Part shown: positions 1-64,000 of the stretch, piece by piece | How the letters are laid out: each line of letters opens with the position of its first letter | How positions within the stretch are numbered: the stretch's first letter is position 1 | Source: Actinomycetales bacterium | GTDB lineage: Bacteria; Actinomycetota; Actinomycetes; S36-B12 | Assembly: GCA_016125355.1 (NCBI GenBank) | Contig: WGLX01000006.1 | Span: 109,047-173,046 of the forward strand | Reading direction: 5' to 3' | DNA length: 64,000 nt | Notes under the pieces: generated by a model | Database searches by the model: none | What the model was told of the DNA's origin: nothing | What the model saw: the letters and a program-made list of their open reading frames with translations, nothing else | Made by a program: the position numbers and the translations under genes

Positions 1-184
1 TGCGCATCAGGTCGGCGACATCCCAGGCGTACGACCGGATGATGCGCCGCCCAGTGGGGTCGTCCTCATTGGCGACCTCGGTACCGGTGATGCGGGCGAC
101 GAAGTGCGGTGTCTGCCACGTCCACAGCAGGATCCCGGGCTGGTCGGAGTACGTCCAGGGGATGGGCTCGGCGAGTTGAGTCAC
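1..184 (-). CDS. hypothetical protein, N-terminal part only (gene runs off the left edge)
   Basis: Not in the ORF track because it is truncated. GTG at 184-182 overlaps the TGA of the upstream gene (GTGA at 181-184). The frame VTQLAEPIPWTYSDQPGILLWTWQTPHFVARITGTEVANEDDPTGRRIIRSYAWDVADLMR stays open to position 1 with GC-rich third positions. No family recognised. Confidence 0.4.
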   Translation of the reverse strand, partial: MTQLAEPIPWTYSDQPGILLWTWQTPHFVARITGTEVANEDDPTGRRIIRSYAWDVADLMR

Positions 185-1341
185 TGCAGGCCCTGCGCGG
201 CGACCGAGTCCAGCACGCGGCTGACCGCGGCAGCCGCCGTCTTCGGCAGCACGTCCAGCTCGCGGGCGACCTCAGGGCGGCTGAGGTCCTCCCAGAAGGA
301 GAGGTACACGGCAGCCAAGGCTAGAGGATCCTGGGCCCGACGACCGGTGGACTCGGGGTTGTTCACCGCGGCCATGATGGCCCGGGTCAGCTGCGCGTTG
401 CGCTCGTGAGCGGTGGCGTCGAACTCGACGTCGACATCGTCGGCCACCTGCACCGTGTCGGTGAGCTCGCTGTCGGTCGAATCGCTCACCAGCGAGTGGT
501 AGTTGCGCATGCCCGACAGGGCGCGGATCGCCTGCTCGCGGCGACGCAGGTCGGTGACACTCGTCTTCAGGGCAGCGGCGAGCTCCGCCTCCGTGGCAGG
601 CCGCTGCTCCAGAGCCGCAATCTCGTCCGCCGCGCGGGTCAGGGCGATGCGGTCGCTGACCACTCCCCTGCCGTAGGCCGACCGCGCTGCGTCCTGGGGC
701 CAGGTGCGCAGCTTGCCGATCATGAACGCCAGGAAGTTCAGCATGCCGTTGCGCCCCTCGCGGCCCGCGTCGTACCGGTCTGCGTGGTCCGACACGAACA
801 GGTACATCATCGAGTGGACGTCCTGGTCGTCGACCAGATCGAGGTCGGCCACCAGCTTGCGCCGGATGGCGTAGAGCCTGGGGTAGAGCCAGTCCACCGC
901 CGCGGCGAGGAGATCCGGAAGGAGGGTGCCGGGGATGCGGTCGAGGTCGCGGAACGGCACGCCTGCCTCGACCCGGATGTTGACCGCCTCGACCTCGTGA
1001 TCCACGCACCACGCGCGGATCAGGTCACGTGCCTCGTGACCGAGTCCCTGCGGCACCCAGACACGGTGCTGCCCATCGCTCCACTGGCGCGTCCACGCGT
1101 CCATCGGCAGGTCGGCCAGCACCTGGCGGGCATCGAAGTCCCCGACCGCGTCCCAGTGGACGCGGTCGCACACCATCGGCGGCGCGAAGGCCAGGATCTC
1201 GGTCTCGTCCAGGCCTCCCACCGTGAGGTTGGGGACGCGCCGGCCCACCCGGTGCGTGGCCGTGATGATCGTGTCGTCGGGCCGTCCGGGCTCGTCATCA
1301 TTCAGGTCGATGCCCACGTCATCGACCTCGGGATCAGGCAC
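181..1341 (-). CDS. sigma-70-like protein with a long N-terminal extension (function unknown)
   Basis: 386-aa ORF. The C-terminus DPLALAAVYLSFWEDLSRPEVARELDVLPKTAAAAVSRVLDSV resembles a sigma region-4 HTH. The middle (MLNFLAFMIGKLRTW...ELAAALKTSVTDLRRREQAIRAL) resembles regions 2-3. The first ~170 aa are unrecognised. Confidence 0.45.
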   Translation of the reverse strand: MPDPEVDDVGIDLNDDEPGRPDDTIITATHRVGRRVPNLTVGGLDETEILAFAPPMVCDRVHWDAVGDFDARQVLADLPMDAWTRQWSDGQHRVWVPQGLGHEARDLIRAWCVDHEVEAVNIRVEAGVPFRDLDRIPGTLLPDLLAAAVDWLYPRLYAIRRKLVADLDLVDDQDVHSMMYLFVSDHADRYDAGREGRNGMLNFLAFMIGKLRTWPQDAARSAYGRGVVSDRIALTRAADEIAALEQRPATEAELAAALKTSVTDLRRREQAIRALSGMRNYHSLVSDSTDSELTDTVQVADDVDVEFDATAHERNAQLTRAIMAAVNNPESTGRRAQDPLALAAVYLSFWEDLSRPEVARELDVLPKTAAAAVSRVLDSVAAQGLQ

Positions 1342-1344
1342 CGC

Positions 1345-1782
1345 TCAGCCGACTCCGGCCAGGCGCTGGACCGCGAGCGCCATGGACATCTGCTCCGGGT
1401 GCGCCATCACGTGGGCTGCCAGCCGCGCCTCTGCGGAACTGGGGCGGGGCAGCGTCGCGAATGCCGGGTCGTAGCAGGCGAGCTCGTCGACGATCCGCTG
1501 GATGAGCTCAAGAGCGGCCCGCGCCTCCGGCGCGGCGACCTTGATGTCGTCGATGTCGCCCATGGTGACGGCGAGTGTGATGAGGACACGCGAATCGTCC
1601 GCCGCGAGCCCGGCGATGCGCACGGGAACAGCGGGCTCGGCGTCCAGGAACGCCGACAGCGCCTTCGCCGCAGCCGTCGCCGTCTGCCGCGTCGGCGCGA
1701 TTCGTACTCCGACGTCGAGTACCCGCCGGAGCCCGGCATAGGTATCGACGCTCTCCCTGATGGGTTGCGCAGTGCTAGCCAT
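1345..1782 (-). CDS. hypothetical protein
   Basis: 145-aa ORF with good GC3 bias. It ends 3 nt before the start of the sigma-like gene, so they are probably one operon. No motif recognised. Confidence 0.4.
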   Translation of the reverse strand: MASTAQPIRESVDTYAGLRRVLDVGVRIAPTRQTATAAAKALSAFLDAEPAVPVRIAGLAADDSRVLITLAVTMGDIDDIKVAAPEARAALELIQRIVDELACYDPAFATLPRPSSAEARLAAHVMAHPEQMSMALAVQRLAGVG

Positions 1783-1920
1783 CGGACAGCCACCTCCCCT
1801 TCAAGGTGCCTTTCCTACGTGGCCGACGGTAGGGGATCCGCAAGGGCTCCGAAAGAGGTCAGCGGGCCCGGAAGGGGATAGAGCCGGCTACATCTCCGCG
1901 CAGCGGGCCCGGACGTGCGA

Positions 1921-1951
1921 GGAGGGCGCGGTGCTGAGCACCGCGCCCTCC
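1921..1951 (-). terminator. stem-loop downstream of pilA (tail-less intrinsic terminator candidate)
   Basis: Perfect 14-bp inverted repeat GGAGGGCGCGGTGC-tga-GCACCGCGCCCTCC, 27 nt after the pilA stop. No U-tract follows on the minus strand. Confidence 0.5.
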
Positions 1952-1977
1952 CTCAGACCGTGTCTGACCTCAGATCA

Positions 1978-2460
1978 TCACCCGAAGCTGATGCCTGGCG
2001 CCGTCGCGGCGCACATGTCGGGATCGGTGGTCTGCAGCGTCACCGTCACGTCAGGGACGGAACCGAGGAAGCCGCCCTGTGCCGAGGAGTACACGTACTC
2101 CGGGCCGCCGGACTCGAGGTTGCAGCCGTAGATCTCGTAGGCGTTGTCCACCGTGGCGCCGTTCTCGGCGTACAGGTTGACGCTGATCGCGTTGTTGGGC
2201 GAGAGCACCGGGTTGGCCGGGTCGAGCGCGGAGACGTCGGCCGGGTAGGCGCCGTCCGTCGTGTACGCGGTCTCCATGACCGTGGCGAGGTTGCGGATGT
2301 CGGACTCCGCCGACGCGTTGCGCGCGGAGTTGCGCTGGTTGAGGAACACCGGAATGGCGATGGCGGCGAGGATGCCGATGATCACGACGACGACCAGCAA
2401 CTCGATGAGGGTGAAACCCGCCTCGCGGTCGTCACGTGGCTTCATGATGCGAGTGAGCAT
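1978..2460 (-). CDS. pilA: type IV major pilin (prepilin)
   Basis: ORF 1978..2553 trimmed to the ATG at 2460, which has AGGAGA 5-6 nt upstream. The N-terminus MLTRIMKPRDDREAG|FTLIELLVVVVIIGILAAIAIP is a class III signal (G-1, F+1, E+5) followed by a hydrophobic alpha-1 helix. Two C-terminal Cys (CNLESGG...DPDMC) could form a disulfide loop. Confidence 0.9.
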   Translation of the reverse strand: MLTRIMKPRDDREAGFTLIELLVVVVIIGILAAIAIPVFLNQRNSARNASAESDIRNLATVMETAYTTDGAYPADVSALDPANPVLSPNNAISVNLYAENGATVDNAYEIYGCNLESGGPEYVYSSAQGGFLGSVPDVTVTLQTTDPDMCAATAPGISFG

Positions 2461-2560
2461 GTCATTCTCCTGCTCGTTGGACCCCTCATGTGCTGCGGGG
2501 TGTCGTACCCGGATGGTTCCGACAACGAGGGTTTCGGACGGGAAGCCACCCACCTGAACC

Positions 2561-4600
2561 TCAGCGGGGAAGGAATTCGGCTATATCCGGGAGTGACGGA
2601 TCGGGAGCGCCGCCGGTCGCCTCCCACGCCGTGTCGACCCACCACTCCGGCGGCGTGATGACGACCTCCCAGCGTTGGGGTTGAACGACATCGGGCGGGC
2701 AGCCGCGCTCAACGAGCTCAGCATCGCCGCGCCGCGGACCCGTGATGCGGATCGCATCGGGATGCGCACGAAGCCAGTCACAGGCGGCATCGGCGTTGCG
2801 CCCCAACAGGATCTGTGCACCAGGCACGGGGGTGCCCCGGGCGCGCAGGAGTTGAGCGGCATGGGCGTCGTCATAGCGGAGCCACAGCTGCCAGCCCTGT
2901 GGGTTGATGAGGTACGGGATCGTGGGCACGTCCGGGTTGGCCCGAACGTCCGCCACGTCCAGGACGGCGAGCGGCACCTGGGGGGTGGGGCCGCCCGGGT
3001 CGAAGGCCCCTCGGATGTTCTGCCACAGGCTGTCCGACAGCACCCCCAACATCACGGCCGCCACGACGGCGACCGGCAGGATGCCCGCCGCCAGCCGCAC
3101 CGGCGAGGACGCGATCGCGGCTCGCGCCTGGGAGGTCCACCATGCTCGAACCGCGATCACGGTGGCCGCGGCGGCGGCCGGGAGAGCGACCACCTCGAGA
3201 TGCCACAGCGTCTTCGAGGCGTAGTAGGGCAGCGTCGTCAGCGATCCGCCGCCGAGCACGATCAGGGCGCCGGCGACCGCAACGAGTGCACCGATGAGGA
3301 CCGTGGTCGAGCAGGCGAGTGCGCTGGTTCGCATACGGGTGACCCACAACCCGATCAACGCCACCGCGATTAGGGCCACGACCCACGCCATCGATGCGGC
3401 AGGGACGACAGCGGCAGCACCTGCCTGTGCCCGTCCCTCCTCCCCGAAGGTGGTCGCGGCCAAGGGCGCCACGAGGATCATCGCGGCCACCACGGTCGCC
3501 ACCACGGGCCAGGGGTGACGGTGACCGCTGCGCAGCCACCGGACCATCCAGAAGGCCGTGACGGCTGCGGCGGCGAGGGCAAGCGGCTGCCAGAGGTAGA
3601 ACAGCACCAGCACGGCCGCGATCCCGGCCAGGAGCCGGCGCAGGTCCGCCGCAGGCCCGGAGGCGGCGTCACCGACGAGCAGCAGCACGGCCATGGTCGT
3701 GCAGGCCGCACTCGTGGTCAGGAAGCCGCTGCTCGGGAGGTTGTAGAGACCCTGGTCGGTCAGCAGGAATGCACCTGCGACCAGCGCGGCGACCGCGGCG
3801 GCCGACCCCGAGGCCCCGCCTCGCACCGCATAGCGGGTGGCGAGCAGGGAGACCGCCGCGACGCTCGCGACGGCGCTGACCGCCAGCGCCACCATGACCG
3901 CCGTGATGGCCGGCACCCACGCGTCCGCCGGGTCGCTCACCGGCCCGACCGTGCCGAGGATCGTGGCCAGCAGGGCGTGCGGGCCCCGCGGGTAGATCGT
4001 CAGCTGATCCGGCGCCGAGACGGAAGCCGGGTCGTAGGAGAGCCGTCCCGCCCGAAGGGCGTCCACGACCATGGCAGCGTGGTTGAGCGGGTCCGTGAGC
4101 CGCCATGTGGGCCGGCTCCAGTACGCCATGGGATGCGCGAACCGGAACACCTGGCCGGCCGCCAGCACGAGCGCGGGAGCCCAGGCCAGCAGTGACAGTC
4201 GTGACCACGTGGCGACCTCTCCGCCGCGTCGCCATGCGACGGAGCCCAGGATGACGGCCACCGCCACCAACGCCCAGAGGCCGTCGAACGGCCGCAGGCC
4301 CAGCGCGCTGGCGGGGACGACCACGATGATGCCCGCGAGCAGCGTCGCGACGAGGGACGAGGGAAGCCACGCCAGCGCATCCGTGAACCCACCCCGATGC
4401 CCGGCTGGCTGCGGGGCGACGGCGAGCAGGCCGAGGCCGCAGAGCAATAGCGCGACGACGGGCGTGAGCCCGAGGACGACGGCGATGAGCATGACCGCTG
4501 CGACACCGGCCGTGACCGGTCGACGCGGGATCCGCGCGTGCGGTGCGACCCAGTGCGGCTCCAGCCCGCGGCCCGCAAGCGCCTCCGCGCCCTCGGCCAT
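2561..4600 (-). CDS. large polytopic membrane protein with a C-terminal soluble domain (candidate GT-C-like pilin-modifying enzyme; function unproven)
   Basis: ORF 2561..5110 trimmed to the ATG at 4600 (MAEGAEALAG...), which overlaps the pilC stop as TAATG. It is 679 aa, with many hydrophobic segments over ~480 aa and then a ~190-aa hydrophilic tail. It sits between pilC and pilA. Confidence 0.7.
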   Translation of the reverse strand: MAEGAEALAGRGLEPHWVAPHARIPRRPVTAGVAAVMLIAVVLGLTPVVALLLCGLGLLAVAPQPAGHRGGFTDALAWLPSSLVATLLAGIIVVVPASALGLRPFDGLWALVAVAVILGSVAWRRGGEVATWSRLSLLAWAPALVLAAGQVFRFAHPMAYWSRPTWRLTDPLNHAAMVVDALRAGRLSYDPASVSAPDQLTIYPRGPHALLATILGTVGPVSDPADAWVPAITAVMVALAVSAVASVAAVSLLATRYAVRGGASGSAAAVAALVAGAFLLTDQGLYNLPSSGFLTTSAACTTMAVLLLVGDAASGPAADLRRLLAGIAAVLVLFYLWQPLALAAAAVTAFWMVRWLRSGHRHPWPVVATVVAAMILVAPLAATTFGEEGRAQAGAAAVVPAASMAWVVALIAVALIGLWVTRMRTSALACSTTVLIGALVAVAGALIVLGGGSLTTLPYYASKTLWHLEVVALPAAAAATVIAVRAWWTSQARAAIASSPVRLAAGILPVAVVAAVMLGVLSDSLWQNIRGAFDPGGPTPQVPLAVLDVADVRANPDVPTIPYLINPQGWQLWLRYDDAHAAQLLRARGTPVPGAQILLGRNADAACDWLRAHPDAIRITGPRRGDAELVERGCPPDVVQPQRWEVVITPPEWWVDTAWEATGGAPDPSLPDIAEFLPR

Positions 4601-5817
4601 TACTTGATCAGGTCGAAGATCATGAAGATCGGCATGTACATGGCGATGATCATGGCGCCGACGACCCCGCCGAGGACCATGATCATGATCGGCTCGAGGA
4701 GGGCCATCAGCGACTCCGTCGTGGCCTCGACCTCCTGGTCGTAGAAGTCCGCGATCTTGCTCAGCATCGCGTCGAGGGCACCGGTGTCCTCGCCGACCGC
4801 GATCATCTGAACGACCATCTCCGGGAAGATCGAGTGCTCGGTGAGCGGCTTCGCGATGCCCGTGCCGTCCCGCACGCTGTCCTTCACCTCGGCGACCGCG
4901 TCCATGATGATGACGTTGCCGGATGTCTCGCCGACGATGTCGAGGGTGGTGAGGATCGGCACCCCGGCCTTGAGCAGCGTCGAGAAGTTGCGGGTGAACC
5001 GCGCGAGCGCGACCTTCTGGAAGAGCTTCCCGAAGACGGGGATCCGGAAGCGCAGGGGGTCCATGACGCGCTTGACCCGAGGCTTGTTCTTGTTCTTCCG
5101 GTACCACCACGTGGCGCCGATGACGATGGTCAGGAACGGCACGAAGAACATCGGGTTCGTCACCAGGTGCGACGCCCCCACGAGGATCCGGGTCGGCAGG
5201 GGCAGCTCGCCGCCGAACTCGGCGAACAGGCCGGCGAAGACGGGGACGATGAAGATCAGCATGCCCGTGACGATGAGCACGGCGAGCACGGCGACCGCGA
5301 TCGGGTAGGTGAGCGCGGCCTTGATCTTGCCGCGCAGCTTGACGTCCGCCTCGATGGACTCGGCGATCTGCAGCATCGTCGAGTCGAGGAACCCGCCGAG
5401 CTCGCCGGCGCGGACCATGGCCACCATGAGCGGCGGGAAGTCCTCGTGGTCCGCCAGCGCACCCGAGAGCGAGTCGCCCTTCTCCACCTGGTCCCGCACC
5501 TCGAGCAGCAGGTCGCGGAGGCGGTCGCTCTCGGTCTGCTCCGACAGGATCGACAGGCAGCGCAGGATCGGCAGGCCCGATGCGAGCATCGTGGCGAACT
5601 GGCGAGTGAAGATCGCCATGTCCTTGAGCTTGACCCGCGGCTTGCGCAGGTGGAGCTCCTTGTTCATGCCGCGCCCGCTGACCTCCACGGCGATGGGGGT
5701 CATGCCCTGCTGGCGCACCCGGGCCAGGGCCTCAGCCTCGCTGATGACCTTCATCTTCGACTCGACCAGGGAGCCGTTGCGGGCCCTCGCCTTGACGAGG
5801 TACTCAGTCAGTGGCAT
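4600..5817 (-). CDS. pilC: type IV pilus platform protein PilC (GspF family)
   Basis: 405 aa with the duplicated GspF architecture, e.g. FTRQFATMLASGLPILRCL and FTRNFSTLLKAGVPILTTL, and three TM segments. It overlaps the pilT stop. Confidence 0.93.
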   Translation of the reverse strand: MPLTEYLVKARARNGSLVESKMKVISEAEALARVRQQGMTPIAVEVSGRGMNKELHLRKPRVKLKDMAIFTRQFATMLASGLPILRCLSILSEQTESDRLRDLLLEVRDQVEKGDSLSGALADHEDFPPLMVAMVRAGELGGFLDSTMLQIAESIEADVKLRGKIKAALTYPIAVAVLAVLIVTGMLIFIVPVFAGLFAEFGGELPLPTRILVGASHLVTNPMFFVPFLTIVIGATWWYRKNKNKPRVKRVMDPLRFRIPVFGKLFQKVALARFTRNFSTLLKAGVPILTTLDIVGETSGNVIIMDAVAEVKDSVRDGTGIAKPLTEHSIFPEMVVQMIAVGEDTGALDAMLSKIADFYDQEVEATTESLMALLEPIMIMVLGGVVGAMIIAMYMPIFMIFDLIK

Positions 5818-7207
5818 CGGCGCTCCTGCCCAGCAGCTGGTTCAGCTCGGAGAGGTCGGAGCACTTCTCGCGGGCCGTGTCCCAGGTGATGGTGCCCTCC
5901 TGGACGCGCTTCGCGAGGTCCTGGTTGAGGGTGTGCATGCCGAAGCGGGCGCCGGTCTGGAGGGCGGACGGGATGGACTGCAGCTTGCCCTCGCGGATCA
6001 GGTTGCGCACCGCCGGCGTGGCGATCATGACCTCCGTGGCCGCGACGCGCCCCTTGCCGTCGGCGGTCTTGCAGAGCGTCTGGCAGACCACGGCCTGGAT
6101 CGACGCCGCGAGCTGCGTGCGGATCTGGGACTGCTGCTCGGGCGGGAAAACGTCGATCACGCGGTCGATCGTCGTGGCGGCGGAGCTCGTGTGCAGCGTG
6201 CCGAAGACGAGGTGGCCGGTCTCCGCCGCGGTGAGGGCGATGGCGATCGTCTCGAGATCGCGCATCTCGCCGACGAGGATGATGTCGGGATCCTGGCGCA
6301 GGGCGTGCTTGAGCGCGTTCTGGAAGGACAGCGTGTCCTGCCCGACCTCGCGCTGGTTGACGACGCACTTCCGGTGCTGGTGCACGAACTCGATCGGGTC
6401 CTCGATGGTGATGATGTGCCCCTTGCGGGTGCGGTTCGCCTTGTCGATGATGGCGGCAAGGGTCGTGGACTTGCCGGAGCCGGTCGGCCCGGTCACCAGG
6501 ACGAGGCCACGCGGCAGGTCGGCGAAGTCGCCGAGCTCCATCGGCATGCGCAGCGCCTCGAGCGGCAGGATCTCCCAGGGGATCGCGCGGAGGACAGCAC
6601 CCATGTTGTTCTGCTGCTGCAGGATGTTGACGCGGAAGCGGGCGGCACCGGGCAGCTGGTAGGCGAGATCGAGCTCCTTGGTCTCCTCGAAGCGCTGCTT
6701 CTGCCGGTCCGTGAGGATGGCGTAGATGGACTCCTGCACCTGGTGTGCGGAGAGCGGACGGTAGCCCGGCACCGGTTCCAGGTCACCGTGCACCCGGATC
6801 ATGGGCGGCGAGTGGACCGACAGGTGCAGGTCCGATCCGCCCTGCTCGAGCAGGTACAGCAGGATCTCGTCGAGGGAGATCTCCGCCTCGGTCGCTCCTA
6901 CCGTCTGGCGCTCGATGGCGACGATGCCCTCGTCGGATGCCGACGGAGGCGCCGCCGGGATCAGGTCCTCCTCCGAGGCACGTGCCTGCCCGCCCAAGGA
7001 CGACGCGCGGCTGACCGCGATCGGGGGCGGCGGCGCCACGGGGATCGTGGCCGGGGCGGCCACCGGGATGGTCGCAGGCCGGGGCTCCGAGTCCGCTGCC
7101 GCGACCATCGCGGCGAAGGGGGGTCGCTCCGCGCTCCGGTCCGGCCCCCCGGCCGGCGGGCGGCCGTTCATCAGCGGGAGGGTGAACTCCTCGTCAGGCG
7201 ATGACAC
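5804..7207 (-). CDS. pilT: PilT-family retraction ATPase with a Pro/Ala-rich N-terminal extension
   Basis: Walker A VTGPTGSGKSTTLAA, the Asp box IITIEDPIEF, the His box HLVFGTLHT and the sequence GGSDLHL. The ~110-aa N-terminal extension contains PATIPVAAPATIPVAPPPP. Confidence 0.9.
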   Translation of the reverse strand: MSSPDEEFTLPLMNGRPPAGGPDRSAERPPFAAMVAAADSEPRPATIPVAAPATIPVAPPPPIAVSRASSLGGQARASEEDLIPAAPPSASDEGIVAIERQTVGATEAEISLDEILLYLLEQGGSDLHLSVHSPPMIRVHGDLEPVPGYRPLSAHQVQESIYAILTDRQKQRFEETKELDLAYQLPGAARFRVNILQQQNNMGAVLRAIPWEILPLEALRMPMELGDFADLPRGLVLVTGPTGSGKSTTLAAIIDKANRTRKGHIITIEDPIEFVHQHRKCVVNQREVGQDTLSFQNALKHALRQDPDIILVGEMRDLETIAIALTAAETGHLVFGTLHTSSAATTIDRVIDVFPPEQQSQIRTQLAASIQAVVCQTLCKTADGKGRVAATEVMIATPAVRNLIREGKLQSIPSALQTGARFGMHTLNQDLAKRVQEGTITWDTAREKCSDLSELNQLLGRSADATD

Positions 7208-8864
7208 GGAGCACCTCCCCGATCGTCGTCACGCCCTGCGCCACCTTGAGCCAGCCGTCCTGGCGCAGCGTGCGCATCCCCTGCTCGACGGCCACGGCAC
7301 GCACCTCCTCTGATGATGCGTTTCGGACCGCCAGCTTGCCGAGGTCCTCGGACATGGTCATGACCTCGTGCATCGCGAGGCGTCCTCGGTAGCCGGTGTT
7401 GGCGCAGCTGGTGCAGCCCACCGGCTCGAAGAAGGTCGGGGTGATGCCGGGTGGTGACTCGAACTGCACCGCCGCGAGCTCGGCGGCCGACTTCTCGACG
7501 GGCGCCTTGCACTTGGTGCACAGGCGTCGGGCGAGTCGCTGACCGGTGGCGCACTCGAGCGCGGAAGCGACCAGGAACGGCTCGATGCCCATCTCGGTGA
7601 GTCGGGTGATGACGCTGGGCGCGTCGTTGGTGTGGAGGGTCGTCAGCACGAGGTGGCCGGTGAGCGCCGACTCGATGGCGATCTGCGCCGTCTCGTGGTC
7701 GCGGATCTCGCCGATCAGGATGATGTCGGGGTCGGCACGCAGGATGGACCGCAGGGCGGCCGCGAACGTCAGGCCGGCCTTGGCGTGGGTCTGCACCTGG
7801 TTGATGCCGGGGATCCGGTACTCGACCGGGTCCTCGACCGTGACGATGTTGACCTCCGACCGCGCGACGGCGTTCAGAGTCGCGTACAGCGACGTCGACT
7901 TGCCCGATCCGGTCGGCCCGCTGACGATCAGCATGCCGTAGGGACGCTCGTAGGCAGTGCGCCACTTGCGCAGGTTCTCCGGCGAGTACCCCAGGTCCGG
8001 AAGCGCCATCTGCGCTGCCGAGTTGTCCAGGATGCGCATGACGATCTTCTCGCCCCACACGGTGGGCAGGCAGTTCACGCGGAGGTCGATCTTGCGCCCA
8101 CGGGAGACGACCGTGAGGCGCCCGTCCTGCGGCAGCCGGCGCTCCGCGATGTCCATGTCGCTCATGATCTTCAGCCGGGAGATGATCGCCGCCTGGATCT
8201 CCTTCGGCGCCGGGGCCATCTCCTTGAGGACGCCGTCGATGCGGAACCGGATGCGGATATTGCTCTCACTCGGCTCGACGTGGATGTCGGAGGCGTTGTC
8301 CGAGATCGCCTGGTTGAGCAGCAGGTTCACGTAGCGGACCAGGGGGGCGTCGGAGGTCGAGGCCACCGGCGCGAGGATGTCGATCGCCTGCTCGTCCTCG
8401 AGCATGTCGCGCACCAGCTCGCCGAGCTCGGCCTCCGCGCGGTACAGCAGGTTCAGCCGGGTCTGGATCTCCGTCTTCATGGCGCACGCGAAGCGCACCG
8501 GATGACGGGTGATCGCCTGGAGATCGTCGCGGACCTGCCAGTTCATCGCGGTCTGGGAGTCGGCCACCACCACGAGGACGTCGCCGTCGAATGCCATGGG
8601 GATGACGCCGTACTTGCGGGCCTGGTCGCCGGTGAGCAGCGTCATGGCCCCAGGGTCGACCGGCACGTCCATGATCTCGACGAAGTCGAGGCCGGCGGCC
8701 TGCACTGTGCAGCGGACGACGTCCTTCTTCGTGACGGCGCCCTGCTGCACCAGCACGTTGAGGACCGGCTCCCCCATGGCTCCGGCGGTGGCCTCGGCCG
8801 CGGCGAGCTGGTCCCCCGTGATCAGGCCCTCCGAGACCAGGACTCCGGCGACAGACGTGCTCAT
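7194..8864 (-). CDS. pilB: type IV pilus assembly ATPase PilB (GspE family)
   Basis: 556 aa with an N-terminal MshEN-like domain, Walker A SGPTGSGKSTSLYA and the tetracysteine motif CTKCK...CTSC. ATGA overlap with the upstream small ORF. Confidence 0.93.
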   Translation of the reverse strand: MSTSVAGVLVSEGLITGDQLAAAEATAGAMGEPVLNVLVQQGAVTKKDVVRCTVQAAGLDFVEIMDVPVDPGAMTLLTGDQARKYGVIPMAFDGDVLVVVADSQTAMNWQVRDDLQAITRHPVRFACAMKTEIQTRLNLLYRAEAELGELVRDMLEDEQAIDILAPVASTSDAPLVRYVNLLLNQAISDNASDIHVEPSESNIRIRFRIDGVLKEMAPAPKEIQAAIISRLKIMSDMDIAERRLPQDGRLTVVSRGRKIDLRVNCLPTVWGEKIVMRILDNSAAQMALPDLGYSPENLRKWRTAYERPYGMLIVSGPTGSGKSTSLYATLNAVARSEVNIVTVEDPVEYRIPGINQVQTHAKAGLTFAAALRSILRADPDIILIGEIRDHETAQIAIESALTGHLVLTTLHTNDAPSVITRLTEMGIEPFLVASALECATGQRLARRLCTKCKAPVEKSAAELAAVQFESPPGITPTFFEPVGCTSCANTGYRGRLAMHEVMTMSEDLGKLAVRNASSEEVRAVAVEQGMRTLRQDGWLKVAQGVTTIGEVLRVIA

Positions 8865-9136
8865 GGGGTACCCCTCCCCTCCACAGTCGCAGGATAGGTC
8901 GGATCGAGCAGGGAGTCGACGAGGGACAGATCCGCGCGATAGAGCCCGATCAACTCCTCCGTGAGCCGGGAGAGCTCGGATTCCGCGTCCGCGAGCCCCT
9001 CGGACAGGCCGCCCTGCTGGGCGCGCAGTCGTCGCACCTCGACCGAGCGGCGCATCTCGGCGCGGCGGGTCCGCACGCGACGCAGGTCCTCGACCCTGGT
9101 CGCATGCTGGTCCTCGACACGCTCAGCCATGGTCAC
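8861..9136 (-). CDS. small Arg-rich coiled-coil protein (unknown)
   Basis: 91-aa ORF wedged between the second PilT-like gene and pilB with 4-nt overlaps at both ends. Charged heptad-like sequence (RVEDLRRVRTRRAEMRRSVEVRRLRAQQ). Confidence 0.5.
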   Translation of the reverse strand: MTMAERVEDQHATRVEDLRRVRTRRAEMRRSVEVRRLRAQQGGLSEGLADAESELSRLTEELIGLYRADLSLVDSLLDPTYPATVEGRGTP

Positions 9137-10305
9137 GCCTGGTCGGGCTCGCGGTAGCCCGCGCGTCGGAGCGCGACGTGCAGGTCGGCCGCCCGCGGAA
9201 CGACCTTCTCGGCCTCGTGGATGGTGATCTGTCCCGACATGACCAGCCGGACCGCATCCTGCTCGAAGGTCCGCATGCCGTAGAACTGGCCCTCGCTGAC
9301 GATGTCCTGCAGCCGCCCGGTCTTCTCCGGATCGCCGATCGCCTCACGCACCCGCGGGGTCGCGACCCCCACCTCGAGGACGAGCGTGCGCCCCGAGCCG
9401 TCGGCGGACTTCACCAGGTGCTGGCACATGACGCCCTGCAGCGACTCGGCGATCGACAGGCGCGCCTGACGCTGCTCGTCGACGGGAAAGATGTCGATGA
9501 CGCGGTTGACCGCGTCCACGACCGTGCGCGCGTGGAGCGTGGCGAGCACGAGGTGGCCGGTCTCGGCCGCCTGCAGGGCCGTGCGGAGGGTGTCCACGTC
9601 GCGGATCTCGCCGACGAGGATCACGTCGGGGTCCTGGCGCATGCCCGAGCGCAGAGCACGGGAGAAGTCCTTGGTGTCGGTGTGCAGCTCGCGCTGGCTG
9701 ATGGTGGCGGCCTTGTTCGCGTGGAGGAACTCGATGGGGTCCTCGATAGTGAGGATGTGGCACCGACGCTCGGTGTTGACCGCGTCGATCATGGCAGCGA
9801 GCGTGGTGGTCTTGCCGGAGCCGGTCGGCCCGCAGACGAGGACCAGCCCGCTCGGCAGCAGCGCCATGTCATGCGCGACTCGGGGCAGACCCAGCTCCTC
9901 GAAGGTCGGGATCACCTCCTTGACGTGCCTGAGCACCATGGCCGCACCCCCGCGCGACCGGTAGGCGTTGGCGCGGAAGCGGCCGATGCCCGGGGCGAAG
10001 TAGGCGAAGTCGCACTCGAGGTCGTGGAGGAACTCCTCCCGCTCACGATCGGTGGCCATGGCGCTCAGCACGAGGGCCTGCGCCTGCTGCTCCGTCAGGG
10101 GCGGGATGTCGAGCGGCCAGAGGTCCCCCGCCACGCGGATGATCGGCGGGGCCCCCGCCCGGATGTGCACGTCCGAGGCGCCGTGCGTGATGGCGGTGTG
10201 CACGATGTCCCTCAGGCTCGGGACGTCGACGACTGCAGCGTCCGCTGAGGAATCCGGACCGTGGTCGGCCCCGGGGTCTCGTGGCGGCAGGGTGGGCAGT
10301 GCCAT
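9133..10305 (-). CDS. second PilT/PilU-family ATPase
   Basis: 390 aa with Walker [36 protein letters not shown] and GASDVHI. Paralogue of 5804..7207. Confidence 0.9.
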   Translation of the reverse strand: MALPTLPPRDPGADHGPDSSADAAVVDVPSLRDIVHTAITHGASDVHIRAGAPPIIRVAGDLWPLDIPPLTEQQAQALVLSAMATDREREEFLHDLECDFAYFAPGIGRFRANAYRSRGGAAMVLRHVKEVIPTFEELGLPRVAHDMALLPSGLVLVCGPTGSGKTTTLAAMIDAVNTERRCHILTIEDPIEFLHANKAATISQRELHTDTKDFSRALRSGMRQDPDVILVGEIRDVDTLRTALQAAETGHLVLATLHARTVVDAVNRVIDIFPVDEQRQARLSIAESLQGVMCQHLVKSADGSGRTLVLEVGVATPRVREAIGDPEKTGRLQDIVSEGQFYGMRTFEQDAVRLVMSGQITIHEAEKVVPRAADLHVALRRAGYREPDQA

Positions 10306-10409
10306 ATATCCAGTTTCGGCTCATCGTGGTGCTTTCACCCCAGGAAGGGACGAATTGACCGGACCCGGTCCGATATTCCCGACAGTCCGTGTGGGAGGGG
10401 AGGCGACAG

Positions 10410-11546
10410 ATGAGCGGTGGCGCGGGACTCGTGGGTCTCGACATCGGCACCAGCGGCATCCGCGCCGTCCAGGTAAGGCGCAAGGGCGACCGCACCGAGA
10501 TCGTCAAGGCCGCGTCCGTCGAACTGCCAAGGGGTGCGATCCGCAATGGTGCCGTGATCGACCAGAAGGCCGTCGTGAAGGCGTTGAAGCAGCTGTGGAA
10601 GCGGGGCCGCTTCAGCAGTCGCAAGGTCGTCTTCGGGCTCGCCGACAGCGGAGTGCTCACCCGTCAGGTCGAGCTTCCGTGGATGCCGCCGAAGGATTTC
10701 CGTGCAGCCCTGCGCTACCAGATCGGCGATGCCCTCCCGGTGGATCTCGACTCCGTGGAGATCGACTACCACCTCCTGGCCGAGGTGGACCGCGCCGACG
10801 ATCACGGGCAGACGAGCGAGTTCAATCGCATCCTCATCGTCGCGGCGAACAAGGAGGCGATCGCGACCGAGGCGACCCTGATGCGCAAGGCCGGACTGAC
10901 ACCCCTCGTAGCGGACTCGGCGGCCTTCGCCCTCATCCGCGCGGCCTGCCGAGGCATCGTCCCCGAGAACACCGGAAGTCACGCCATCGCCGACATCGGC
11001 GCCGAGCAGGTGACCGTAGTCATCCACGAGGACGGCCAGCCCCGATTCATCCGCACGATCGCCAATCTCGGTGGCGATACAGCGACGTTGGCCGTGGCCG
11101 AGCGGCTCGGCGTGGACCCCGAGAGCGCCGAGGGCATCAAGCGCGAGACCGGCCTCAACGGCCCCGTCCCGGTTATCGCGCCGATCGCAGAGTCGTCCGT
11201 CTTCGTGAGTGCCTCCGTCGAGGAGGTGGTTCCTCTGGATCCGCGCTCCGGCGCGACTGTCGACGTGCTCAATCCGTGGGCAGTGACGGTCATCTCCGAG
11301 ATCCGCAACTCCTTGGACTACTTCCAGGCCTCCTCTCCGGACACACCGGTCCAGACGCTCACCCTCGTGGGCCGCACATCCCAGCTCGATGGACTGCAGG
11401 AGCGGATTTCGACCCAGATCCCCGTCGCGGTGCACACCATGGACCCGCTCGTCGGCCTGACCGCCAGCAAGAAGGTCATGAAGGCACAGGTTCCGGACAC
11501 CCGGCTGGCCGTAGCGACCGGCCTGGCGCTGGGCAGTGCCTCATGA
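10410..11546 (+). CDS. pilM: type IV pilus assembly protein PilM (actin-like ATPase fold)
   Basis: ORF 10389..11546 trimmed to the ATG at 10410, which follows GGGAGGGGAGG. Has LVGLDIGTSGIRAVQV and PKDFRAALRYQIGDALP, typical of PilM. ATGA overlap with pilN. Confidence 0.88.
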   Translation: MSGGAGLVGLDIGTSGIRAVQVRRKGDRTEIVKAASVELPRGAIRNGAVIDQKAVVKALKQLWKRGRFSSRKVVFGLADSGVLTRQVELPWMPPKDFRAALRYQIGDALPVDLDSVEIDYHLLAEVDRADDHGQTSEFNRILIVAANKEAIATEATLMRKAGLTPLVADSAAFALIRAACRGIVPENTGSHAIADIGAEQVTVVIHEDGQPRFIRTIANLGGDTATLAVAERLGVDPESAEGIKRETGLNGPVPVIAPIAESSVFVSASVEEVVPLDPRSGATVDVLNPWAVTVISEIRNSLDYFQASSPDTPVQTLTLVGRTSQLDGLQERISTQIPVAVHTMDPLVGLTASKKVMKAQVPDTRLAVATGLALGSAS

Positions 11547-12445
11547 GCACGGAGAACCCCACCCCCGTCGCCCCGAGCCGACGTCGCCAGCGCAAGCAGG
11601 AGAAGAAGAGCCTCTGGCAGATGGACATCTCGTCCCTCGGCAAGAAGGACCAGGCCACCGGAGACGAGCGGCTCGACCGACCCGCGTTCCAGCCCACCCT
11701 GCCCCAGGTCAACCTGCTGCCCAAGAGCGTCATGGAGTCCATGGCCATGGCGCGGGTGCGGAAGTGGACCATCGTCGCAGTCCTCCTCGTCCTCGTCGCC
11801 GCGGGCGGGATCTGGTGGCTCCAGGGCAGCGCCATCGACCAGGCCCAGTCGGACCTGACCGCCGCTCAGGCCGAGAACACGAAGCTGCGCGCGCAGGTCA
11901 ACGCCCTGGCGCCGGTCAACCAGATGTACGAGCAGATCACCCGGCTGCAGGGAGTGGTCACCACCACCCTCGCCGCCCAGCCCCAGGCATCCGTCGTGAT
12001 GGATCGCCTCGTGCAGGCCGGACGGCAGGTCGATGGCAGCCCGATCGCCCTCACGAACATGGACATCACCTACACGGGCATCCCCCAGCCGGGCGGGCCG
12101 TTGAGCTCGTGCCCGAACCCGGATCCGTTCGGCAGCCAGATCACCATCGGGTGCCTCACCTTCACGGCCAACGCAACCAGCCGCGATCAGGTCTCGCAGC
12201 TCCTGCGGATCCTCGAGCAGGACCCGCTCTTCATCGGCCCCTACGTCACGAGCACGACCGCCAGCGAGGTGCAGGCCGGGGCGAATGGCAACCGCACCCA
12301 GTCGATCGTCGCCTTCTCCGGATCCGCTGGCGTGTCCCTTGACGGCCTGAAGACCCTGCTGACCCAAGAGCAGATCGACGCGATCCTCGCACCGCCGAAG
12401 CCCCAGCCGAGTCCGTCGGCGTCCGAGGGGGCGGTGGCGGAATGA
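11543..12445 (+). CDS. pilN: PilN-like bitopic pilus alignment protein
   Basis: The last 300 aa of ORF 10052..12445, starting at the ATG at 11543. Has the LPQVNLLPKSV motif, a single TM (WTIVAVLLVLVAAGGIWW) and then a coiled coil. Lies between pilM and pilO. Confidence 0.7.
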   Translation: MSTENPTPVAPSRRRQRKQEKKSLWQMDISSLGKKDQATGDERLDRPAFQPTLPQVNLLPKSVMESMAMARVRKWTIVAVLLVLVAAGGIWWLQGSAIDQAQSDLTAAQAENTKLRAQVNALAPVNQMYEQITRLQGVVTTTLAAQPQASVVMDRLVQAGRQVDGSPIALTNMDITYTGIPQPGGPLSSCPNPDPFGSQITIGCLTFTANATSRDQVSQLLRILEQDPLFIGPYVTSTTASEVQAGANGNRTQSIVAFSGSAGVSLDGLKTLLTQEQIDAILAPPKPQPSPSASEGAVAE

Positions 12446-13158
12446 GCCGGGTGAGACTGTCGATCATCGGAGGCGCGTTCGTCGTCCTTGTCATCGGCGC
12501 GGCCCTGTGGCTGCTCCTGCTGTCACCGCGCCTGTCGGAGGCGAACAAGCTGAGCACGCAGGCGGAGCAGCTGCAGAACGCGAACCTGCAGCTCCAGCAC
12601 GAGTACAAGGTCGCGGTCGATCAGGCCGCCGCGGCTCCGCAGGCCGCCGCAGAGGCGCAGGCGCTATTCGCCAGGATGCCGCAGACCGCAGAGCTCCCCG
12701 CCGTCCTCGACCAGATCACGCGCGCGGCGGTGGATGCCGGCATCAGCGCCGGATCGGTCTCGTCGCTGACCACCGGGATCCCGACACCAGTCTCCGGTAC
12801 GAAGAATGCGACGACCACGGAGAAGTCGGCCACCGGCGTCCAGCTCGCCCGCATGGAGATCGGCGTGACTGCCGAGGGCCAGTACCCGTCGGTCCTGGGC
12901 TTCCTCGACAACCTGCAGGGCCTCGACCGCGCCATGCTCGTGACGTCTACCCAGACGTCCCAGGTGAGCACGGCCGGAACGAGCACAGGGCCGGACCTGC
13001 AGAACGTCCAGGTCAACGGCTCGATGTTCGTCCTGCAGTCGCAGCTGCCGGATCTCGTGGCCGAGGTGGAGGCGCTCATCGCGAAGGCGGAACAGGATCA
13101 GGCAGCCCTGCCGGGCGCTGAGACGTCCGGCGACGCGACGACGGGGGCCTCGAGCTAG
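12442..13158 (+). CDS. pilO: PilO-like pilus assembly protein
   Basis: 238 aa with an N-terminal TM (LSIIGGAFVVLVIGAALWLLLL), a coiled coil and then a ferredoxin-like C-terminus. ATGA overlap with pilN. Confidence 0.7.
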   Translation: MSRVRLSIIGGAFVVLVIGAALWLLLLSPRLSEANKLSTQAEQLQNANLQLQHEYKVAVDQAAAAPQAAAEAQALFARMPQTAELPAVLDQITRAAVDAGISAGSVSSLTTGIPTPVSGTKNATTTEKSATGVQLARMEIGVTAEGQYPSVLGFLDNLQGLDRAMLVTSTQTSQVSTAGTSTGPDLQNVQVNGSMFVLQSQLPDLVAEVEALIAKAEQDQAALPGAETSGDATTGASS

Positions 13159-13940
13159 ATCGTCGAGAGGGTGGCCTGAAGGCGCGCACCTTCGGCGTCG
13201 CCGAGTCCCGCGGCCAGCGCCTCGCGGATGCGGGTGACGGCGGCCACGAACCCATCCGGGAGCCCCGGAAGCGCTGCCACCGCGGCCGTTGCGAGCTCCC
13301 AGCGGACCATGACCGTGAACAGCGCGTTGTCGCTCAGCGCCAGCGCCGACTCGACGAGGTAGGCCTCGAGCGCAAGCAGGTCGGCCTCGTACGCCCCCTG
13401 GATGGCCGCCACGGTGTCGCCCTTCACACGAACCGCCTGGGCGCCGGCCATGGCGTCGCTGGACTCCTTGCGGCGCTGCATCGCAAACGCCTCGGGACCG
13501 AGTCCTCCGGTCCTGGCGGCGATGCTGGCCACGAGGTCCTCGGTCGTCGGCGCCGGAAGGGCGTCGAGGTAGCTCGCATCGGCCCAGGCCGCCTGGACGT
13601 CGGCACGAAGGGAGGGCTCACACGCGTCAAGCATCCCGGCCCGCGTGGCTGCCAGTGCGTCGCTGGCCGACGTCGGCTCGTGGTCGGCCGGGAGGGCCGC
13701 CGCCAGGGCGCCCACGAGCGCCTCGGCCACCCGGAAGAACTGCCGCTGGGGGTAGCTCGACGCCACCAGGATGCGTTCCCACACGATCGCCTGCAGGGCG
13801 TAGGTGTCCGCTCCCCACGCAGCGGCCAGCGCACCGACGGCGTCGCCATCGTCGGCGAAGCGGCGCGCGGCATCGGTCAGCACAGAGACATTGCCGAGGC
13901 AGCGGCTGTAGAACTCCTCAGCTGTAGCGCGAGCTGCCAC
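13155..13940 (-). CDS. hypothetical Ala-rich helical protein
   Basis: 261-aa ORF with good coding bias, lying after the minor-pilin operon. Its stop shares the CTAG tetranucleotide with the pilO stop. Family not recognised with confidence. Confidence 0.5.
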   Translation of the reverse strand: MAARATAEEFYSRCLGNVSVLTDAARRFADDGDAVGALAAAWGADTYALQAIVWERILVASSYPQRQFFRVAEALVGALAAALPADHEPTSASDALAATRAGMLDACEPSLRADVQAAWADASYLDALPAPTTEDLVASIAARTGGLGPEAFAMQRRKESSDAMAGAQAVRVKGDTVAAIQGAYEADLLALEAYLVESALALSDNALFTVMVRWELATAAVAALPGLPDGFVAAVTRIREALAAGLGDAEGARLQATLSTI

Positions 13941-14048
13941 GTAGCTCGTTCCGCCTTCCCTAGTTCCCAGACCCGGTCCCCCGACCCGCGCACAGGATAG
14001 CCGCAGCGTGCTCCCATCGACCCGGCCAGCAGCTGCGAGGTCGCGGGA

Positions 14049-16253
14049 TCAGTTGACGAGGACCGCGACACGACGGACATCGCGCCAATCGGGCGTCTGC
14101 ACCTCGTAGACGACCACCACCAGCCCGGGACTCTGCGCCGTGATGGAGACCGTCGTACCGGTGCTGGTGACCGCCGTCGTCGCCGCTTCGGCCGCGGCCG
14201 CCAGGCGGACGTTCCGCACGACTGCCGTCCCCGGGTCCTGCGGGGAGAGGAGCGGGTAGGAGACCGTGTCGCCGACCGATTGGGTCGTGGAAGGGCGCTC
14301 CCCTGTGCGCTCGTCTCCCCACGGCTCATCCGACAGCTCCAGCATGTACGGAGGCGTGCGGAGCGTGAGCCGGTCGTCGTACTTGTAGACCTTGCCGTAC
14401 GCCGAGCCGCCCGAGATGCCGACGGCGCAGCGGAACTTCTGCGCGATCGAGCCCCAGAGGTAGATGTTGCCGTTGTCCATGGCCTTGTCGTAGTCCTGCG
14501 ACCCGAAGCAATGCTGGATGGCCAGCAGCGCGAAGTCGTAGATCGGGTCCGTCGCGTTCGACGATCGCCAGTCCCCTACCCACGACCCCGAGGACGTCAC
14601 CGGACGGTAGGGGTACGCGAACCGGGCGGCGGCGATGCCGAGCACACTCTGCGAGTTCGGGTCGGGCTTGCCGTAGTTGGCCGAACCGGCGACGGCGGAC
14701 GGGTCGTACAGGCGTGAGTCGCGCAGGCTGCTGGTGAGGATCACGTTGTTGTCCGACGTCAGCATGAGCGCTCCCTTGTAGGCACCCTGCGTGTACAGGT
14801 CTCCGCTGCCGCACGCGGTGCCGTACCACGGGGAGTTGGGATCGGCCTGCTCCGACGGGAAGCCCTTGTAGGTGCTTCCGGAGGCGAAGTACGACTGGTC
14901 CACCGGATCACTGGGGATGACGAACGGGTAGGTCTTGCCGGAGGGCTTGACCTCGCAGGTCGGCTCGGTGCCGAGCGGCCAGCGGTTCGCCTTCTCCCAG
15001 TAGTACTCCTGCAGCGGATCCGTGTAGTCGGCGAACGGCACATCCGCCTCGGTGGCCGACCGCACGTCCTGGACGTAGATGACCAGGTCGCTGAAGTTGT
15101 CCAGGTTGACCCGGCGGGTCACCTGCGACGTGGCCGCGCTCTGCAGCTGCGTCCCGTCGCCGCCATCGCCGTCGCAGCCGGCGCGGGTGAGCTTGGTGTC
15201 CGGGCTGGTCACGTACATGTAGCCCACACCGCCCTCCTCGGCGAAGCGGATCCGGGTCGGCCCGGTGTAGATGCAGCCGAACTCCGCGGCGCGCTGCTTG
15301 AGCAGGTCCGGGTTCTGCGGAAGGTCGAGCACGGTGTCATAGAGCGGATCGCGCTGCGTGACGTTGCTGCCGCTGGGCCGCCAGGAGTCTCCCTGGTAGC
15401 GATCAGGTGTGCTGGACGACGACACGGAACTGGCCGCTATGAACCTGTGGCCGGTGGGACAGCCGACCTCGCTGGCGCCCAAGCCCTCGACGGAGGTGCG
15501 GCAGGATGACGAGATCGCTCCTTCCTGCAGGGTGTTCGACAGGTTGGTGTTCTGCAGCCACCAGACGTCGTTGGTGTGCACGCGGCCCACGAGCTTCTCA
15601 CTGCTGAAGATGCCCGCCCACTTGCAGAACCTCAGGTTGCGCTGATTGCCGTTCGTCACGGTGCCCGAGCTGCTGATGGAGACGGGACCGGGTTCGACCC
15701 AGCGACGGGCGCACAGGAGCCGAGCGGCCTCCTGGTAGGTGTAGCCGGAGGACGAGTAGTTGCTCGTGCTGTACACGCCTGGCGTGTCCGGCGATGGGGT
15801 CTCGATATCGCTCATGTACACGTAGTCCAAGGTGGACCGCTTGGAGAGCACCGCCTCGAGGATGCGGACGACGTCTCCCGACCGCCCGGCGGAGTAGGCC
15901 CGAACCTCGCCTACGGCGCCGGACTTCGTCGCGTCGATCGCGTACGTGAATTCCGAGTCGGTGTTGCCACCGGGGACCGGCACCCAGCCGTTCAGCGCCG
16001 CGTTGGTCTCATCACCGACGACGGAGCTGATCGTGCCGACCTGCAGGCGCGCCTCGAGATCCGCAAGCCCCGCCTCTGCGGCACTGAGCGCGGCGAACGA
16101 GTGCTCGCTGCGATCCGACGGCTTGATCTGGCGTACGGCGGCCGTGGCGACGACCGCCACGAGACCCATCATCAGGGCCGCCCAGCCGATCACGAGGATG
16201 AGGGCGAATCCCTCGTCGTCGGCACGGCGGCATCGCAGGGCAATGGACTTCAT
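14049..16253 (-). CDS. large pilus-associated protein with a pilin-like hydrophobic N-terminus (PilX/PilY1-position, possible tip or adhesin component)
   Basis: 734 aa. The N-terminus RADDEGFALILVIGWAALMMGLVAVVATAAV resembles a pseudopilin anchor but lacks E+5. It overlaps the stop of the upstream minor pilin gene by 4 nt. Confidence 0.6.
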   Translation of the reverse strand: MKSIALRCRRADDEGFALILVIGWAALMMGLVAVVATAAVRQIKPSDRSEHSFAALSAAEAGLADLEARLQVGTISSVVGDETNAALNGWVPVPGGNTDSEFTYAIDATKSGAVGEVRAYSAGRSGDVVRILEAVLSKRSTLDYVYMSDIETPSPDTPGVYSTSNYSSSGYTYQEAARLLCARRWVEPGPVSISSSGTVTNGNQRNLRFCKWAGIFSSEKLVGRVHTNDVWWLQNTNLSNTLQEGAISSSCRTSVEGLGASEVGCPTGHRFIAASSVSSSSTPDRYQGDSWRPSGSNVTQRDPLYDTVLDLPQNPDLLKQRAAEFGCIYTGPTRIRFAEEGGVGYMYVTSPDTKLTRAGCDGDGGDGTQLQSAATSQVTRRVNLDNFSDLVIYVQDVRSATEADVPFADYTDPLQEYYWEKANRWPLGTEPTCEVKPSGKTYPFVIPSDPVDQSYFASGSTYKGFPSEQADPNSPWYGTACGSGDLYTQGAYKGALMLTSDNNVILTSSLRDSRLYDPSAVAGSANYGKPDPNSQSVLGIAAARFAYPYRPVTSSGSWVGDWRSSNATDPIYDFALLAIQHCFGSQDYDKAMDNGNIYLWGSIAQKFRCAVGISGGSAYGKVYKYDDRLTLRTPPYMLELSDEPWGDERTGERPSTTQSVGDTVSYPLLSPQDPGTAVVRNVRLAAAAEAATTAVTSTGTTVSITAQSPGLVVVVYEVQTPDWRDVRRVAVLVN

Positions 16254-16927
16254 GCCTCATTCACCAGCCTTATCGACTGGACCACGCGACTGGTCGGATA
16301 GTTGGGGTCCCCGAGTGTCACGAGAATCGCGGCAGGAACCTGGAGAGCGCCGATCGGCAGGGGGCCCGATGCGTTCGGCTGGACCTCCTGCGGGGAGTCG
16401 CACCCGACACTGGGCGTGCAGGCGAAGTACCGAAGCGACAGCGGAGCACCAGAGACGTCTGGCGCGATCGTGAGAAGCGTTCGTCGAGCAGGGACGCTGT
16501 TCCACGTCCAACTGCTGCCGGAGCGCACAGGGGCCCACACCTCGCTGAGGACCGACGTGCCCGCACTCGTGGTCTCGGTCCAGATCCGTACCTTCGATGG
16601 CTCGTCCACCTGTGCCCCGAGACCGGGATACGCGTAAAGGGTCAGCGACGTCGCGGTTGCCTCCGGCATGACGTTGGTCGAAACGTCCGGAGCGTCCGCA
16701 TGCTGTACGAGCCGGGCGATCCATTCCATGGCATTCTGCGTCTCGGTCTGCGCCTGCGAGCGCGCGTTCGCCTCTTGGATTGCCGAGAACAGCGTGAGGG
16801 TCGCGGTTCCGACGATTGCCATGAGCACGCTGAAGATGCCGATGCCCACGAGCAGCTCCACAAGGGTGGTGCCCTCGTCTCTCGACTCGGTTCGATGGGT
16901 GCACCGACCGGTCAGCCGCCGGATCAT
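16250..16927 (-). CDS. minor pilin (PilW-like, prepilin-type N-terminal cleavage/methylation domain)
   Basis: ORF 16250..16951 trimmed to the ATG at 16927 (ATGA overlap with the upstream gene). Class III signal SRDEG|TTLVELLVGIGIFSVLMAIV. Confidence 0.8.
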   Translation of the reverse strand: MIRRLTGRCTHRTESRDEGTTLVELLVGIGIFSVLMAIVGTATLTLFSAIQEANARSQAQTETQNAMEWIARLVQHADAPDVSTNVMPEATATSLTLYAYPGLGAQVDEPSKVRIWTETTSAGTSVLSEVWAPVRSGSSWTWNSVPARRTLLTIAPDVSGAPLSLRYFACTPSVGCDSPQEVQPNASGPLPIGALQVPAAILVTLGDPNYPTSRVVQSIRLVNEA

Positions 16928-18303
16928 GGCGGGAACACCGCGTCGTAGCACGTGGACTCGTCCAGGAGCGGGTCGTAGGGGTGGTCAAGTTGGATCTCCG
17001 GATGGTCCGAGTCGGCAGGGCAGAAGTTCAGGGCCCATGCAGTGAACTCGACCGGCACGACCGTGATGGGGTCCCCCGGTCCGGGAGGGAGGAGTTGGAG
17101 AGGCTGGAGTGTCTCCGTGGTGGTGCCGTCCGTCGCGGTGAACTCCCACGAGCCGAACGGCAGTGCGCCCCGCAGGATCCCCTTCGCGTTCGCCGTGCCG
17201 AGCGAGAACGGCCCCACCGTGCATCCGTTGCCGGCATGTCGAACCGACACGGAGACGCCCTGCTCGAGCCCGATGAACTCCACCGGCTGGGCATTGAGCC
17301 CGGCGCGCGTGACCTCGCCTGGATTGAGGTCGAACACCTGGCGCTGTCCACCGTTCGCCTGCGGATCCGCGTCGGTGCAGTCGCCCAGCCAGGCAGTGAA
17401 GCCGGCGGTGGACGGCCACAGGTCGGGGACTCGAGTACCGATGGCACCCACGTCGACGACCGCACCGGTCTCATTGACCTGCCACGTCACCGGCATGCCG
17501 TCCGGGAGCGGGAAGTCGGGCAACCCCGCTTCGAAGTCAATGGCCGCCGCTGCCGCAAGGTGGAAGGTGACTCGTGACAGGTTGTCTGCGTCCAGTTGGA
17601 CGGACTCCTGCGTTCCCGTGGGCGTCGACGGGACGAAGCCTGACCTGTCGGCGGTCAGCTGCACCATGGCGGGGGCCGTGAGCCCCGGAACGAACAGGCA
17701 GCCATCCGCCCCCGTGGTGTAGATGAAGCGGTTCTCGGGGTGGGACGAATCGGCCGCCGTGACCTGCACGCCGCTGACCGGCTCGCCGTTCTGGTCGATC
17801 ACCTCGATCGTGACGGCCCCGGTGCCCGGGTCGGATGGGGTGTTCCGCGGGGTCAGGATCGTGTCGATCTTCGAGGTCGTCGCGAAGTCCTTGCCGGATG
17901 CCTCCACATGGACCCGCAGGTAGGCCTGACCAGGTGAGGCGTCGCGGCACGAACTGGCCGCCTGCCCCAACCCGACCCACTCGGCGGACACCTCGAGCGT
18001 GGTACCTGCGGGCACACCCTCCGGGACGGCCGCCGCCGTCGATAGGCCGAGGGGAATGTCGCCGACGTCCATGCCGCGCAGGGCCTGCACCTCAGTACGA
18101 GCCACGTTGGCGGACTGGACGCGCTGGTTGTTCTCGTGGATGGTCTGCAGCGACGTGATCATGAGCGAGACCGTGGCGGTGGAGATCCCGGCGAACAGGA
18201 AGATGGCGACGAGGAGTTCGACCAGGCTGAAGCCATCGTCATCAACCGACGGCTCGGTGTGGCGCCATACCGGTACGGACCGCGTCCCGGTTCGCCTGGT
18301 CAT
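16924..18303 (-). CDS. minor pilin (PilV-like) with extended beta-rich C-terminal domains
   Basis: 459 aa with the class III signal VDDDG|FSLVELLVAIFLFAGIS. A carboxypeptidase-regulatory-like segment (VTIEVIDQNGEPVSGVQVTAADS...TTGADGCLFVPGL) follows. Confidence 0.8.
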   Translation of the reverse strand: MTRRTGTRSVPVWRHTEPSVDDDGFSLVELLVAIFLFAGISTATVSLMITSLQTIHENNQRVQSANVARTEVQALRGMDVGDIPLGLSTAAAVPEGVPAGTTLEVSAEWVGLGQAASSCRDASPGQAYLRVHVEASGKDFATTSKIDTILTPRNTPSDPGTGAVTIEVIDQNGEPVSGVQVTAADSSHPENRFIYTTGADGCLFVPGLTAPAMVQLTADRSGFVPSTPTGTQESVQLDADNLSRVTFHLAAAAAIDFEAGLPDFPLPDGMPVTWQVNETGAVVDVGAIGTRVPDLWPSTAGFTAWLGDCTDADPQANGGQRQVFDLNPGEVTRAGLNAQPVEFIGLEQGVSVSVRHAGNGCTVGPFSLGTANAKGILRGALPFGSWEFTATDGTTTETLQPLQLLPPGPGDPITVVPVEFTAWALNFCPADSDHPEIQLDHPYDPLLDESTCYDAVFPP

Positions 18304-18451
18304 GACGCTCTCCTAGGAAGGCGCGACCGCTGACCGGCTCGTGCCGATCAGTCCTGGTGAGGTGCCTCGCCACACCACACTTGTATTTTCGGCCCGTCCG
18401 CGCCTGTCGCAGCGGCTATGTCCGGCTCGATCCTCGGGAGGAGGGACCCGG

Positions 18452-20074
18452 TCAGGACGTCCGGGGGCGCCCCGTCTTCGACGTCTTCGCCTTCTTCTTC
18501 GCGACCTCGGCCGGGCTCTCGAAGGCGCCCTTCCTCGCGATGATCTTCTCGCCCAGGGCGGGGATGACGCGCCGCACGCCAAGGAAGTTCGCCACGTCCG
18601 TGCCGGTGAACGCCTCGACGTGCGCGACGTCGCCGCACGCGTTCGTGTGCGCCATGAGCGGCACCCCTCCCGGCTCCGCGGGTCCGAGGTACATGACCAC
18701 GTGCCGGTAGGGGCAGCTCTCCCCTGCCGGGCAGGTGTCGTACAGGACGAGGTCGCCCGGGCGGATCTTCTTCGGTGGGATCACCGCATAGTGCGGGTCG
18801 AGCGCGGCGCCATCCCACGGGACCATGTTGCGGGTCGACGGCGCCCAGCCGTCACCCGCCGTCTTCAGTCCCGCGCCCTCCGCGTAGGCGCGCGACACAT
18901 AGGAGGAGCAGTCGTAGCGCCAGGGGTCGAGGCGTCCGATTCCCTCGCAGGCGTACGGCGCTCCCAGCCGCACGAGGGCCCACTTGATCGCGAACGCCGC
19001 CTGGGGCGAGGCCGCGGTGCGCACCGCGAGATTGCACAGCTGCTTGACCTTGACGCCCTCGGGCACGGTGCCCTCGAGGACCGCCTTCGGGCAGCCATTG
19101 CCGCCCACCACGGTCTGCGGTGCGGCCGCCGCGATGAGTCGCTGCAGCTCCTTCTGGTCCTTCTTCAGCTGCTTCTTCGTCTTCGCAAGCGTCTTGCGGA
19201 TGATGTCGAGCCGGTTGCGGTCCTCGTCCACCTTCATCATCGTCGAGGACGCGGCGGAGTCCGCCACGAGCGCCGCGCGCTGAGCGAACTCGTAGTCCAC
19301 CTGCTCCATCCCGGTGGCCGACCGCAGGTAGACCAGCGAGTCGATGGTCCGCAGGAGGTCATCCGGCTTGCTGCCGAGGACGCCGAGGATGACGCCCACA
19401 TCCGTGCTGCCGGTGACGTACATGTCGCGCACGGCGAGCTCGAACTGCGCACCCGCATCGCTCAGCTGGAAGCTCGCACGGTTGCGCACACGCAGGGCGA
19501 GTGCGAGGTCGCTGTTCGTCGAGGAGAGGACGGTGCCAGCCGCGGCGAGGTCCTCACTGAGATTGCGGACCTTGAGCTTGCCGCGCTGCACCTTCTTCCA
19601 CAGCCGCGTGTAGTTGTCGACGAAGTTGGGATCGACGGGTGGCGCCGCGTCGGTGTAGGCGCTGGTCCCCGTGTCCTCGCCGGGCGCTGGCGGACGCTCC
19701 CCCGGCCGCGCTCCCCCGCCCGCGGCCGAGGGGCCCTGCGGCCGGCCGTCGGACGCGCCCGCGGTGCCGGGCCGGCCGTCGCTCTTGCCGGAACCGGTGT
19801 CCGGCCGGCCGTCGGGCTGCGGAGCCGGAACGCCGTAGGCCGGTGGCGGCACGACCGCGTCCGGAGCCGCCGGCCCGGGGTCGACGGGCGGCACCGCGGG
19901 CTCGGCCGGCTGGCCCTGCCCGGCCGGTTCGGCCGGCGCCACTGGTGCATCGTCGGCGGATGCGGGGCCCACCGCCCCGAGAAGGGCAGCACTCAGCGCG
20001 ACCGCGAGGGCGAACGGCACAAGCCGACCCCTCCGCGGCCCTGCGGCCGAGGCTCCTATGGACATCGCGCTCAT
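18452..20074 (-). CDS. secreted NlpC/P60 peptidoglycan endopeptidase with an N-terminal Pro-rich and coiled-coil region (RipA-like architecture)
   Basis: ORF 18452..20110 trimmed to MSAMSIGASAAGPRRGRLVPFALAVALSAALLGAVGPASA (signal peptide). The C-terminal domain has the catalytic Cys context WRYDCSSYVSRAY and the His context RHVVMYLG. Confidence 0.85.
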   Translation of the reverse strand: MSAMSIGASAAGPRRGRLVPFALAVALSAALLGAVGPASADDAPVAPAEPAGQGQPAEPAVPPVDPGPAAPDAVVPPPAYGVPAPQPDGRPDTGSGKSDGRPGTAGASDGRPQGPSAAGGGARPGERPPAPGEDTGTSAYTDAAPPVDPNFVDNYTRLWKKVQRGKLKVRNLSEDLAAAGTVLSSTNSDLALALRVRNRASFQLSDAGAQFELAVRDMYVTGSTDVGVILGVLGSKPDDLLRTIDSLVYLRSATGMEQVDYEFAQRAALVADSAASSTMMKVDEDRNRLDIIRKTLAKTKKQLKKDQKELQRLIAAAAPQTVVGGNGCPKAVLEGTVPEGVKVKQLCNLAVRTAASPQAAFAIKWALVRLGAPYACEGIGRLDPWRYDCSSYVSRAYAEGAGLKTAGDGWAPSTRNMVPWDGAALDPHYAVIPPKKIRPGDLVLYDTCPAGESCPYRHVVMYLGPAEPGGVPLMAHTNACGDVAHVEAFTGTDVANFLGVRRVIPALGEKIIARKGAFESPAEVAKKKAKTSKTGRPRTS

Positions 20075-20128
20075 TATGAGGCTCGCGTTGGTCCACGGTG
20101 ACCACGACATCCGGCGCTAGCATGAATC

Positions 20129-22843
20129 GTGGCCCGCTTCCCCGGCGAACACTCTCTCGTCCGCGCCTCCACCCAAGCGCTGGGCGCCTGGCTGCATCCT
20201 GTCTCCCCCTACCGTCGGCACAGCGAACCCGAGCGCCAGATCCAGCGCCGCGCCGGGGCGTTCGGGCTGGTCTGCCTGGTCACTGGCGCGATCGCGGTCG
20301 TCTGGGCGGTCGTCGTGGTCATCGTGAACGGCGGGGACCCCAGCGTCGTCGACCCGGCCTTCGGGCCCGCCACCCTGCAGGGCGCGGTCATCCTCGTGAC
20401 CATCAGCGTGTTCGCCCCGCAGGCCGTGTTCCGCACGCGCAACGCGGCGCTCACCCGCGAGGTGCTGAGCAACCCGTCCGCCCCGATCCGTCCCTGGCAG
20501 TCGACGACGATCACCTTCGACGCCGTGCTCGTCGGCGCGCTGCTCGCGGGCCTGTACTTCGAGGCGGCCCTGACCCTCGCGTTCTTCGGGATGGCATTCG
20601 GTCTGCGCATCCTGCTGCAGAGTCGTCGCGAGATCGCCATCGACCCGAACGCACGTTTCCACAGCCTCGTCATGGCGTGGACCACGGGAGCCACCGGCGC
20701 GGCGGCCTTCGTGATCGTCAAGCCGCTGTCCAAGTCCGTGGAGATCGGCGGGTCCATCCTCCCCCTGCTCTTCGCCGCGCTCGTCGCCATGTACGTCGGG
20801 CTGGTCTTCAACGCCCTCGAGCGCTGGGTGGCCGGCGATCGCAGCCGCTGGGCGTTCGCGCGCGATGCCGTCGACTCGCGCCGCATCATCGTGGCCCTCG
20901 TCAGCGCGGTGATCGCGTGGCTCGTCTCGGTCGTGGGCGTGCGCGTGGGCGACGCGTACGGCGACCAGGCCCTCCTCGCCGGCTCGCTTGCCGGCCTGGC
21001 GATCTTCCTCGCGGCGTGGCTGATCCTCTGGTACGCGTCGATCCGCATGTGGCACCGCGACGCCATCCGCACCCTGGCGCTCTGGTCCCGTCACCAGGCC
21101 GAGGTCGTCGGCCGGCTCGCGGACGGCTCCCTCAGCGCCGAGCTGGCGGCGCGGGCCGCCCTGCCGGTCACCGCTCGAATGGCGGTCTCCGTCTTCGGCG
21201 CCACGCGCGCCATGGCCATCCTCGACGACGGCCGCGGCCACGTCACCAGCCACCTCGCCGCGGTGGACCGGTTCGCCAATGCGCCGACTCCCGATCCCGC
21301 ATCGCTGGCCACGCTCCCCCACCTGCGCCTCCCGCTGTTCCCGGTGCCCGGCCACGCCAACACCAGCAGCATCACCGTGGCCGGGTGGCTGTGGCCCGGC
21401 TGGTTCCTCACCCGGTCGAACACGCTGATCCAGCGGTTCACCGACCTCGCCACGGAAACGCTTCTGACGCCGGTCGTGTCCGCCGACGACGACCGCATCG
21501 CGCGCGCCTTCGACACGATGTTCGACGACGTGAACCGCTGGCCGACGCTGACGGCCTTCGAGGAGGTCGTGGCGCGGATGCGGTCGCGCGCCGACGCGAA
21601 CCCGCACTCCGACTCCCTGCTCGTGGCCGTCTACGCCATCGATGAGTTCGGTGCCCTGGCGGGCGGGCGCTTCGAGCGGGCGGCCGTCGCCCAGGTGATG
21701 CGCCTGGCCGTGGGCAATCCCGACTTCGCGGGGCACGACGTGTTCGTCGCCTACGAGGATCCCGGGCGGCTCTGGGTCGCACTGGCCGGCGGGCCGATCA
21801 TCCGCAACGGCATCGCCCTGCTGCGCACCCTGCAGCAGTACATCAACGACCACGGGGCCGTGCCGAGTGCGCGCCTGGACGTCGACGTGCACGTGAGCGT
21901 CTCCTTCGGGTACGCCGCCCACCAGGTCGACGACTTCACCTTCGACGGACTCATGGCCATGGCCCGGCAGCGCCTCGCCGACGACCAGGGCGCTCGCGAT
22001 CCGTTCAACGTCGACAGCCTCATGACCTACGACATCCGGCCGGAGGACATCATCGGTGCGCCCGACGCGCCCGTGACGGCCGTGGACGTGCTCAACCTGA
22101 TGCGGGCCGACCGCAGCGAGATCGCGAGCGACGCCTTCACCACGCACTTCCGGCCGGTGATGAGCCTCGACTCCGGCGGAACCGTCGCCCTGGTCACGTC
22201 CGTCGCGTGGCACCGCACCTTCGGCACCCTCGACCTGGCCGACGAACGGCACCTGCACGCCCTGGTCAACCGGCAGGCCGAGCTGGCCGCCGAGACCGTC
22301 ACCATCACGCTGGAGCGGCTGAAGCCGGTCTTCGCCGAGGCCGACGCCCTCGGCCACCACGACCTGCCCGTCCTGGCATGGATGCCGTCCATCCTGCTGG
22401 CGCCCGAGGCCGGCGAGCTCGCACTGCCCAACCTGGTGCCGCCGGCTCTCGATCGCGCTGAGTGTGGCCGGTTGGTGATCCTCGTCGACGCCATCCCGAT
22501 GGGCTCGGGCCAGGCGCTGCGGCTGCTGGCCGACCGCGGCGTCCGGCTCGCCGTCACGGCGGGGGCGGCTACCGCGGCCGATCCCACCGACCTCTACGGC
22601 TGGCAGCGCTGGGCGATCGTGTTCCCGCAGCATGTCGTGCAGGGCCCAGCGGGCGTGGACGGCCTGACCATCCAGCAGACCGCCAGCGCGATCGCCACCC
22701 ACGACACCGTGCTCATCGCGGTGGCGGATGACGTCGCCGACGCGCGAGGGCTCGCCACCAACAACGTGCGCTGGGCCATCGACCCGCGTCATCAGCACGA
22801 GTCGGTGCGGGAGTCGGTGGGCACCGCACGCGAGCTGTCGTAG
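20129..22843 (+). CDS. polytopic membrane protein with degenerate GGDEF-like and EAL-like domains
   Basis: 904 aa. The N-terminal ~330 aa carry many TM helices. The GGDEF-like fold has AYEDPGRL in place of GGDEF, and the EAL-like fold (FRPVMSLDSGGTVALVTSVAW...) lacks the EAL triplet. The exact start is uncertain. Confidence 0.7.
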   Translation: MARFPGEHSLVRASTQALGAWLHPVSPYRRHSEPERQIQRRAGAFGLVCLVTGAIAVVWAVVVVIVNGGDPSVVDPAFGPATLQGAVILVTISVFAPQAVFRTRNAALTREVLSNPSAPIRPWQSTTITFDAVLVGALLAGLYFEAALTLAFFGMAFGLRILLQSRREIAIDPNARFHSLVMAWTTGATGAAAFVIVKPLSKSVEIGGSILPLLFAALVAMYVGLVFNALERWVAGDRSRWAFARDAVDSRRIIVALVSAVIAWLVSVVGVRVGDAYGDQALLAGSLAGLAIFLAAWLILWYASIRMWHRDAIRTLALWSRHQAEVVGRLADGSLSAELAARAALPVTARMAVSVFGATRAMAILDDGRGHVTSHLAAVDRFANAPTPDPASLATLPHLRLPLFPVPGHANTSSITVAGWLWPGWFLTRSNTLIQRFTDLATETLLTPVVSADDDRIARAFDTMFDDVNRWPTLTAFEEVVARMRSRADANPHSDSLLVAVYAIDEFGALAGGRFERAAVAQVMRLAVGNPDFAGHDVFVAYEDPGRLWVALAGGPIIRNGIALLRTLQQYINDHGAVPSARLDVDVHVSVSFGYAAHQVDDFTFDGLMAMARQRLADDQGARDPFNVDSLMTYDIRPEDIIGAPDAPVTAVDVLNLMRADRSEIASDAFTTHFRPVMSLDSGGTVALVTSVAWHRTFGTLDLADERHLHALVNRQAELAAETVTITLERLKPVFAEADALGHHDLPVLAWMPSILLAPEAGELALPNLVPPALDRAECGRLVILVDAIPMGSGQALRLLADRGVRLAVTAGAATAADPTDLYGWQRWAIVFPQHVVQGPAGVDGLTIQQTASAIATHDTVLIAVADDVADARGLATNNVRWAIDPRHQHESVRESVGTARELS

Positions 22844-22903
22844 ACAGGCGCGCGCAAGGCTCGGGTAGCCGTCGGTAACCGGGTGGGTGGCTCAACCAGG
22901 AGC

Positions 22904-22939
22904 GTCCGTGAGGCAGTTCAGGGATGCTGCCTCACGGAC
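22904..22939 (+). terminator. intrinsic terminator candidate after the GGDEF-EAL gene
   Basis: Perfect 13-bp stem GTCCGTGAGGCAG / CTGCCTCACGGAC with a 10-nt loop, followed by TCTTCTC. It lies 60 nt after the stop at 22843. Confidence 0.6.
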
Positions 22940-23060
22940 TCTTCTCGCTGGTAGTGGCCCGGAGGCCGCTCTGTGCCGGCTCGGTGGACTAGCCCCTCAG
23001 CAGCCCACCACGATCAACCGGCATCCGAACCAACACTCGAAGGATAGGTCCGAGGCGTGA

Positions 23061-23098
23061 CCGCAAATATCCGCAAAAGTGGATATACACGGATATAC
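23061..23098. promoter_or_regulatory. helically phased repeat block upstream of the GAF-LuxR gene (putative operator/promoter)
   Basis: CCGCAAATAT CCGCAAAAGT GGATATACAC GGATATAC. That is two CCGCAAA repeats followed by two GGATATAC repeats, all at 10-bp spacing, with ATATCC-N8-GGATAT dyad symmetry. It is an AT-rich island in GC-rich DNA, 50 nt before the ATG at 23148. Confidence 0.35.
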
Positions 23099-23147
23099 CT
23101 TTGGTCAAAGATCGGGGGTGCCACGGTCCTGAGAGAGAGTCACGCAC

Positions 23148-23924
23148 ATGGAGTTGGACCGCACGACAGGGCTCACGTACTTCCTGCGCTTCCTGGCCGG
23201 CAATCCGGACGGCGATGCGGCGGCCCGCGCCATGGTGCTCGGGGCTCTCGCGCCCCTCGAGATCGTCGCGGGCCACGTCTACGCGAGCGAGAAGCCGGAG
23301 ACCTTGGAGCTGGTCGGCAACTACGGCATGACCGATGAGGCGATGACCAGCTACCGGGTCATCACGACGACGATGCCCATGCCGGTGTGCGAGGCGTTCT
23401 CGACTCTCTCGCCCGTGACCGTGGCGGAGGCGGAGCTCGTCACGACCTACCCGATCCTCCAGGCCGACCCGGCGCTGGCGGACGGCAGTGCACGCGGCAA
23501 CGACAACAAGGGCCAGCTCGTGTACGCCCCGATGCTGAACTCCGGCGTCGCGATCGGCGTCGTGGGGCTGGTGCAGAAGGACCGCCGCGACTGGTCGGCC
23601 GCCGACTGGCAGTACCTCGACGGCGTGACCGCGGCGCTGTCCATGTGGCTGAACAACCAGCGCGACCTCCTCGTCGACCGCTGGCGTCGCGCGGCTCCCA
23701 CGCCGCAGCGCGAGGTGCGCATCTCCGAGCGGCAGCGCGAGATCCTCGAGCTCATCGGCCTCGACCGCACGAACGGCGAGATCGCCAAGTCGCTCGGCTA
23801 CTCGGTGCCGACGATCAAGAAGGACCTGCAGCACCTGATGAAGCTGCTCGGCACCCACGATCGTCGCTCCACCGCCGGCCGGGCCCGCGAGATCGGCCTG
23901 CTGCCGGAGCGCCGCCACACCTGA
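23148..23924 (+). CDS. GAF-domain LuxR-family transcriptional regulator
   Basis: 258 aa. The C-terminal HTH is ISERQREILELIGLDRTNGEIAKSLGYSVPTIKKDLQHLMKLLG (LuxR/GerE type). The N-terminal ~170 aa are GAF-like. Confidence 0.85.
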   Translation: MELDRTTGLTYFLRFLAGNPDGDAAARAMVLGALAPLEIVAGHVYASEKPETLELVGNYGMTDEAMTSYRVITTTMPMPVCEAFSTLSPVTVAEAELVTTYPILQADPALADGSARGNDNKGQLVYAPMLNSGVAIGVVGLVQKDRRDWSAADWQYLDGVTAALSMWLNNQRDLLVDRWRRAAPTPQREVRISERQREILELIGLDRTNGEIAKSLGYSVPTIKKDLQHLMKLLGTHDRRSTAGRAREIGLLPERRHT

Positions 23925-24019
23925 CCACTCAGCCGAGTGGCGGGTTGTGCAGCACTCGGAGCCCCGAACAGCCCGCACAAGTCGCCACTCGGCGGGCAGA
24001 CGGGGGGATGTACCCGGTA

Positions 24020-25327
<1,308 letters not shown>

Positions 25328-25567
25328 TCGCGTTCCTCTCGTGACCGGCCTGGCCTCTCGCCACACCGAGCCCGGCCCCTGACAGGGACGGACTACGCCG
25401 ACCGTACATCGGCTACCGGGCAGATGCAGCCTCACGGCGCGCCGGATCCACCACGGCGTGTCCAGTGACCGGTCAGCCACATGGTCAGGGATGCCCGGAC
25501 CAGCCGACCTGCCCGTGCGTCTGGCCGCGGGCCCGAATCTCGACCGCCCCACCCCTAGACTCCGGCC

Positions 25568-25843
25568 GTGGACGACAACCGACGGATTGCGCGCACGCCC
25601 GGCGTGCTGGAGGCCGAGGTCGACGGCGACCGAGTCCTCATGCATCCAGACGACTACACCTACTACGGCCTGACCGAGACCGGGGCCGCCGTGTGGAGCC
25701 TGATCGACGGCACGCGCTCCGTGGCCGACGTGGTCGCCGCACTGGCCGAGGAGTACGACGCGACGCCCGCGGTCATCCGAACGGACGTCGAGAGCTTCCT
25801 CAGCGGCATGGAGGCGGCCAAGCTGGTCACCTACGGGACCTGA
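25568..25843 (+). CDS. PqqD-family RiPP recognition element (lasso B1-type peptide chaperone)
   Basis: 91 aa with the typical PqqD pattern: [75 protein letters not shown]. It ends 4 nt before the ABC transporter start. Confidence 0.8.
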
Positions 25844-25847
25844 CCGC

Positions 25848-27632
25848 GTGGATCCGTCCGGGTCAGCGAACCAGACCGTGCCCTCGACGAGCACGGCAAC
25901 CCGCGATGCCCGAGAGCTCCTTGGCTTCGCATGGCGTTCGGAGCCCCGACGGCTGGCGTCTCAGTCCGTCCTCCTCGTGGCCACCGGCCTCACCGGAGGA
26001 ATCAGCATGCTCATGCTGGTGCCGGTCGTGAACTCCGTCGCCGGATCGTCCGGGGGAATGACGATCGACATCCCGATCCTGTCCAGCCTGGATCTGTCGG
26101 GGATCCCCCTCCCCGTCCTCCTCCTCATCGTGGTCGCACTGGTCGCCCTGCAGTCCGCACTGTCCTATGCATCGTCGGTGAGCGCCGTCCGGCTGCAGCA
26201 GCTCGTGGTCGACCGGCTCCGGTCGCGCGCCTTCGTGGCGATCCTGGCCGCCCGCTGGGAGTTCGTCCTGGACTCCCGCCGCAGCGACATCGCCGAGATC
26301 GCGACCACCGGCGCTAATCGATGCGGACAGGCCATGAGCGGACTGCTGCGAGCGGCCGTCGCCGCCGTCCTGTCGATCGCCACGGCCGTGGTGGCCCTCA
26401 TCGTGGCGCCCCTCCTCGCCGGGCTGACCATCGTGGCAGTGCTGGCCTTCTCGATCGGACTCATGCGGAGCCTGCGGCCCGCACACGAGATGGGGCAGGC
26501 GTACGGCCTCCGCAATCGAGTCCTGCAGTCCGTCATGCTGAACTCGCTGGACTCCCTCCGGCTGGTCCGGGCGCACGGGGCGGCCGACGTCTGGACGGAT
26601 CAACTGACGGTCGCCTTCGGGGACACCCGCGCCATCCAGCTGGCGAACGTGCGACGCACATCCCGCGTCGCGGCGGTCGCCGCGATCGGTCTGGCGGCGA
26701 GCGCTGCCCTCCTCGTCTTCGTCGCCGTCCAGCTGGACGTGCCGGCCGCGACGATCGTCGTGGTCCTCGTGCTCGCGGCCAGGCTCTCGGCGTCAGTACG
26801 CGGCGTACTGAGCAGCCTGCAGCAGGCGGCGAATGCGCTGCCCGCAGTCGCCGACGTGCGCGAACTGACCGAGCGTGCCGTGGCGGCCGCGGAGAACGGT
26901 GGCGGCCTGGCCGCCCTCCCCCCGCCCGATCCGTCACGCCCGACCGTCGCGCTGCGGAGAGTGACGTACCGCTACCCGGACAGCGATGAGGGCGTCCTCG
27001 ATCTCACTTTCGACATCCCGCGCGGTCGCATCACTGCCCTCGTGGGCCCCTCGGGCGCTGGCAAGTCGACCACCGCCGACATCGTCCTCGGACTCCTGCA
27101 CCCGCGGGAGGGCACCATCGAGGTCGATGGCACGCCGCTCACCCCAGAGCTGCTCGAGTCGTGGCGTCGGCGCGTTGCCTACGTTCCGCAGGACACGCTC
27201 CTGCTCCCGGGCACCCTGCGCTGGAACCTCGTCTGGTCCAGTGCTCGCGAGTCGGTGTCCGACGAGGAGTGCTGGGCGGCCCTCGATGCCGCCGCCGCAG
27301 GCTTCGTGCGCGCCCTTCCCCAAGGACTCGACACCGACCTCGGCGACCGGGGCGTACGGCTCAGCGGGGGCCAGCGGCAACGCCTGGCGATCGCCCGGGC
27401 GCTCGTCCGACGGCCCGAGGTGCTCGTGCTCGACGAGGCGACCAGCGCCCTCGACGACGCCACCGAGGCAGCCGTCCTGTCCGTGCTCTCCTCCCTGACA
27501 CCAGCGCTCACCGTGCTCGTGATCGCCCACCGCAGCACGACGATCGACGTGGCCGACACGGTCGTGACCCTCGAGAGCGGACGGGTGACGGGGATCGCCG
27601 CACGCACGGGTGCCCGCGGAGGCACTCCGTGA
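25848..27632 (+). CDS. ABC transporter, fused permease/ATPase (RiPP exporter or immunity type)
   Basis: 594 aa with an N-terminal 6-TM-like domain, Walker [10 protein letters not shown], the signature [15 protein letters not shown] and Walker [13 protein letters not shown]. Confidence 0.9.
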
Positions 27633-28420
27633 TCGCCCCCGCGGATCCGGGGCTCGCCACCCTCGACCGCTCCGGCGAGCCATGGCTGGGTCACGCACAC
27701 GGTCTGGGGACGGTCCGGGTGTATGCCGATGGCCGGTACGACGTGGAACCGGCCGAAGGCGCCGACGCACGCGCTGCAGAGACACTCGAGCACGGCTGGG
27801 CCGAGCTGCTCGGGCACATCCGTCTCGGCCGCCGGATCGTCGGCGGGACGGTCATGCTGGCACCGGACGCAGCGGATTCCCTGCTCGTGTCCGGCGGGAT
27901 GACGGAGCAGTCACAGGCATGCGTCCTGCTCGCCGAGCGCGGATGGCGCCGGGTGTCGGACGGCTTCACGCCGATCGACACCACCACTCCCCTGCGCGCC
28001 TACCGTCGGGGCGGACCGTGGCTGGTCCCACGGCGGCTGGGCCTGGACTCCGATCTCCTCGACGGCCGCCGGATCCGACCGGGTGCCACCGCACAGGAGG
28101 TCCCGACCCCACCGGTGCCGGAGTCGGTGCCGCTGCGGGCCCGCGTCCTCGTCTCCGAGCACGAGGCGACGACGGGCGAGCCGGTGCCCGTGCTTGCCGA
28201 GGTGTCCGGCCGCCGCCGTATGGGCGTCCAGTTCCAGGCATTCGCCGACCGGTTCGTGGGGGGCGCTGCGGATCCGGCACGCGTCATGGCCGACGACCTG
28301 GCCATCAGCAGTCTCCCCTTGTCGACCCTGCAATGGCCGGCGCTCTACCTCGCGCCGCGAGACGAGCGACTCGCCGCGGTCGACGCCCTGGTGGACTGGT
28401 GGAGGGGCCTCAACCCATGA
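27629..28420 (+). CDS. HPr-kinase-like protein with a degenerate P-loop (possible pseudokinase or scaffold)
   Basis: GTG at 27629 (GTGA overlap with the ABC stop), 263 aa. It aligns by eye to the other HprK-like proteins here (LLVSGGMTEQSQACVLLAERGWRRVSDGFTPID versus [32 protein letters not shown]), but GxGKST is replaced. Confidence 0.55.
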   Translation: MIAPADPGLATLDRSGEPWLGHAHGLGTVRVYADGRYDVEPAEGADARAAETLEHGWAELLGHIRLGRRIVGGTVMLAPDAADSLLVSGGMTEQSQACVLLAERGWRRVSDGFTPIDTTTPLRAYRRGGPWLVPRRLGLDSDLLDGRRIRPGATAQEVPTPPVPESVPLRARVLVSEHEATTGEPVPVLAEVSGRRRMGVQFQAFADRFVGGAADPARVMADDLAISSLPLSTLQWPALYLAPRDERLAAVDALVDWWRGLNP

Positions 28421-30198
28421 ACGATCCCACCGGCCCGATCGTCTGGCTCGCCTCGTACCCGAAGTCCGGCAATACCTGGTTCCGTGCGATCCTGTCGGCC
28501 GTCAAGCGCGGTACCGAGCTGTTCACCCTCGACGTACTCGCCTCGGGCGGCCAGCCGTTCGGTCTGGCCACCAGCGTCGACGTACTGGGGCTCGATCCCC
28601 GGTGGCTGACCCGCAGCGAGGCCGAGCGGTTGCGGTACACGTTGGTGTCGGGGGCCACCGGCGACGAGCCGCGATTCCGCAAGACCCACGAGCGCTACCG
28701 CACCACGCCGATCGAGTGGCCCGAGGCCGAAGGCGACCCGCCGCCACCATTTCCGGTCGAGGCGACGCGGGCGGCCGTGACGATCGTTCGGGATCCGCGA
28801 GCGGTCGCGGTGTCGCTCGCGCACCACTTCGGCAAGTCGCTCGAGGACTCCGTGGACCGGATGGCCCGTGACGACACCCAGCGCGCCGACCCCGCACGGC
28901 TCATCGGTGAGCAGCCCTGGGGGTCATGGTCCGGTCACGCCAGGGCGTGGCACCCGGCCCATCTGCCCTTCCCCGCCTACCGGATCCGCTACGAGGACAT
29001 GCTCGAGCGGCCGATCGAGACGCTCGTTCCGGTTCTGACCGGCGTGGGGATCGAGGTCGACGAGGCGACCCTCGTCGCGGCGCTGGAACGGGTCCGCATC
29101 GATCGTCTTCAGCAGGACGAGGCCGAGCAGGGCTTCCGTGAGACCCATGCCCGAGCACAGCGCTTCTTCCGATCAGGCTCGGCGGACGCGTGGCGCACGG
29201 AGTTGCCGGCCCACCTGATCCGAGCGATCGAGGCCGACCACCAGGACGTCATGGCGGAGTTGGACTACCCGCTCACCAGCGACGCGCCGACCCGCAGGGC
29301 GACGCTGCGCGCCCGCACATCGGCGCGGCGTCATCGCGTCATTCCGTGGAACCGCCTGCCCGACCACCTCGCCTTGGAGGTGAACGAGGGCGCTGTGCCC
29401 GACACCCTCGACGGCGCCCGCAGCGTCCGGCCCTGGCTCGACGTGGCACCGGGCCGGGCCCTCGTCAGGCTGACCGGCGGGACGCGCGTTCTCGTTGCCG
29501 ACGGCTGCCGAGCGACCGTCCACATCGACGCGGACCAGCGAACCAGCGGCGACTGGGCATGGCCGGTGCAGGGCTGGACGGTCGCTCTGGCGATGCTGCA
29601 GCGCGGTCATCTCGTGCTGCACGCGGCAGCTCTCGAACGCGACGGGCGGGCGGTGTGCGTGGCCGGCGCGACCCGAGCCGGGAAGTCGACGACCGCGGTC
29701 GGACTACTCGATCGCGGCTTCCGGCTGCTCGTGGACGACGTGGCCGTCATGGACCCCGAGGGGGATGGGTCGACCGTCCTCCCGTACCTCAGGGGCGTGC
29801 ATCTGACCCGCTCGGCAGCGGAGCGATTGGGCCTCGACTACGACAACCTGCCCGCCTTGTCCGCTGGCCGCGGCAAGGCGGTCTTCCTCGGCGATGACCC
29901 GGGCGGGATCCCGGTGCCGTTGGGAACGGTCGTCGTCCTTCGGCGCTCGGCGGCGATCGGGGCGGTCACCTCGCGTTGGCTGACCGGGACCGAGAAGCTC
30001 GCCGCCCTCCGGCAGCAGACAGACCGAGACGGTGCTGCGGCCGCGATCCTCGGGCAGGCACCGTACTTCGAGCGCCTGGCGAGGTTGGCCGCGTCGACGC
30101 CCGTCCTCGAACTGACCCGTCCGCCGCGAACGTGGTCACTGCAGGAGGTCGTGGAGGGCGTCATGGCGGCCGAGTCCCAGGTCCTTTCCTCTTCCTGA
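28417..30198 (+). CDS. sulfotransferase fused to an HPr-kinase-like domain
   Basis: ATG at 28417 (ATGA overlap), 593 aa. The N-terminal half has the PAPS 5'-PSB motif SYPKSGNTWFRAIL and the 3'-PB-like TIVRDPRAVAVSLAHH. The C-terminal half has LHAAALERDGRAVCVAGATRAGKSTTAVGLLDRGFRLLVDDVAVMD. There is no in-frame stop between the halves, but an internal start cannot be excluded. Confidence 0.8.
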   Translation: MNDPTGPIVWLASYPKSGNTWFRAILSAVKRGTELFTLDVLASGGQPFGLATSVDVLGLDPRWLTRSEAERLRYTLVSGATGDEPRFRKTHERYRTTPIEWPEAEGDPPPPFPVEATRAAVTIVRDPRAVAVSLAHHFGKSLEDSVDRMARDDTQRADPARLIGEQPWGSWSGHARAWHPAHLPFPAYRIRYEDMLERPIETLVPVLTGVGIEVDEATLVAALERVRIDRLQQDEAEQGFRETHARAQRFFRSGSADAWRTELPAHLIRAIEADHQDVMAELDYPLTSDAPTRRATLRARTSARRHRVIPWNRLPDHLALEVNEGAVPDTLDGARSVRPWLDVAPGRALVRLTGGTRVLVADGCRATVHIDADQRTSGDWAWPVQGWTVALAMLQRGHLVLHAAALERDGRAVCVAGATRAGKSTTAVGLLDRGFRLLVDDVAVMDPEGDGSTVLPYLRGVHLTRSAAERLGLDYDNLPALSAGRGKAVFLGDDPGGIPVPLGTVVVLRRSAAIGAVTSRWLTGTEKLAALRQQTDRDGAAAAILGQAPYFERLARLAASTPVLELTRPPRTWSLQEVVEGVMAAESQVLSSS

Positions 30199-30249
30199 CG
30201 CCATTCGCGGGGCCTTGAAGGCCGAATGGGGACCTGCTTCACTTTGCGG

Positions 30250-30378
30250 ATGAATCGATCATTTCGCCCATGGACGCCGCCGCGGATCGAGATGCTGAGG
30301 AGCGCGGCCTCGGCCGAGAGCGGCAACTCCTCCAGCTCGACGGAGAACACGACGTCCAACCCGTCGGCACCCCGGTAG
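30250..30378 (+). CDS. lasso-type RiPP precursor peptide A-a (42 aa)
   Basis: Not in the ORF track (<60 aa). MNRSFRPWTPPRIEMLRSAASAES|GNSSSSTENTTSNPSAPR. It shares W-x-x-P-x-(I/L/V/M)...A-E-S-G with four other small ORFs. The predicted core is Gly1...Glu8. Confidence 0.75.
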   Translation: MNRSFRPWTPPRIEMLRSAASAESGNSSSSTENTTSNPSAPR

Positions 30379-30448
30379 TCCTTACCGCAGGCCCGCGCAC
30401 CGGCAGAGAACCGTTGCGCGGCATGCGAGGACGTGCTTGACTCCAGGG

Positions 30449-30577
30449 ATGAATACGACAAATCGCCCGTGGTCAGCTCCGCAGATGGAGGTCCTGAGCC
30501 ACGTCCTGTCGGCGGAGAGCGGCAACACCTCATTGATCAGCGAGTCGTCCGTTTCCGGCCCTTCGTCACCGAACTAG
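30449..30577 (+). CDS. lasso-type RiPP precursor peptide A-b (42 aa)
   Basis: Not in the ORF track. MNTTNRPWSAPQMEVLSHVLSAES|GNTSLISESSVSGPSSPN. It has the same length and register as A-a, and conserved codons (ATGAAT...CGCCC(A/G)TGG, GAGAGCGGCAAC). Confidence 0.75.
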   Translation: MNTTNRPWSAPQMEVLSHVLSAESGNTSLISESSVSGPSSPN

Positions 30578-30630
30578 GTCCGAGCTCCGGGGGCTTGTCC
30601 CTTCTGCCCCCCCTGTGCTTCGCTCAGCCC

Positions 30631-30768
30631 ATGACAAACTCATTGCGGATCTGGTCCACCCCTCAGATCCTCGTCCTGCGCTCGACCGCCTCGGCCGAGT
30701 CCGGCACGCACACCACCATCACCGAGGCGACCGCAACCACGTACAGCTCCCCGTCCGGCGGCCGCTAG
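30631..30768 (+). CDS. lasso-type RiPP precursor peptide A-c (45 aa)
   Basis: C-terminal part of track ORF 30433..30768, starting at the ATG at 30631. MTNSLRIWSTPQILVLRSTASAES|GTHTTITEATATTYSSPSGGR. Core Gly1...Glu8. Confidence 0.75.
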   Translation: MTNSLRIWSTPQILVLRSTASAESGTHTTITEATATTYSSPSGGR

Positions 30769-30774
30769 GCCGAT

Positions 30775-30795
30775 ACCGGGTGTCCCGGGCGGTTT
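30775..30795 (+). terminator. weak hairpin plus T-run after the third tandem precursor gene
   Basis: CCGGG-tgt-CCCGG followed by GCGGTTTT, in the 43-nt gap between the convergent A-c and A-PCP-TE genes. The stem is short, so support is weak. Confidence 0.3.
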
Positions 30796-30811
30796 TCCGC
30801 GACCTGTCCGA

Positions 30812-33358
30812 TCAGCCCGTGACGTCGTCCATCGCGTCGAGGGCCTCGCGAATCGCGGTCGCCGTGTGCAGCCCTGCGGAGCCCGCGATCATCCCGTTGT
30901 GGGTCGCCTCGACGACCACCTGCGTCAGACGGACGCCGGGAATCGCGCTCCAGCCGAGGTCCGAGCGGTCCTGACGACCGCCACCAGCGCCCACCGCCCT
31001 CACGAGAACCACATCCCCCTCATAAGGACCGTCCTCGTGGTTCCTGCTGGCCACCTTGGCGAGGGCTTCGAAAGCCGCATGCTGACGTTCTCCGCGACGG
31101 GCCACGACCCCTGCGGTGAGGGCAAGCCATCGGCGACGAGCCCGACGCATCGGCAGCCGGGCCGCCCAGAACGCCTTGCGGGTGAGCGACGATGCCTTCC
31201 CCTGCGCGGCGCGCACCGCCTCCGCCTGCCGGAGCGCAGGACGTAGATCCGATCGCAGCCGTCGGGCCCGGTTCACCTGCTCCGTGACGGCCAGCGTGTC
31301 CAGCAGCACCACGAGGGGCACCGTCACCCCACGGGTGGTGAGCACGCGCGCGGTCTGCATGGCCACCGTGCCCCCGATGGAGTGGCCGATCAGCACGACC
31401 GGCCCGGTGCCCGCCACCTCGACGATGTCCGACGCGGCCGTCGTCGCCATGGCCTCGATGGTGCGGTCAGGGCGCTCGCGTCGGTCGAAGCCGCGTGGCA
31501 CAGCGACCCAGGCGGTACGGCCGCCGATCGTCCGTGCCAGCGTGGCCATCCCGGAGGTGTGGCCACCGCCACCGCCCGGGAAGAGCACCATCGGCACCGC
31601 ATCGCTCGGACCGGTCGCCGCGCGCACGAGGCGCTGCCGGTCCGGGGCGGCCGACACCCAGGCCTCGGCGAGGAGGGCGGGCGTTGGGTGGCGAAGGAGC
31701 AACCCCTCGGACACCGGACGTCCCCATACCGCCTCCAGTCGGGCGCAGACCTCCGACAGCGCGAGCGAGTCCGCGCCCAGGGCCAGCAGGTCGTCGTCGC
31801 GGCCGATGGCCGGATCACCGAGCACGGACCCGAACACCTCGGCAGCCTGCTGCTCGAAGGGGGATCGCGGTGGTGAGAACGCCGGCCTTCCGGTCGCCGA
31901 AGCCATGGCGGTGAGCGCCGCTCGGTCCACCTTGCCCCGGTCCGTGGAGGGCAGCGCGTCCAGCACCTCAACGCGGGCGGGAACATGCGTTCGGGGCAGG
32001 CGATCCGCGAGTGCCGCGCGCACCTGCCACCCGCGGAGGTCCTGGCCCACGACGAACGCCACAGGACGGGGGCGACCTGCCTGGTCGACGGCGATCACCA
32101 CGGCCGCCTCGTCCACGCCAGGCACGCGGCGCACGACGGCCTCGACCTGAACCGGGTCCACGAGCGCTCCCGAGACCTTGACGACATCGTCGGAGCGTCC
32201 CCGCAGGATCAGGGCGCCTGAGACGTCCCACGTGGCCCGGTCGCCGGTCCGGTACGACCGCCCTGTCGGGAGGTCGAGAAACCTCTCGGCGGTTCGCTCG
32301 GGGTCGTCGAGGTAGCCCAAGGCCAGCCATTCGCTCGACACGACAACCTCGCCGACGTCCTCCGGCCCGACGTCCCCACCATCCGGCCCGACCACCCGCA
32401 CCGTGAGCCACGGCACGACCTCGGTCAGCGGAATGGGATCGGTCGGGACGGGCTCCCCCGGGGGGATGCGAACGCCGGCGATCCAGTTGGTCTCGGAGGT
32501 GCTGTACCGGTGGAGCAGGGTTGCCTCGGGGAACAGCGCCCGTGCGCGATCGATCTGGGCAGCGGTCAGCCGGTCGCCGCCGAGGCTGACCAGGCGGACC
32601 CCCGGCAGGGGCGGCATGTCAGCGGACGCCAGCGCAGTGAGGGCTGCCGGCGCCAGGTGCGCGACGGTGACGCCCTCATCGGCGAGGCGATCGAGCACCG
32701 TGTGCGGACCCTCGGCGCTCAGGTCGGCCGTGATCAGGCGTGCGCCGTGCACCAGTGCGGTCCACGTGGGCGTGCCCGCCGCCACGGCGGAGAACGGGCT
32801 GGACACGAGCACCACGTCGTCTTCCGTGATCCCGACGGAACGGCCGTACGACTCGGCGTTGTGCACGATGCTCCGATGGGCGTGCACAACCGCCTTCGGG
32901 CGGCCCGCGGTCCCCGATGTCATCGAGACGGACGCAGGCAGCCCAGCCGCGGGCCAGCTCGGCGAAGTGATGGTCCGCGGGGGCGCTTCGACAGGAATCA
33001 CCTGCGGCCCCAGATCCAGAGCGGCTCGGCGGTGCAGGATGTCGGCAACCACCGCGCCCACGGAGTGCCGCGCCAGGACCTCCGCGTGGAACGCCGGCGG
33101 AGCATGGGGATCGAGCACGAGGTAGGCACGTCCCGACCAGGCGACACCGAGCATGGCCGCAACCATGTCGAGCCCGTCAGTGCACAGCACCGCCACGGGC
33201 CGGTCGGGCAGGGGGGCATCGCCCACCGCGGCGGCGAGCGCGGCGGATCGGACCGCGAGCTCGCGATAGGACAGAGCGCCGTGACGGGACAGGACGGCGA
33301 CCTTGTCGCAGTCCTCGCGGCCGGCGAGGACAGACTCGGGGAGGCTGCGGTCAGCCAT
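30812..33358 (-). CDS. stand-alone NRPS-like protein: adenylation - PCP - thioesterase
   Basis: 848 aa. A-domain cores: SMTSGTAGRPKAV, YSTSET, YRTGD, GRSDDVVKVSG and PSTDRGKVDR. PCP: LGADSLALSE. TE: GHSIGG. Its start overlaps the cyclase stop by 8 nt. Confidence 0.88.
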   Translation of the reverse strand: MADRSLPESVLAGREDCDKVAVLSRHGALSYRELAVRSAALAAAVGDAPLPDRPVAVLCTDGLDMVAAMLGVAWSGRAYLVLDPHAPPAFHAEVLARHSVGAVVADILHRRAALDLGPQVIPVEAPPRTITSPSWPAAGLPASVSMTSGTAGRPKAVVHAHRSIVHNAESYGRSVGITEDDVVLVSSPFSAVAAGTPTWTALVHGARLITADLSAEGPHTVLDRLADEGVTVAHLAPAALTALASADMPPLPGVRLVSLGGDRLTAAQIDRARALFPEATLLHRYSTSETNWIAGVRIPPGEPVPTDPIPLTEVVPWLTVRVVGPDGGDVGPEDVGEVVVSSEWLALGYLDDPERTAERFLDLPTGRSYRTGDRATWDVSGALILRGRSDDVVKVSGALVDPVQVEAVVRRVPGVDEAAVVIAVDQAGRPRPVAFVVGQDLRGWQVRAALADRLPRTHVPARVEVLDALPSTDRGKVDRAALTAMASATGRPAFSPPRSPFEQQAAEVFGSVLGDPAIGRDDDLLALGADSLALSEVCARLEAVWGRPVSEGLLLRHPTPALLAEAWVSAAPDRQRLVRAATGPSDAVPMVLFPGGGGGHTSGMATLARTIGGRTAWVAVPRGFDRRERPDRTIEAMATTAASDIVEVAGTGPVVLIGHSIGGTVAMQTARVLTTRGVTVPLVVLLDTLAVTEQVNRARRLRSDLRPALRQAEAVRAAQGKASSLTRKAFWAARLPMRRARRRWLALTAGVVARRGERQHAAFEALAKVASRNHEDGPYEGDVVLVRAVGAGGGRQDRSDLGWSAIPGVRLTQVVVEATHNGMIAGSAGLHTATAIREALDAMDDVTG

Positions 33359-34940
33359 CGCCCGTGCCGTCCCGGTCTGCTCGGGTCCGGCGGACGAGCT
33401 CCAGCAGCACGGGGTCGTCCTTCGACGTCATGCGGATGTGGTCGGGCACGAGGCCGTCCAGGGCCTTGCGGAACACCAGGCGAGTGTGCCCGCCCAGGCG
33501 GAACACCTCCGGCGGCATGGCCAGCGCCCACTCGACGAGCCGCACGTCCAGTAGGGGGTAGCGGTACTCGACCCCGAAGAGGAGCCCGGCCTCCCGCCAC
33601 GACTCGATCCGGCGCGCCAGGTGGTCGTTGGCGATGAGCGCCTCCTGCACGCCGCGGGGCGAACCCGCCGACCGCAGCCGCACCCGGTGCGCGCGCTGCG
33701 CAGCCACCAGCTCGGGGTGCTCGTGGCCGGTGCTCGCCATGAACTTCTCGCTCGTGCGGGGCTCTTGACGCCTCCCGCCGCGAAGTCGATCCCAGGGATC
33801 CCCGCCCGGCAGCGCCTCCAGCGCCAAGTCCGAGGCCGCCTGTGCACGGGACCGCCCGCGCGACCGGAGTTCCCGATAAGCGGCGCGAACCGGACCGACC
33901 TTGATGGAGCGCACCAGGGCCCGATTCGTCATGCGTCCGTTGAAGCTGGCGAACTCATCGCCGCCCCACCCGCTGAAGATCTGGCGGACGCCGAACTCCG
34001 CATACCGCGGGAGGATCGTGGACTCCCGATTGAGGGTGGAACGAGGCAGCCGGACCGGATCGATCCGCGCCAGCCACTCGGCTTCTCCCAGTTCGTGATG
34101 CCCGAAGATGACCGGCAGGTCGTGCTCAGCGGCCAGCTCCTGGACCAGGGCCCGTTCGTCATAGGCGATGTCGGCACTGTCGAGCGAAGGCAGCGATACC
34201 GGATCGGGGGACCAGGACACGACGGCCGCCAGCGTGCGCCCGCGGGAAGCCAGCTCGCGTTGGACGAGCAGTGCCACGGCCGTGGAATCGAGGCCGCCGG
34301 ACAGGTGTGCGGCGATCGCGTTGACGTCGTCGTGAGGTTCGCCGCGGAGCGCCGCCTCGACGTGGTCTGCCACGACGCCGAGCAGCAGCGCGCGCAGGCA
34401 GTCGGCGGCCTGGTCCACGGAGATGCCGCGCGCCTTCGGCACCTTCTCGGGGAGCCACCACCGGGTGACCGCTGCCTCGCGTCCTTGAATGCGCACCGCA
34501 CAGCCGGGAGGCACGCGATGGACGCCTGCCGCAGGCGTGCGGGTCGGCACCGTCGCGAGCGCGCGGGCCTTGGTCGCCCATGCGAATTCGGCGTCCGCTG
34601 CGATGCCTCCCGGCCGCGCAGCGAGAACCTCGGCGAGGGAGTCGGCGACCACCACGCCGTCGTCCGTTCGGGACCAGTACACGGGCATCAGGCCGAGTTG
34701 GTCCCGGACGATGAGGAGCCCGTCGCCGTCATCGACGGCGTATCCCCACGCACCGCGGAGGCGGGGGCCGGCGGCCCCTCCCCACCGCGTGGCGGCGGCT
34801 GACACGACCTCGCCATCCGAGGCAGAGGCGGATAGCCCCAACCCCGTCTCGAGCTCGGCCCGGTTCGTCAGCCAGCCAGCACTCCACACCACCTCGGCAG
34901 CGGGAGGGTCGGCCAGCACGTGGACATTGTGCCGCGTCAT
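33351..34940 (-). CDS. asparagine-synthetase-like lasso peptide cyclase (C protein)
   Basis: 529 aa. An N-terminal Ntn-like region is followed by the PP-loop AHLSGGLDSTAVA and the AsnB-type C-terminus (GVEYRYPLLDVRLVEWAL). It is divergent from precursor A-d, 54 nt away. Confidence 0.85.
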   Translation of the reverse strand: MTRHNVHVLADPPAAEVVWSAGWLTNRAELETGLGLSASASDGEVVSAAATRWGGAAGPRLRGAWGYAVDDGDGLLIVRDQLGLMPVYWSRTDDGVVVADSLAEVLAARPGGIAADAEFAWATKARALATVPTRTPAAGVHRVPPGCAVRIQGREAAVTRWWLPEKVPKARGISVDQAADCLRALLLGVVADHVEAALRGEPHDDVNAIAAHLSGGLDSTAVALLVQRELASRGRTLAAVVSWSPDPVSLPSLDSADIAYDERALVQELAAEHDLPVIFGHHELGEAEWLARIDPVRLPRSTLNRESTILPRYAEFGVRQIFSGWGGDEFASFNGRMTNRALVRSIKVGPVRAAYRELRSRGRSRAQAASDLALEALPGGDPWDRLRGGRRQEPRTSEKFMASTGHEHPELVAAQRAHRVRLRSAGSPRGVQEALIANDHLARRIESWREAGLLFGVEYRYPLLDVRLVEWALAMPPEVFRLGGHTRLVFRKALDGLVPDHIRMTSKDDPVLLELVRRTRADRDGTGDG

Positions 34941-34959
34941 GGTCCCCGTGAAATGGCTC

Positions 34960-34973
34960 TATCCGAGCGGATA
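34960..34973. promoter_or_regulatory. perfect 14-bp palindrome in the cyclase / precursor A-d divergent promoter (putative operator)
   Basis: TATCCGAGCGGATA lies centrally in the 54-nt intergenic region 34941-34994. The half-site TATCC/GGATA recurs in the repeat block upstream of the GAF-LuxR gene (23061-23098). Confidence 0.4.
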
Positions 34974-34994
34974 CGGAGTCGCTAGCATCCGGCC

Positions 34995-35132
34995 ATGACT
35001 TCGAAGATGCCATGGGGGACCCCCGAGCTGACCCTCCTGCGTTCCGCGGTGGACGCAGAGTCGGGCACGAGGTACTCCGACAGTTCCGAGGGCCAGAGCC
35101 AGTTGACCTTCGTGCCGTCCGGCCAGGCCTAA
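34995..35132 (+). CDS. lasso-type RiPP precursor peptide A-d (45 aa)
   Basis: Not in the ORF track. MTSKMPWGTPELTLLRSAVDAES|GTRYSDSSEGQSQLTFVPSGQA. Core Gly1...Glu9, with Asp6 too close to close a ring. Confidence 0.78.
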   Translation: MTSKMPWGTPELTLLRSAVDAESGTRYSDSSEGQSQLTFVPSGQA

Positions 35133-35147
35133 CGCCGGTCCTCGACC

Positions 35148-35172
35148 GACAGCCGAGGGCCGCTCGGCCGTC
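35148..35172 (+). other. stem-loop between precursor A-d and the downstream kinase-like gene (possible attenuator or RNA-stability element)
   Basis: GACAGCCGAG-ggccg-CTCGGCCGTC, a 10-bp stem with one mismatch. It lies 16 nt after the A-d stop and 35 nt before the ATG at 35207. Confidence 0.35.
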
Positions 35173-35206
35173 CTCATGCAGGGGCGACTGCCGACCCGCT
35201 GATCTC

Positions 35207-36049
35207 ATGACGACGCGTGTGCACTCTCTGCCTGCCCACCTCGGCATCGCTGTCCGCCGCGGCGTCGTACCGACGTCGCTCTCGGGTGGCCGACGCCTCC
35301 CGGGCGGCGTCACTGTCGCCGACGGCACCACCCTGGTGCGGTTTCCCCAAGGTGCCCTCCTCGTCGAGGACGGCACCACAGCCACGGTCGACTGGCCCGG
35401 CGGCAGCGACGTCCCGTCCTGGGTCATCGAGTCTTGGGCCGTGAGCCTGGCCATGGTGCAGCGCGGGAACCTCTGTCTGCACGCGTCCGTGGTTGCCGTG
35501 GGCGACCGGGTCGTCGCCATCGCCGGTGACTCGGGGGCCGGCAAGTCGACCACGGTGCTGGCCCTCGAGGCGCGGGGCCACCGCCTCCTGACCGACGACG
35601 TGGCCATCGTCGACCTGCGACCCGATGGACCGTGGGTGCTGCCGTACCAGCGCAGCGTCCATCTGCTCCCGGACGCGGCGGCCGCGCTCGACGTTGACTT
35701 CGCGGATCTGGCTCCCCTCGCCGACTTCCCCGAAAAGTCCGCCTACCATCCCGCGGCACCGCCGACCGATCCTCTGCCGATCCACGCCGTGGTGCTGCTC
35801 GTGCCGAATGAGGGCATTGAGATGCCCCGCGTGAGGGAACTGCGGGGCGTCGAGAAGGTGCAGTCGACGATGGTCCACGCGGGCCGACCGGTCACGTCTC
35901 CCGCGATCATGGGCGAGGAACGCTACTTCGCGGCCCTGACCGAGCTGGCCGCGCGGACCCCGGTCTACCTCCTCGAGCGGCCGGAAGGCGCGTGGACCCT
36001 CGACGAGGTCTGCACGGCCATCGAGTCGGTGGCCGCCGAGAAACGCTGA
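35207..36049 (+). CDS. HPr-kinase-like protein (candidate RiPP Ser/Thr kinase)
   Basis: ORF 35012..36049 trimmed to the ATG at 35207, giving 280 aa. [46 protein letters not shown] has an intact P-loop. Confidence 0.8.
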   Translation: MTTRVHSLPAHLGIAVRRGVVPTSLSGGRRLPGGVTVADGTTLVRFPQGALLVEDGTTATVDWPGGSDVPSWVIESWAVSLAMVQRGNLCLHASVVAVGDRVVAIAGDSGAGKSTTVLALEARGHRLLTDDVAIVDLRPDGPWVLPYQRSVHLLPDAAAALDVDFADLAPLADFPEKSAYHPAAPPTDPLPIHAVVLLVPNEGIEMPRVRELRGVEKVQSTMVHAGRPVTSPAIMGEERYFAALTELAARTPVYLLERPEGAWTLDEVCTAIESVAAEKR

Positions 36050-36092
36050 CGAGACGATGTACTTCGGCGTGGATGACCACTACCGTCCTCCC

Positions 36093-36233
36093 ATGCGCAC
36101 ACAGAAGCCCTGGGCCGCGCCCGAGGTAGCACTCCTGCGCGCAGCAGGGGACGCCCAAGGCGGTACTTACTCGTGGTCGACGGAGAACTCCGAGACGGCC
36201 ACCGGGTGCGTCGTTCCCTCAGGCAACGTCTGA
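36093..36233 (+). CDS. lasso-type RiPP precursor peptide A-e (46 aa; possible longer form from the ATG at 36057)
   Basis: Not in the ORF track. MRTQKPWAAPEVALLRAAGDAQG|GTYSWSTENSETATGCVVPSGNV. Core Gly1...Glu8. It ends 10 nt from the convergent A-PCP-TE stop. Confidence 0.75.
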   Translation: MRTQKPWAAPEVALLRAAGDAQGGTYSWSTENSETATGCVVPSGNV

Positions 36234-36243
36234 GCCCGATCCC

Positions 36244-38862
36244 CTAGGCCGACACTCGATTCAAGGCCTCCCGAACGAGACGTGCGGTCTCCGCCACGTA
36301 CGGTTCGTCCACCAACGTCTCGTGCGTGCTCGGGACCGTGCGGATCTGCACGGATCCCCGAACGAAATCTCCCCAGCGCAGGTCCGGCGGAGCGGATCCC
36401 AGATTGCGCGGATCCGACACGGCGGCGCAGATGAGCAGCAGGTCGCCCTCGAACGGCTTCTCCCGGTAGCGGGCCAGCGCGACCGCGACCACGGACTGGA
36501 ATGCCGCATCCCGGCGCTCGCTTCCGACGGGCAGCCAGCGGGCTGACGCCGCTCGGGCCCGGATGGCGACCCGCTCCCCCACGACGCGTCCCGACCAGAA
36601 GGCTCGCCGGGCCCAGCCCGTCCGCTGACCCCGTCGGGCACGCTCCGCCTCGCCGACGCGCACGTGCCGCGGGATGGCTGCACGTAGGGATCGCGACAGG
36701 CGCAGCTGCGGCGATCGCGGTGGCGAGTCCAGGACGACGACGAGCGGGACCTCGACGCCCGCGGCCCGCAGCTGGCGTGCGGCCTCCACCGCGATGTTCC
36801 CTCCCGAGGACATGCCGACCAAGGCGACCGGGCCGGGGGTGCCCTCGGCCAGCCAGTCCGACACGGCGGATCCCGCGATGCCCGTCACCGACCGATCGAT
36901 CCGCCCCCGGTACTGGTACCCCCGGGGGACCACGAGGAAGCACGGCCGACCCGCGACATGTCGAGCCAGCCGGGCGATGCCGGCCAGGCGCGTTCCGCCG
37001 CCGCCACCGAACAGGAGCAGCGGAACCCCTGTCCCGTCCACCGACGACAGCCGGATCAGGCGCGAGTCCCGCGAGGACCCCGGGCGGGCAGGCGCCCTCA
37101 GCGACTCGGCCAGACGGGCCGCCGTCGAGTGCCGAAGGAGCGTCGCCGCCGGCACGTCCCGCCCCAGCCTGGCCGACAGCGCCGATGCCGCCTCCTCGAG
37201 TCCCAGCGAGTCGGCGCCGAGGGCGAGGATGTCGTCGTCCCGGCCAAGGTCGTCCCGCCCGACCACCATGCCGAACTCCGCGAGGATCACAGCCTCGAGG
37301 TCGTCCCGGGCCGGAGCGAACTCCGGTCTCCCGGCGGCCACGGCACGGGTCGCGAGGGCATCGGCGTCCACCTTCCCCATGGGAGTGAGCGGCAGCTCGT
37401 CGACGATCTCGACCACGGCAGGCACCATCGCCGCAGGCAGGGCCGCGGCCACGGCACCGCGCAGGTCGACGGCCCGCACGCCGTCGGCGACGGCGAAAGC
37501 CGCGAGCCGCCGCTCTCCTGACTCGGTGTCGAAGGGCACGACCGCAGCGGCCTCGACACCCTCGACTGTTTCGAGCACGGCCTCGATGCGCACCGGGTCG
37601 ACGAGCACGTCGTGGATCTTCACGGTGGCATCGGCACGACCCGCGAACTCGAGCATCCCGTCCGGGCCACGTCGCATGCGATCGAGGGTCCGGTACCGCT
37701 GCTCGGCTCCGGCAGCCGAGAAGCGCGTGTCGGTGAGCTCCGCATCGTCGAGGTAGCCCAGGGCGAGATGGTCGCCGCGCACCTCCGCCTCGCCCTCACC
37801 CTCGCCGACGGCGACGGCACCATCGGGACCGACCAGGTCGAGGGCCAGCCACGGCACCGGCCAGCCGATGGGCACCGTACCTGTGCCGGGAAGCACAGCC
37901 ACATCGATCTCGAGCCCAGCGGTCCAGTTCGTCTCCGAGGTGTTGTAGCGGTGCAGGAGCCGCGCCTCGGGGAACATCCGATGCGCGGTGCGCACCTGGT
38001 CGACCGTGAGGCGATCGCCGCCCGTCAGGACCCAGCGGACGGTGTCGCAGGTGCGTGAGCCAGCACGCGACCCCAGCGCGGTGAGCAGGCCGGCCGTCAG
38101 GAACACCACCGAGCCGCGACGCTCGTCGAGCGTCGCCACCAGGTCGTCGACACCGGACGACAGGTCGTGGACGAGAGCGGTCGCTCCGCTCAGCAGCGCC
38201 GTGAACACCGGGGTGGCTCCGGCGACGAACGGGAACGGCAGGGTGGCCGCCAGGACGTCGCCGTCGCCCACTTCGAGTGCGCGAGAGACGCGCAGGGCGT
38301 TGTGCACGACGGACCGGTGGGCATGGACCACGGCCTTCGGCCGTCCGGACGTGCCCGAGGTGGACGAGACCGCCACCGGCGCGCCCGGATCGACGGCACG
38401 GTCAAGGGCCGCGCGGCCAGCCGGGGCGTCGAAGGACACGACGGGCGCTCCGCCGGACAGGCGCTCCGCCAGCACCGACTGGCCGGTGTCTCCGATCACC
38501 GCCGAGAGCCGGTGCCGGGAGCTGACCCGCTCGAGGTGCGCCACGGGTGCCTTCGCGTCGAGCACGAGGTACGCCCCGCCGGCGCGCGCCACAGCCAGCA
38601 TGGCCACGACCGCGCGGACATCGTGCCCGGCAAGTACTCCGACCGGGCGCCAGGGGTCCAGTCCCTCCGGCAGTGCCGCAGCGAGGGCTTCGGCTCGGTC
38701 ATCCAGTTCCGCATAGGTGAGGGACTGCTGCCGATCGACCACCGCCGTGCGCCCCGGCCAGCTCCGGACGGCCTCACGGAACGCCACGTCGAGTGTCCGC
38801 TCAGCCCTGTCGGGGTCGTCCAGATCGGCGGCCGGCGGCAGCAGCCACGGTCCGCTGTTCAC
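36244..38862 (-). CDS. second stand-alone NRPS-like protein: adenylation - PCP - thioesterase
   Basis: 872 aa and a paralogue of 30812..33358. Motifs: SSTSGTSGRPKAV, YNTSET, GRADATVKIHD, PLTPMGKVD, the PCP LGADSLGLEE and the TE GMSSGG. Confidence 0.88.
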   Translation of the reverse strand: MNSGPWLLPPAADLDDPDRAERTLDVAFREAVRSWPGRTAVVDRQQSLTYAELDDRAEALAAALPEGLDPWRPVGVLAGHDVRAVVAMLAVARAGGAYLVLDAKAPVAHLERVSSRHRLSAVIGDTGQSVLAERLSGGAPVVSFDAPAGRAALDRAVDPGAPVAVSSTSGTSGRPKAVVHAHRSVVHNALRVSRALEVGDGDVLAATLPFPFVAGATPVFTALLSGATALVHDLSSGVDDLVATLDERRGSVVFLTAGLLTALGSRAGSRTCDTVRWVLTGGDRLTVDQVRTAHRMFPEARLLHRYNTSETNWTAGLEIDVAVLPGTGTVPIGWPVPWLALDLVGPDGAVAVGEGEGEAEVRGDHLALGYLDDAELTDTRFSAAGAEQRYRTLDRMRRGPDGMLEFAGRADATVKIHDVLVDPVRIEAVLETVEGVEAAAVVPFDTESGERRLAAFAVADGVRAVDLRGAVAAALPAAMVPAVVEIVDELPLTPMGKVDADALATRAVAAGRPEFAPARDDLEAVILAEFGMVVGRDDLGRDDDILALGADSLGLEEAASALSARLGRDVPAATLLRHSTAARLAESLRAPARPGSSRDSRLIRLSSVDGTGVPLLLFGGGGGTRLAGIARLARHVAGRPCFLVVPRGYQYRGRIDRSVTGIAGSAVSDWLAEGTPGPVALVGMSSGGNIAVEAARQLRAAGVEVPLVVVLDSPPRSPQLRLSRSLRAAIPRHVRVGEAERARRGQRTGWARRAFWSGRVVGERVAIRARAASARWLPVGSERRDAAFQSVVAVALARYREKPFEGDLLLICAAVSDPRNLGSAPPDLRWGDFVRGSVQIRTVPSTHETLVDEPYVAETARLVREALNRVSA

Positions 38863-39815
38863 GCGGGTTCCCGGGATTCACGACTCACCCCGTGCGTGGA
38901 TCCGGCGGCCAGCACGCGCTCGGATCCACCCTCCGCAGCGCCCCAGGAACGCATGCGAAGCGCGTGGTCCGCATCGTCCGCTGAGCGCCACTCCCAGCTG
39001 ATGTGCCAGAGGCGCGCCTTTGCGGTCGCGCGCGCCCCGAGCGCCTCGATGGCCTCGGCGAGCCTCCGGCGCTCGTCGCCGTCGAGGTACATCAGCAGGG
39101 CGCTGTGCCAGATCACCGTGTCCGTGCCGGGTTGCAGCGTGAGGGACGCGGCGTAGTCCGCGGCCGAGCGCCGCACCACCGCCGCCGGCATGTCCGCCGC
39201 CCACGCGAGCGCACGATCCAGGGCCTCGCGTCGCCGCGGGTTGTCGATCCACACATAGCTGCGGAGCAGGGCCACGTCGTCGGGGTCCCTCGGGTCCAGC
39301 GGGTCGAGGTCGCACCCACCGCGCTCGACGATCTCCGGCAGGCGTGCGGCGTCGTGCGCATCAGTCCACTGCTCCGGATGCAGGTTGAGACCCGCGGACG
39401 CCCCGAGCTCGAACAGGCGGACCGGCCCGGGGATCTCGGCCAGGGCCCGACGCAGCTGCCGACCCCGTCCGATCTCGTTCGTCTGCGGCACCCGGGCGAG
39501 ATAGTGCGCGAGCACCTCGGGATGCTGCCGGAGGGCGTCCGCCACGGCGGACCTCTGCGCGGGGCCGGGCTCCCGGGGCAGGTCGGCATCGCCGTCGAGA
39601 ATGAGCCGGTGCAGTGCCGCGAGGATGCGCAGCCCCACCCGGTCCCCCGAGCGCACCCGGGGCGGAAGGAGCGTAGACGTGGGGCCGGTCAGGCCGTCGA
39701 CCACGGCACCGAGCAGGGCGGCGGAGACCGGCGCGTCCATCGCGAGGCAGAACTCCTGCTGCCAGCGAAGCGCATCCACCAGGTCGACGATCGCATCGTC
39801 AGGGGGTCGGTGCAC
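38859..39815 (-). CDS. DUF2332-like protein
   Basis: 318 aa. YLARVPQTNEIGRGRQLRRALAEIPGPVRLFELGASAGLNLHPEQW matches my recollection of the DUF2332 signature (QTNE..R ... E.GaSAGLNL). It overlaps the downstream A-PCP-TE start by 4 nt. Confidence 0.6.
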   Translation of the reverse strand: MHRPPDDAIVDLVDALRWQQEFCLAMDAPVSAALLGAVVDGLTGPTSTLLPPRVRSGDRVGLRILAALHRLILDGDADLPREPGPAQRSAVADALRQHPEVLAHYLARVPQTNEIGRGRQLRRALAEIPGPVRLFELGASAGLNLHPEQWTDAHDAARLPEIVERGGCDLDPLDPRDPDDVALLRSYVWIDNPRRREALDRALAWAADMPAAVVRRSAADYAASLTLQPGTDTVIWHSALLMYLDGDERRRLAEAIEALGARATAKARLWHISWEWRSADDADHALRMRSWGAAEGGSERVLAAGSTHGVSRESREPA

Positions 39816-39877
39816 CCCGTCAGTATCGTCGCCCCGCGCGGCACGCGGGACGGGTCCCTCGCGGTACGTTACGGAGC

Positions 39878-40993
39878 GTGACTGCCGGGGTGCCGCCGCT
39901 GCGAGACATCGTGCCGGGCTGGCGTCCCCCCGCCCCCGGGCGCGCGATCGCCGTGGTCGAGGGCGAGGGCATCGGGGCCGAGGTCGTGGGCGCGGCCCTC
40001 ACGGTGCTGTCGGCCGCCTGCGATGCCTGGCAGACCGAGGTCCTCGTCGACCGGTCGGGCCCGATCGGCAGCGTCGGTCCGGCCGGTTTCGGCCTCGACC
40101 AGGCCGCGGTCGACTTCTACGATTCCGCCTTCGAGCGTGGGCTGCCGGTGCTCACCGGGCCGGCCGGTGGGCGCTTCGTCTATGAGCTGCGGGCCCGCTA
40201 CGAACTGTTCGTCAAACTCGTCCCGACCCGGCCGGACGCCGGCCTCGCCGACGCCTCGGTCATCCGCCCCGAGCGGCTGCGCGAGGTGGATGTGCTCATC
40301 GTGCGGGACAACATCGGCGGGCTCTACCAGGGTGCCTTCAGCGTGTCCGCGGATGGGCGGTCGGCGTTCCAGGAGGCCCGCTACGACCTCGACACCGTCG
40401 AGGTGCTCATGCAGGTCGCGGTCGCCGCGGCTCGCGCACGCGGCGGCCGTCTCGCCGTGGTCACCAAGCCCGGTGGCATCCCGACCATCAGCGCGCTGTG
40501 GCGTCGAGTGGCCGAGGAGCACGCCGGCGATGACGTGGTGATCGACGTCATCGAGGTGGACAACGCGTGCTTCCAGCTGGTCGCCGACCCCCATCGCTTC
40601 GACGTTGTCGCTGCTCCGAACATGCTCGGCGACGTCGTGGCGGACACCGCCGCCCTCGTGCTCGGCTCGCGCGGGCTGTCCTACTCGGCGAACTTCGGTC
40701 TCCCAGGACGGGCGGTCTACCAGACCGGCCACGGAGCGGCACACGATCTGGCCGGACTCGACCGCGCCAATCCCATTGCCCAGATCAGGTCCCTGGCATG
40801 GCTGATCCGAGAGAGCCTGGAGCTGCCGCACATGGCGGAGTCCATCGAGATGGCGGTGGACTCGGTCCTGGCCGATGGTTTCCGCACCGCCGACATCGCC
40901 AGCCCAGGGTCCACCGTGCTGGGCACCCGGGGGCTCGCGACGCGCATCGCCGAGCGTGTCAAGCAGGCCGCGCTGGACCGCGCTTCACCGTGA
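39878..40993 (+). CDS. isocitrate/isopropylmalate dehydrogenase-family oxidoreductase
   Basis: 371 aa. IAVVEGEGIGAEVV, LIVRDNIGGLY and NMLGDVVADTAA (the NxxGD(I/V)xSD-type motif) are typical of beta-decarboxylating dehydrogenases. Confidence 0.75.
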   Translation: MTAGVPPLRDIVPGWRPPAPGRAIAVVEGEGIGAEVVGAALTVLSAACDAWQTEVLVDRSGPIGSVGPAGFGLDQAAVDFYDSAFERGLPVLTGPAGGRFVYELRARYELFVKLVPTRPDAGLADASVIRPERLREVDVLIVRDNIGGLYQGAFSVSADGRSAFQEARYDLDTVEVLMQVAVAAARARGGRLAVVTKPGGIPTISALWRRVAEEHAGDDVVIDVIEVDNACFQLVADPHRFDVVAAPNMLGDVVADTAALVLGSRGLSYSANFGLPGRAVYQTGHGAAHDLAGLDRANPIAQIRSLAWLIRESLELPHMAESIEMAVDSVLADGFRTADIASPGSTVLGTRGLATRIAERVKQAALDRASP

Positions 40994-42891
40994 CGCCGGT
41001 CCCCACCGCCCTGCTGGTGGTCGACATGCAGGCCGACTACCTCGCGCGGCCCGGCCTTCAGCCGTCTCCCGACCTCCTCGTGGCATCCGTGTCCGAGCTG
41101 CTGGCCGCGTTCCGGTTGGCAGGCGCACCCATCGCCCACGTACGCACGCTCGTGCGCCCGGACGGTTCCGATGCCATGCCGCATTGGCGGGCATCGGGTG
41201 AGCTGGCCTGCATCGCCGGAACGCCGGGGGCACGTCCTCCGGAGATGCTCGTCGAACGTCCGGGCGAACTCATCGCCGCCAAGCAGCACTACCGCGGCTT
41301 CGCCGACCCTCGTCTCGAGCCGTGGCTGCGACAGCGCGGCGTCGAACGCGTCGTGATCGCGGGCCTGTACCTCCACGCGTGCGTGCGCGAGACCGCCCTC
41401 GACGCCTACGAGCGGGGCTTCGCGGTGGTCATTGCCGAGGACGCGGTCGGGATGGCCGATCCCGATCACGGCCGACTCACGCGCGAGTGGCTCGCCGACC
41501 GGGCGGCCGCGTTCCGGTCGACGGCCGACATCCTCGCGGAGCTCCCCCAGGCCACCGCGTTGAGCGGGGACGCCGTCGACGCCGCCATCACCCGGGTCGC
41601 CGCGGCCCAGCCGGACTGGGCGACCGCCGACCCGTCGATGCGGGCTGACGTCCTCGCACGCTGCGCCGACGTTCTCGAGCGTTCCCCGGACGTGGTCCGG
41701 ACGATCGTGGCCGAGGTCGGGAAGCCGGTGGCAGCGGCCCGGGAGGAAGTCTCACGGGCCGTGGGACACCTCCGGACCTCCGCTCGTCTGGCCCGAGAGG
41801 AGGGCCGGGACACGGTGATCGCGGACGGCGTCGAGGTGCGTCGCGTGCCGCTGGGCGTGGTGGCGGCGATCATGCCGTGGAACAACCCGATCGCCCTCCC
41901 CTGCGGCAAGATCGGCCCAGCCCTCGCCCTCGGTAACGGCGTGGTCCTCAAGCCGGCGCCCGAGGCCCAAGGCTGCGCCGAACTCCTTCTGACGATCCTC
42001 CGCTCCGCCGGGCTTCCCGAGGGGCTTGTGGAGGTGGTCCCCGGAGGCGCCACGGTGGGCGCTGCCGTCGCAGCACATCCCGGAATCGACGCCGTCACCC
42101 TGACCGGGTCGATCGCCGCGGGCCGAGCCGTCGCCGACATCTGCGGCCGCCGAGCAGTCCCGCTGCAGGCGGAACTGGGGGGCAACAATGCAGCGGTCGT
42201 CCTGGCCGATGCCGATCTCACCCGTGATGTACCCGACCTGCTGCGCAATGCGTTCGCGTTCGCGGGACAACGGTGCACCGCGGTGCGTCGATTCGTCGTG
42301 CTCGAGGAGGGCCTCAGGGAGTTCGAGGACGCCGTCATCCGCCTCCTGGATGGCGTGCGCGTCGGCGATCCCGCTGACGAGGGCGTCCTAGCCGGGCCCA
42401 TGATCACGCCCGAAGCGCGGACCCGGGTCGAGGACGCGGTGGCGGAGGCGGTCGCCGCGGGGGCGCAGGTCGTCGCGCGAGCAGCCATCGGCCCCGATCA
42501 CGACCCCCGCTACCTGGCTCCCGTCGTGCTGCGGACGGAGGACCCGTCCAGCGCGATCGTCCAGCAGGAGACGTTCGGACCCGTGGCGGTGATCCAGCCG
42601 GCGCGGGACGTCGACGAGGCGATCGCGCTGGCGAACGGAGTCGAACAGGGCCTCGTGCAGTTCGTCTGCACGCGCGACCCGCAGCTCGCACAGGCAGTGA
42701 TGCACCGGGCCGAGGCCGGCATCGTGCAGTGGGGTGGCGGGTCCGTTCCCGTCCATGCCGAGGCGCCCTTCGGCGGCTGGAAGGCCTCGGGGTTCGGACC
42801 GCCCGAGCACGGTCGGTGGGACGCGGAGTTCTACACGCGCCCGCAGGCGGTCTACGCCCCGTCGGACGGCCCACGCGGGTCCGACAGCTAG
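40990..42891 (+). CDS. fusion protein: isochorismatase-family (cysteine hydrolase) domain + aldehyde dehydrogenase domain
   Basis: GTG at 40990 (GTGA overlap), 633 aa. N-terminal domain: ALLVVDMQADY ... VVIAGLYLHACVRETALDA. C-terminal domain: IMPWNNP, ELGGNNA, FAFAGQRCTA and QETFGPV. Confidence 0.8.
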   Translation: MTPVPTALLVVDMQADYLARPGLQPSPDLLVASVSELLAAFRLAGAPIAHVRTLVRPDGSDAMPHWRASGELACIAGTPGARPPEMLVERPGELIAAKQHYRGFADPRLEPWLRQRGVERVVIAGLYLHACVRETALDAYERGFAVVIAEDAVGMADPDHGRLTREWLADRAAAFRSTADILAELPQATALSGDAVDAAITRVAAAQPDWATADPSMRADVLARCADVLERSPDVVRTIVAEVGKPVAAAREEVSRAVGHLRTSARLAREEGRDTVIADGVEVRRVPLGVVAAIMPWNNPIALPCGKIGPALALGNGVVLKPAPEAQGCAELLLTILRSAGLPEGLVEVVPGGATVGAAVAAHPGIDAVTLTGSIAAGRAVADICGRRAVPLQAELGGNNAAVVLADADLTRDVPDLLRNAFAFAGQRCTAVRRFVVLEEGLREFEDAVIRLLDGVRVGDPADEGVLAGPMITPEARTRVEDAVAEAVAAGAQVVARAAIGPDHDPRYLAPVVLRTEDPSSAIVQQETFGPVAVIQPARDVDEAIALANGVEQGLVQFVCTRDPQLAQAVMHRAEAGIVQWGGGSVPVHAEAPFGGWKASGFGPPEHGRWDAEFYTRPQAVYAPSDGPRGSDS

Positions 42892-43337
42892 CCCACCAGG
42901 CCGGAGGCGGCGATCTGCTCGCCCGTGACGGCGCCCGGAACCTCGAACACTCCGGTCGCGGTGAATCCCCGCGCCGCCGGGCCACCCGTCAGTACCCCGG
43001 AAGGCACCATCAGCCAGGCGTGCGCGGCCCAGTCTCCGCCCGTATCCGGACGTCGCAACCCGATCACCACGACCCCGGCGCTGTGCCGGCGCCGCAGCAT
43101 CGCCTGCGCCGCGATCGCCTGGGCCAGGCAGCTGGGCGTCCACGGCAGGTGCCGCGAACCCGACTCGATGGCCGCCTTCACCTGCGTGTCCACCGGCCGT
43201 GGCTGCGTGCGCACCATCCGCTGGACGGCGGTGCCTCGCCACGGCTGTGGCACGGGCACGGACTCGCCGAGCCAACTGGCCCAGTGACGGATCGGCACCC
43301 ACCGCTGCACCGCGGAGCCGACCGTGAGAAGAGCCAT
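42888..43337 (-). CDS. transglutaminase-like lasso leader peptidase (B2 protein)
   Basis: ORF 42888..43703 trimmed to the ATG at 43337, giving 149 aa. TPSCLAQAIAAQAMLRRRHSAGVVVIGLRRPDTGGDWAAHAWLMV carries the Cys...His pattern of lasso B2 proteins. Confidence 0.8.
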   Translation of the reverse strand: MALLTVGSAVQRWVPIRHWASWLGESVPVPQPWRGTAVQRMVRTQPRPVDTQVKAAIESGSRHLPWTPSCLAQAIAAQAMLRRRHSAGVVVIGLRRPDTGGDWAAHAWLMVPSGVLTGGPAARGFTATGVFEVPGAVTGEQIAASGLVG

Positions 43338-43448
43338 CGCCTCCGACGTGCGCGCCCAGCCGGCCACGCGTGCCCGGGGCGATGTCGTCACGAGGCCGAG
43401 TGTAGGCGCGGGCCCCACCGCCGCGCGGCTCTCGGCTACCGTCGACGC

Positions 43449-44576
43449 GTGCCGGTCGACCGCGTCGTGGTGATCACCACGAACCCGGCTGCACTCGCCC
43501 GCCTGGCGGGTCCCCTGTCGCAGGCGGGGCTCAGGATCGTGGACTGGTCGCCTCGGGGCAGCTGCACCGGCTACAGCCGCCACGTCGACGAGCACCACGA
43601 CCTCGCCGATGATCCCGCGGCCCGCGGCAGGCAGCTCGCCGCCATCGCCCGGTCGATCAGTCCCTCGGACTGGGTGGTCCTCGGCACGGATGCCGACATC
43701 CACGACGTGATGGATCGACGGCGAGCAGACTCATCCCTGACCCGACTGCTCCCCACGGCGCGGCACCACAAGACGCTCGGCTCCAAGATCGCCATGGCCG
43801 CCGCGCTCGCCGACCTCGGGGTCGAGCAGCCGGCGTGGACGAGCGCGAGCACGGCCGAGGCCGTGCCGGCCGCCGTCGCCGAACTGGGTGGGGAGGTCGC
43901 GGTGAAGGGTGACCGCGGGTGGGGCGGCCTCGCCGTGACTCGGGTTCCCGCAGGTTCCGCGCCGACCGGTCTCGCGGGGGATGCTCCGTTCCTCGTGCAG
44001 CGTTGGGAGCCGGGAACCCTCGTCTCGATCGACCTGCTCGTCGTACGCGGCGAGGTCGCCCTGGCCCCCTACTCAGTCGTGCTCGGCGAGATCAGGGAGC
44101 GGGGAGCCAGCTACCACCGCGTGTACCTCCCGATTCCCGATGACGGCCTGCGCGAATCCCTGCGGCGCCTGGCCTCAGGGCTGGGCGGGACCTGGTTCGG
44201 CAACGTCTCAGCGATCGCGCGACCGGACGGATCGCACGCCATCATCGAGCTCGACCCACGGCCGAATGCCTGGCATGCCTATCTGGGACGACTCGGGTAC
44301 CCGCTCGTGGCCGCACTCCGGTCGGTGGCGACCGGCACCGATGTCCCCGCGGAGGCCGCCTTGCCCCGCTCCGGCCGGCCCGTCGTCAACCTCACCCGAG
44401 TCGTCCAGGGGAGCCTTGCCGGGAACTCGGTGCGTGCGCGCGCCCTCTTCTATCCCCGGGCGACATGGCGCCATGTGCACCGGGGGGACCTGGCGCTGAC
44501 CTACCGCGAGGCCAGGGACCTCGCGAGGTGGGTTGTCCTGACGCGGGCCGGGCGTCGACGGGTCGAGGACACCTGA
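43449..44576 (+). CDS. ATP-grasp domain protein
   Basis: C-terminal ~375 aa of ORF 42729..44576, with a provisional GTG start at 43449. KTLGSKIAMAAALADLGVEQPAW...GGEVAVKGDRGWGGLAV...FLVQRWEPGTLVSIDLLVVRGEV follows the ATP-grasp pattern. Confidence 0.6.
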   Translation: MPVDRVVVITTNPAALARLAGPLSQAGLRIVDWSPRGSCTGYSRHVDEHHDLADDPAARGRQLAAIARSISPSDWVVLGTDADIHDVMDRRRADSSLTRLLPTARHHKTLGSKIAMAAALADLGVEQPAWTSASTAEAVPAAVAELGGEVAVKGDRGWGGLAVTRVPAGSAPTGLAGDAPFLVQRWEPGTLVSIDLLVVRGEVALAPYSVVLGEIRERGASYHRVYLPIPDDGLRESLRRLASGLGGTWFGNVSAIARPDGSHAIIELDPRPNAWHAYLGRLGYPLVAALRSVATGTDVPAEAALPRSGRPVVNLTRVVQGSLAGNSVRARALFYPRATWRHVHRGDLALTYREARDLARWVVLTRAGRRRVEDT

Positions 44577-44601
44577 TGGTCTGCGCCGAGCGGCGGCCGG
44601 G

Positions 44602-44694
44602 CTAGACCTGCGAGATGGCCCGGGCGTCCTCGACGAGGGCGACTTCATCCACGGTCGGCGGCTGCCAGGGCTCGAGGGGGGTGTGCTCCATCAT
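44602..44694 (-). CDS. 30-aa leader-like small peptide (type II, possibly truncated or a decoy)
   Basis: Not in the ORF track. MMEHTPLEPWQPPTVDEVALVEDARA|ISQV. It begins 9 nt after the dioxygenase stop, and has the W-x-x-P-x-V motif and Ala at W+14 like the other seven peptides. Only 4 residues follow the shared register point. Confidence 0.35.
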   Translation of the reverse strand: MMEHTPLEPWQPPTVDEVALVEDARAISQV

Positions 44695-44703
44695 GATGCC
44701 ACC

Positions 44704-45723
44704 CTAGCCGCGAACGGCGTCACGATCGCGGAAGAACATCAGCTCCGGTGTCTGCATCTCCAGGTCACGCACGAATCCCGGGTGCCGCGGTCGCACGGCG
44801 CGGGGGCGCAGCTGGTAGCCGGCGAAGCCCGATGCCTGGATCGGCATGACGAGGAAGAGTCGGTCACGGTTGACCGCATCCGTCCCGGAATGCAGCCCCT
44901 GCGAGTCGCTGACGAACATCGTGCCCGCCGGTCCGGTGATCGTGCGCACCGCACTCCTCGGGAAGGCCGACCACAGGGCGTCGTCGGGCACACCCATATC
45001 GCCGGCGCGCAGGGCACTCGACCCGAGCGACCCCACGCGGTGACTGCCCGAGACGTAGGACATCGGCGCCGCGCCCGCATCGACGTCGGTGAGGTAGACG
45101 TGGACGCGCAGCCCGCCGAGCCCGTCATAGTCCCAGTGGAACTGGCGCGCGCCGCGGCGCCGCTCATCATCCGTCACCTGTGCGCCCGCACATGTCCAGT
45201 ACAGGCTCGGCGGGTGGATGACCGGGCGCGCGGAGAAATGGGCCGCGGCGAGGCGCCGGAGGTCATGATCGGCGATGAGGCCCTGGATGTCGGGCTGGTC
45301 CAGGACGAACGACTCGACCACGTGCACCGCGGCCGTGTGCTCGTCGCGGTCCTGCAGCGTGCCACGCCCCGAGCTGCCGGTTACGGATCGCAGTACCGCT
45401 GGCGCGGTGGCGGCGAACTCCCGGATTCGGGCGACGGCGTCGGCGTCCAGTGCGGGGGGAACGATGGCGATGCCGTCAGCATCGAGCTCGGCGAGAGCCT
45501 GCGCCCATGACGGTTGCAGATCGGCCGCCGTCAACCGAGGAGCCCGCTCCCGCAACGTCGTGACCATGCGCAAGCCCACGCGGCTGGACAGCCCCGCGGT
45601 ACGGCCGTGCAGGGTGCGCGCGACCCGGTAGGTGTTCTCTCTCGTCGGCTGACCGGGCGTCCACGTGACCGCGTCGACGGCGACGTCCCGGGCCGCCTCG
45701 AGATAGCGGCGGACGGTCGGCAT
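44704..45723 (-). CDS. PhyH-family Fe(II)/2-oxoglutarate dioxygenase
   Basis: 339 aa with the facial-triad-like HWDYD ... GLHSG and a double-stranded beta-helix-type sequence. It is divergent from peptides 45796 and 45958. Confidence 0.7.
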   Translation of the reverse strand: MPTVRRYLEAARDVAVDAVTWTPGQPTRENTYRVARTLHGRTAGLSSRVGLRMVTTLRERAPRLTAADLQPSWAQALAELDADGIAIVPPALDADAVARIREFAATAPAVLRSVTGSSGRGTLQDRDEHTAAVHVVESFVLDQPDIQGLIADHDLRRLAAAHFSARPVIHPPSLYWTCAGAQVTDDERRRGARQFHWDYDGLGGLRVHVYLTDVDAGAAPMSYVSGSHRVGSLGSSALRAGDMGVPDDALWSAFPRSAVRTITGPAGTMFVSDSQGLHSGTDAVNRDRLFLVMPIQASGFAGYQLRPRAVRPRHPGFVRDLEMQTPELMFFRDRDAVRG

Positions 45724-45795
45724 GCGGCGACCCTAGCGCCGCGGCGCCCGGCGGCGGGCCTTGATCCCGCCCACCGATGGCCCTACCCTCACCCC

Positions 45796-45912
45796 ATGGC
45801 TGACGACATGAACACGTGGCAGGCCCCCGAGGTCACGCAGATCACCGACGCTGGCGGCGCCACCCCCGACGCCACGGCGAACATCCGCAACGGGACCTCG
45901 CAGCAGGTCTGA
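45796..45912 (+). CDS. type II RiPP precursor-like peptide (38 aa)
   Basis: C-terminal part of track ORF 45514..45912. MADDMNTWQAPEVTQITDAGGATP|DATANIRNGTSQQV. It has the leader motif W-Q-A-P-E-V, and Thr at position -2 as in canonical lasso leaders. Confidence 0.6.
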   Translation: MADDMNTWQAPEVTQITDAGGATPDATANIRNGTSQQV

Positions 45913-45957
45913 CGCGAATCCGCCCCCTCTCGGCGACGCACGCCGTACGCTCTGCGC

Positions 45958-46080
45958 ATGCCAGAGAGCCCTGACGACTGGCAGGCGCCAGAGGTCACAC
46001 CGCTGACCGACCCGGACGGCGCCTCCCAGTATCCGCACGCCCGAATCCGCAACCTCGAGTCCCCCAGCCCGCCGCCCTGA
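45958..46080 (+). CDS. type II RiPP precursor-like peptide (40 aa)
   Basis: Not in the ORF track. MPESPDDWQAPEVTPLTDPDGASQ|YPHARIRNLESPSPPP. It shares WQAPEVT and A-x-I-R-N with the preceding peptide. Confidence 0.6.
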   Translation: MPESPDDWQAPEVTPLTDPDGASQYPHARIRNLESPSPPP

Positions 46081-46097
46081 CCACCGAGATCTCCGAG

Positions 46098-46958
46098 ATG
46101 CCGAACGCCCTGTCCTCGTCGATCGCCTTCCTCGAGGACCGCTGGGGCGTCGAGGTCGTCGTGGGGAACGCGCCACGCGCGCTGGCGAAGCCCACCCGCG
46201 ACGAGGGCTTCATGCAGATGGCACCCGGTGAGTTCCTCGCCCTCATTGACGACCTCGGGCGCATGCACGTGACCACCGACCGCGTCGTCCTCGACCCCGA
46301 CCCGGGCGTCGACCTGGCCGACATGGACTACCTCGTCTACGGCTGGGCACCACGGTGGATCCGGGTCCTGCGCAGCCAGTTCACGCTCCACGCCTCGGCC
46401 GTCCTCCATCGCGGACGGGCTATCGCCGTCATGGGATTCTCGGGCGCCGGCAAGTCCACCACGGTCACGGCACTCGACCGTCGCGGCTACCCGCTGGTCA
46501 TCGACGATGTACTGCCGGTCGACATCGACGGTGAGGTGCCGTCGGTGCACGGCTGGGAACGACCGGTCCACCTGACCGATGAGGCCGCCGCCCACCTCCG
46601 TGTGGATGAGACCGCCCGCGTCGGCACGGGCGAGCTGAGCAAGATCGCCGCCACCGTCCCTTCCGTGGAGGGGTCATGGCCGCTGGCCATCGCGATCGAG
46701 CTGCGACCCGACGAGTCGGCATCGGCCGTTCAGGTCACCCGGCTGACCGCAGCGACCAAGCTCCAGGCGGTGGTGAACCACTCGAACGGGGCAGGCTTCT
46801 CGGCGGCCGACGGCCGAGCCCACGACTTCTTCGCCTGGGCGACCCGCGTGACGCGGGCCATCGATGTCGTCCGGGTGGTCCGACCCACGGAGGGGTGGCA
46901 CCTCGAGGGCGTTGTCGACGCGATCGTGTCCACCATCGAATCAGAAGGGAACCCATGA
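46098..46958 (+). CDS. HPr-kinase-like protein
   Basis: 286 aa. [46 protein letters not shown]. It lies 17 nt after the second type II peptide gene. Confidence 0.8.
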   Translation: MPNALSSSIAFLEDRWGVEVVVGNAPRALAKPTRDEGFMQMAPGEFLALIDDLGRMHVTTDRVVLDPDPGVDLADMDYLVYGWAPRWIRVLRSQFTLHASAVLHRGRAIAVMGFSGAGKSTTVTALDRRGYPLVIDDVLPVDIDGEVPSVHGWERPVHLTDEAAAHLRVDETARVGTGELSKIAATVPSVEGSWPLAIAIELRPDESASAVQVTRLTAATKLQAVVNHSNGAGFSAADGRAHDFFAWATRVTRAIDVVRVVRPTEGWHLEGVVDAIVSTIESEGNP

Positions 46959-47230
46959 CCGACGCGCTCTACCGCCGGGCCCCCGGCGCCGTCGACGCGG
47001 TGGTCGACGGACAGGTGGTCCTGCTCGCCCCGGTGGACTTCAGCTACCAGTCCCTCGACCGGGTCGGCGGCCGGGTCTGGGAGCTCCTCGCCGAGCCGAG
47101 GACCGTGGACGATCTCGTCGGCATGCTGCGATCGCAGTTCGACGTCGACGAGGCCCGCTGCCGCGCCGACCTGCTGCCGTTCCTCGACCGCATGACGTCG
47201 CTCGGCATCCTCGAGCGGGACGCGTCCTAG
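46955..47230 (+). CDS. PqqD-family RiPP recognition element (second copy)
   Basis: ATG at 46955 (ATGA overlap), 91 aa. AVDAVVDGQVVLLAPVDFSYQSLDRVGGRVWELLAEPRTVDDLVGMLRSQFDVDEARCRADLLPFLDRMTSLGIL. Confidence 0.8.
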   Translation: MTDALYRRAPGAVDAVVDGQVVLLAPVDFSYQSLDRVGGRVWELLAEPRTVDDLVGMLRSQFDVDEARCRADLLPFLDRMTSLGILERDAS

Positions 47231-48405
47231 TCGGATTCAGACGGACGGACGAGCACGCGGCGCCGGAACAGGTCCCCCAGCTCACCGCCCATGGCCGCCA
47301 CGGTGCCCGCGAACCCGGTTCCCGGGGGCAGCCGCTCCGGGGGGAACAGGCCGTCCACCACGGCCATGCCGATCGCCGCCGGTGCACCGGCGTACCGACC
47401 GGACTCCCGGTAGATCCCGACGATCTCCCCGAGCGGGATGTCGTCGTCGATCCACGGGCGCCGCACACTGGCATGGGCGTACGTGCTCCGCAGCCGGTCG
47501 AGGTCGACGCTGCCCTCCGGCACGAAGGCACGCCGCCGCTCCTCTGGGATACCGCCCAGCAGGTCGTCCGCGAGGGCGACCGCCTCGCCAATGACCCTCC
47601 TCAGCCGCCAGTGCGCATCCACGGGCAGTCGGACGTCGTCACGTCGCGCGAGACGGACGATGTCCACGATGCTGCGGAGCCGGTTGTAGCGGTCGATGGC
47701 GGCGCTGTAGCAGACCACCGCGAAGGCATCGGGCAGCGACAGCGTTGGGACCTCGGCATCGGCGATCCGCACGCTGGCCGGACGCGCGAGCAGCACCTCC
47801 GCGCCGGGCAGGGGTCGCTCGTGCCAGCCGATCCGCCAGTGCAGGTCGATGGCGCTGTCGGCGCCGACGTACGACCGTTCCCGTCGCACGCGCAGGTAAT
47901 GACCCCACCAGCGCGGCGCATCCGGGATGGCCTCACCGGCCCACCCCGCCGATTCGAGGGCCTCGTGGGCGCGCGGCACGTCCGCCGGCCGCACGAGGAT
48001 GTCGATGTCGCCGAACCCGCGGGCGGCGAGTCCGCCGGTGGTCTGCAGGCTCAGGGCGATGCCCTTGTAGACCAGTGCTGGGACGTCGGCGTCGGCAAGG
48101 ACCTGCAGCGCACGACTCGTCTCCACGGACAGGCGCAGCGCCCGGACGGCATCCCCGCGGGCGCGGGCGCGGAGCGCGCTCGCGATGGGGTCGGGCGCGG
48201 CCAGGGCCGTCAACTGCGAGGTGAGCAGCGGGGCGACGCGGTGCAGGGTCACGGCGTGCAGCAATCCGCTGGGGTGCACGGCACTCCAGTCGACGGACGG
48301 GACGCCGTCCAGGCGACTTCCGCCGGCGACTTCGGCGGCTAGGGCCACCCGGCAGGCGCGCTGGACCTGGGCGACGTCCCCGGCGTCGATGATGGGATCG
48401 GTCAC
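47227..48405 (-). CDS. uncharacterised nucleotidyltransferase-family protein (PF14907-like)
   Basis: 392 aa. LVYKGIALSLQTTGGLAARGFGDIDILVRPADVPRAHEALESAGW is the typical signature of this family, which commonly neighbours PqqD/HprK-like genes. Confidence 0.7.
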   Translation of the reverse strand: MTDPIIDAGDVAQVQRACRVALAAEVAGGSRLDGVPSVDWSAVHPSGLLHAVTLHRVAPLLTSQLTALAAPDPIASALRARARGDAVRALRLSVETSRALQVLADADVPALVYKGIALSLQTTGGLAARGFGDIDILVRPADVPRAHEALESAGWAGEAIPDAPRWWGHYLRVRRERSYVGADSAIDLHWRIGWHERPLPGAEVLLARPASVRIADAEVPTLSLPDAFAVVCYSAAIDRYNRLRSIVDIVRLARRDDVRLPVDAHWRLRRVIGEAVALADDLLGGIPEERRRAFVPEGSVDLDRLRSTYAHASVRRPWIDDDIPLGEIVGIYRESGRYAGAPAAIGMAVVDGLFPPERLPPGTGFAGTVAAMGGELGDLFRRRVLVRPSESD

Positions 48406-48423
48406 GGCAGGAGCGGGTCGGCG

Positions 48424-48777
48424 TCAGCGCGGCGAGCCCGCGGCCTCCCACGCCTTGCGCACATCGGGCGCGACGCGACCACGTTCGGTGACCGGCATCC
48501 CGACCGACCGCGCCCAGGCGCGGATGATCGCGGCCTCCGTCGGACCCTTGCTGCGGCTGCGCGACGGAGTCGAGGAGCGGGCGCGACGCGAGCCGGCGAC
48601 GACCGGGCCACCGACCTGGCGGGCCGCGCGAAGGTACGGCTTGAGGGCGGCCTTGAGCTCGGCGTACGAGGCGTCCGTCAGGTCGATCTCGTAGTCGACG
48701 CCGTCGACGCGGAACGTGCGCGTCTTGGCCCCCGTGTCGCCGGTGAGGTCATCGATGATCAGCGTCTTCTTGGCCAT
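48424..48777 (-). CDS. lsr2: Lsr2-family nucleoid-associated protein
   Basis: ORF 48424..49029 trimmed to the ATG at 48777, giving 117 aa. Lsr2 dimerisation N-terminus MAKKTLIIDDLTGDTGAKTRTFRVDGVDYEIDLTDASYAELKAALKPYL. C-terminal DNA-binding domain IRAWARSVGMPVTERGRVAPDVRKAWEAA (RGR clamp). Confidence 0.85.
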   Translation of the reverse strand: MAKKTLIIDDLTGDTGAKTRTFRVDGVDYEIDLTDASYAELKAALKPYLRAARQVGGPVVAGSRRARSSTPSRSRSKGPTEAAIIRAWARSVGMPVTERGRVAPDVRKAWEAAGSPR

Positions 48778-48784
48778 GCGCTGA

Positions 48785-49687
48785 TCATGCCGGATCCGGT
48801 GCGCTCCCACCCCGTCTGTGGCGGAGCCGGTGACCAGTCTGCTTGGCGCGTTCGATGAGCGGGTCCTGCACCATCGGTGGCACCGACGGCGCCACGCCTG
48901 CGCGGTGGGCCGCTCGCCAGGAGTCGGCGATTGACTGCGAGCGCACCAGGTCGCGCGCCCGCGCCGGCACCTGCTCCCACACCGAAGGATGGGCCGACGC
49001 CACGAGGGAGAGGTCGAGCAGCCAGCCATCGGTGCCCGGCGCCCCGCGCGAGGCGAGGATCCGAGCCGCCTCCCAGTCGGCCCTCATCACGACCAGGCTG
49101 CCACCTTCTCGGGACACCTCCGCCCTGCCCGGTACCAGCGCTCGACGGAGCGATCCGCTCTCCCAGTGCGTCCAGCCCCTCACCAGCCGGACGGTCGTCG
49201 CCTCGCTCGACGCGGCCACGGCGATGCCCTCATCCCGCCACGCCGCACGTGGGATTGCGGTCGCGAGCGCGTCCACCAGGTCGTCGCGGCTCTTTGCCGG
49301 GTCGACCCAGATCCGCACGGCACTGACGGGCACGGTGCCCGCGTCGGCCTCGTAGGTCACGGCGAGCGTCAGCTCACCGGTGACCGCGTGGTCGATGCCC
49401 CCGGACGACAGCAGCGCGCTCACCTCCGACCCCCGCCGGACCGCGAGTTCGGTGGCGTAGTGGTTGCGCCGCCTCAGGCCCTGAACCCGGGCATGCCACG
49501 GCGAGTCCTCCCGCAGCTCGGCCTGGAGCATCGTCAGGCCCCGCCAGCACACGAGCGGCGTCGTGTCGGGATCCAACGACGCCAGCACCGCGGCGATCCG
49601 ATCCCGCAGGTCCGCTGGCCGGCTCTCCACCGGCATCGCCGCCCACGCGATGATCGGCCACCACGACGGGGATCGCTCCGCCGTCAC
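48785..49687 (-). CDS. hypothetical protein
   Basis: 300-aa ORF with good coding bias, overlapping the upstream gene's stop (49684) by 4 nt and ending 7 nt before lsr2. No motif recognised. Confidence 0.5.
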   Translation of the reverse strand: MTAERSPSWWPIIAWAAMPVESRPADLRDRIAAVLASLDPDTTPLVCWRGLTMLQAELREDSPWHARVQGLRRRNHYATELAVRRGSEVSALLSSGGIDHAVTGELTLAVTYEADAGTVPVSAVRIWVDPAKSRDDLVDALATAIPRAAWRDEGIAVAASSEATTVRLVRGWTHWESGSLRRALVPGRAEVSREGGSLVVMRADWEAARILASRGAPGTDGWLLDLSLVASAHPSVWEQVPARARDLVRSQSIADSWRAAHRAGVAPSVPPMVQDPLIERAKQTGHRLRHRRGGSAPDPA

Positions 49688-52095
49688 TGCGACCGGTTCC
49701 GCTGCCGGGCTCGCGCGACCACCTGGAGGTAGTCCAAGCGGGACTCGCCCATCTCAGCCGTCATGTTGCGGCCATGCGCCCGTCGCAGGAGCACCACGTC
49801 GTCGACGGCCCGCTCCGCGATCCCCAGGGCGCGGGCCCGCTCCACCCAGTCGATGCCCTCCCCGACGCGCAGGTCCTCCTCGAAAGGCCCGACCACCTTG
49901 AAGGCCCGACGCGTCACGAGCAGTGCCCCCGGCAGCGGGACCGGCGGCGACGGATCGACGGGCCATGGTTGGTCCTCGTCCGGAACCTCGGCACCGGCGA
50001 ACCGCACCTGGCGGCCGTACGCGATGCCGCGCTCGATCCCGTCCAAGGCTTCGATGAGCGCCCGGCTGCGTCCGCGGGGCCAGGCGTCGTCCGCGTCGAG
50101 GAAGGCCACCCACGCAGCGGACCCGACGGCGACTCCGGAGTTCCGGGCCGCCCCGGCGCCCCGCCGCTCCCCATGCTCGACGATCCGGACGCGATCGATG
50201 TGCCCGGAGGGCACGTGGGCGACAAGGTCCTCGTCCAGGCCGTCGTTCACGAGGATGACCTGAACGTCCACACCCTCCTGCGCCAGGGCGGACTCGACCG
50301 CGGTGCGGAGATAGGCGGTCTCGCCGCCGACCGGGATGACGACGTCCAGCCTCGGCCGGGCCTGCGACCCCACGCGAGCGTGGTGGGCGCGCACGATGGC
50401 GAGCAGCCTGCTGGCCATGCCGACCGATGTCTTGGACTGGTTCGCATCGTGCATCTGCCGCACGAGCACGACGTCGTCGACCTCGCAGCAGGGCTGCCCG
50501 GAGTCGCGCAGGCGCATGAGCCAGTCGACGTCGTCGGTACCGGAGCCGTCGTCCTCGTCGAAAGGCCCCACGTCGGTGAACAGGGCTCGCGAGAACAGCC
50601 CGGCACCGACCACGCGACCCGGGTGGGAGCCCTCGAACCACTCACGGCGCATCCATGCCTGTGCGCTCTCGGGCACGATCGCGACGAACTCCATGCGCCC
50701 GAAGGCAGCGGCGGCGCGCTCCCGTCGCACAGCCGCAAGGAGCACCTCGACGTGGTCGACTGACCACAGGTCGTCCTGGTCCACGAAGGCGATGAACTCC
50801 GACGTCGCGGCCGCGATGCCGCTGTTGCGAGCCGCAGCAACCCCGCGGTTCCCGTCGTGCTCGACGATGCGCAGGTCGTGACCGCGCTTCCGGGCCTCGT
50901 CGACCAGCCCGTGAAGGACCTCGCGGGAGTCATCAGTGGACCCATCGTCGACGGCGACGATCTCGAGGCGACCGGAGGTCTGCTGCAGGACGGCTGCGAT
51001 CGTGCGGGCGAGGAAGCGCGCCCCGTTGTAGACCGGCAGGATCACGCTGACTCGGGGGCGCACGTCGTCGACGATCTCGCCCAGGTCGCGCAGGGTGTCG
51101 TCCAGGCTCTGCCGACGCGGCAGCACCCGGGCCGGCAGCTCGCTGCACGCCTGCCCGAACCGGGAGAGAACGGCGGCGCGGTCGAACGGCAGCGGCATGA
51201 CGGTGTTGGGAGCCCCCACCCGCCGGGCAGCCGCCGGATCGATCGTGGCCCACGGACGATCGGCCGGTGCCCAGGGATCGAGGGCCAGCAGTCCGTCGAT
51301 CCGCATGCTCGGGGTGAGCAGCCGATCGTCCGTAGCCGTCAGCAGGTGCGCCCGCTTGTGCCCGTGGATGTCCCACGTGACGACGTCCGGTCCCGCGGGA
51401 GCCTCCTGTCCCGGCTGCAGCTTCGTCTTGACCGCCGCGTAGACGGCGTACGCGGCCCACCCCCGCGCATCGGGCCGAACGAGGACGGCGTCGTCCCCGC
51501 AGGTGACCCACCCGTGGTTCAGCGCGGCGAGCGTCGTCGTCGACTTGCCGTATCCCGCATCGCCGAGGAGCAGCAGGCCACGGGGCTCCTCGCCGTGCCC
51601 CCCGCGCCCGACGGTGGCGGCGTGGGCGAGGAAGCCGCCCGAGGCGGCGGCCGTCCAGTGCACGAGGAAGCGGAGGGGGCTGACCTGGTCGTACCCGCTC
51701 GGCTCGGCGGCGGTGAGGAGCACGGCCTGGCCGGTCGCCGGGTCCCATCCGAGCACATGGCCCGCAGCCTCCTGCCAGACGAGACGCACGTCCGTCTCCT
51801 CGAGCCCGACGACCTCACCGCGCGGGCCCAGGTCCCCACGGCGCAGCGGCGGTGGGGACACGGATGAGGGCAGGTCGGCGAACGAGGCGGACACCAGGGA
51901 GACGTCCGGGTCGGAGCCCTGCCACGGACGCGCCCACGCGCGGTCGAAGGAAGAGAACCACTCCGGTCGCGCCGTCGCGTGCGCCATCGTGACCGGCCCC
52001 CACTGGGCGCCCGACAATGGGCGGGACACCGGTCGCAGGGCCTCATGGACCTCGTCGATCCAGGCGGCCACCAGCGTCGAGACGTCGGCAACCAT
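49684..52095 (-). CDS. tri-domain protein: HPr-kinase-like domain + two family-2 glycosyltransferase domains
   Basis: 803 aa. N-terminal LLLLGDAGYGKSTTTLAALNHGWVTCGDDAVLV. GT2 number 1: VSVILPVYNGARFLARTIAAVLQQ...VAVDDGSTDDS...FVDQDDLW. GT2 number 2: LDVVIPVGGETAYLRTAVESALAQ...ILVNDG...FLDADDAW. Confidence 0.85.
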   Translation of the reverse strand: MVADVSTLVAAWIDEVHEALRPVSRPLSGAQWGPVTMAHATARPEWFSSFDRAWARPWQGSDPDVSLVSASFADLPSSVSPPPLRRGDLGPRGEVVGLEETDVRLVWQEAAGHVLGWDPATGQAVLLTAAEPSGYDQVSPLRFLVHWTAAASGGFLAHAATVGRGGHGEEPRGLLLLGDAGYGKSTTTLAALNHGWVTCGDDAVLVRPDARGWAAYAVYAAVKTKLQPGQEAPAGPDVVTWDIHGHKRAHLLTATDDRLLTPSMRIDGLLALDPWAPADRPWATIDPAAARRVGAPNTVMPLPFDRAAVLSRFGQACSELPARVLPRRQSLDDTLRDLGEIVDDVRPRVSVILPVYNGARFLARTIAAVLQQTSGRLEIVAVDDGSTDDSREVLHGLVDEARKRGHDLRIVEHDGNRGVAAARNSGIAAATSEFIAFVDQDDLWSVDHVEVLLAAVRRERAAAAFGRMEFVAIVPESAQAWMRREWFEGSHPGRVVGAGLFSRALFTDVGPFDEDDGSGTDDVDWLMRLRDSGQPCCEVDDVVLVRQMHDANQSKTSVGMASRLLAIVRAHHARVGSQARPRLDVVIPVGGETAYLRTAVESALAQEGVDVQVILVNDGLDEDLVAHVPSGHIDRVRIVEHGERRGAGAARNSGVAVGSAAWVAFLDADDAWPRGRSRALIEALDGIERGIAYGRQVRFAGAEVPDEDQPWPVDPSPPVPLPGALLVTRRAFKVVGPFEEDLRVGEGIDWVERARALGIAERAVDDVVLLRRAHGRNMTAEMGESRLDYLQVVARARQRNRSQ

Positions 52096-52106
52096 GGCCG
52101 GTCCGG

Positions 52107-52514
52107 CTACGAGGCGTCCGGGCGCACCGGCCAGCCCACGGCTTCATCCACGTCGTGGATCGGGTCCAGGCCGAGGAGGTCAGCCATGTCGGTGTGCTCG
52201 GAGATCGCCAGGTCGGCGGCCGTCCAGGCCTCCGCGTCGACGGGCGCCGGCTTCGCCATCGTCGCCTCGCGCACGAGGCCGGCCTCCTGCAGCGACGTCA
52301 CGTACTGTGCCAGCGCGGCCTCGCGGTCGTCTTCGCCGGACAGCAGGGCTCGTCCGGGCACTCCGGCGGTGACGGCGCGCCACACCCACAGGCTCTCGGG
52401 AGGCACGACGTAGTAGGCACCGGTGTTCAGATTGATGGCAAGCGTCTCTCCCCCGACCTCGTCGCTGATGACCGAGGGCGAGTCGAGTTCGAAGGGCTTG
52501 TCGAGGATCGACAT
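52107..52514 (-). CDS. PqqD-like protein with a C-terminal extension (third RRE candidate)
   Basis: 135 aa. VISDEVGGETLAINLNTGAYYVVPPESLWVWRAVTAG follows the PqqD beta-strand/helix pattern. It is first in the operon with the HprK-GT2-GT2 gene. Confidence 0.6.
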   Translation of the reverse strand: MSILDKPFELDSPSVISDEVGGETLAINLNTGAYYVVPPESLWVWRAVTAGVPGRALLSGEDDREAALAQYVTSLQEAGLVREATMAKPAPVDAEAWTAADLAISEHTDMADLLGLDPIHDVDEAVGWPVRPDAS

Positions 52515-52554
52515 GCAGGCTCCCTGAGCGCCGAGGACAGTTGGTCGATGCTAC

Positions 52555-53727
52555 TCAGGAGGGTCGATGCCGGTGCGCGGCGAGGGACAGCGTGGACCGG
52601 ACCGCATCGACGAACTCCGCGCGCCCGTAGACATCGCGCGCCGCCGACGCCACTCGCGCTGACGCGGTCCCCCACCGGGCATCGTCCCGGATCAGTCGGA
52701 GGGCCTCCGCGGCGAACTCCTCCGCCTCGTCGGCGATGGCCAGACCGTCCTGCCAGCCGCGGCCGTCGCGAACCAGGACGCCTTCCTGCCCCTCGTGGGT
52801 CGTGACGACCGGAAGCCCCAGAGCCATGGCGGCGACGAGCTTGCGCCGGGCACCGGAGCCGAACCGCAGCGGCGCCACCAGCGCCACGGAGCGGTGGTGC
52901 AGTGCGATCAGTTCGGACTCCGAGACACGGCCGGCGAAGCGCAGCCCGGGCCGCTCGAGGGTGCGGACCAGCTCGGCCGGCCACTCTCCGACGACGGTCA
53001 CCTCCAGGGAGGCGTCCTTCCGGAGCAGCTCCGGGAGGATCGCCGCCGCCAGCCACTCCACCGCATCTCGGTTGGGCGCGTGGGCTGCTCCCCCGACCAT
53101 GAGCAGGCCGCGGCGGCCGGACCGAGGCGGGATCTCGCCTGGGAGCTCGGGGCCGTCGAGGAGGTAGTAGGGAATCCCCACCGCCCGCGCTCCGGGCAGC
53201 GCCGCGTCGACTGCGGTCGCCTCGTGCTCCGTCGGGTAGACGGTCAGGTCGAAGGCCGACCAGCACCGTCGCTCCGCCAACGTGGCCACGCGGGCGTCGC
53301 CTGAGAGCCGCCCGCCCAGGCGGGCCTCGGCGGCGAGGCGCCGCGCGTAGATGTCGTGGCCCCAGTAGATGCCGACCACGTCGGGGGCCTCCTCGAGCGC
53401 GGCCGCGGCGATGGCACCGGGTCCGGGGCGATGCGCGATGACCGTGGAGAACTCCCCCGACCGGAGCAACGCGGGCAGCGCCACGGTCCCCGCGCGGTGC
53501 GCCCGGACGCCCATGCGGCGAAGGGCCTCCAGCTCAGCATCGTCCGCCGGACCCTTGACGCCGAGGGGGAGGAACTCCACGTCCCTGCCGAGGTCCAGGA
53601 GCGCGACGAGCAGGTCGTAGGTGGCGCGCGCGCCCGCGCTGGTCCCGGGGTCGAAGGCAGCACCGTCGACGACGAGCACGCGACCCGGACGGGCGTCAGC
53701 AGACAACGGGCGCTCCACGGGAACCAT
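52555..53727 (-). CDS. GT-B (family 4-like) glycosyltransferase
   Basis: 390 aa. LLMVGGAAHAPNRDAVEWL...LRFAGRVSESELIALHHRSVALVAPLRFGSGARRKLVAAMALGLPVVTTHEG. Confidence 0.75.
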   Translation of the reverse strand: MVPVERPLSADARPGRVLVVDGAAFDPGTSAGARATYDLLVALLDLGRDVEFLPLGVKGPADDAELEALRRMGVRAHRAGTVALPALLRSGEFSTVIAHRPGPGAIAAAALEEAPDVVGIYWGHDIYARRLAAEARLGGRLSGDARVATLAERRCWSAFDLTVYPTEHEATAVDAALPGARAVGIPYYLLDGPELPGEIPPRSGRRGLLMVGGAAHAPNRDAVEWLAAAILPELLRKDASLEVTVVGEWPAELVRTLERPGLRFAGRVSESELIALHHRSVALVAPLRFGSGARRKLVAAMALGLPVVTTHEGQEGVLVRDGRGWQDGLAIADEAEEFAAEALRLIRDDARWGTASARVASAARDVYGRAEFVDAVRSTLSLAAHRHRPS

Positions 53728-53738
53728 GGCGTCAGAGC

Positions 53739-54772
53739 CTAGGTGGCCATCTCGCCGAGGACTTCCCGGCAGGCCTCCACCGCGTCCTTCAGACCTGCGG
53801 CATCCAGGCCGATGACGTGGGTCAGGGGGCTGCTCCCGCGCACCATGACGGCCAGCCGTTCGCGCGCAGCGGCTACGGCAGCGCTCTGGACGGAATCGAG
53901 GGGGAAGGCCTCATCCACCGCGGCGGCGACATCCGCGCGCAGAGCGAAGGCGGCTCGCGACCACTCCCGAGCCGGTGCCGAGAAGGCGATCTCCGAGATC
54001 TCGCGGATGTGGCGGGAGCGCTTGGGACCCCACCCCCGTTCGCGGCGCCACTGCTGCCAGGCGAGCACCCATGCGGCCGGGACGCGCCGGTTGGCCTGCG
54101 GCAGGAGGGGCGGGGCCAGCACCCCGTCGAGATCGAGTGCGCGCAGGATGCGCTCGTCCATGCTGCCCGCCTCGACGCTACCCATGCGGACCTCTCGGCG
54201 GTCCCGCACCGAGGACCAGGCCGACCGCAGCCAGCCGGCGTCCAGCCAGAGCGAGTCTCCGCGCGTGGCGTCGGGATGCAGGAGCACCCACAGCCGGAGC
54301 CGGACCCACGTCTCGAAGGCGGCAGGGGGTCGGCAAGCGCCGCTTGGGAGTAGTCCGACGGGAGGTGCTCGGAGACCCGGCGAAGGACCATCAACACCGC
54401 CGCATCGTCAGGTCGTCCGTCCGTGAGCGAGTCGATCGCGGAGGCGGCCAGGCCGGGCCCCAGCCCCGACAGCAGCTCGGAGGAGATGATCACGCGATCT
54501 GCCGATGTCACGGCAGCGAGCAGCTCCCGCCAGGCCCCGGGCTCCCCGCGACGCTCCCGCGTGGGGTCGGCCGCTGACGTGCGCGTCGGGGCTGGCGTCG
54601 CGCCCGACTCGACGATGAAGTCGGCCACGGCGGCGTTGTGGTCGGGGCGCCCACGGATGATCGGGTAGACGATGCCTGCCTCGCCGAGCTGATCCGCCGC
54701 CTGCGCGAGCGCCTGCTGGAGGGAGGTGCTCATGGCCTTCGGCTGGCCCACGTGCACGACGATGCGCGGCAC
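53739..54772 (-). pseudogene. sulfotransferase-like gene interrupted by a frameshift (or a sequencing error)
   Basis: Track ORFs 53873..54772 and 53739..54287 lie in different frames. The N-terminus (VPRIVVHVGQPKAMSTSLQQAL, P-loop-like) reads sensibly up to ...HLPSDYSQAALADP and then turns into R/S/P/C-rich nonsense. Meaningful sequence resumes in the other frame (FETWVRLRLWVLLHPDATRGDSLWLDAGWL...). A G5/C5 run lies at 54325-54329. Confidence 0.5.
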
Positions 54773-54846
54773 CCGTCACCTCTCCTTCCCTGCCACAGTC
54801 GCCCAGCGCCCGCCGCTTCGGCCGGCGCCAGCACTAGCCTGACGAC

Positions 54847-55641
54847 GTGCCGCCGACCCTGCTTCCCGGCCCCGGCCATGGATCGGTGGAGCACTTCTAC
54901 CACTTCCTCATCGGCTACTTCGCGCCCGTGGCCTGCTGGCTGGCGGATCACCATGAGCCCGAGGTGATCGTCCGCGAGTGCGGTCCGCTGTCGCCCTGGT
55001 TCTCGCTGCTCGAGCCGCTCGCCACGGTCACCGTCCGCTCGGTCGAGGAGGTCGATCGGGCGGACGACCCGGTGGTGCTGCCGCGGACCGACCGGGCCTC
55101 CGAGTTCCCCGGCGCGGTGGTCCAGCGCTTCGCCCGCCTCGTGCTCGACGTTCGTCACCAGCGTTCCGCTGGGGGGCCGGGCGCGTCCGAGCCTCAGATC
55201 ACCGTGGTGGATCGCGGCGCGCCGGATCCGTTCTATGCGTCGGGCGCTGCAGAGATCGCGACGGCGGCGGCGGAACGGCGCTCGATCCCGAACATCGTCG
55301 ACGTCGCTGAGCCGCTCAAGGAGCTCGGCACCCTCGATGTCGTCGACTTCGGGGCGCTGCCCCCGACTGACCAGGTCGACCTCGCCGCACGCACGACAGT
55401 GCTGGTCGGCCAGCACGGTGCAGGCCTGGCGAACATGGTCTGGATGCCGGCGGGGAGCGCGGTCATCGAGATCCTCCCGCCCGTCGGGACCCGCAGCATC
55501 CCGCTGTTCCGGGCCCTGAGCCTTGCCCTGGGTCTCGAGCATCGCGCCGTGCTCCAGGCCGGACCCCATGCCCCGGTAGACCCCGCCCGGGTGCGCTCCG
55601 CGGTCGAGGATGCGCTCCCCGTCATCGGATCGACGGGCTAG
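54847..55641 (+). CDS. GT61/DUF563-like glycosyltransferase
   Basis: 264 aa from a GTG start. HFYHFLIGYF ... TTVLVGQHGAGLANMVWMPAGSAVIEI matches the DUF563 signature. Confidence 0.6.
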   Translation: MPPTLLPGPGHGSVEHFYHFLIGYFAPVACWLADHHEPEVIVRECGPLSPWFSLLEPLATVTVRSVEEVDRADDPVVLPRTDRASEFPGAVVQRFARLVLDVRHQRSAGGPGASEPQITVVDRGAPDPFYASGAAEIATAAAERRSIPNIVDVAEPLKELGTLDVVDFGALPPTDQVDLAARTTVLVGQHGAGLANMVWMPAGSAVIEILPPVGTRSIPLFRALSLALGLEHRAVLQAGPHAPVDPARVRSAVEDALPVIGSTG

Positions 55642-56276
55642 CGCCGGGTGGCGGTGACGTCGAACGACTCCGAGGGCCCGCGGTCGAGGCCGTTGACGGG
55701 GCTGTAGAACCACCGGTTCGACGTCCCGATGCAGGGGAGCTCGGCGGCCGTGGGCGAGCCCGTGCAGGTGAAGGACCACGGGTCCTCGAACGTGTAGCCG
55801 TCCTCCATGGTGAGGGTGCGGGCGAACGCGAGGGTGAGCGTGGTGCCGGACCACGCGTACGTCCCGGTCGCCGTGGCATCCTCGACGACCGTCAGCGGTC
55901 CGGTGGCGGCATCCCCCACCTCGATGGTGTACATCGCCGTGCCCCCCGAGGACAGCTGCCAGAGCACGGTTCCATCGCCCTGCGTCGCGGCCGTCTCCGG
56001 GGCGGAGGGATCGTTCAAGTTCGCGAAGAGGTCTTCCTCCGCGACGGCGTCCGGGGCTCCCGTCTCGCGGTCACGCACGCCACCGATCAGCCCGAACAGC
56101 CACCCGAACGCTGCGAAGAGGAGGAACAGGACCACGAAGGCGGCCGCGAGGATGAGCCAGCGCGCACGTCGCGGTGACCGACGCGCCCGGGTCGTCCCGT
56201 GTCGTGCGCTCCGGCCCAGCCACGCCTTCAGCGTAGAAGCGCGGGGACGGGGAGTCCTGCCGCGCGTGCCGCGCAT
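55638..56276 (-). CDS. membrane-anchored hypothetical protein
   Basis: 212 aa: an Arg-rich N-terminus, one TM (WLILAAAFVVLFLLFAAFGWLFGLIGG) and an extracytoplasmic domain with 2 Cys. Confidence 0.55.
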   Translation of the reverse strand: MRGTRGRTPRPRASTLKAWLGRSARHGTTRARRSPRRARWLILAAAFVVLFLLFAAFGWLFGLIGGVRDRETGAPDAVAEEDLFANLNDPSAPETAATQGDGTVLWQLSSGGTAMYTIEVGDAATGPLTVVEDATATGTYAWSGTTLTLAFARTLTMEDGYTFEDPWSFTCTGSPTAAELPCIGTSNRWFYSPVNGLDRGPSESFDVTATRR

Positions 56277-56338
56277 CCCGCGCCAGCGGTGGCTAGCGTG
56301 GCGGTGGAGCCGCGGTGTCGCGGCAGTTGGGGGTGGAG

Positions 56339-56785
56339 ATGAAGCGCATCATCGCCATGGCCGGGGCACTGGCCGTCGTCGCCGGGGGGATCGCCGGCTG
56401 CTCGAGCAGCTCGAGCTCGTCTGAGGCCGCCGCCAGCCCGGCCGCGTCGCCCGCGGAGTCGATGGTCGGCGGCATGGCCGCCTGCGACGAGGCCGCGTTC
56501 ACGAAGGCCGTCGAGGACCAGCTGGCCGCGGAGGGCAGTGGGGAGAAGCTGTTCTCCATCGACTCGTTCCAGTGCAAGGACGGCTGGGCGGTGGTATTCC
56601 CGACCGTCGGGGCGTCGGAGGAGAACGCGTACACGATCACGTCCGTCCTCCAGGCGGAGGGCCAGTTCTGGGTCCCGCAGGACCGCATGAAGGTCTGCGG
56701 CACGCAGGACGGCTCGTCGACGGCGCGGCCGAGCGATGCGCAGGTGCCCGAGTCGATCTACCAGCCGGCCTGCAACACCAACTGA
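56339..56785 (+). CDS. lipoprotein (unknown function)
   Basis: ORF 56315..56785 trimmed to the ATG at 56339, which follows GGGGGTGGAG. Signal peptide and lipobox MKRIIAMAGALAVVAGGIAG|CSSSSSSS. Four further Cys. Confidence 0.7.
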   Translation: MKRIIAMAGALAVVAGGIAGCSSSSSSSEAAASPAASPAESMVGGMAACDEAAFTKAVEDQLAAEGSGEKLFSIDSFQCKDGWAVVFPTVGASEENAYTITSVLQAEGQFWVPQDRMKVCGTQDGSSTARPSDAQVPESIYQPACNTN

Positions 56786-56865
56786 CCCGAGGCCTGTCGT
56801 TTCCATACGCCGGCGTCACACAACTGGCCGCGTGTGACGCCGACGCACGGAACTGAGCACATGGG

Positions 56866-57534
56866 CTAGAGGGTGACGGTGCAGGTCTCGCCGTTGTACG
56901 TGGCCGTGAACACCAGGTCGCCTCCGCCGGTGTTGGCGATCCAGGTGCGGAACTTGACCTCTCCGACGTGGTTGCTCGAGCTCGACGAGGACGACGATGA
57001 ACTGTCGTCGTTCGAGTCATCGTGCGAACTGTCGTGCGAGTCCTCCATGCCGTTCGAGTCGTCGTCGAACGCGTCGTGGTTCGGGCCGTCGTCGGCGGAG
57101 TCGTCCATCCCGGACGAGTCGTCCATCCCGGTGACTCGGTCGTCGGTCGAGTCGTGGTCCGGGCCGTCGTCCTCGCCGCGATCGCGGAAGGCAATCCGGG
57201 CGACGCTGGTGGATGTGCTCGACGAGTCGGAGGAACTGTCGTCCGACGCCACCGTCGCCTTGGTGTCCTCCGTGAGCAGCGTCTGGGTGCCGCCATCGTC
57301 ACGGACGAGACGGAAGTCCCACGTCTGGCCGACGCCATCGGTCTTGACCCAGAAATCGGTGCGCAGCTGTGCCTTCTTGTTCTTGACCTTGACGGTCCAC
57401 GTGGACGTCGACGGGGCGTCGCAGGCGCCGCTCATCCTGATCTGATCGTTCTTCGCCTGTGCGGCTGGGGCGCCGAGGACGATCCCAGCGAGCGCGAGGC
57501 TCGAGGCTGATGCGAGGGCGAGTGCCTTCTTCAT
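56866..57534 (-). CDS. secreted protein, paralogue of 57649..58020 carrying a ~100-aa Asp/Ser-rich insertion
   Basis: ORF 56866..57636 trimmed to the ATG at 57534. Signal peptide MKKALALASASSLALAGIVLGAPAAQA. It shares QLRTDFWV...WDF.L.R.DGG...FRTW...GG.LVF.AT.NGETCTVTL with its neighbour. Confidence 0.75.
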   Translation of the reverse strand: MKKALALASASSLALAGIVLGAPAAQAKNDQIRMSGACDAPSTSTWTVKVKNKKAQLRTDFWVKTDGVGQTWDFRLVRDDGGTQTLLTEDTKATVASDDSSSDSSSTSTSVARIAFRDRGEDDGPDHDSTDDRVTGMDDSSGMDDSADDGPNHDAFDDDSNGMEDSHDSSHDDSNDDSSSSSSSSSSNHVGEVKFRTWIANTGGGDLVFTATYNGETCTVTL

Positions 57535-57648
57535 GAGTGCTCCTTGGTCTGGCCTGGGTGGTGGAACCACCCTCGCGACCCCGGGGTAAAACCCACCACC
57601 CCGGTAGGTAAGGGCCCGGTAAGGGAGATCTGACATGGTCAGGGAGCA

Positions 57649-58020
57649 CTACAGGGTGACCGTGCAGGTCTCCCCGTTGTGGGTGGCCCGGAAGACGAGG
57701 CCGCCGACGTCGGTCGACGACACCCACGTGCGGAACCGCACCTGCGCCGCATCGTCCGCCTGCACCGTCGCGCCGAGCTGCTCGGCCAGCACCGTCTCCT
57801 GCCCGCCGTCGACGCGCAGCAGCGTGAAGTCCCACACCTGCCCCTCCGCCGCCGTCGTGACCCAGAAGTCGGTGCGCAGCTGCGAGTCCTTCGGCGTGAC
57901 CTTGACGCCCCACGCCGACGCGGACTCCGCATCGGTGCTGGCGTCGGCCGCGGGCGCACCGGCCAGCAGGCTGGCGACGGCGAGTCCGGATGCGGTCGTG
58001 AGCGCGAGGGTCTTCTTCAT
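57649..58020 (-). CDS. small secreted protein (unknown family)
   Basis: 123 aa. Signal peptide MKKTLALTTASGLAVASLLAGAPAADA. It is the compact paralogue of 56866..57534. Confidence 0.75.
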   Translation of the reverse strand: MKKTLALTTASGLAVASLLAGAPAADASTDAESASAWGVKVTPKDSQLRTDFWVTTAAEGQVWDFTLLRVDGGQETVLAEQLGATVQADDAAQVRFRTWVSSTDVGGLVFRATHNGETCTVTL

Positions 58021-58100
58021 GCCCCCAGCCTTTCCAGCCGGGATTCGGGGCGCACCCGCGCGCGGTAAGGGTCAGGTAATTCCGAGGCCCGGAGAAATCT

Positions 58101-58142
58101 GAGGGTGGTGGTCCCGGCTAGGGGTCCGGGGCCACCACCCTC
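58101..58142. terminator. stem-loop in the 58021-58285 intergenic region (terminator candidate for 58286..58627)
   Basis: GAGGGTGGTGG-N20-CCACCACCCTC, an 11-bp perfect stem whose loop has its own small CCGG-containing dyad. Confidence 0.35.
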
Positions 58143-58285
58143 AGCGCTGGCGGGAAGGGGGAATTCCACCAGCTGTCGCAGTCCGCGCGTCAGGGATTCG
58201 CGCTGACGGAGTCACCTTGGCCCAGATGGGGGAAAGTCCGCATCCCAATAAGGCAAAGGTCAGGTAAGGAGCGACGTGTGACCGG

Positions 58286-58627
58286 TCAACCGGACGCCGT
58301 CGGCGACGGCGAGACCGACGCCGCCTCCTCCCCCACCGCCGTGACCTGCCATCGGATGTCGCCCTCGGCGTCGGTCTGGGTCACGGTCACCGTCGCCTGG
58401 AACCCGTCGGCCGACGACAGCTCGCAGGTGAAGATGCCGCCCGCCTCCGCGGGGATGTCGGCCGGGCAGGTGGCTGTGTAGTCGCGCTTGGGGAACTGCG
58501 CCTTGAGCCCGGCGACGATCGCCGACTCCACCTCGTCCGAGCGCAGCGTGGCCGTCGACGAGCAGCCCGCCAACAGGCCGCTCACCAGCAGCAGCACGGC
58601 GACGACGGCACCTCCCCCAGCTCTCAC
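58286..58627 (-). CDS. DUF4333-like lipoprotein
   Basis: 113 aa. Lipobox LLVSGLLAG|CSS. SDEVESAIVAGLKAQFPKRDYTATCPADIPAEAGGIFTCEL matches the DUF4333 pattern. Confidence 0.7.
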   Translation of the reverse strand: MRAGGGAVVAVLLLVSGLLAGCSSTATLRSDEVESAIVAGLKAQFPKRDYTATCPADIPAEAGGIFTCELSSADGFQATVTVTQTDAEGDIRWQVTAVGEEAASVSPSPTASG

Positions 58628-58688
58628 CCGGCCAGTCTTCGTCGGCGCCGGGCGTAGGGCAAGGAGCCCCGCCGTCTACGGTTACGAC

Positions 58689-59264
58689 GTGAAGCGCCTT
58701 CCCCTCGCTGCCGCGTCGCTGCTGAGCGCCGCCGCCCTCATGTCCCTGTCCGCCTGCAGCTCGTCCAACTCGAGCTCGTCCAGCTCGAGCTCGGCCGACA
58801 CCCCCGCCGCCAGCGCCCCCGCTGCCAGTGCCCCCGCCGGCGATCCCTCCGCCTCCGCGTACGCCACTGCCATCACCAGCACCCTGCAGTGGTGCACCGA
58901 CTACCTGGCCATCACGGACGCCATCTCGGCGGCGAGCGTGGACCAGTCCGGCGCGCAGACCGCGATGGTCGCGCTGTCCAACTTCGACAAGCTGTGGACG
59001 TCGGCGGCCGACCTGGGCTTGCTGACCACAGACGAGGCCGACGCCAACCGCCGCGCCGTCGACCAGTACCTGGTGGTCACCAGGCTGATCGCCGAGGGCA
59101 AGGCCATCGACTCCCAGGAGGTCAAGGACGCCCAGCAGGCCCTGGTCACCACGACGAACGCGGACCAGGCCCTGCTGGACTCCTCGGTGGGCAAGGTGAG
59201 CGCAGCGTGCGCGCCCCTGTTCGCTCAGCGCCAGTCAGGCGCGCCGAGCCCCGCAGCGTCCTAG
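58689..59264 (+). CDS. lipoprotein (unknown function)
   Basis: ORF 58488..59264 trimmed to the GTG at 58689. VKRLPLAAASLLSAAALMSLSA|CSSSNSSSSSSSS is followed by a helical domain. Confidence 0.65.
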   Translation: MKRLPLAAASLLSAAALMSLSACSSSNSSSSSSSSADTPAASAPAASAPAGDPSASAYATAITSTLQWCTDYLAITDAISAASVDQSGAQTAMVALSNFDKLWTSAADLGLLTTDEADANRRAVDQYLVVTRLIAEGKAIDSQEVKDAQQALVTTTNADQALLDSSVGKVSAACAPLFAQRQSGAPSPAAS

Positions 59265-60784
59265 CGGACGACCTTGTACTTGTAGATCTTCTTGTAGCGC
59301 AGCCACTGGCCGGCGACCGGCGGCGAGTATGCGCGGACGCGGCACCAGCCAAGCCGCTTGGTGCGCAGGTAGGTGCTGCCGTCCGACGCGTTGATGATCG
59401 CGCAGCGCCAGCGGCCCTTCAGCACGCGCCACGTGACCGTGTTGCCGGACGTGGACTTCGTCCCGGGGTTGGCGAGCCGGTAGGTGCGGTACCTCTTCAG
59501 GTGCGACTTGGTGGTCGGCGCCACGACGGCCGCCGTCTGCCTGCCACGAGCCAGCACGATGGTGTTGACCTGCCGGTCGGCCTGGTACTGGGCCGTGGCC
59601 GGGGAGGTCGAGACCAGCGTGCAGGTGCCCGCGCCCGCGTTCGGCACGATGGTCGCGCCGTCGAGGTGGCAGGAGCCCGAGATCGCCAGATTGACCGGCG
59701 CCTTGGAGAGCGTCCCGCCGCCGAGCGGGATCGTCGACATGTAGCGCAGGGCGATGGTCTGCCCGTCCTTCCACGGCGTCTGGCCCACCGGCCCGATCGT
59801 CAGGGTGTTGACCGGCAGGTTCGCCGCGATGGTGATCTTCTGCGTGTCCGTGCCGAGCACCTTCGTGGACCCGGACGGGATGAAGGACGCGGTCAGGGTG
59901 ATGGCGCCACCGGCGGTCGGCTTCCACGCGAGCACGGCCTTGCCGTTCGAGACGCCCACCGCGCCGATGACGACGTTGTTGGCGCGGAAGGACACGGAGC
60001 CCTTCGAGCTCGACGGCGTGATGGCCGCGGTCAGGGTGATGGCCTTGCCGATCGCGTACGGGCCGGCGGAGAGGCTGAGCGCGATGACCGAGCCGCTCGT
60101 GGTGACCTGGATGGACTCCGTGCCGCTGGTGGAAGCCTTGGCGTTGTCGTCGCCGTTGTAGGTGGCCTTCACCTGGTAGTTCGTCGGGCTGGCAGGCATC
60201 TGCACGCTGAGCTTCGCGATGCCCTTGCTGTCGAGGTTCGCCGACGCCAGCACGGCGCCGTTGCTCAGCTGGAAGGTCACGGTGCCGGTCGGCACGTATG
60301 ACCCGTCCGAGGGCACGACCGTGGCCGTCAATGTCACCGCGGTGCTGATCTTGGCGGTGTTGGGAACAGCGAGGTCCGTCTTGGTGCTGACCTGCGCGAA
60401 CGTCACGGTCGTGACGGCGGACGTGGCGCTGATGGTGCCGTCGTCCGAGCGGAACTGCGCGAACATCGGCACGTCGCCGGCCTTCGTCGGTGTCCACTTC
60501 GCGGCCGCGACGGTGCCGACGTTGTCGACCGTCGCCGTGGCGATCTGCACGCCGTCCGCGTAGTAGGTGACGGTGCCGGTGGCGACGCCCGCCTCACCGC
60601 TGCTGACGCTCGAGCTGAGGTCCATGCTGACGCCGACCGTGCCGTTCTTCGGCGAGAACGTGACGGTGTAGGTGGCCGCCTGCGCGGGGAGTGCGCCCAC
60701 AAGCGTGGACATCAACACCGCCAGGGCAGCCAGGGCAACGGTCGCGAGCCGGGAGAGACGAGCAGGGGAAGACGTCGGATTCAT
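59261..60784 (-). CDS. secreted Ig-like domain repeat protein with a basic C-terminal domain
   Basis: 507 aa with the signal peptide ...LVGALPAQA. Repeated about 90-aa beta modules (GTVTYYADGVQIATATV..., GTVTFQLSNGAVLASANLDSKGIAKL..., GSVSFRANNVVIGAVGVSNGKAVL...). Confidence 0.75.
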   Translation of the reverse strand: MNPTSSPARLSRLATVALAALAVLMSTLVGALPAQAATYTVTFSPKNGTVGVSMDLSSSVSSGEAGVATGTVTYYADGVQIATATVDNVGTVAAAKWTPTKAGDVPMFAQFRSDDGTISATSAVTTVTFAQVSTKTDLAVPNTAKISTAVTLTATVVPSDGSYVPTGTVTFQLSNGAVLASANLDSKGIAKLSVQMPASPTNYQVKATYNGDDNAKASTSGTESIQVTTSGSVIALSLSAGPYAIGKAITLTAAITPSSSKGSVSFRANNVVIGAVGVSNGKAVLAWKPTAGGAITLTASFIPSGSTKVLGTDTQKITIAANLPVNTLTIGPVGQTPWKDGQTIALRYMSTIPLGGGTLSKAPVNLAISGSCHLDGATIVPNAGAGTCTLVSTSPATAQYQADRQVNTIVLARGRQTAAVVAPTTKSHLKRYRTYRLANPGTKSTSGNTVTWRVLKGRWRCAIINASDGSTYLRTKRLGWCRVRAYSPPVAGQWLRYKKIYKYKVVR

Positions 60785-60873
60785 GTAGTTACCTCCGTGC
60801 TCGACCGTACGTCAGCCCTTGCGCTGGTCTGTCCGGCCGACGCGCGAACCTTGGGGATCGACTACAGAGCCGG

Positions 60874-60900
60874 GACATTTCTGCGACATTTCTGCGACAT
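60874..60900. repeat. 11-bp tandem direct repeat (2.5 copies) upstream of 60982..61623
   Basis: GACATTTCTGC GACATTTCTGC GACAT, relatively AT-rich. It lies 82 nt before the ATG at 60982, in the divergent region shared with 59261..60784. Confidence 0.6.
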
Positions 60901-60981
60901 CAGAGCGCGTCGCCCGAGGGTGTCCCACCTGCCAACTTCCGGCAGCAACCGGCGGGGAGACTGCCGGATCAGGGAACGGGG

Positions 60982-61623
60982 ATGCGCATGCAGACGAGAC
61001 GTTGGGTCGCGGCCGCCGCGACGGCAGGGCTAGTGGTGGGGCTGGCCGTCGCCGGATCGGCCTCGGCGTCGGCCGACATCCTGATGGGGAACGTGGTCGA
61101 CGAGTTCAGCACCGACTACGGCAGTGGCTACCCCCTCGACAACTGCACCTGGGAAACCTTCGGGGACGGCCCCTTGGGCAATGCGGTCACCTACACCGCC
61201 CCATCGTCAGGCAACGTCACCTTCGCCCTGACGGCGCAGTCGTGGGACAACGGCTCCGTCGTGGCGGTCTTCGACACCTCCTACGCGCAGGCCAACTGCA
61301 TCACCTCGACGCTGGCCCTCGCGCCCAGCCTGCCGTCCGTCACCCTGCCCGTGACCGCGGGGCACGACTACGTCGTCCTGGTCTGGGGGTGCAGCGGGTC
61401 GTGCGCTGCCGCCACCGACAACTACGGCACCTACACGCTCGAGGCCACGGGCTTGGCCACGGGCGGCTCCCCCATGGACCTCACGCCGTGGCTGAAGGCC
61501 TATGCCCGCGGCGGCCAGGACGTGACGTGCGAGGACGGCTGGTCGCCGTCGTGGGCGCAGTGGCCCAACGACGGACAGGGCGGTTGGGTCTGCGAGAAGT
61601 CCGAGCGCGCCTACCTGTCGTAG
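60982..61623 (+). CDS. secreted Cys-containing protein (unknown)
   Basis: ORF 60691..61623 trimmed to the ATG at 60982. MRMQTRRWVAAAATAGLVVGLAVAGSASASA is a Tat/Sec-like signal. The mature part has 6 Cys. Confidence 0.65.
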   Translation: MRMQTRRWVAAAATAGLVVGLAVAGSASASADILMGNVVDEFSTDYGSGYPLDNCTWETFGDGPLGNAVTYTAPSSGNVTFALTAQSWDNGSVVAVFDTSYAQANCITSTLALAPSLPSVTLPVTAGHDYVVLVWGCSGSCAAATDNYGTYTLEATGLATGGSPMDLTPWLKAYARGGQDVTCEDGWSPSWAQWPNDGQGGWVCEKSERAYLS

Positions 61624-61651
61624 CGACCCGAGACCACCTCGCAGGCGGGCG

Positions 61652-61959
61652 TCAGGCGTCGGCGGGGTTCACCCAGGTGAGTTCGCGGAAGCGGGCGACG
61701 CCGCGGTCGAAGGACACCCACGTGGCGCCCAGGTCGAGCGCGGCTGGTACTGATCGGCCAGCACGCCCGACGGCTCGGCCGGGGCGGTGAAGATGCGGCG
61801 GTCGGTCATCACGCGCAGCAGTCCGGACACGACCTCCGGGAGCAGGAGGGTCAACTCCGAGGCGGAGCGCTGCCGTTCGAGGAGGTCACGGGCCTGCTCA
61901 TGACGACGCGAGGAGGCGTCGAGGCCGTAGACGAGGACGTTGACGTCAACGCAGAGCAT
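61652..61959 (-). pseudogene. vapC: decayed PIN-domain toxin gene (vapC remnant)
   Basis: The N-terminal frame reads MLCVDVNVLVYGLDASSRRHEQARDLLE...RIFTAPAEPSGVLADQ (PIN start). The typical C-terminus AALDLGATWVSFDRGVARFRELTWVNPADA* is in another frame and ends at 61652. The total length is about 40 aa short of a normal PIN domain. Confidence 0.55.
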
Positions 61960-62179
61960 CGACCGGCCGGCCCTCGTCGAGGACCTCGTACACCGCGGAC
62001 ATGTCGTCGAGGTCGATGCCGGGTCGCGTCCCCCCGGTGGAGATGGTCGGCAGGGCCGCCAGCGACGCCGCCCCGGTCGCGACGCTGCGCAACAGGTGCG
62101 CGCGCAGGGCCTCCTCGATCACCGAGCCCACGGATGCGCCGGTCTCGGCAGCCCGCACCTTGGCGCGCGCGTCGTGCAC
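61946..62179 (-). CDS. vapB: VapB-like antitoxin (possibly N-terminally damaged)
   Basis: 77 aa from a GTG start. DARAKVRAAETGASVGSVIEEALRAHLL is RHH/antitoxin-like. It overlaps the vapC start by 14 nt. Confidence 0.45.
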   Translation of the reverse strand: MHDARAKVRAAETGASVGSVIEEALRAHLLRSVATGAASLAALPTISTGGTRPGIDLDDMSAVYEVLDEGRPVDALR

Positions 62180-62308
62180 ACGCCTCTGCCGCCACCACCA
62201 TCACGCCCGAGCGCACCGACCCGGTGACCTTCAGCGGACCGATCGGCGCGGAGAACGAGGTTGACATCCGGACCGGCTTCACCAGCAGGCCAGGCCCATC
62301 CGCTGGCG

Positions 62309-63238
62309 CTACTCCGCCTCGTCGGCGTCCTCGTCCTCGTCGGTGCGACCGCGTCGACCGCCCCCACGGGAGTTGCGGCTCCACCACCAGCCGAGCCGGG
62401 CGCCTGCGGTGACGGTGGCGAGCAGCGCCTGCAGCCAGGCCAAGAGGATGAGCAGGCTGCTGGCATGACCCTGGTCGGACGTGAACCACAGCGGGCCGAC
62501 CACGCCGCCGAGCACCAGCAGGGCGAGGACGCCGAGCTCGGGCATGGGCAGCCGGTTGACGTAGGCGTCGCGCGCGTAGATCTGGTCGACGAACGCGTCC
62601 TTCGCCGCGTCCGACCGCGACGTCCGCCACGTGCGCGAGGCCTTCTCGAACCCGCGCTCGATGGTCACGCCCCGAGACCACCGGTGATAGCTGAGCCAGC
62701 CCGCTACCGCCATCACCACGACGACGCTCAGCGCCGAGGCGACGGGCAGGGCGATCATCAGGCTCACCGCGAATGCCGCCGAACGGGCCGCCGTCGCGAG
62801 GATGCCCAGGTACGTCTCGATGAGCTCCCGGTCGGCGACCAGGTTCCGCACCCTGCCCTGGTGGTCCCGCGCCCCCAGGGCTGCGAGGTACGAGCGGACC
62901 GACCTGACGACCACGAGATGGGACAACGACAGCAGCGCCAGCCACGCGCCGATGCTCAGGGCGAGCAGCCAGTAGCTCGGGCCCAGGATGCTCTCGGCCG
63001 TGTTGGCCGCGAGTGACGCGAACGGAAGCCCGGCAGCGCCGCCGCCCGCACCCATCGCCTGGTGCGCGAGGGCGAGCGCCATGACGGCGAGCACGCTGAG
63101 CATCAGCGAGAGCGCCGACACGCGGATCGCGAAGGTGCGGCTCTCCCGGGCCCACGCGAGGAACTCCCGTGCCGCCGCCCGCGTTCCGGGAGAGGCGTCA
63201 TCCCTGCCGGCCGGGGTGGCCCTGGGGTGACCCGTCAC
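62309..63238 (-). CDS. polytopic membrane protein with an acidic C-terminal tail (unknown)
   Basis: ORF 62309..63886 trimmed to the GTG at 63238 (GTGA overlap with the upstream glycosyltransferase stop), giving 309 aa and about 6 hydrophobic segments. It ends ...GRTDEDEDADEAE. Confidence 0.6.
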   Translation of the reverse strand: MTGHPRATPAGRDDASPGTRAAAREFLAWARESRTFAIRVSALSLMLSVLAVMALALAHQAMGAGGGAAGLPFASLAANTAESILGPSYWLLALSIGAWLALLSLSHLVVVRSVRSYLAALGARDHQGRVRNLVADRELIETYLGILATAARSAAFAVSLMIALPVASALSVVVVMAVAGWLSYHRWSRGVTIERGFEKASRTWRTSRSDAAKDAFVDQIYARDAYVNRLPMPELGVLALLVLGGVVGPLWFTSDQGHASSLLILLAWLQALLATVTAGARLGWWWSRNSRGGGRRGRTDEDEDADEAE

Positions 63239-64000
63239 TGGACCACGGCTCCCATCGCCTCGCGTGGCTGTGCGATGAGCAACGCCGCCTGCCGCTGCTG
63301 CCAGTCCTCCCGGCGGGCACGGGTGCGGCTGACGTCGATGCCGCGCGTCAGCTCGTCGTGGAACGCATCGTCGACGAGCACGCGCGTCAGGGCCTCGGCG
63401 AGCGCGAGCTCGTCCCGCGGATCGACCGCAACGCACCCGCCGAGGGGAAGGAACTCCGTGAGCGGCGGCACGTTGCTGAGGATCACCGGGCGTCCGACGG
63501 AGAGCGCCTCGATGACCGGGAGCCCGTATCCCTCGGCCAGCGACATGTAGACCACGCCGCGGCTGGCCCTGATGAGCCCCTCGAGCTCGGCGTCGGAGGG
63601 ACGGAAGCGCACGTCGATGTACGTTCCCGCCTTGGCCACCGCCCGGATCTCGTCGACCAGCTGCGGGTCGTCGCGCACGGACCCGATGACCATCACCAGT
63701 CCGAGGCCGGCGTCGTCGGAGAGGGCCCGGGCCGCGGCCCGGAGGACGATGCCGTTGTTCTTGCGCCGGTCGATGCCGCCCATCACGACGAGGTACCGCG
63801 CGGGAGCCGGGAGCTCGACGGTGGAGGTCGCCATCGCACCGAAGTCGGACGGCAGCGGGTCCACGACGATCAGCGGCTCCTCCCACTGCCGGAGCGCACA
63901 GTAGGCGCGGACGTCGGTCGCCACCGCCTGGGAGGCGGCGATCACCACGTCGGTCTCCGACAGCAGTGATCCGAAGCGCGCGTAGGTGGTCACCTCGTCA
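63235..64000 (-). CDS. GT-B glycosyltransferase, C-terminal part (gene continues past the right edge)
   Basis: YLVVMGGIDRRKNNGIVL...VYMSLAEGYGLPVIEALSVGRPVILSNVPPLTEF carries the E(x7)E-type GT4 motif. The frame is still open at 64000. Confidence 0.75.
   Translation of the reverse strand, partial: DEVTTYARFGSLLSETDVVIAASQAVATDVRAYCALRQWEEPLIVVDPLPSDFGAMATSTVELPAPARYLVVMGGIDRRKNNGIVLRAAARALSDDAGLGLVMVIGSVRDDPQLVDEIRAVAKAGTYIDVRFRPSDAELEGLIRASRGVVYMSLAEGYGLPVIEALSVGRPVILSNVPPLTEFLPLGGCVAVDPRDELALAEALTRVLVDDAFHDELTRGIDVSRTRARREDWQQRQAALLIAQPREAMGAVVQ

Follow-up and report, generated by a model that had tools for sequence, protein, structure and literature searches.

A conserved Pro-Ser motif near the C terminus of lasso-type precursors, a probable modification site in an actinobacterial cluster with NRPS-like genes

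Results

A lasso-type cluster with five precursor genes

The window, by which we mean the whole stretch of 64,000 nucleotides of Actinomycetales DNA that was analyzed, holds what its gene content identifies as a complete lasso-type cluster. A PqqD-like leader-recognition protein (lasso B1; positions 25568 to 25843, + strand; PF05402, E 1.9e-20) and an ABC exporter (lasso D; 25848 to 27632, +) are followed by a degenerate HprK-like protein (27629 to 28420, +) and by a sulfotransferase fused to an HprK-like kinase (28417 to 30198, +), which retains an intact PKSGNTW loop along with H...GKS...DD. Beyond three precursor genes lies, on the opposite strand and convergent with them, the first of two genes for proteins with adenylation, carrier protein and thioesterase domains (A-PCP-TE; 30812 to 33358, −), which overlaps the end of the gene for an Asn-synthetase-like protein, the putative lasso cyclase (C; 33351 to 34940, −). 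The cyclase belongs to a rare clade of ~15 proteins; it matches PF00733 (E 4e-23), and its best functional NCBIfam match, the lasso cyclase model NF033535, scores 94.8 bits where the cut-off is 525. The gene context fits such a cyclase, but the clade is divergent. A stand-alone HprK-like kinase with an intact His-Lys-Asp-Asp set (35207 to 36049, +), of a type that adjoins the cyclase gene in every related cluster, stands between the fourth and fifth precursor genes, and the second A-PCP-TE gene (36244 to 38862, −) is convergent with the last of these.

Further along are a DUF2332 protein (38859 to 39815, −), which adjoins the type-2 A-PCP-TE gene here and in the related clusters L002 and L005, and an isopropylmalate-dehydrogenase-like gene followed by an isochorismatase-aldehyde dehydrogenase fusion (39878 to 42891, +; first start codon uncertain), a pair that is conserved in five related clusters at differing positions. 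The transglutaminase-like leader peptidase (lasso B2) was assigned to 42888 to 43418 (−), with an uncertain start codon and a PF13471 match at 42888 to 43730 (E 9.5e-14). The remaining genes encode a fourth HprK-like kinase (46098 to 46958, +), an NTP_transf_5 (PF14907) nucleotidyltransferase (47227 to 48423, −), an HprK-like domain fused at the N-terminal side of a family-2 glycosyltransferase (49684 to 52143, −) and a second glycosyltransferase matching the Pfam group 1 families and Family 4 (52555 to 53910, −). In structure-database searches, neither the dehydrogenases and the aldehyde dehydrogenase fusion nor the TE domain had more than generic family matches. In the literature, searched for thioesterase, adenylation or sulfotransferase genes in lasso clusters, no account of such a cluster turned up.

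All five precursor genes were read by translation of the + strand. Precursor A-a (30250 to 30378) has the leader MNRSFRPWTPPRIEMLRSAASAES and the core GNSSSSTENTTSNPSAPR, ending in NPSAPR with the Pro-Ser codons at 30361 to 30366. The cores of the others are GNTSLISESSVSGPSSPN in A-b (30449 to 30577; tail GPSSPN, Pro-Ser codons at 30560 to 30565), GTHTTITEATATTYSSPSGGR in A-c (30631 to 30768; SPSGGR, 30751 to 30756), GTRYSDSSEGQSQLTFVPSGQA in B (34995 to 35132; VPSGQA, 35115 to 35120) and GTYSWSTENSETATGCVVPSGNV in C (36093 to 36233; VPSGNV, 36216 to 36221). They share the features by which lasso precursors are recognized, namely a Y/W-x-x-P-x-L leader motif, a core that begins with Gly, Ala, Ser or Cys, and an Asp or Glu at core positions 7 to 9. 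Here the leader motif is W-x-x-P-x-(L/I/M/V), with its Trp 17 residues ahead of Gly1, and the ring-closing residue is Glu at position 8 or 9.

A Pro-Ser dipeptide at a fixed distance from the C terminus

A preliminary description of this DNA had claimed that Pro-Ser is fixed at positions −5/−4 from the C terminus while everything around it varies. The first part holds for all five tails, which fit P-S-[G/A/S]-x-x, and extends to related clusters beyond the window; the second is not quite right, since Gly follows the Ser in three of the five. When the five tails were shuffled, none of 200,000 trials gave any common dipeptide at a fixed C-terminal offset, a test that is weak by itself because the five precursors are paralogues. 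In A-a, A-b, A-c, B and C, respectively, Pro is encoded by CCG, CCT, CCG, CCG and CCC and Ser by TCG, TCG, TCC, TCC and TCA, and these synonymous differences show that it is the protein that is conserved and not a DNA repeat. They also rule out, together with the retention of the motif in clusters whose cyclases are 42 to 54% identical, an origin by DNA repeat or gene conversion. Overlap with the convergent A-PCP-TE genes was likewise discarded as the origin of the motif, the gaps being 43 and 10 bases.

We compared 29 precursors from ~15 related actinobacterial clusters, referred to below as the clade. The leader Trp motif with its 17-residue spacing and the Glu at position 8 or 9 recur in 27 of the 29. 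The Thr usual at leader position −2 of lasso precursors is absent; the window has Glu or Gln there and the clade E, Q, M, N, L, A or F, and the conserved residue is instead an Ala at −3. The motif Ser is present in 29/29, preceded by Pro in 28/29 and followed by Gly in 25/29, with a Pro two residues past it in 14/29, so that the motif is better written as P-S-G-(P)-x-COOH. It is the sole hydroxyl residue conserved clade-wide and is never Thr, Ala or Gly. Loss of Pro-Ser in orthologues, which the preliminary description had named as evidence that would count against it, amounts to a single lost Pro and does not refute it.

Three residues follow the Ser in 25 of the 29 precursors and four in the other 4 (Ser at −4 or −5). 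The motif Ser is itself C-terminal in none of them (0/29); one precursor, L001 (...PSGQAS), ends in another Ser, and the last residue is highly variable (V, A, N, R, G, T, S, D, Q or E). The loop from ring to motif varies between 5 and 12 residues, so that the motif is anchored to the C terminus and not to the ring.

The family appears to be small. A word-indexed search with the five precursors returned, as its sole match, a strain variant of precursor B with an identical core (P0001). A genome scan with a single cyclase protein gave no matches; a clade cyclase profile found one close genome among 185,579 species, and a metagenome scan added one more near relative, L088. An exhaustive precursor profile search yielded seven short precursor-like matches, one of them identical to the L006 precursor, and the motif occurs in all seven, a result that is partly circular since the profile itself contains the motif.

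Cores rich in hydroxyl residues and tails poor in plugs

The cores had been described as dominated by Ser and Thr, and indeed these make up 50, 44, 48, 32 and 35% of A-a, A-b, A-c, B and C, counted from Gly1 onwards. This richness is particular to the window, orthologous cores being mostly at 15 to 35%. Also confirmed was the scarcity, in A-a and A-b, of bulky tail residues that could serve as a lasso plug, and C joins them: A-b and C have no F, Y, W, R, K or H past the ring-closing Glu, A-a has a single one, the Arg at its very end, and the tails of A-c and B contain Y14 and F16, respectively. Tails free of such residues number 12 of 29 in the clade versus 4 of 47 among precursors with a C-terminal Ser (Fisher p = 0.001), which makes threading of the products (the lariat knot) a real question. 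The earlier speculation that a modification rather than a side chain provides the plug fits this enrichment; the steric lock itself is a role that such a group might play.

The motif Ser aligns with the acceptor of lasso peptide kinases

The catalytic His-Lys-Asp-Asp set, which has been shown to be essential in lasso kinases (PMC9266682), is kept together with GKS in four of the five HprK-like domains, namely the stand-alone kinase, the C-terminal half of the sulfotransferase fusion, the fourth kinase and the N-terminal part of the glycosyltransferase fusion. In the degenerate copy, which is kept in related clusters, neither the Walker GKS nor the catalytic His nor the DD pair remains, so that it is probably a pseudokinase. 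Published experiments show that HprK homologues phosphorylate the C-terminal Ser of the linear precursors of paeninodin, ThcoA, SyanA and pseudomycoidin (PMC8498205, PMC9266682, PMC6993621), and the characterized kinases are described in review as specific for a C-terminal Ser (PMC8498205). Such a Ser is said in reviews to be conserved wherever the kinase gene is present (PMC9266682).

In our own survey, a C-terminal Ser was found in 55 of 76 predicted precursors of HprK-positive clusters. At ~36 HprK-positive loci without a TE gene the precursors end in Ser, with PS or PxS as the end in 32 of 47, and L088, the nearest outgroup, whose cyclase is 39% identical, has a precursor with the end ...FGPS. 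The motif Ser of the clade aligns with this C-terminal (Pro-)Ser, so that Pro-Ser here looks like the known acceptor site displaced inward by an extension of 3 to 4 residues. A comparison of the clade kinases with actinobacterial kinases of C-terminal-Ser clusters revealed no clear specificity-switch residues; the differences track phylogeny and not substrate type.

The extension accompanies thioesterase-family genes

The residues after the Ser were seen only in clusters with a thioesterase-family gene, so that, besides phosphorylation or sulfation, one has to consider acylation, lactone formation or trimming. In L170 and L171, both on short contigs, the gene encodes a stand-alone TE only. L004 and L168 have the motif with no TE gene on the sequence at hand, which also lacks other essential genes, so that these two count neither for nor against the link. 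The A-PCP-TE genes always adjoin precursor genes. Beyond the clusters compared, the A-PCP-TE proteins have further homologues in P0131, P0133, P0138, P0142 and P0144. In nine clade members aligned, with positions assigned by motif and not by structural alignment, the A4 motif reads PFSAVAAG or PFPFVAGA and the A5 motif HRY(S/N)TSE; the Asp235 (FDxS) and the NxYGPTE of α-amino-acid A domains are absent, from the pocket of the first A-PCP-TE protein as from the rest, and an Arg at position 322 is invariant. A3, A7, A8, the Lys of A10, the PCP Ser and the Ser-Asp-His triad of the TE are all kept. Weak structural-database matches of the TE domain include the TE of Pks13, an O-acyltransferase.

Discussion

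We conclude that the motif Ser is probably a dedicated modification site for the tailoring enzymes of the cluster, a conclusion that sequence comparison supports well. Our preferred reading, to which we give a probability of roughly 50%, is that in P-S-(G) the clade has its own form of the (Pro-)Ser acceptor found at the C terminus of kinase-associated lasso peptides and that the Ser hydroxyl is a dedicated O-modification site. The preliminary description had already taken a conserved Ser next to kinase-like proteins, sulfo- and glycosyltransferases as suggesting such a site, and its view is strengthened by the invariance of the Ser, its alignment with the known acceptor and the four intact kinases; the chemistry that it proposed is less secure, given the 3 to 4 residues that follow. 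As a whole, its interpretation is partly supported, and it left the A-PCP-TE proteins unconnected to the motif.

On the preferred reading, the PqqD-like protein would bind the leader through W-x-x-P-x-L, and an HprK-type kinase, the stand-alone enzyme beside the cyclase and the sulfotransferase fusion being the candidates, would phosphorylate the motif Ser on the linear precursor. The nucleotidyltransferase or the glycosyltransferases might then build on the phosphate, as in pseudomycoidin; the leader would be cut off, and the Gly1-Glu8/9 lactam ring would close around the tail. The post-Ser residues would be a clade-specific addition tied to the TE-family enzyme, usually an A-PCP-TE. The motif, its conservation, the genes and their co-occurrence are observed; from these we infer which enzyme modifies the Ser, in what order the steps run, what is done to the tail (phosphorylation, acylation, lactone formation or trimming) and any role of the group as plug or steric lock. 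Several points weaken this reading: the characterized kinases are described as specific for a C-terminal Ser, yet no motif Ser is C-terminal; the comparison of kinases brought out no clear specificity switch; the strictly co-occurring TE-family enzyme is given no defined job; and the fixed distance from Ser to C terminus is accounted for by evolutionary history alone.

An unlikely alternative that does employ the A-PCP-TE proteins is a C-terminal macrolactone, in which the A domain would adenylate the C-terminal carboxylate of the peptide and load it onto the PCP, and the TE would release it through the motif Ser hydroxyl, leaving a small Ser-Gly-x-x(-x) depsipeptide ring as the steric plug. 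This would explain why the Ser keeps its distance from the C terminus despite a variable loop, why turn-forming Gly and Pro follow it, why the extension is confined to clusters with TE-family genes and why plug-poor tails are enriched. It would also suit A domains that have HRY(S/N)TSE for NxYGPTE and no Asp235 to bind a free α-amino group, with catalytic motifs, PCP Ser and TE triad intact. Closing a Ser or Thr hydroxyl onto a thioester is what NRPS TE domains classically do, whereas we know of no ANL-family A domain that activates a peptide C terminus. The C-terminal residue is, moreover, highly variable, L170 and L171 show just the stand-alone TE, and the retained kinases would need another substrate. 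Class V lasso peptides such as gelatinamin A and lariocidin B do have a second C-terminal macrocycle; in them the C-terminal end of the core is likewise processed after or around lasso formation, the terminal Gly being lost and the new end tied into a second ring (PMC13178200); there, in contrast, the enzyme is a clostripain-like transpeptidase that makes a Lys isopeptide bond, with no Ser, kinase or NRPS-like enzyme involved.

Acylation of the Ser, which we consider quite unlikely, would have the A-PCP-TE activate a small non-amino acid, possibly supplied by the dehydrogenase genes, and the TE move the acyl group to the motif Ser or to its sugar. An adenylating enzyme, a carrier and an α/β-hydrolase-type transferase put a small acid on a RiPP side chain or a polymer hydroxyl in nosiheptide biosynthesis (NosI/NosJ/NosK) and in D-alanylation (DltA/DltC); there each function has a protein to itself and the target is a Cys thiol (Nos) or teichoic acid (Dlt), whereas the present lasso cluster has all three domains in one A-PCP-TE chain. 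The missing Asp235 and the invariant Arg322 suggest an acidic, non-amino-acid substrate, and the weak match to the Pks13 TE, the constant position of the A-PCP-TE genes beside precursor genes and the retention of the dehydrogenase pair agree with it. The inward shift of the Ser is left unexplained, however, the link from dehydrogenases to A domain is a guess, and the P0005 contig has an A-PCP-TE and no such dehydrogenases within 10 kb.

It is also rather improbable that G-x-x(-x) is a removable cap, cut off by the TE-family hydrolase or another peptidase to expose ...Pro-Ser-COOH as a canonical kinase site. The clade kinases do look unaltered relative to those of C-terminal-Ser clusters, a stand-alone TE-type hydrolase suffices in L170 and L171, the residues after the Gly vary as in a follower peptide, and class V maturation provides a precedent for loss of a C-terminal residue (PMC13178200). 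Against this, the TE of most clusters comes fused to A and PCP domains, for which no role would be left, thioesterase-fold enzymes are not typical peptidases, and conservation of Gly and Pro is unexpected in a disposable extension. Very unlikely is a Pro-Ser-Gly-Pro turn that serves only for recognition by cyclase, exporter or target with the Ser unmodified, since, typical turn formers though Pro and Gly are, a C-terminal Ser tracks the kinase both in our survey and according to reviews (PMC9266682), four intact kinase domains are kept in the cluster, and the Ser is never replaced.

Paeninodin-type systems (PadeK, ThcoK and SyanK) resemble the present cluster in combining lasso machinery with an HprK-like kinase bearing His-Lys-Asp-Asp and in a conserved near-C-terminal Ser, often after Pro; some are reported to have sulfotransferase and nucleotidyltransferase genes as well (PMC8498205). 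They differ in that their acceptor Ser is last, where here 3 to 4 more residues always follow, and in that the present cluster has four intact kinase domains, one of them joined to a sulfotransferase, together with a pseudokinase, the A-PCP-TE proteins and the dehydrogenases, as well as leaders without Thr at −2. Pseudomycoidin (PsmK and PsmN) likewise pairs a kinase with an uncharacterized NTP-transferase gene, to which the PF14907 gene here may correspond. In that system one or more phosphates and then one or more hexoses are built onto one Ser (PMC6993621), a model of how the motif Ser could come to bear something bulky. Its Ser is C-terminal, however, and this Firmicute system has neither A-PCP-TE genes nor dedicated glycosyltransferases.

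The clade thus breaks the rule of kinase-associated lasso peptides that the acceptor Ser is the last residue, and it does so with strict conservation and in company with an NRPS-like A-PCP-TE, an enzyme type for which we found no description in a lasso pathway in the searchable literature. Further members can be sought by the rule W-x-x-P-x-L, 17 residues to Gly1, Glu8 and a terminal P-S-G-x-x. There is some chance, if a doubtful one, that this is a hybrid ribosomal/NRPS-like lasso family in which the A-PCP-TE either joins the Ser to the C terminus as a macrolactone or puts an unusual acid on it as an ester, and the resulting group, in place of a bulky side chain, locks the tail in the ring. 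If the Ser is heavily modified or tied to the C terminus, a post-translational group would replace side-chain plugs in a family in which 12 of 29 tails have no large residue.

Five precursors share a C-terminal Pro-Ser motif

The lasso pathway in the window has its full set of parts: a PqqD-like leader-recognition protein (B1; 25568-25843), an ABC exporter (25848-27632), an asparagine synthetase-like cyclase (33351-34940), and a transglutaminase-like protease (B2; 42888-43730). The tailoring set around these genes is unusually large, with a degenerate HprK-like protein (27629-28420, plus strand), a sulfotransferase-HprK fusion (28417-30198), a stand-alone HprK-like kinase (35207-36049), a fourth HprK-like kinase (46098-46958), a fusion of an HprK-like kinase to a family 2 glycosyltransferase (49684-52143, minus strand), a Pfam group 1/Family 4 glycosyltransferase (52555-53910), an NTP_transf_5 nucleotidyltransferase (47227-48423), two adenylation-carrier protein-thioesterase (A-PCP-TE) fusions (30812-33358 and 36244-38862, minus strand), an isopropylmalate dehydrogenase-like gene paired with an isochorismatase-aldehyde dehydrogenase fusion (39878-42891, plus strand), and a DUF2332 protein. 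Type IV pilus assembly genes upstream (7194-13158; two T2SSE-type ATPases, PilM, and a PilO-like gene) seem to have no connection with the peptide cluster.

Translation of the window gave five small plus-strand genes within 30250-36233, encoding precursors A-a, A-b, A-c, B, and C, with the common leader M..W-x-x-P-x-[LIMV]-x-x-L...A-[EQ]-[SG] and cores (GNSSSSTENTTSNPSAPR, GNTSLISESSVSGPSSPN, GTHTTITEATATTYSSPSGGR, GTRYSDSSEGQSQLTFVPSGQA, and GTYSWSTENSETATGCVVPSGNV, respectively) that all begin with Gly and carry Glu at position 8 or 9. The preliminary description had Pro-Ser fixed at -5/-4 in Ser/Thr-rich cores with plug-poor tails. We found Pro-Ser there in 5/5 precursors, with the refinement that Gly directly after the Ser and Pro two residues on are also favored, and a dipeptide common to the five tails at a fixed C-terminal offset arose in 0 of 200,000 shuffles. 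Because the Pro and Ser codons of the five genes differ synonymously, this conservation acts at the protein level. Ser and Thr make up 32-50% of the cores, and past the ring Glu A-b and C have no F/Y/W/R/K/H, while A-a has only its last Arg. A conserved short DNA stretch (TGCTTCACT, TGCTTGACT, TGCTTCGCT) lies 5-15 bases before the A-a, A-b, and A-c start codons (30226-30640, plus strand), a region with no clear Shine-Dalgarno sequence upstream of these genes; its role may be in regulation or in translation initiation.

The motif is conserved throughout a rare cyclase clade

The cyclase belongs to a clade of ~15 proteins (36-94% identity), well separated from its next relatives (≤35% identical), and a close member occurred in only 1 of 185,579 reference genomes. 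Related loci (L001, L002, L005, L006, and L007) and other retrieved contigs match the window in architecture, sharing PqqD, ABC exporter, pseudokinase, sulfotransferase-kinase, precursors, A-PCP-TE, cyclase, and kinase, often with B2, the nucleotidyltransferase, and the dehydrogenase pair close by. The P-S-(G) motif was present in every precursor of the related loci examined, the ends being SPSGLPN, NPSGQAS, NPSGQPA, and NPSGQV; APSGPR, TPSGAV, and VPSGPA; SPSGPA and VPSGPV; APSGVG and SPSGPT; NPSGVPA, APSGPN, NPSGPV, APSGVD, and again APSGPN; and a single end without Pro, ASGPV. When 1.84 billion proteins were searched exhaustively with a profile, seven short precursor-like sequences were recovered, 7/7 ending P-S-[GA]-x-x; having the motif in the profile biases this search, and one of the seven is the L006 precursor again. 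In the protein database, the 139-residue P0129 has two precursor-like segments, each with Trp directly past ...PSGAG or ...PSGPV; gene calling may have translated TGA stop codons as these Trp residues and so fused two tandem precursors.

Pro-Ser, proposed earlier as the site of an O-modified, locking Ser, has not been lost among orthologues: across 29 precursors, Ser is present in 29, Pro in 28, and Gly after Ser in 25; three residues follow the Ser in 25 precursors, and four follow it in the other 4. The last residue is highly variable, and the motif Ser is the sole hydroxyl residue conserved clade-wide. Since the ring-to-motif loop varies from 5 to 12 residues, the motif is anchored to the C terminus.

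The motif resembles an extended paeninodin-type acceptor site

More distant cyclase relatives are spread over many phyla. Actinobacterial ones have in common with the window a kinase plus a sulfotransferase-kinase fusion (L010, L035, and L050) or have a stand-alone kinase (L025). In the distant relatives, the predicted precursors have Ser as their very last residue (...GPAS, ...GGAS, ...GGSS, ...AAPS, ...YRPS, ...YFPS, and ...YHPPS). PS is the ending in 17 of 47 such sequences and PxS in 15; in L088, the nearest outgroup (39% identity), the precursor ends ...FGPS. Paeninodin-type peptides are described as having this arrangement, their linear precursors being phosphorylated on the C-terminal Ser by an HprK homologue (PMC8498205, PMC9266682), and in pseudomycoidin hexoses are then added onto the phosphate (PMC6993621). 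As the relatives' precursors likewise end in Ser, the window Pro-Ser is best read as that acceptor site with 3-4 residues added after it. On the best-supported reading, the motif Ser would be a dedicated O-modification site inherited from the C-terminal-Ser family: an HprK-type kinase would phosphorylate it on the linear precursor, the phosphorylated Ser might be built up further, and the extension would be functionally tied to a TE-family enzyme; we give this reading a probability of about 0.5.

Cores without F/Y/W/R/K/H past the ring acid number 12/29 in the clade versus 4/47 in the C-terminal-Ser relatives, where three of those four have Cys pairs and an aromatic residue usually lies 1-4 residues ahead of the final Ser. 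Plug-poor tails are therefore a statistically supported clade trait (P = 0.001, Fisher's exact test). They are consistent with a modification-based lock without proving it; alternatively, the plug-poor products may not be threaded.

Kinases and neighboring genes

Four kinase domains in the window retain the catalytic His, Walker Lys, and Asp-Asp pair. The degenerate copy lacks the catalytic His, Walker GKS, and Asp-Asp pair, yet its gene overlaps those of the exporter upstream and the sulfotransferase-kinase downstream by 4 bases each and is kept in related clusters, including C-terminal-Ser ones (L010 and L050); judging by these residues, it is probably a pseudokinase or scaffold. Differences between clade kinases and actinobacterial kinases of C-terminal-Ser clusters follow phylogeny, with no obvious residue switch. 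The kinase motif of the glycosyltransferase fusion is intact; we know of no description of such a fusion, which suggests coupled phosphorylation and glycosylation.

Directly upstream of the fourth kinase are two small plus-strand open reading frames (45817-45912 and 45979-46080; ...WQAPEVTQITDAGGATPDATANIRNGTSQQV and ...WQAPEVTPLTDPDGASQYPHARIRNLESPSPPP) with a leader-like WQAPEV motif and neither a Gly1/Glu8 core nor a P-S-G tail. A similar peptide lies upstream of a kinase in L006 (950-1042, minus strand). These may be remnants of precursors, act as decoys, or form a second class of substrate. A ClpX-type ATPase with a zinc finger adjoins the PqqD gene in three related clusters (window, 24020-25960, minus strand; L001, 18031-19350; L002, 19947 onward), and in L001 it lies within the cluster, with PqqD on one side and the sulfotransferase on the other; the window has no neighboring clpP gene. 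The ATPase might serve as a dedicated unfoldase or be a copy of the target that confers self-resistance; for comparison, ClpC1 is the target of lassomycin.

Thioesterase genes accompany the extended motif

When 171 loci were searched with the TE domains, every TE-family gene lay in a locus with the extended motif, as A-PCP-TE in six (the window included) and as a stand-alone PF00975 thioesterase in L170 and L171, and none lay in ~36 kinase-positive loci with C-terminal Ser; the extended-motif clusters being one clade, this association amounts to one event in evolution or a few. For L004 and L168, which also have the motif, the contigs are incomplete and show no TE gene. The A-PCP-TE clade matches the cyclase clade in rarity, hits beyond it being generic NRPS modules. 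Its proteins are of two subtypes: type 1 (PFSAVAA...RYSTSE) follows the cyclase gene, and type 2 (PFPFVA...RYNTSE) adjoins DUF2332. In nine aligned A domains, the catalytic core motifs are intact and the A10 Lys is present. Their loss of Asp235 (A4 is PFSAVAAG or PFPFVAGA), the replacement of NxYGPTE by HRY(S/N)TSE, and an Arg at pocket position 322 invariant in both subtypes argue, at the level of sequence, against a free alpha-amino acid substrate. Conservation extends to the PCP Ser and to the Ser-Asp-His triad of the TE, whose weak structural-database matches are to type II thioesterases and the Pks13 TE.

Competing readings differ in the fate they give to the Ser or the tail, and not all are mutually exclusive. 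The strongest, though unlikely, is that the A domain activates the peptide carboxylate and the TE closes a macrolactone from the Ser to the C terminus, which would account for the fixed spacing and the Gly/Pro turn as well as the absence of Asp235 and the plug-poor tails, but we know of no precedent for it. Next, and doubtful, the motif Ser might be O-acylated with a small acid, by analogy with NosI/J/K. Behind it stands the improbable case that the extension is trimmed to expose a canonical C-terminal Ser. That the motif is purely structural is the least probable. The dehydrogenase pair travels with the lasso clusters of L001, L002, L004, L005, L007, and L169 in changing positions, directly preceding the precursors in L004; the two genes look like cluster members that make or modify a small acid or act on the peptide.

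The literature searched, whose coverage was incomplete, contained no description of a lasso cluster with an A-PCP-TE, and an earlier description may exist elsewhere. The window system lacks the terminal Ser, one defining feature of the paeninodin type, and the canonical lasso leader Thr at -2. On the preferred reading of an extended, phosphorylated acceptor Ser, it would work like the kinase-associated lasso systems and descend from them, but with an NRPS-like enzyme added.

What the first reader, a model, noticed from the sequence alone, without database searches (positions are those of the whole stretch)
30812..34940. NRPS-like A-PCP-TE gene translationally coupled to the lasso cyclase (possible RiPP-NRPS hybrid chemistry)
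The cyclase stop (33351) overlaps the A-PCP-TE start (33358) by 8 nt, so an adenylating, carrier-protein-tethering, thioesterase-releasing enzyme is co-translated with the ring-forming enzyme. A paralogue sits at 36244-38862. Both have complete A-core motifs, a phosphopantetheine Ser (LGADSL) and a GxSxG TE, but no condensation domain. One plausible role is loading an amino or carboxylic acid and transferring it to a Ser/Thr hydroxyl or an amine of the peptide. That would be a new type of lasso tailoring.
Basis: partly seen in the sequence, partly recalled or inferred. Interest (0 to 1): 0.8.

Follow-up and report, generated by a model that had tools for sequence, protein, structure and literature searches.

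The report
NRPS-like module inside lasso-peptide cluster

Summary
Window 30812-33358(-) encodes an 848-aa A-PCP-TE protein with no condensation domain. Its ATG overlaps the stop codon of an Asn-synthetase-like lasso cyclase (33351-34940) in the 8-nt sequence ATGGCTGA. A paralogue with 42% identity lies at 36244-38862.

The link to lasso genes is not a local accident. Close homologues (at least 39% identity) are very rare, and the nine loci with lasso genes come from metagenomes or uncultured Actinomycetes. These loci also carry PqqD, B2, HprK-like kinases, sulfotransferase, a nucleotidyltransferase, an IPMDH-like dehydrogenase and an isochorismatase-ALDH fusion. Precursor genes (Gly1, Glu8, C-terminal P-S-G-xx) sit directly 3' of the A-PCP-TE gene. 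The RTGNNTGA junction with the cyclase is conserved in five loci. More distant homologues are never next to lasso genes.

All catalytic residues are invariant. The specificity code is V-A-T-H-S-G-R-W-I-K, which lacks Asp235 and has an invariant Arg322. This argues against an alpha-amino acid and for an anionic 2-oxo or 2-hydroxy-type acid.

The second paralogue is coupled to a DUF2332 protein with a methyltransferase fold.

Transfer of the acid to the peptide is plausible but untested. I found no published precedent. The verdict is a new variant of a known kind, and it is interesting.

The parts
30812..33358 (-). A-PCP-TE #1 (848 aa), the cyclase-linked type with specificity code VATHSGRWIK
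   Evidence: Pfam. NCBIfam AA-adenyl-dom scores 243 bits, below its cutoff. The AF2 model has pLDDT 88.5, and its best PDB matches are the NRPS termination modules AB3403, EntF, SrfA-C and ObiF1. Code.
31931..33319 (-). Adenylation domain of #1 (aa 14-476). Val at position 235, Arg at 322, A10 Lys476.
31661..31843 (-). PCP domain of #1 (aa 506-566). The phosphopantetheine Ser531 (LGADSL) is encoded by codon 31766-31768.
   Evidence: G528, D530, S531 and L532 are invariant
30896..31594 (-). Thioesterase domain of #1 (aa 589-821). Ser660 (GHSIGG), Asp687 and His820 form the triad. The lid helices (aa 693-772) are Arg-rich.
33351..33358 (-). 8-nt overlap ATGGCTGA between the cyclase stop and the A-PCP-TE start
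   Evidence: The same RTGNNTGA junction occurs in L001, L003, L168 and L169.
33351..34940 (-). Asn-synthetase-like lasso cyclase (529 aa) with the SGGLDS PP-loop
   Evidence: It is the only Asn_synthase match among the GC3-selected ORFs scanned with Pfam across the window. It belongs to a short clade of 509-560 aa.
36244..38862 (-). A-PCP-TE #2 (872 aa), the DUF2332-linked type with code VATFLGRWTK
38859..39815 (-). DUF2332 protein. Its stop overlaps the start of A-PCP-TE #2 by 4 nt (GTGA). It has a class-I methyltransferase-like fold.
   Evidence: Pfam 178 bits. Junction. The AF2 model has pLDDT 93.5, and its Foldseek hits are almost all SAM methyltransferases. The same pairing occurs in L003 and L167.
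30250..30378 (+). Precursor A1: MNRSFRPWTPPRIEMLRSAASAES|GNSSSSTENTTSNPSAPR
30449..30577 (+). Precursor A2: ...RPWSAPQMEVLSHVLSAES|GNTSLISESSVSGPSSPN
30631..30768 (+). Precursor A3: ...RIWSTPQILVLRSTASAES|GTHTTITEATATTYSSPSGGR. Its stop lies 44 nt from the convergent stop of A-PCP-TE #1.
35007..35132 (+). Precursor A4: MPWGTPELTLLRSAVDAES|GTRYSDSSEGQSQLTFVPSGQA, divergent from the cyclase
36093..36233 (+). Precursor A5: ...KPWAAPEVALLRAAGDAQG|GTYSWSTENSETATGCVVPSGNV. Its stop lies 10 nt from the convergent stop of A-PCP-TE #2.
39878..40993 (+). Isocitrate/isopropylmalate-dehydrogenase-family enzyme. It is co-conserved with the cluster at 68-71% identity between loci.
40990..42891 (+). Isochorismatase-like hydrolase fused to an aldehyde dehydrogenase, co-conserved with the cluster
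42888..43703 (-). Lasso B2 protease (transglutaminase-like)
   Evidence: Pfam Transglut_core3. NCBIfam lasso_biosyn_B2 scores 53.8 bits against a cutoff of 33.
25559..25843 (+). PqqD-like B1 / RRE protein
   Evidence: Pfam PqqD 73 bits
25848..27632 (+). ABC exporter
28420..30198 (+). Sulfotransferase fused to an HprK-like kinase
35210..36049 (+). HprK-like kinase. Its true start is uncertain but lies after precursor A4.
47227..48405 (-). NTP_transf_5 nucleotidyltransferase, co-conserved with the cluster

Best explanation
The two A-PCP-TE proteins are accessory tailoring modules of a kinase-type lasso-peptide pathway. They are not a stray NRPS.

Shown:
- Each protein is an intact NRPS-like termination module without a condensation domain.
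- They have been inherited together with the cyclase, the precursors and the other cluster genes.
- The gene behind the cyclase is translationally coupled to it.

Inferred:
- The A domain adenylates a carboxylic acid that is not an alpha-amino acid. The acid is probably a 2-oxo or 2-hydroxy-type acid that carries a second anionic group.
- That acid is probably supplied by the co-conserved IPMDH-like dehydrogenase and the isochorismatase-ALDH fusion. For paralogue #2, it is probably modified by the coupled DUF2332 methyltransferase-fold protein.
- The acid is carried as a thioester on Ser531 of the PCP and passed to Ser660 of the TE.
- The strongly cationic TE then hands it to a hydroxyl of the anionic, phosphorylated, sulfated or glycosylated peptide, or to its phospho-sugar appendage. 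This would be an O-acylation.

I put about 0.75 on the statement that the modules are a functional part of the lasso pathway. I put about 0.4 on the full chain ending in acyl transfer to the peptide.
For: Comparative genomics:
- The clade with at least 39% identity has about 14 members in 5.8 billion clustered proteins. It occurs in only 4 of 185,579 species genomes and in none of the scanned JGI metagenome contigs.
- Nine loci carry it among lasso genes: the window, the JGI 66-kb contig, L001, L002, L003, L009, L167, L168 and L169.
- In six of these it directly follows the cyclase. The RTGNNTGA overlap is conserved in five.
- Gene order elsewhere in these clusters is shuffled, but the association persists.
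- Precursor genes lie convergent at the 3' end of the gene in the six loci where the peptides could be read: the window, L001, L003, L167, L168 and L169. The JGI contig has three small ORFs in the same position, but no DNA was held.
- Pairwise identities of the A-PCP-TE and the cyclase across 7 loci correlate (Mantel r=0.79, p about 0.004).
- About 80 more distant homologues have no lasso neighbours.

Protein features:
- Lys476, Ser531, GxS660xGG, Asp687 and His820 are invariant.
- The fold matches NRPS termination modules.
- The specificity code was derived with GrsA numbering validated against 1AMU. Canonical control sequences in the same alignment gave the expected codes. Position 235 is Val/Ala/Leu/Gln, never Asp, and Arg322 is invariant.
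- Keto-acid A domains typically replace Asp235 with an aliphatic residue (PMC10949194).
- There are two orthogroups with different residues at 278 and 299. One is cyclase-linked (H, S/A) and the other DUF2332-linked (F, L/V). The split holds in three independent loci.
- DUF2332 has a methyltransferase fold. Its weak structural hits include the alpha-keto-acid C-methyltransferases SgvM and MrsA.
- The TE net charge is about +10, against about +1 for other TEs in the hit list.
- The IPMDH-like enzyme and the isochorismatase-ALDH fusion are present wherever enough DNA is held.
Against: - There is no experimental or mass-spectrometric evidence, and no acceptor residue has been identified.
- The only invariant hydroxyl in the core peptides is the Ser of the C-terminal P-S-G motif. 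By analogy with paeninodin, this Ser is more likely the kinase target.
- L171 has the same precursors, cyclase, IPMDH-like gene and isochorismatase-ALDH gene but no A-PCP-TE in the 17.9 kb held. The module is therefore not needed for lasso formation and may be dispensable.
- L170 carries a clade member (42% identical to A-PCP-TE #1) with no lasso genes on its 10-kb contig.
- TE domains of this architecture often simply hydrolyse.
- The link between the A domain and the IPMDH-like and ALDH enzymes rests on co-occurrence only.
- The DUF2332 structural hits are weak (TM 0.25-0.31).
- The TE charge comparison used only 14 outgroup sequences.
- No PPTase is encoded in the window.
Confidence: 0.4

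Rival explanations
1. Building-block factory. The A-PCP-TE holds an acid on its carrier while cluster enzymes (the IPMDH-like dehydrogenase, the ALDH, the DUF2332 methyltransferase, and a possible PhyH-like oxygenase at 44704-45723) modify it. The TE then hydrolyses it, as in NikP1-type A-T-TE proteins. The free product is attached to the peptide by another enzyme, such as the nucleotidyltransferase or a glycosyltransferase, or is used as a co-metabolite.
For: The architecture is the same as on-carrier tailoring systems (my own knowledge of NikP1). The methyltransferase-fold DUF2332 is translationally coupled to paralogue #2. Several redox enzymes are co-conserved. The TE triad is intact, and hydrolysis is the default TE reaction.
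Against: None of the co-conserved enzymes belongs to a family known to act on carrier-bound substrates. The Arg-rich TE lid is conserved and the gene is tightly coupled to the cyclase. A simple hydrolytic release step would not need either feature.
Confidence: 0.25
2. Independent small-molecule synthetase nested in the cluster. Like the fungal and bacterial NRPS-like A-T-TE enzymes (TdiA, AtrA, RalA), each protein loads two 2-oxo acid units and its TE condenses them into a furanone- or quinone-type compound. That compound is merely co-regulated with the lasso peptide.
For: The A-T-TE architecture has no C domain. An aliphatic residue replaces Asp235, and the first two code positions are V-A. 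An enzyme family that produces 2-oxo acids (Iso_dh) is in the cluster.
Against: The rest of the code (T-H-S-G-R-W-I) is basic rather than aromatic-binding. The genes are interleaved with lasso genes and precursors, not set as a separate block, and this persists through rearrangements in nine loci. The coupling to the cyclase is conserved.
Confidence: 0.15
3. The module acts directly on a carboxylate of the ribosomal peptide, either the C-terminus or an Asp/Glu side chain. It adenylates the carboxylate and tethers the peptide to the PCP. The TE then forms a second ring, for example a lactone between the invariant Ser of P-S-G-xx(x) and the C-terminus, or otherwise transforms the tail.
For: Lack of Asp235 is what an N-acylated (peptidyl) substrate would need. 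The P-S-G motif sits at a fixed 3-4 residues from the C-terminus, while its distance from Glu8 varies from 5 to 15 residues. TE domains are classical macrocyclases. The cyclase clade has lost its C-terminal extension and is coupled to this gene. The TE is cationic and the peptides are acidic.
Against: To my knowledge no ANL-family A domain is known to adenylate a peptide C-terminus. The C-terminal residues vary (A, V, S, N, R, G), whereas the pocket has an invariant Arg322 and a conserved code. Two or three paralogues with distinct codes fit distinct small acids better.
Confidence: 0.07
4. Neighbour by descent only. The genes sit in the cluster through shared ancestry of a few related genomes and have no role in the peptide pathway.
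For: All the lasso-context loci come from metagenomes or uncultured Actinomycetes-type genomes. The cluster lies next to the same housekeeping clpX in at least three of them, so vertical inheritance contributes to the co-occurrence and to the Mantel correlation.
Against: The proteins have diverged to 40-60% identity and gene order has been reshuffled, yet the gene stays inside the cluster, keeps all catalytic residues and keeps the 8-nt coupling to the cyclase. Paralogue number varies from 1 to 3 within clusters.
Confidence: 0.05

Closest known systems
Kinase-type lasso peptide clusters (paeninodin; pseudomycoidin, which adds a nucleotidyltransferase that glycosylates the phospho-Ser)
   Same: All have a split B1 (PqqD) / B2 protease, an Asn-synthetase-like cyclase, HprK-like kinase(s), an NTP_transf_5 nucleotidyltransferase, sulfotransferase and an ABC exporter. 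Precursors have a W-x-x-P leader motif and a Ser near the C-terminus.
   Different: Those clusters are from Firmicutes and have no A-PCP-TE, IPMDH-like, isochorismatase-ALDH or DUF2332 genes. In this family the Ser lies in a P-S-G-xx(x) motif rather than at the C-terminus. The leader lacks the usual Thr at -2. The cyclase is about 70-100 aa shorter. Each cluster has 3-4 kinase paralogues.
NRPS termination modules (EntF, SrfA-C, AB3403, ObiF1)
   Same: These are the best sequence and fold matches over the A, PCP and TE domains. All core motifs and the Ser/Asp/His triad are present.
   Different: There is no condensation domain, no upstream module and no Asp235. The protein stands alone and is encoded inside a RiPP cluster.
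NRPS-like A-T-TE enzymes that use 2-oxo acids (TdiA, AtrA, RalA) and keto-acid A domains of depsipeptide synthetases (StsA, Ces, Vlm)
   Same: The A-T-TE architecture matches. An aliphatic residue stands in place of Asp235 (rule stated in PMC10949194; StsA in PMC11355689).
   Different: The pocket residues are basic (His278, Arg322) rather than aromatic or aliphatic. There is no KR domain. The genomic context is a RiPP cluster. The products of this family are unknown.
Carrier-protein-dependent decoration of anionic polymers (DltA/DltC D-alanylation of teichoic acids)
   Same: An adenylating enzyme plus a carrier protein delivers an acyl group to hydroxyls of a phosphate-rich acceptor. DltA models are among the NCBIfam hits at 115-132 bits, well below their cutoffs.
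   Different: This is a resemblance in how it may work, not a family membership. Dlt has no TE and uses an MBOAT-type transferase. The substrate there is D-Ala.
RiPP hybrids with PKS/NRPS or acyl donors (lipolanthines, goadvionins, pheganomycin; albusnodin Lys acetylation)
   Same: A ribosomal peptide is combined with a separately activated acyl or amino-acyl unit.
   Different: From my own knowledge, those use GNAT or ATP-grasp enzymes for the joining step. None uses a TE domain and none is a lasso peptide, except the simple acetylation in albusnodin (PMC9266682).

Membership tests
NRPS-type A-PCP-TE module | ANL adenylation domain with core motifs and the catalytic A10 lysine | tested here: met
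   Pfam AMP-binding plus AMP-binding_C. Motifs seen. Lys476 is invariant in 14 clade members.
NRPS-type A-PCP-TE module | Carrier domain with a phosphopantetheinyl serine in a GxDS motif | tested here: met
   PP-binding at 35 and 32 bits. G528, D530, S531 and L532 are invariant.
NRPS-type A-PCP-TE module | Type-I thioesterase with GxSxG and an Asp and His triad | tested here: met
   Pfam Thioesterase. G658, S660, G662, D687 and H820 are invariant. The TE part of the model aligns with EntF, SrfA-C and AB3403.
NRPS-type A-PCP-TE module | Asp235 that binds the alpha-amino group of an amino-acid substrate | tested here: not met
   Position 235 is Val (or Ala/Leu/Gln in relatives) by both phmmer and MAFFT alignment.
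NRPS-type A-PCP-TE module | Conversion to the holo form by a PPTase | not testable with these tools
   No PPTase was found in the window by Pfam scans or a motif search. PPTases are usually encoded elsewhere in the genome.
NRPS-like aryl-2-oxo-acid condensing synthetases (TdiA/AtrA/RalA) | A-T-TE architecture without a C domain | tested here: met
NRPS-like aryl-2-oxo-acid condensing synthetases (TdiA/AtrA/RalA) | Specificity code for aromatic 2-oxo acids (V-A-E-F-S-G-G-A-C-K, recalled from memory) | tested here: not met
   The code here is V-A-T-H-S-G-R-W-I-K. Only the first two positions and Lys517 agree.
NRPS-like aryl-2-oxo-acid condensing synthetases (TdiA/AtrA/RalA) | The TE condenses two enzyme-bound units into a quinone or furanone | not testable with these tools
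   This needs biochemistry.
Lasso peptide biosynthetic cluster | Precursor with a leader and a core that starts with Gly/Ala/Ser/Cys and has Asp/Glu at position 7-9 | tested here: met
   Five window precursors have Gly1 and Glu8 or Glu9. Thirteen further precursors read in L001, L003, L167, L168, L169 and L171 have Gly1 and Glu7 or Glu8.
Lasso peptide biosynthetic cluster | B2 transglutaminase-like leader protease | tested here: met
   NCBIfam lasso_biosyn_B2 scores 53.8 bits against a cutoff of 33. Pfam Transglut_core3 also matches.
Lasso peptide biosynthetic cluster | B1 / PqqD-like recognition element | tested here: met
   Pfam PqqD at 73 and 58 bits.
Lasso peptide biosynthetic cluster | Asn-synthetase-like macrolactam synthetase (C protein) | tested here: inconclusive
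   Pfam Asn_synthase scores 83 bits and the SGGLDS PP-loop is present. The lasso-specific NCBIfam models score far below their cutoffs (94.8 against 525, and 71 against 300). No solved lasso cyclase was found by sequence. The assignment rests on context and on this being the only such gene found among the ORFs scanned.
Lasso peptide biosynthetic cluster | Threaded lariat topology of the product | not testable with these tools
   This needs isolation followed by NMR or MS.
Kinase-type (paeninodin-like) lasso clusters | HprK-related kinase that phosphorylates a C-terminal Ser of the precursor | tested here: inconclusive
   Hpr_kinase_C gives E=3e-7 but 30.6 bits, below the gathering score of 33.3. 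TIGR04352 scores 46-56 bits against a cutoff of 200. The conserved Ser is 3-4 residues from the C-terminus, not terminal.

The most novel reading that the evidence does not exclude
The A-PCP-TE works on the ribosomal peptide itself. It adenylates a peptide carboxylate and tethers the peptide to its own carrier domain. The thioesterase then closes a second ring, for example between the invariant Ser of the P-S-G motif and the C-terminus. NRPS off-loading chemistry would thus be grafted onto a lasso peptide, in complex with the truncated cyclase to which it is translationally coupled.
Probability: 0.07. Interest if true: 0.95.

Novelty: new variant of a known kind. Interest (0 to 1): 0.72.

Why it matters
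Known lasso tailoring consists of small group transfers and side-chain edits: phosphorylation, glycosylation on phosphate, methylation, acetylation, hydroxylation, epimerisation, citrullination and succinimide formation (PMC9266682). A carrier-protein-dependent NRPS-like module that is conserved inside a lasso cluster and coupled to the cyclase would add a new chemical logic to RiPP maturation. It would link ribosomal and thiotemplate biosynthesis through a thioesterase. It would also provide a portable way of attaching unusual acids to peptides.

The family is also notable for its large number of anionic decorations (3-4 kinase paralogues, a sulfotransferase, a nucleotidyltransferase and glycosyltransferases) and for multiple precursors per cluster. 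It has been seen only in metagenomes and uncultured actinobacteria, so its products are entirely unknown. The comparative data here give a defined gene set of about 23 kb (window 25.5-48.4 kb) and clear mutants to test.

Tried and rejected
- A metagenome-contig scan with the clade profile returned only relatives of 35% identity or less, with no new loci.
- The genome-contig scan gave four close loci, two of which duplicate loci already held. One of the four, L010, looks frameshifted and has no lasso genes.
- Seven literature searches combining "lasso peptide" with thioesterase, HPr kinase, sulfotransferase and nucleotidyltransferase, adenylation domain, AMP-binding, carrier protein, isochorismatase or NRPS-like found no report of this association. 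The hits were generic genome-mining papers.
- A PDB sequence search with the cyclase found only a distant hydroxyamidotransferase, so there is no structural confirmation of cyclase identity.
- PDB searches with the IPMDH-like and ALDH proteins gave only generic family hits and no substrate assignment.
- A promoter and terminator scan of 30.1-36.4 kb found nothing.
- No PPTase was found in the window.
- The conserved 259-aa protein at 27641-28420 has no Pfam or NCBIfam match.
- I considered that the Asn-synthetase homologue might be an amidotransferase partner of the A-PCP-TE rather than the cyclase. I rejected this because it is the only such gene found next to B1, B2 and Gly1/Glu8 precursors, and it occurs without an A-PCP-TE in L171.
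- I considered ClpX as a resistance gene. I rejected this because it is 88% identical between loci whose cluster genes are about 50% identical, which marks it as a housekeeping neighbour.

Full report
**What is in the window**

The window has about 70% G+C. An exact protein match shows that it comes from a 177,889-bp contig of an "Actinomycetales bacterium" MAG.

- 30812-33358(-) encodes an 848-aa protein with AMP-binding, AMP-binding_C, PP-binding and Thioesterase domains and no condensation domain.
- 36244-38862(-) encodes an 872-aa protein with the same domains. It is 42% identical to the first.
- 33351-34940(-) encodes a 529-aa Asn-synthetase homologue with an intact SGGLDS PP-loop.

The minus strand reads ...GATGGCTGA/ATGGCTGAC. 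The cyclase stop and the A-PCP-TE start therefore share the 8-nt sequence ATGGCTGA.

**The surrounding cluster**

Pfam and NCBIfam scans and a search for small ORFs give this order:
- PqqD (25559-25843)
- ABC exporter
- a conserved unknown protein of 259 aa
- a sulfotransferase-HprK-like fusion
- three precursor genes (30250-30768)
- convergent A-PCP-TE #1 and cyclase
- divergent precursor A4 (35007-35132) and an HprK-like kinase
- precursor A5 (36093-36233)
- convergent A-PCP-TE #2, preceded by a DUF2332 gene whose stop overlaps its start (GTGA)
- an IPMDH-like dehydrogenase and an isochorismatase-ALDH fusion
- the B2 protease (NF033537 above its cutoff)

Further right lies a second set of genes. 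It has a different type of precursor, another PqqD, another kinase, an NTP_transf_5 nucleotidyltransferase and glycosyltransferases.

All five precursors on the left share a W-x-x-P leader motif, an (A)-E/Q-S/G|G junction, Gly1, Glu8 (Glu9 in one) and a C-terminal P-S-G/A/S-xx motif. The Asn-synthetase homologue is the only such gene found among the ORFs scanned. It scores below the lasso-specific NCBIfam cutoffs, and no solved lasso cyclase could be matched. Its role as cyclase is therefore inferred from context.

**Is the association real?**

Close homologues of A-PCP-TE #1 are very rare:
- About 14 clusters reach at least 39% identity in a 5.8-billion-protein collection.
- Four loci were found in 185,579 species genomes.
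- None was found in the JGI metagenome contig scan.

I looked at every context I could fetch. Clade members are embedded among the same lasso genes in:
- the JGI 66-kb contig
- L001
- L002
- L003, which has three A-PCP-TE genes
- L009
- L167
- L168
- L169

In six of the nine loci, counting the window, the A-PCP-TE gene directly follows the cyclase. In the five loci for which I have DNA, the junction is RTGNNTGA. In the six loci where the peptides could be read, precursor genes lie convergent at its 3' end.

There are two exceptions. L170 carries a homologue 42% identical to A-PCP-TE #1 on a 10-kb contig without lasso genes. L010 carries a frameshifted copy. About 80 more distant homologues (37% identity or less) never have lasso neighbours.

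Pairwise identities of the A-PCP-TE and the cyclase across seven loci are correlated (Mantel r=0.79, p about 0.004). This shows co-inheritance. Vertical descent near the same clpX gene contributes to the correlation.

The cyclase homologues form an equally tight and rare clade of short proteins of 509-560 aa. They lack both the N-terminal segment and the C-terminal extension of their nearest relatives of about 600 aa.

One member of the cyclase clade, in L171, sits with the IPMDH-like gene, the isochorismatase-ALDH gene and PSG-type precursors. It has no A-PCP-TE in the 17.9 kb held. The module is therefore accessory to lasso formation.

**What the proteins can do**

In an alignment of 14 clade members, the following are invariant:
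- the A10 lysine
- the PCP serine, within G-x-D-S-L
- the TE G-x-S-x-G-G motif
- the TE Asp and His

An AlphaFold model has pLDDT 88.5. It matches the NRPS termination modules AB3403, EntF, SrfA-C and ObiF1 over their A-PCP-TE parts.

I derived the ten-residue specificity code with a GrsA fragment whose numbering I checked against 1AMU. Canonical NRPS sequences in the same alignment gave the expected Ser and Val codes. A phmmer alignment to LgrA gives the same residues.

- The cyclase-linked type reads V-A-T-H-S/A-G-R-W/Q-I-K.
- The DUF2332-linked type reads V-A-T-F-L/V-G-R-W-x-K in three independent loci.
- Arg322 is invariant, and Asp235 is never present.

Loss of Asp235 to an aliphatic residue is the usual mark of keto-acid A domains (PMC10949194). 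The basic residues at 278 and 322 resemble, from my memory of Asp/Asn codes, a pocket for a second acidic group. I therefore infer a non-amino, anionic 2-oxo or 2-hydroxy-type acid as substrate. This fits with the always-present Iso_dh-family enzyme, because that family makes 2-oxo acids.

The DUF2332 model has pLDDT 93.5. Its PDB neighbours are weak (TM 0.25-0.31), but almost all are class-I SAM methyltransferases. They include the keto-acid C-methyltransferases SgvM and MrsA. The invariant ELGASAG motif looks like SAM-binding motif I. This is a lead, not a result.

The TE domains of the clade carry about +10 net charge, concentrated in Arg-rich lid helices. A small set of other TEs averages about +1. 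This would suit an anionic partner such as a phosphorylated, sulfated or acidic peptide.

**Most likely mechanism and rivals**

Shown: the genes encode intact carrier-dependent acyl-handling enzymes that belong to this lasso cluster family.

Inferred:
1. The A domain loads a special acid made by the cluster.
2. The PCP carries it.
3. The TE passes it to a hydroxyl of the decorated peptide or its appendage.

The main rival is hydrolytic release of a building block that another enzyme attaches. A nested, independent A-T-TE small-molecule synthetase of the TdiA/RalA type is less likely, because of the interleaving and the coupling to the cyclase. Direct activation of a peptide carboxylate followed by TE cyclisation is the most radical reading. 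It is not excluded. It would explain the fixed distance of the P-S-G serine from the C-terminus. It fits poorly, however, with a conserved charged pocket and with paralogues that have distinct codes.

**Comparison and novelty**

The lasso core and the kinase, nucleotidyltransferase and sulfotransferase set resemble the paeninodin and pseudomycoidin type clusters of Firmicutes (PMC8498205). Those have no A-PCP-TE, IPMDH-like, isochorismatase-ALDH or DUF2332 genes.

A 2022 review of lasso modifications lists nothing of this kind (PMC9266682). Seven full-text searches found no report. That library is incomplete, so absence there is not proof.

I classify this as a new variant of a known kind: a lasso cluster family with an integral NRPS-like module. 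The link to the lasso pathway is supported, an amino-acid substrate is disfavoured, and transfer to the peptide remains open.

Noticed in passing
window 35007-35132 (+) and 36093-36233 (+): There are two further PSG-type precursor genes. One overlaps the nominal start of the HprK-like ORF at 35012, so that kinase must start later. The other ends 10 nt from the convergent stop of A-PCP-TE #2. The window therefore has at least five precursors of this type.
   Followed up: partly
window 44602-44694 (-), 45808-45912 (+), 45958-46080 (+); also L168 950-1060 (-): A second kind of precursor-like ORF has a WQ(A/P)PEV leader but no Gly1/Glu8/PSG core. These lie next to a second PqqD (46955-47230), an HprK-like kinase (46098-46958), NTP_transf_5, an HprK-like+GT2 fusion, GT1 and GT61. 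They may be a second substrate family for the same B2 and cyclase, or a different RiPP.
   Followed up: no
window 33351-34940 and homologues P0121-P0134: The cyclase clade (509-560 aa) lacks about 50-70 N-terminal residues and a C-terminal extension of about 60-70 residues that its nearest relatives (about 600 aa) have. The protein ends exactly where the A-PCP-TE gene begins.
   Followed up: partly
leaders of all PSG-type precursors (window, L001, L003, L167-L169, L171): The residue at -2 of the predicted leader/core junction is Glu, Gln, Met or Ala, not the usual Thr. The predicted junction is (A)-E/Q-S/G|G.
   Followed up: no
L171 1-7905: A related locus has the IPMDH-like gene, the isochorismatase-ALDH fusion, two or three PSG-type precursors and the short cyclase. 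It has no A-PCP-TE, B2, PqqD or kinase in the DNA held, and the contig ends 2.5 kb upstream. This suggests that the dehydrogenase/ALDH pair is tied to the peptides even more tightly than the A-PCP-TE is.
   Followed up: partly
window 39878-40993 (+): The IPMDH-like enzyme keeps the catalytic Tyr, Lys and Asp residues and two of the three substrate arginines. It has Val in place of the Arg of the NLRP motif (KLVP). Its substrate may lack one carboxylate of a normal 3-substituted malate.
   Followed up: no
window 40990-42891 (+), N-terminal domain: The "isochorismatase" domain has HACVRETALDA. From memory this resembles the Cys-nucleophile motif of nicotinamidase-type amidohydrolases, so it may be an amidase rather than an isochorismatase.
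   Followed up: no
window 24020-25468 (-): The ClpX-like gene beside the cluster is 88% identical to the one beside the L001 cluster, while cluster genes are 45-65% identical. It is a housekeeping neighbour that marks a conserved chromosomal site, not a cluster gene.
   Followed up: yes
window 27641-28420 (+): A 259-aa protein with no Pfam or NCBIfam match is conserved between the ABC exporter and the sulfotransferase-kinase gene in L001, L003 and L168. A gene of similar size sits at the same position on the JGI contig.
   Followed up: partly
window 59649-59744 (+): A small ORF, MVAPSRWQEPEIARLTGALESVPPPSGIVDM, has a W-x-x-P leader-like motif and a PSG motif. It lies about 4 kb beyond the last glycosyltransferase scanned on that side (GT61, 54838-55641).
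   Followed up: no
L003 1694-4108 (-): A third, divergent A-PCP-TE (804 aa, about 29% identity, code IAISYY K/E VK) lies in the same cluster next to the isochorismatase-ALDH gene and sugar genes.
   Followed up: partly
window 1-13200: This region holds a type IV pilus gene set (PilM, three T2SSE ATPases, T2SSF, prepilin-like proteins). It is unrelated to the finding.
   Followed up: no

Follow-up and report, generated by a model that had tools for sequence, protein, structure and literature searches.

Several described systems share parts with the gene cluster analyzed here. The clusters for paeninodin and pseudomycoidin, which are phosphorylated or phosphoglycosylated lasso peptides, encode an HPr-kinase homologue, a nucleotidyltransferase, and sometimes a sulfotransferase (PMC8498205). 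Common to them and to the window (the whole 64-kb stretch of actinobacterial DNA that was analyzed) are the lasso core, an HprK-like kinase, an NTP_transf_5-type nucleotidyltransferase, a sulfotransferase, and an ABC exporter (PMC8498205). Both also have a conserved Ser near the precursor C-terminus, but this target Ser is the last residue in the paeninodin/pseudomycoidin systems, whereas it stands three or four residues before the end in the window family. The window cluster differs further in its actinobacterial host, in a leader without Thr at −2, and in three conserved kinase paralogues, one of which lacks a P-loop. Conversely, descriptions of paeninodin/pseudomycoidin clusters mention no A-PCP-TE, Iso_dh, isochorismatase-ALDH, or DUF2332 gene.

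Albusnodin is an acetylated lasso peptide, made with acetyl-CoA as donor, a GNAT acetyltransferase, and a Lys acceptor (PMC9266682). It resembles the product proposed below in being a lasso peptide with an acyl group on a side chain, and in having an acceptor residue conserved across related precursors. However, the window genes suggest a carrier-protein thioester and a TE domain in place of GNAT and acetyl-CoA, and Lys is absent from the cores of all five window precursors.

Stand-alone NRPS-like A-T-TE enzymes that activate α-keto acids include TdiA, the atromentin synthetases, and RalA; these turn aromatic keto acids into free quinones or furanones. The two A-PCP-TE enzymes of the window, TE1 and TE2, can be likened to them by three features: the same domain order; the lack of a condensation domain; and a hydrophobic residue in place of Asp235 (V235, A236). 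TE1 and TE2 differ in having an invariant Arg together with Trp in the pocket, and in being encoded inside a RiPP cluster, where one gene appears to be translationally coupled to that for the lasso cyclase.

Hybrids of RiPP and PKS, FAS, or NRPS pathways include the lipolanthines, the goadvionins, and pheganomycin, and a transesterifying TE acts in salinamide biosynthesis. In the first three, a thiotemplate- or ligase-activated acyl unit is joined to a ribosomal peptide; the salinamide TE passes an acyl group to a peptide hydroxyl. The three hybrids nevertheless belong to other RiPP classes and use other joining enzymes (GNAT, ATP-grasp), and to our knowledge none of the four involves a lasso peptide or an A-PCP-TE. 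Indeed, an A-PCP-TE enzyme has so far been described for no lasso peptide.

A rare multi-precursor cluster family

Positions 34941–38862 are a real stretch of an uncultured actinobacterium, and lie in the middle of one large lasso-peptide gene cluster of the multi-precursor type, which spans about 25.5–48.4 kb of the window (Table 1). The features that the first-pass annotation placed there were all found at or near their positions. Gene calls and domain matches bear out precursors A-d and A-e on either side of an HprK-like gene with an intact P-loop, with TE2 converging on them; the TE2 stop codon lies 10 nt from that of A-e. The mirror layout described for 28417–33358 is likewise present: a sulfotransferase-HprK fusion, three precursors (the coordinates of A-c are corrected in Table 1), and a convergent A-PCP-TE.

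Table 1. Genes of the lasso-peptide cluster, in window coordinates
Feature	Position	Strand	Remarks
B1, PqqD-type leader-recognition protein (RRE)	25568..25843	+	lasso_PqqD models, E 1e-14, under their cut-offs
ABC exporter (D protein)	25848..27632	+	
HprK-like paralogue, pseudokinase	27629..28420	+	no P-loop; alignment, 100% bootstrap
Sulfotransferase + HprK-like kinase fusion	28417..30198	+	
Precursor A-a	30250..30378	+	
Precursor A-b	30449..30577	+	
Precursor A-c	30631..30768	+	
TE1, NRPS-like A-PCP-TE	30812..33358	-	848 aa
Lasso cyclase (C protein)	33351..34940	-	Asn-synthase-like; sole copy in window
Precursor A-d	34995..35132	+	45 aa, MTSKMPWGTPELTLLRSAVDAESGTRYSDSSEGQSQLTFVPSGQA
K2, HprK-like kinase	35207..36049	+	P-loop intact, GDSGAGKST
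Precursor A-e	36093..36233	+	46 aa, MRTQKPWAAPEVALLRAAGDAQGGTYSWSTENSETATGCVVPSGNV
TE2, NRPS-like A-PCP-TE	36244..38862	-	872 aa, MBI1350211.1; AMP-binding, PP-binding, Thioesterase domains
DUF2332 protein	38859..39815	-	PF10094, E 3e-52
LeuB-like Iso_dh dehydrogenase	39878..40993	+	
Isochorismatase-family hydrolase + aldehyde dehydrogenase fusion	40990..42891	+	
Lasso B2 leader peptidase	42888..43703	-	PF13471; NF033537 53.9 bits, cut-off 33; sole copy in window
NTP_transf_5 nucleotidyltransferase	47227..48405	-	conserved in related loci

The cluster belongs to a rare, conserved family of which only about ten related loci are known, many of them on short or error-prone contigs. These loci have in common the lasso core genes, three HprK-like paralogues, a LeuB-like dehydrogenase, and an isochorismatase-aldehyde dehydrogenase fusion, along with one to about four A-PCP-TE genes each. 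Among 79 cyclase-related loci from species-representative genomes, just one close relative has the A-PCP-TE, Iso_dh, and ALDH genes.

Orthologues of B1 carry PF05402, and those of the B2 peptidase measure 149–206 aa; the true start of B2 itself is probably an internal Met near 43337, which would give about 149 aa. The cyclase and the B2 peptidase are available to all five cores, in keeping with the earlier suggestion that one of each serves the whole set.

K2 matches NCBIfam HprK_rel_A (E 2e-12) and, just short of the 33.3-bit cut-off, Pfam Hpr_kinase_C (E 4e-7, 30.1 bits). The P-loop-less paralogue is conserved in five loci and has no match in Pfam or NCBIfam.

Five precursors, one leader design

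The A-d leader contains W-17, P-14, and L-9, and its core, GTRYSDSSEGQSQLTFVPSGQA, begins at Gly1 and includes Glu9 and a Ser four residues from the C-terminus. The A-e core, GTYSWSTENSETATGCVVPSGNV, has Gly1 and Glu8; a second possible ATG for this gene lies at 36057. The nearest relatives of A-e are A-d (48%) and the cyclase-side precursor of locus L002 (45%), and a precursor between kinase and TE2 was seen in the window only. Together A-d and A-e form a subtype of their own, ending in VPSG and distinct from A-a, A-b, and A-c.

Composition supports these short genes: in-frame GC3 is 0.89 for A-d and 0.78 for A-e, and ranges over the five window precursors from 0.78 to 0.93 versus 0.43–0.71 in the other frames. 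Ahead of each of the five start codons, at a constant spacing, there is also a promoter-like hexamer (TAGCAT for A-d and TACCGT for A-e, both 6 nt upstream of the ATG). Codon bias, these hexamers, and conservation across the family lend indirect support to translation of A-d and A-e. When all six frames of the 64 kb were searched for the motif, the five precursors came back along with two Arg/Pro-rich matches, at 53445 (+) and 52150 (−), which have no start codon in view and are read as wrong-frame chance matches.

As first noticed, the cores of the five diverge strongly, while the leader register is invariant, with Gly 17 residues past Trp in each. Fourteen more family members were found in five other genomes. 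All 19 precursors share W-17, P-14, L-9, and Glu8/9, and Gly1 stands 17 residues past Trp in all but one (18/19). Moreover, all carry a (P/A)S motif near the C-terminus, usually with Gly next; the Ser is three residues from the end in 16 and four residues in the other three.

Two A-PCP-TE enzymes and their partners

TE1 and TE2 both look catalytically competent from their motifs: A3, A7, A8, and A10, the PCP Ser, and the TE GxSxG and His are conserved in each. Their specificity codes, as mapped through a PheA fragment and cross-checked at Asp235 in an LgrA alignment, are VATHSGRWI (TE1) and VATFLGRWT (TE2). Asp235 of adenylation domains binds the substrate α-amino group. In the A-PCP-TE family, position 235 is V, A, or Q rather than Asp, R322 is invariant, and W330 is nearly so. 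A pocket without Asp235 but with an invariant Arg suggests that the substrate is not an α-amino acid, and the conserved Arg and Trp that fill it suggest a small one. Other positions are clade-specific: H278 with S/A299 in TE1-type enzymes; F278 with L/V299 in TE2-type enzymes.

In the window and nine other loci or contigs (ten in all), Iso_dh and isochorismatase-ALDH genes occur together with A-PCP-TE genes, and all three lie in a single operon in L087, L088, and L089. The TE2-type gene follows a DUF2332 gene in all loci examined (the window, L002, L084, L085, L086, L087, and L089). In the window these two genes overlap by 4 nt (GTGA), which suggests translational coupling. The confident AlphaFold2 model of the DUF2332 protein (pLDDT 93.6) gave weak Foldseek matches (TM 0.26–0.30) to class-I SAM methyltransferases, including α-keto-acid C-methyltransferases, a slight hint that the predicted fold may be class-I methyltransferase-like.

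What the A-PCP-TE enzymes may do

The best overall explanation, held with modest confidence, is a lasso cluster in which the A-PCP-TE enzymes would be charged with a small acid other than an amino acid and pass it on to the lasso peptides. Counting against acyl transfer, TE domains usually hydrolyze or cyclize, and intermolecular transfer is the rarer activity.

It is possible, though unlikely, that A-PCP-TE, Iso_dh, and isochorismatase-ALDH instead make up an independent NRPS-like pathway to a free small molecule, linked to the lasso genes only by location or regulation; TE-catalyzed condensation of two keto-acyl units, as in the A-T-TE quinone and furanone synthetases, would be one such chemistry. 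The A-T-TE order and the V-A start of the code do resemble those keto-acid-activating enzymes, and the A-PCP-TE family includes a clade outside lasso contexts (100% bootstrap). Moreover, L088 holds Iso_dh, isochorismatase-ALDH, and two A-PCP-TE genes but nothing else of the shared gene set; L090 has the cassette and no cyclase in the 14.8 kb seen; and the family member P0014, in L004, has an unrelated gene context. In principle, then, an A-PCP-TE needs no lasso peptide. However, the TE1-type gene follows and overlaps the cyclase gene in four loci (the window, where the end of the cyclase gene and the start of TE1 share 8 nt, L001, L002, and L091), and cassette genes stand in among the lasso genes, not just beside them, as in L087, which reads in one direction B2, cyclase, Iso_dh, ALDH, DUF2332, TE. 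The (P/A)SG motif, too, is common to these precursors but was not found in two actinobacterial precursor candidates from loci without a visible TE gene.

Slightly less probable is the module proposed in the first-pass annotation: a self-contained set of precursor(s), HprK-like kinase, and A-PCP-TE that duplicated within the cluster and diverged, each copy serving its own precursors. The two halves are indeed laid out as a mirror, and their A-PCP-TE enzymes (41% identity over 841 aa, E 4e-151), kinase domains (39.5% between K2 and the kinase half of the fusion), and precursors are paralogues. In addition, the VPSG subtype is confined to loci with a TE2-type gene: A-d is matched by an orthologue in the corresponding place in L002, and probably by one in L085, whereas the subtype is absent from L001, the sole TE2-less genome compared. 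Duplication as one unit does not stand. Neither of TE1 and TE2 is the closest homologue of the other, since each has nearer relatives in other genomes: P0242 (60%) and P0008 (49%) for TE1; P0002 (56%) and P0003 (49%) for TE2, which ranks only tenth among TE1's matches, the self-match included. In a bootstrapped neighbor-joining (not maximum-likelihood) tree they fall into separate clades, with 90% and 88% support, and their conserved partner genes differ. The kinases tell the same story: K2 belongs to an orthologue group of cyclase-adjacent kinases with L002 and L085 (91% bootstrap), and is sister to the fused window kinase in 0 of 300 replicates. These kinase groups appear as old as the TE clades, and L001 has the cyclase-adjacent kinase but neither TE2 nor precursors flanking the kinase. 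Separate TE clades with different partners, and an old kinase group found even without TE2, thus argue against a recent module duplication. Conversely, L086 has TE2 yet no precursor between kinase and cyclase, and in L087 and L089 the TE2-type gene sits in an Iso_dh/isochorismatase-ALDH/DUF2332/A-PCP-TE operon with no precursor or kinase between, a layout that points to an acid-supply cassette rather than a precursor-kinase module. Recent, unit-wise duplication is contradicted by all of these; a softer form of the model would have TE2 dedicated to the VPSG-type precursors. On the sequence comparisons, TE1 and TE2 are paralogues of ancient origin that have been conserved separately.

Least probable of all is that the A domain activates the peptide's own C-terminal carboxylate and that the TE then forms a small lactone between it and the invariant Ser, three or four residues from the end, making a bulky plug that locks the lasso: the Ser-to-C-terminus distance is fixed at these values in 19/19 precursors, the pocket lacks Asp235, and TE domains are natural cyclases, but the Arg and Trp that fill the pocket suggest a small substrate, the same residues occur unchanged in family members standing without any lasso gene, the obligatory Iso_dh and ALDH partners would be left without a role, and we know of no NRPS adenylation domain that adenylates a peptide C-terminus.

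Proposed pathway

The transfer of a small acid to the lasso peptides would proceed as follows. Five precursor genes provide different cores behind a common leader design. By analogy with known lasso systems, the leader would be bound by the PqqD protein and cut before Gly1 by the B2 peptidase, and the single Asn-synthase-like cyclase would join Gly1 to Glu8 or Glu9. The HprK-like kinases, the fused sulfotransferase, and the nucleotidyltransferase may decorate hydroxyl groups.

TE1 and TE2 would be further tailoring enzymes, whose A domains activate a small, probably anionic acid other than an amino acid, for example a keto or dicarboxylic acid. This acid is probably supplied by the co-conserved LeuB-like dehydrogenase and isochorismatase-ALDH fusion, and in the case of TE2 the DUF2332 protein, with its possible methyltransferase-like fold, may modify it beforehand. 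Held on the PCP as a thioester, it would be handed to the peptide by the TE domain; as acceptor, the strongest candidate is the invariant Ser in the C-terminal (P/A)SG motif, or some group that this Ser carries. Presumably, given the clade-specific differences between their pockets, TE1 and TE2 either attach distinct acyl groups or each act on a precursor subtype of their own.

Gene content

Every gene that the first-pass annotation described at 34941-38862 of the window (G+C about 70%) is present: precursor A-d, an HprK-like gene, precursor A-e, and a convergent A-PCP-TE gene, here called TE2. So is the mirrored arrangement at 28417-33358: a sulfotransferase-HprK fusion, three precursors, and the A-PCP-TE gene TE1. 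The proposal of a single cyclase and a single peptidase for five different cores is also consistent with the sequence, since the cluster encodes one Asn-synthase-like cyclase and one lasso B2 peptidase.

Genes of the cluster and its surroundings, in window coordinates
Feature	Position	Strand	Remarks
clpX	24020-25309	-	Cluster border
PqqD-type protein	25568-25843		Upstream of both halves
ABC exporter	25848-27632		Upstream of both halves
HprK-like paralogue without P-loop	27629-28420	+	GGMTEQSQ in place of GxSGxGKST
Sulfotransferase-HprK fusion	within 28417-33358		
Precursor A-a	30250-30378	+	T-N4-T site 30238-30249
Precursor A-b	30449-30577	+	T-N4-T site 30437-30448
Precursor A-c	30631-30768	+	Corrected position; T-N4-T site 30619-30630
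TE1 (A-PCP-TE)	30812-33358	-	848 aa
Asn-synthase-like cyclase	33351-34940	-	Between the two halves; sole one in window
Precursor A-d	34995-35132	+	T-N4-T site 34983-34994
HprK-like kinase	35207-36049	+	P-loop GDSGAGKST
Precursor A-e	36093-36233	+	T-N4-T site 36081-36092
TE2 (A-PCP-TE)	36244-38862	-	872 aa; AMP-binding, PP-binding, Thioesterase; MBI1350211.1
DUF2332	38859-39815		Downstream of TE2, whose start it overlaps by 4 nt
LeuB-like Iso_dh	39878-40993		Follows DUF2332
Isochorismatase-aldehyde dehydrogenase (ALDH) fusion	40990-42891		
B2 peptidase	42888-43703	-	Longest ORF, 271 aa
NTP_transf_5 nucleotidyltransferase			Follows B2 peptidase
Second-family peptide	44602-44694	-	
Second-family peptide	45796-45912	+	
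Second-family peptide	45958-46080	+	
Fourth HprK-like gene	46098-46958		
Second PqqD gene	46955-47230		
Lsr2	48424-49029	-	Nucleoid-associated silencer
803-aa protein	49684-52095	-	HprK-like and GT2 domains
GT1-type gene	52555-53727		
GT61-type gene	54838-55641		

The end of the cyclase gene, with its stop codon, and the start of TE1 share 8 nt. The convergent stop codons of A-e and TE2 are 10 nt apart (36231-36246), leaving no space for a terminator, so the convergent transcripts would overlap; in L001, a related locus of another genome, 11 nt separate TE1 from its last precursor. The B2 peptidase ORF is longer than its orthologues (149-206 aa), and an internal Met near 43337 would give about 149 aa; the 5' part is therefore probably non-coding. 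An ORF at about 43575-44576, considered as ATP-grasp-like, was dropped because it matched neither Pfam nor NCBIfam.

The gene clpX borders the cluster in the window and in the related loci L001 and L090, which suggests one shared chromosomal location for the cluster among related actinobacteria. The adjacent Lsr2 gene likewise lies beside the clusters of L002, L090, and a 66-kb JGI contig. In the 803-aa protein, two GT2 glycosyltransferase domains are fused behind an HprK-like domain (GDAGYGKST) at the N-terminus, and its gene is followed by the GT1- and GT61-type genes.

A lasso-type pathway

Judged by its sequence, the cluster would work like a lasso system. The B2 peptidase matches NF033537 (lasso_biosyn_B2) at 53.9 bits, against a cut-off of 33, and Pfam Transglut_core3 (E 8e-14); and all five precursors pair Gly1 with Glu8 or Glu9, as do 14 homologues of other genomes (L085 is off by one residue). 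The cyclase scores above the Pfam cut-offs for Asn_synthase (E 4e-23) and GATase_7, and at 94.8 bits with the NCBIfam lasso cyclase model NF033535, far under its 525-bit cut-off; its relatives in other genomes have lasso-type neighbourhoods. The PqqD-like protein matches the lasso_PqqD models (E 1e-14; 54.2 bits, under the 80-bit cut-off), and its orthologues carry Pfam PqqD.

The P-loop is intact in both the 35207-36049 kinase and the sulfotransferase-fused kinase, which match HprK_rel_A (TIGR04352) with E values of 2e-12 and 3e-15, respectively, far under the 200-bit cut-off. The P-loop-less paralogue, with orthologues grouped from five loci, may be a pseudokinase or a scaffold.

A profile search of species-representative genomes with the cyclase alignment returned 79 related loci, of which a single one, in the L001 genome, is a close relative. 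The remaining 78 are lasso-type clusters at a greater distance (about 22-34% identity to the cyclase), and the examined stretches of these 78 contain no A-PCP-TE gene. Only the L001 genome among the 79 shares the Iso_dh and isochorismatase-ALDH genes, hereafter the cassette. The cluster represents a lasso family that is rare, actinobacterial, and equipped with a presumed acid-supply cassette and two conserved NRPS-like enzymes, putatively for tailoring.

Precursors and their upstream signals

Lasso leaders usually carry the motif Y(-17)xxP(-14)xL(-12), with Thr at -2. Here the -17/-14 spacing is kept, but Trp stands for Tyr and the conserved Leu lies at -9; Thr was never found at -2 in the precursor family, where the residue is Glu, Gln, Met, Asn, or Leu. 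Each window precursor has the Trp, a Pro three residues on, a Gly exactly 17 residues after the Trp, and Glu at core position 8 or 9, so the invariant leader register noticed earlier (W+17=Gly1) holds in all five. When the whole window was searched for the motif in six frames, the matches were these five and two more, at 53445 (+) and 52150 (-), which are Arg/Pro-rich, have no start codon in view, and were read as wrong-frame chance.

This architecture is conserved. The family comprises 19 peptides from six genomes (five from the window; four each from L001 and L091; three from L002; two from L086; one from L085), which have in common the Trp, the Pro, the Glu acceptor, the Leu at -9, and, at the C-terminal end, a (P/A)S motif with Gly after it in most cases. 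In 18 of the 19, Gly1 keeps its register, and the conserved Ser stands three residues before the end in 16 and four in the other three. A-d has a positional orthologue in L002, between cyclase and kinase (47% identity), and probably a frameshifted one in L085; A-e, which lies between kinase and TE2, has no counterpart outside this window. A-d has an in-frame GC3 of 0.89 and A-e one of 0.78 (0.78-0.93 for all five, versus 0.43-0.71 in other frames). Along with family recurrence, the positional orthologue, and the upstream hexamer described below, these values support the prediction that A-d and A-e are real, translated genes. Both belong, with the L002 orthologue, to a precursor subtype ending in VPSG, so far found only where TE2 is present: in three of four TE2-positive loci versus none of one TE2-negative locus, too few to decide whether the TE2-type enzyme is dedicated to this subtype.

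The substrate of paeninodin-type lasso kinases is the C-terminal Ser of the precursor (PMC8498205). The present cluster resembles such kinase-containing clusters, but its conserved candidate Ser is non-terminal; none of the five window precursors ends in Ser.

A T-N4-T hexamer lies exactly 6 nt before the ATG of all five window precursors, and none of the five is preceded by a Shine-Dalgarno sequence. First spotted by eye, the hexamer was afterwards looked for in other loci: the four precursors of L001 show the same geometry, with a -10-like T(T/G)(C/G)GAT hexamer and TTGAC(A/G) upstream of it, and L086 has a GGAGGA ribosome-binding site instead. Promoter and terminator scans of both precursor regions with E. 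coli-type models gave no match. The hexamers suggest individual promoters and leaderless precursor mRNAs.

Three more small peptide genes lie farther downstream. Their products (MADDMNTWQAPEVTQITDAGG..., MPESPDDWQAPEVTPLTDPDG..., and MMEHTPLEPWQPPTVDEVALV...) have a common W-Q-x-P-x-V motif, without the Gly1/Glu8 pattern and without the PSG motif; in-frame GC3 is 0.85-0.95, and TANNNT stands 6 nt before each ATG. These genes adjoin the fourth HprK-like gene, the second PqqD gene, and the nucleotidyltransferase gene, and the peptides may be substrates of a second RiPP pathway.

The A-PCP-TE enzymes and the cassette

The A-PCP-TE family is small: about 25 proteins in a collection of 5.8 billion are at least about 36% identical over full length, and the next matches are ordinary NRPS modules. 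A profile search of metagenome contigs listed as matches only ordinary NRPS domains (at most 34% identity, generic adenylation motif), and no lasso genes lay near those listed. TE1 and TE2 both keep the core motifs of adenylation domains (TSGTSGxPKA, YRT(G/L)D, GRxDxxVK, GKVD), the phosphopantetheine-attachment Ser (GADSL), the GxSxG motif of the TE domain (G(H/M)SxGG), and the C-terminal His. Among solved structures, NRPS adenylation domains, LgrA for example, come closest to them.

Asp235 of the adenylation pocket binds the alpha-amino group of an amino acid. Specificity positions were mapped through a PheA fragment, with Asp235 the position checked against the LgrA alignment. At positions 235/236/239/278/299/301/322/330/331, the TE1-type code reads V A T H S G R W I, and the TE2-type code V A T F (L/V) G R W (T/V/A). 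Asp235 is thus absent, being Val in both window enzymes and V, A, Q, T, or L across the family; this argues against an alpha-amino acid as substrate. Arg322 is invariant in the family and Trp330 nearly always present. From general knowledge of adenylation domains, closure of the pocket by Arg and Trp points to an acid that is small and probably anionic, and the clade-specific differences at 278 and 299 suggest that TE1 and TE2 take related but different acids. L002 encodes a third, far more distant A-PCP-TE directly after its cassette (1694-4108, minus strand; 804 aa; about 28% identical; code IAISYYKEV), and the 66-kb JGI contig has at least three A-PCP-TE genes.

The cassette is present in every related A-PCP-TE locus or contig (the 66-kb JGI contig, L001, L002, and L084 through L090) except L004 and the short L091 contig. 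In L087 the genes run in one direction: B2, cyclase, Iso_dh, isochorismatase-ALDH, DUF2332, A-PCP-TE. The L089 order is B2, Iso_dh, isochorismatase-ALDH, DUF2332, A-PCP-TE. As read from sequence, the Asp-Lys-Cys triad that marks the amidohydrolase branch is present in the isochorismatase domain; for the ALDH, semialdehyde dehydrogenases are the best-scoring matches. The predicted DUF2332 model is confident (pLDDT 93.6), and its fold matches, all weak, are to class-I SAM methyltransferases (best E about 1e-3, most weaker; TM 0.26-0.30), among them the alpha-keto-acid C-methyltransferases SgvM and MrsA. These matches hint weakly at a methyltransferase-like fold and at nothing beyond; a PDB sequence search with DUF2332 gave no meaningful match. 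Together, co-conservation, the triad, the ALDH scores, and the DUF2332 fold point to a cassette that produces a small acid and loads it.

A model for peptide decoration

In the favoured mechanism, PqqD would bind the leader, B2 would cleave it, and the cyclase would form the Gly1-Glu8/9 macrolactam. By analogy with paeninodin and pseudomycoidin (PMC8498205), the kinases, sulfotransferase, and nucleotidyltransferase would decorate hydroxyl groups. TE1 and TE2 would activate the small acid, and the TE domain would transfer it to the peptide; the best candidate acceptor is the Ser that is invariant and keeps a fixed spacing to the C-terminus. Tentatively, and at somewhat under an even chance, this would be the first carrier-protein-tailored lasso family, in which keto or dicarboxylic acids from the cassette are loaded and then TE-esterified to the Ser of the C-terminal region. 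DUF2332 may first methylate one of the acids.

A-PCP-TE and cassette might instead form an independent small-molecule pathway. Two related loci speak for this: on its 14-kb contig, L088 combines two A-PCP-TE genes with Iso_dh and isochorismatase-ALDH and lacks any lasso gene; and L090 (GCA_964391765.1, CAYMNG010000031.1) has a nucleotidyltransferase gene that overlaps an A-PCP-TE gene, as well as Iso_dh, isochorismatase-ALDH, ABC, and clpX, with no cyclase, PqqD, kinase, or precursor within the 14.8 kb examined. Their gene content indicates that the cassette can exist without lasso genes. However, TE1-type genes overlap the cyclase gene, and cassette and lasso genes are interleaved, so that a separate pathway is unlikely.

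Old paralogues in a mirrored layout

The first-pass annotation read the mirrored layout as a module that had been duplicated and had diverged. The parts are indeed paralogous: TE1 and TE2 are 41% identical over 841 residues, and the two window kinase domains 39.5%. A recent duplication of the whole unit does not fit the phylogeny, and TE1 and TE2 are not each other's closest homologues. TE1 is closest to P0242 (60%) and P0008 (49%), family proteins of other genomes, then to several at 45-47%, with TE2 tenth counting the self-match; the closest relatives of TE2 are P0002 (56%), P0003 (49%), and P0004 (46%).

In a neighbour-joining tree (24 sequences, 850 columns, 200 bootstraps), TE1 falls in a clade (90% support) with members from L001, L002, L086, and the 66-kb JGI contig, and TE2 in another (88%) with P0002-P0005, P0009, P0017, and P0018. 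Gene context separates the two clades cleanly. In the window, L001, L002, and L091, the TE1-type gene follows and overlaps the cyclase gene; the gene directly before TE2-type genes is DUF2332, as seen in the window, L002, L084, L085, L086, L087, and L089. The kinases fall into three orthologue groups: cyclase-adjacent (91% bootstrap); precursor-adjacent, often sulfotransferase-fused (72%); and P-loop-less (100%). The two window kinases were sisters in none of 300 bootstrap replicates, and L001 has the cyclase-adjacent kinase without TE2 and without flanking precursors.

Separate TE clades with partners of their own, and separate kinase orthologue groups, mean that the architecture behind the mirrored layout is old and conserved. 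Duplication took place before all these genomes diverged, and it did not copy the parts as a single unit; that precursors, kinase, and A-PCP-TE arose together as a duplicated module is quite improbable. Mirrored gene order in one cluster can thus reflect ancient, separately conserved paralogues instead of recent duplication.

Implications

Adenylation of the peptide's own C-terminus, with formation of a Ser lactone, is very unlikely. Should acids from the cassette instead be loaded and esterified to the conserved Ser, then, together with phosphorylation, sulfation, and nucleotidyl or glycosyl transfer, one cyclase would give rise to multiply decorated lasso peptides.

A 2022 review of lasso modifications (PMC9266682) lists disulfide bonds, phosphorylation, methylation, acetylation, hydroxylation, epimerisation, citrullination, succinimide formation, and linearisation; none in this list is carrier-protein-dependent. 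A full-text search, of incomplete coverage, found no publication linking lasso peptides with A-PCP-TE, isochorismatase, or DUF2332, and a prior description is possible.

Lasso peptides are valued as stable scaffolds. The conserved pairing of cyclase and A-PCP-TE would newly join thiotemplate chemistry to ribosomal peptides, as would the dedicated acid-supply cassette and the second, DUF2332-paired A-PCP-TE. The pairing would also place DUF2332 and an unstudied adenylation-domain subfamily in a functional context for the first time, and would provide enzymes possibly usable for peptide acylation.
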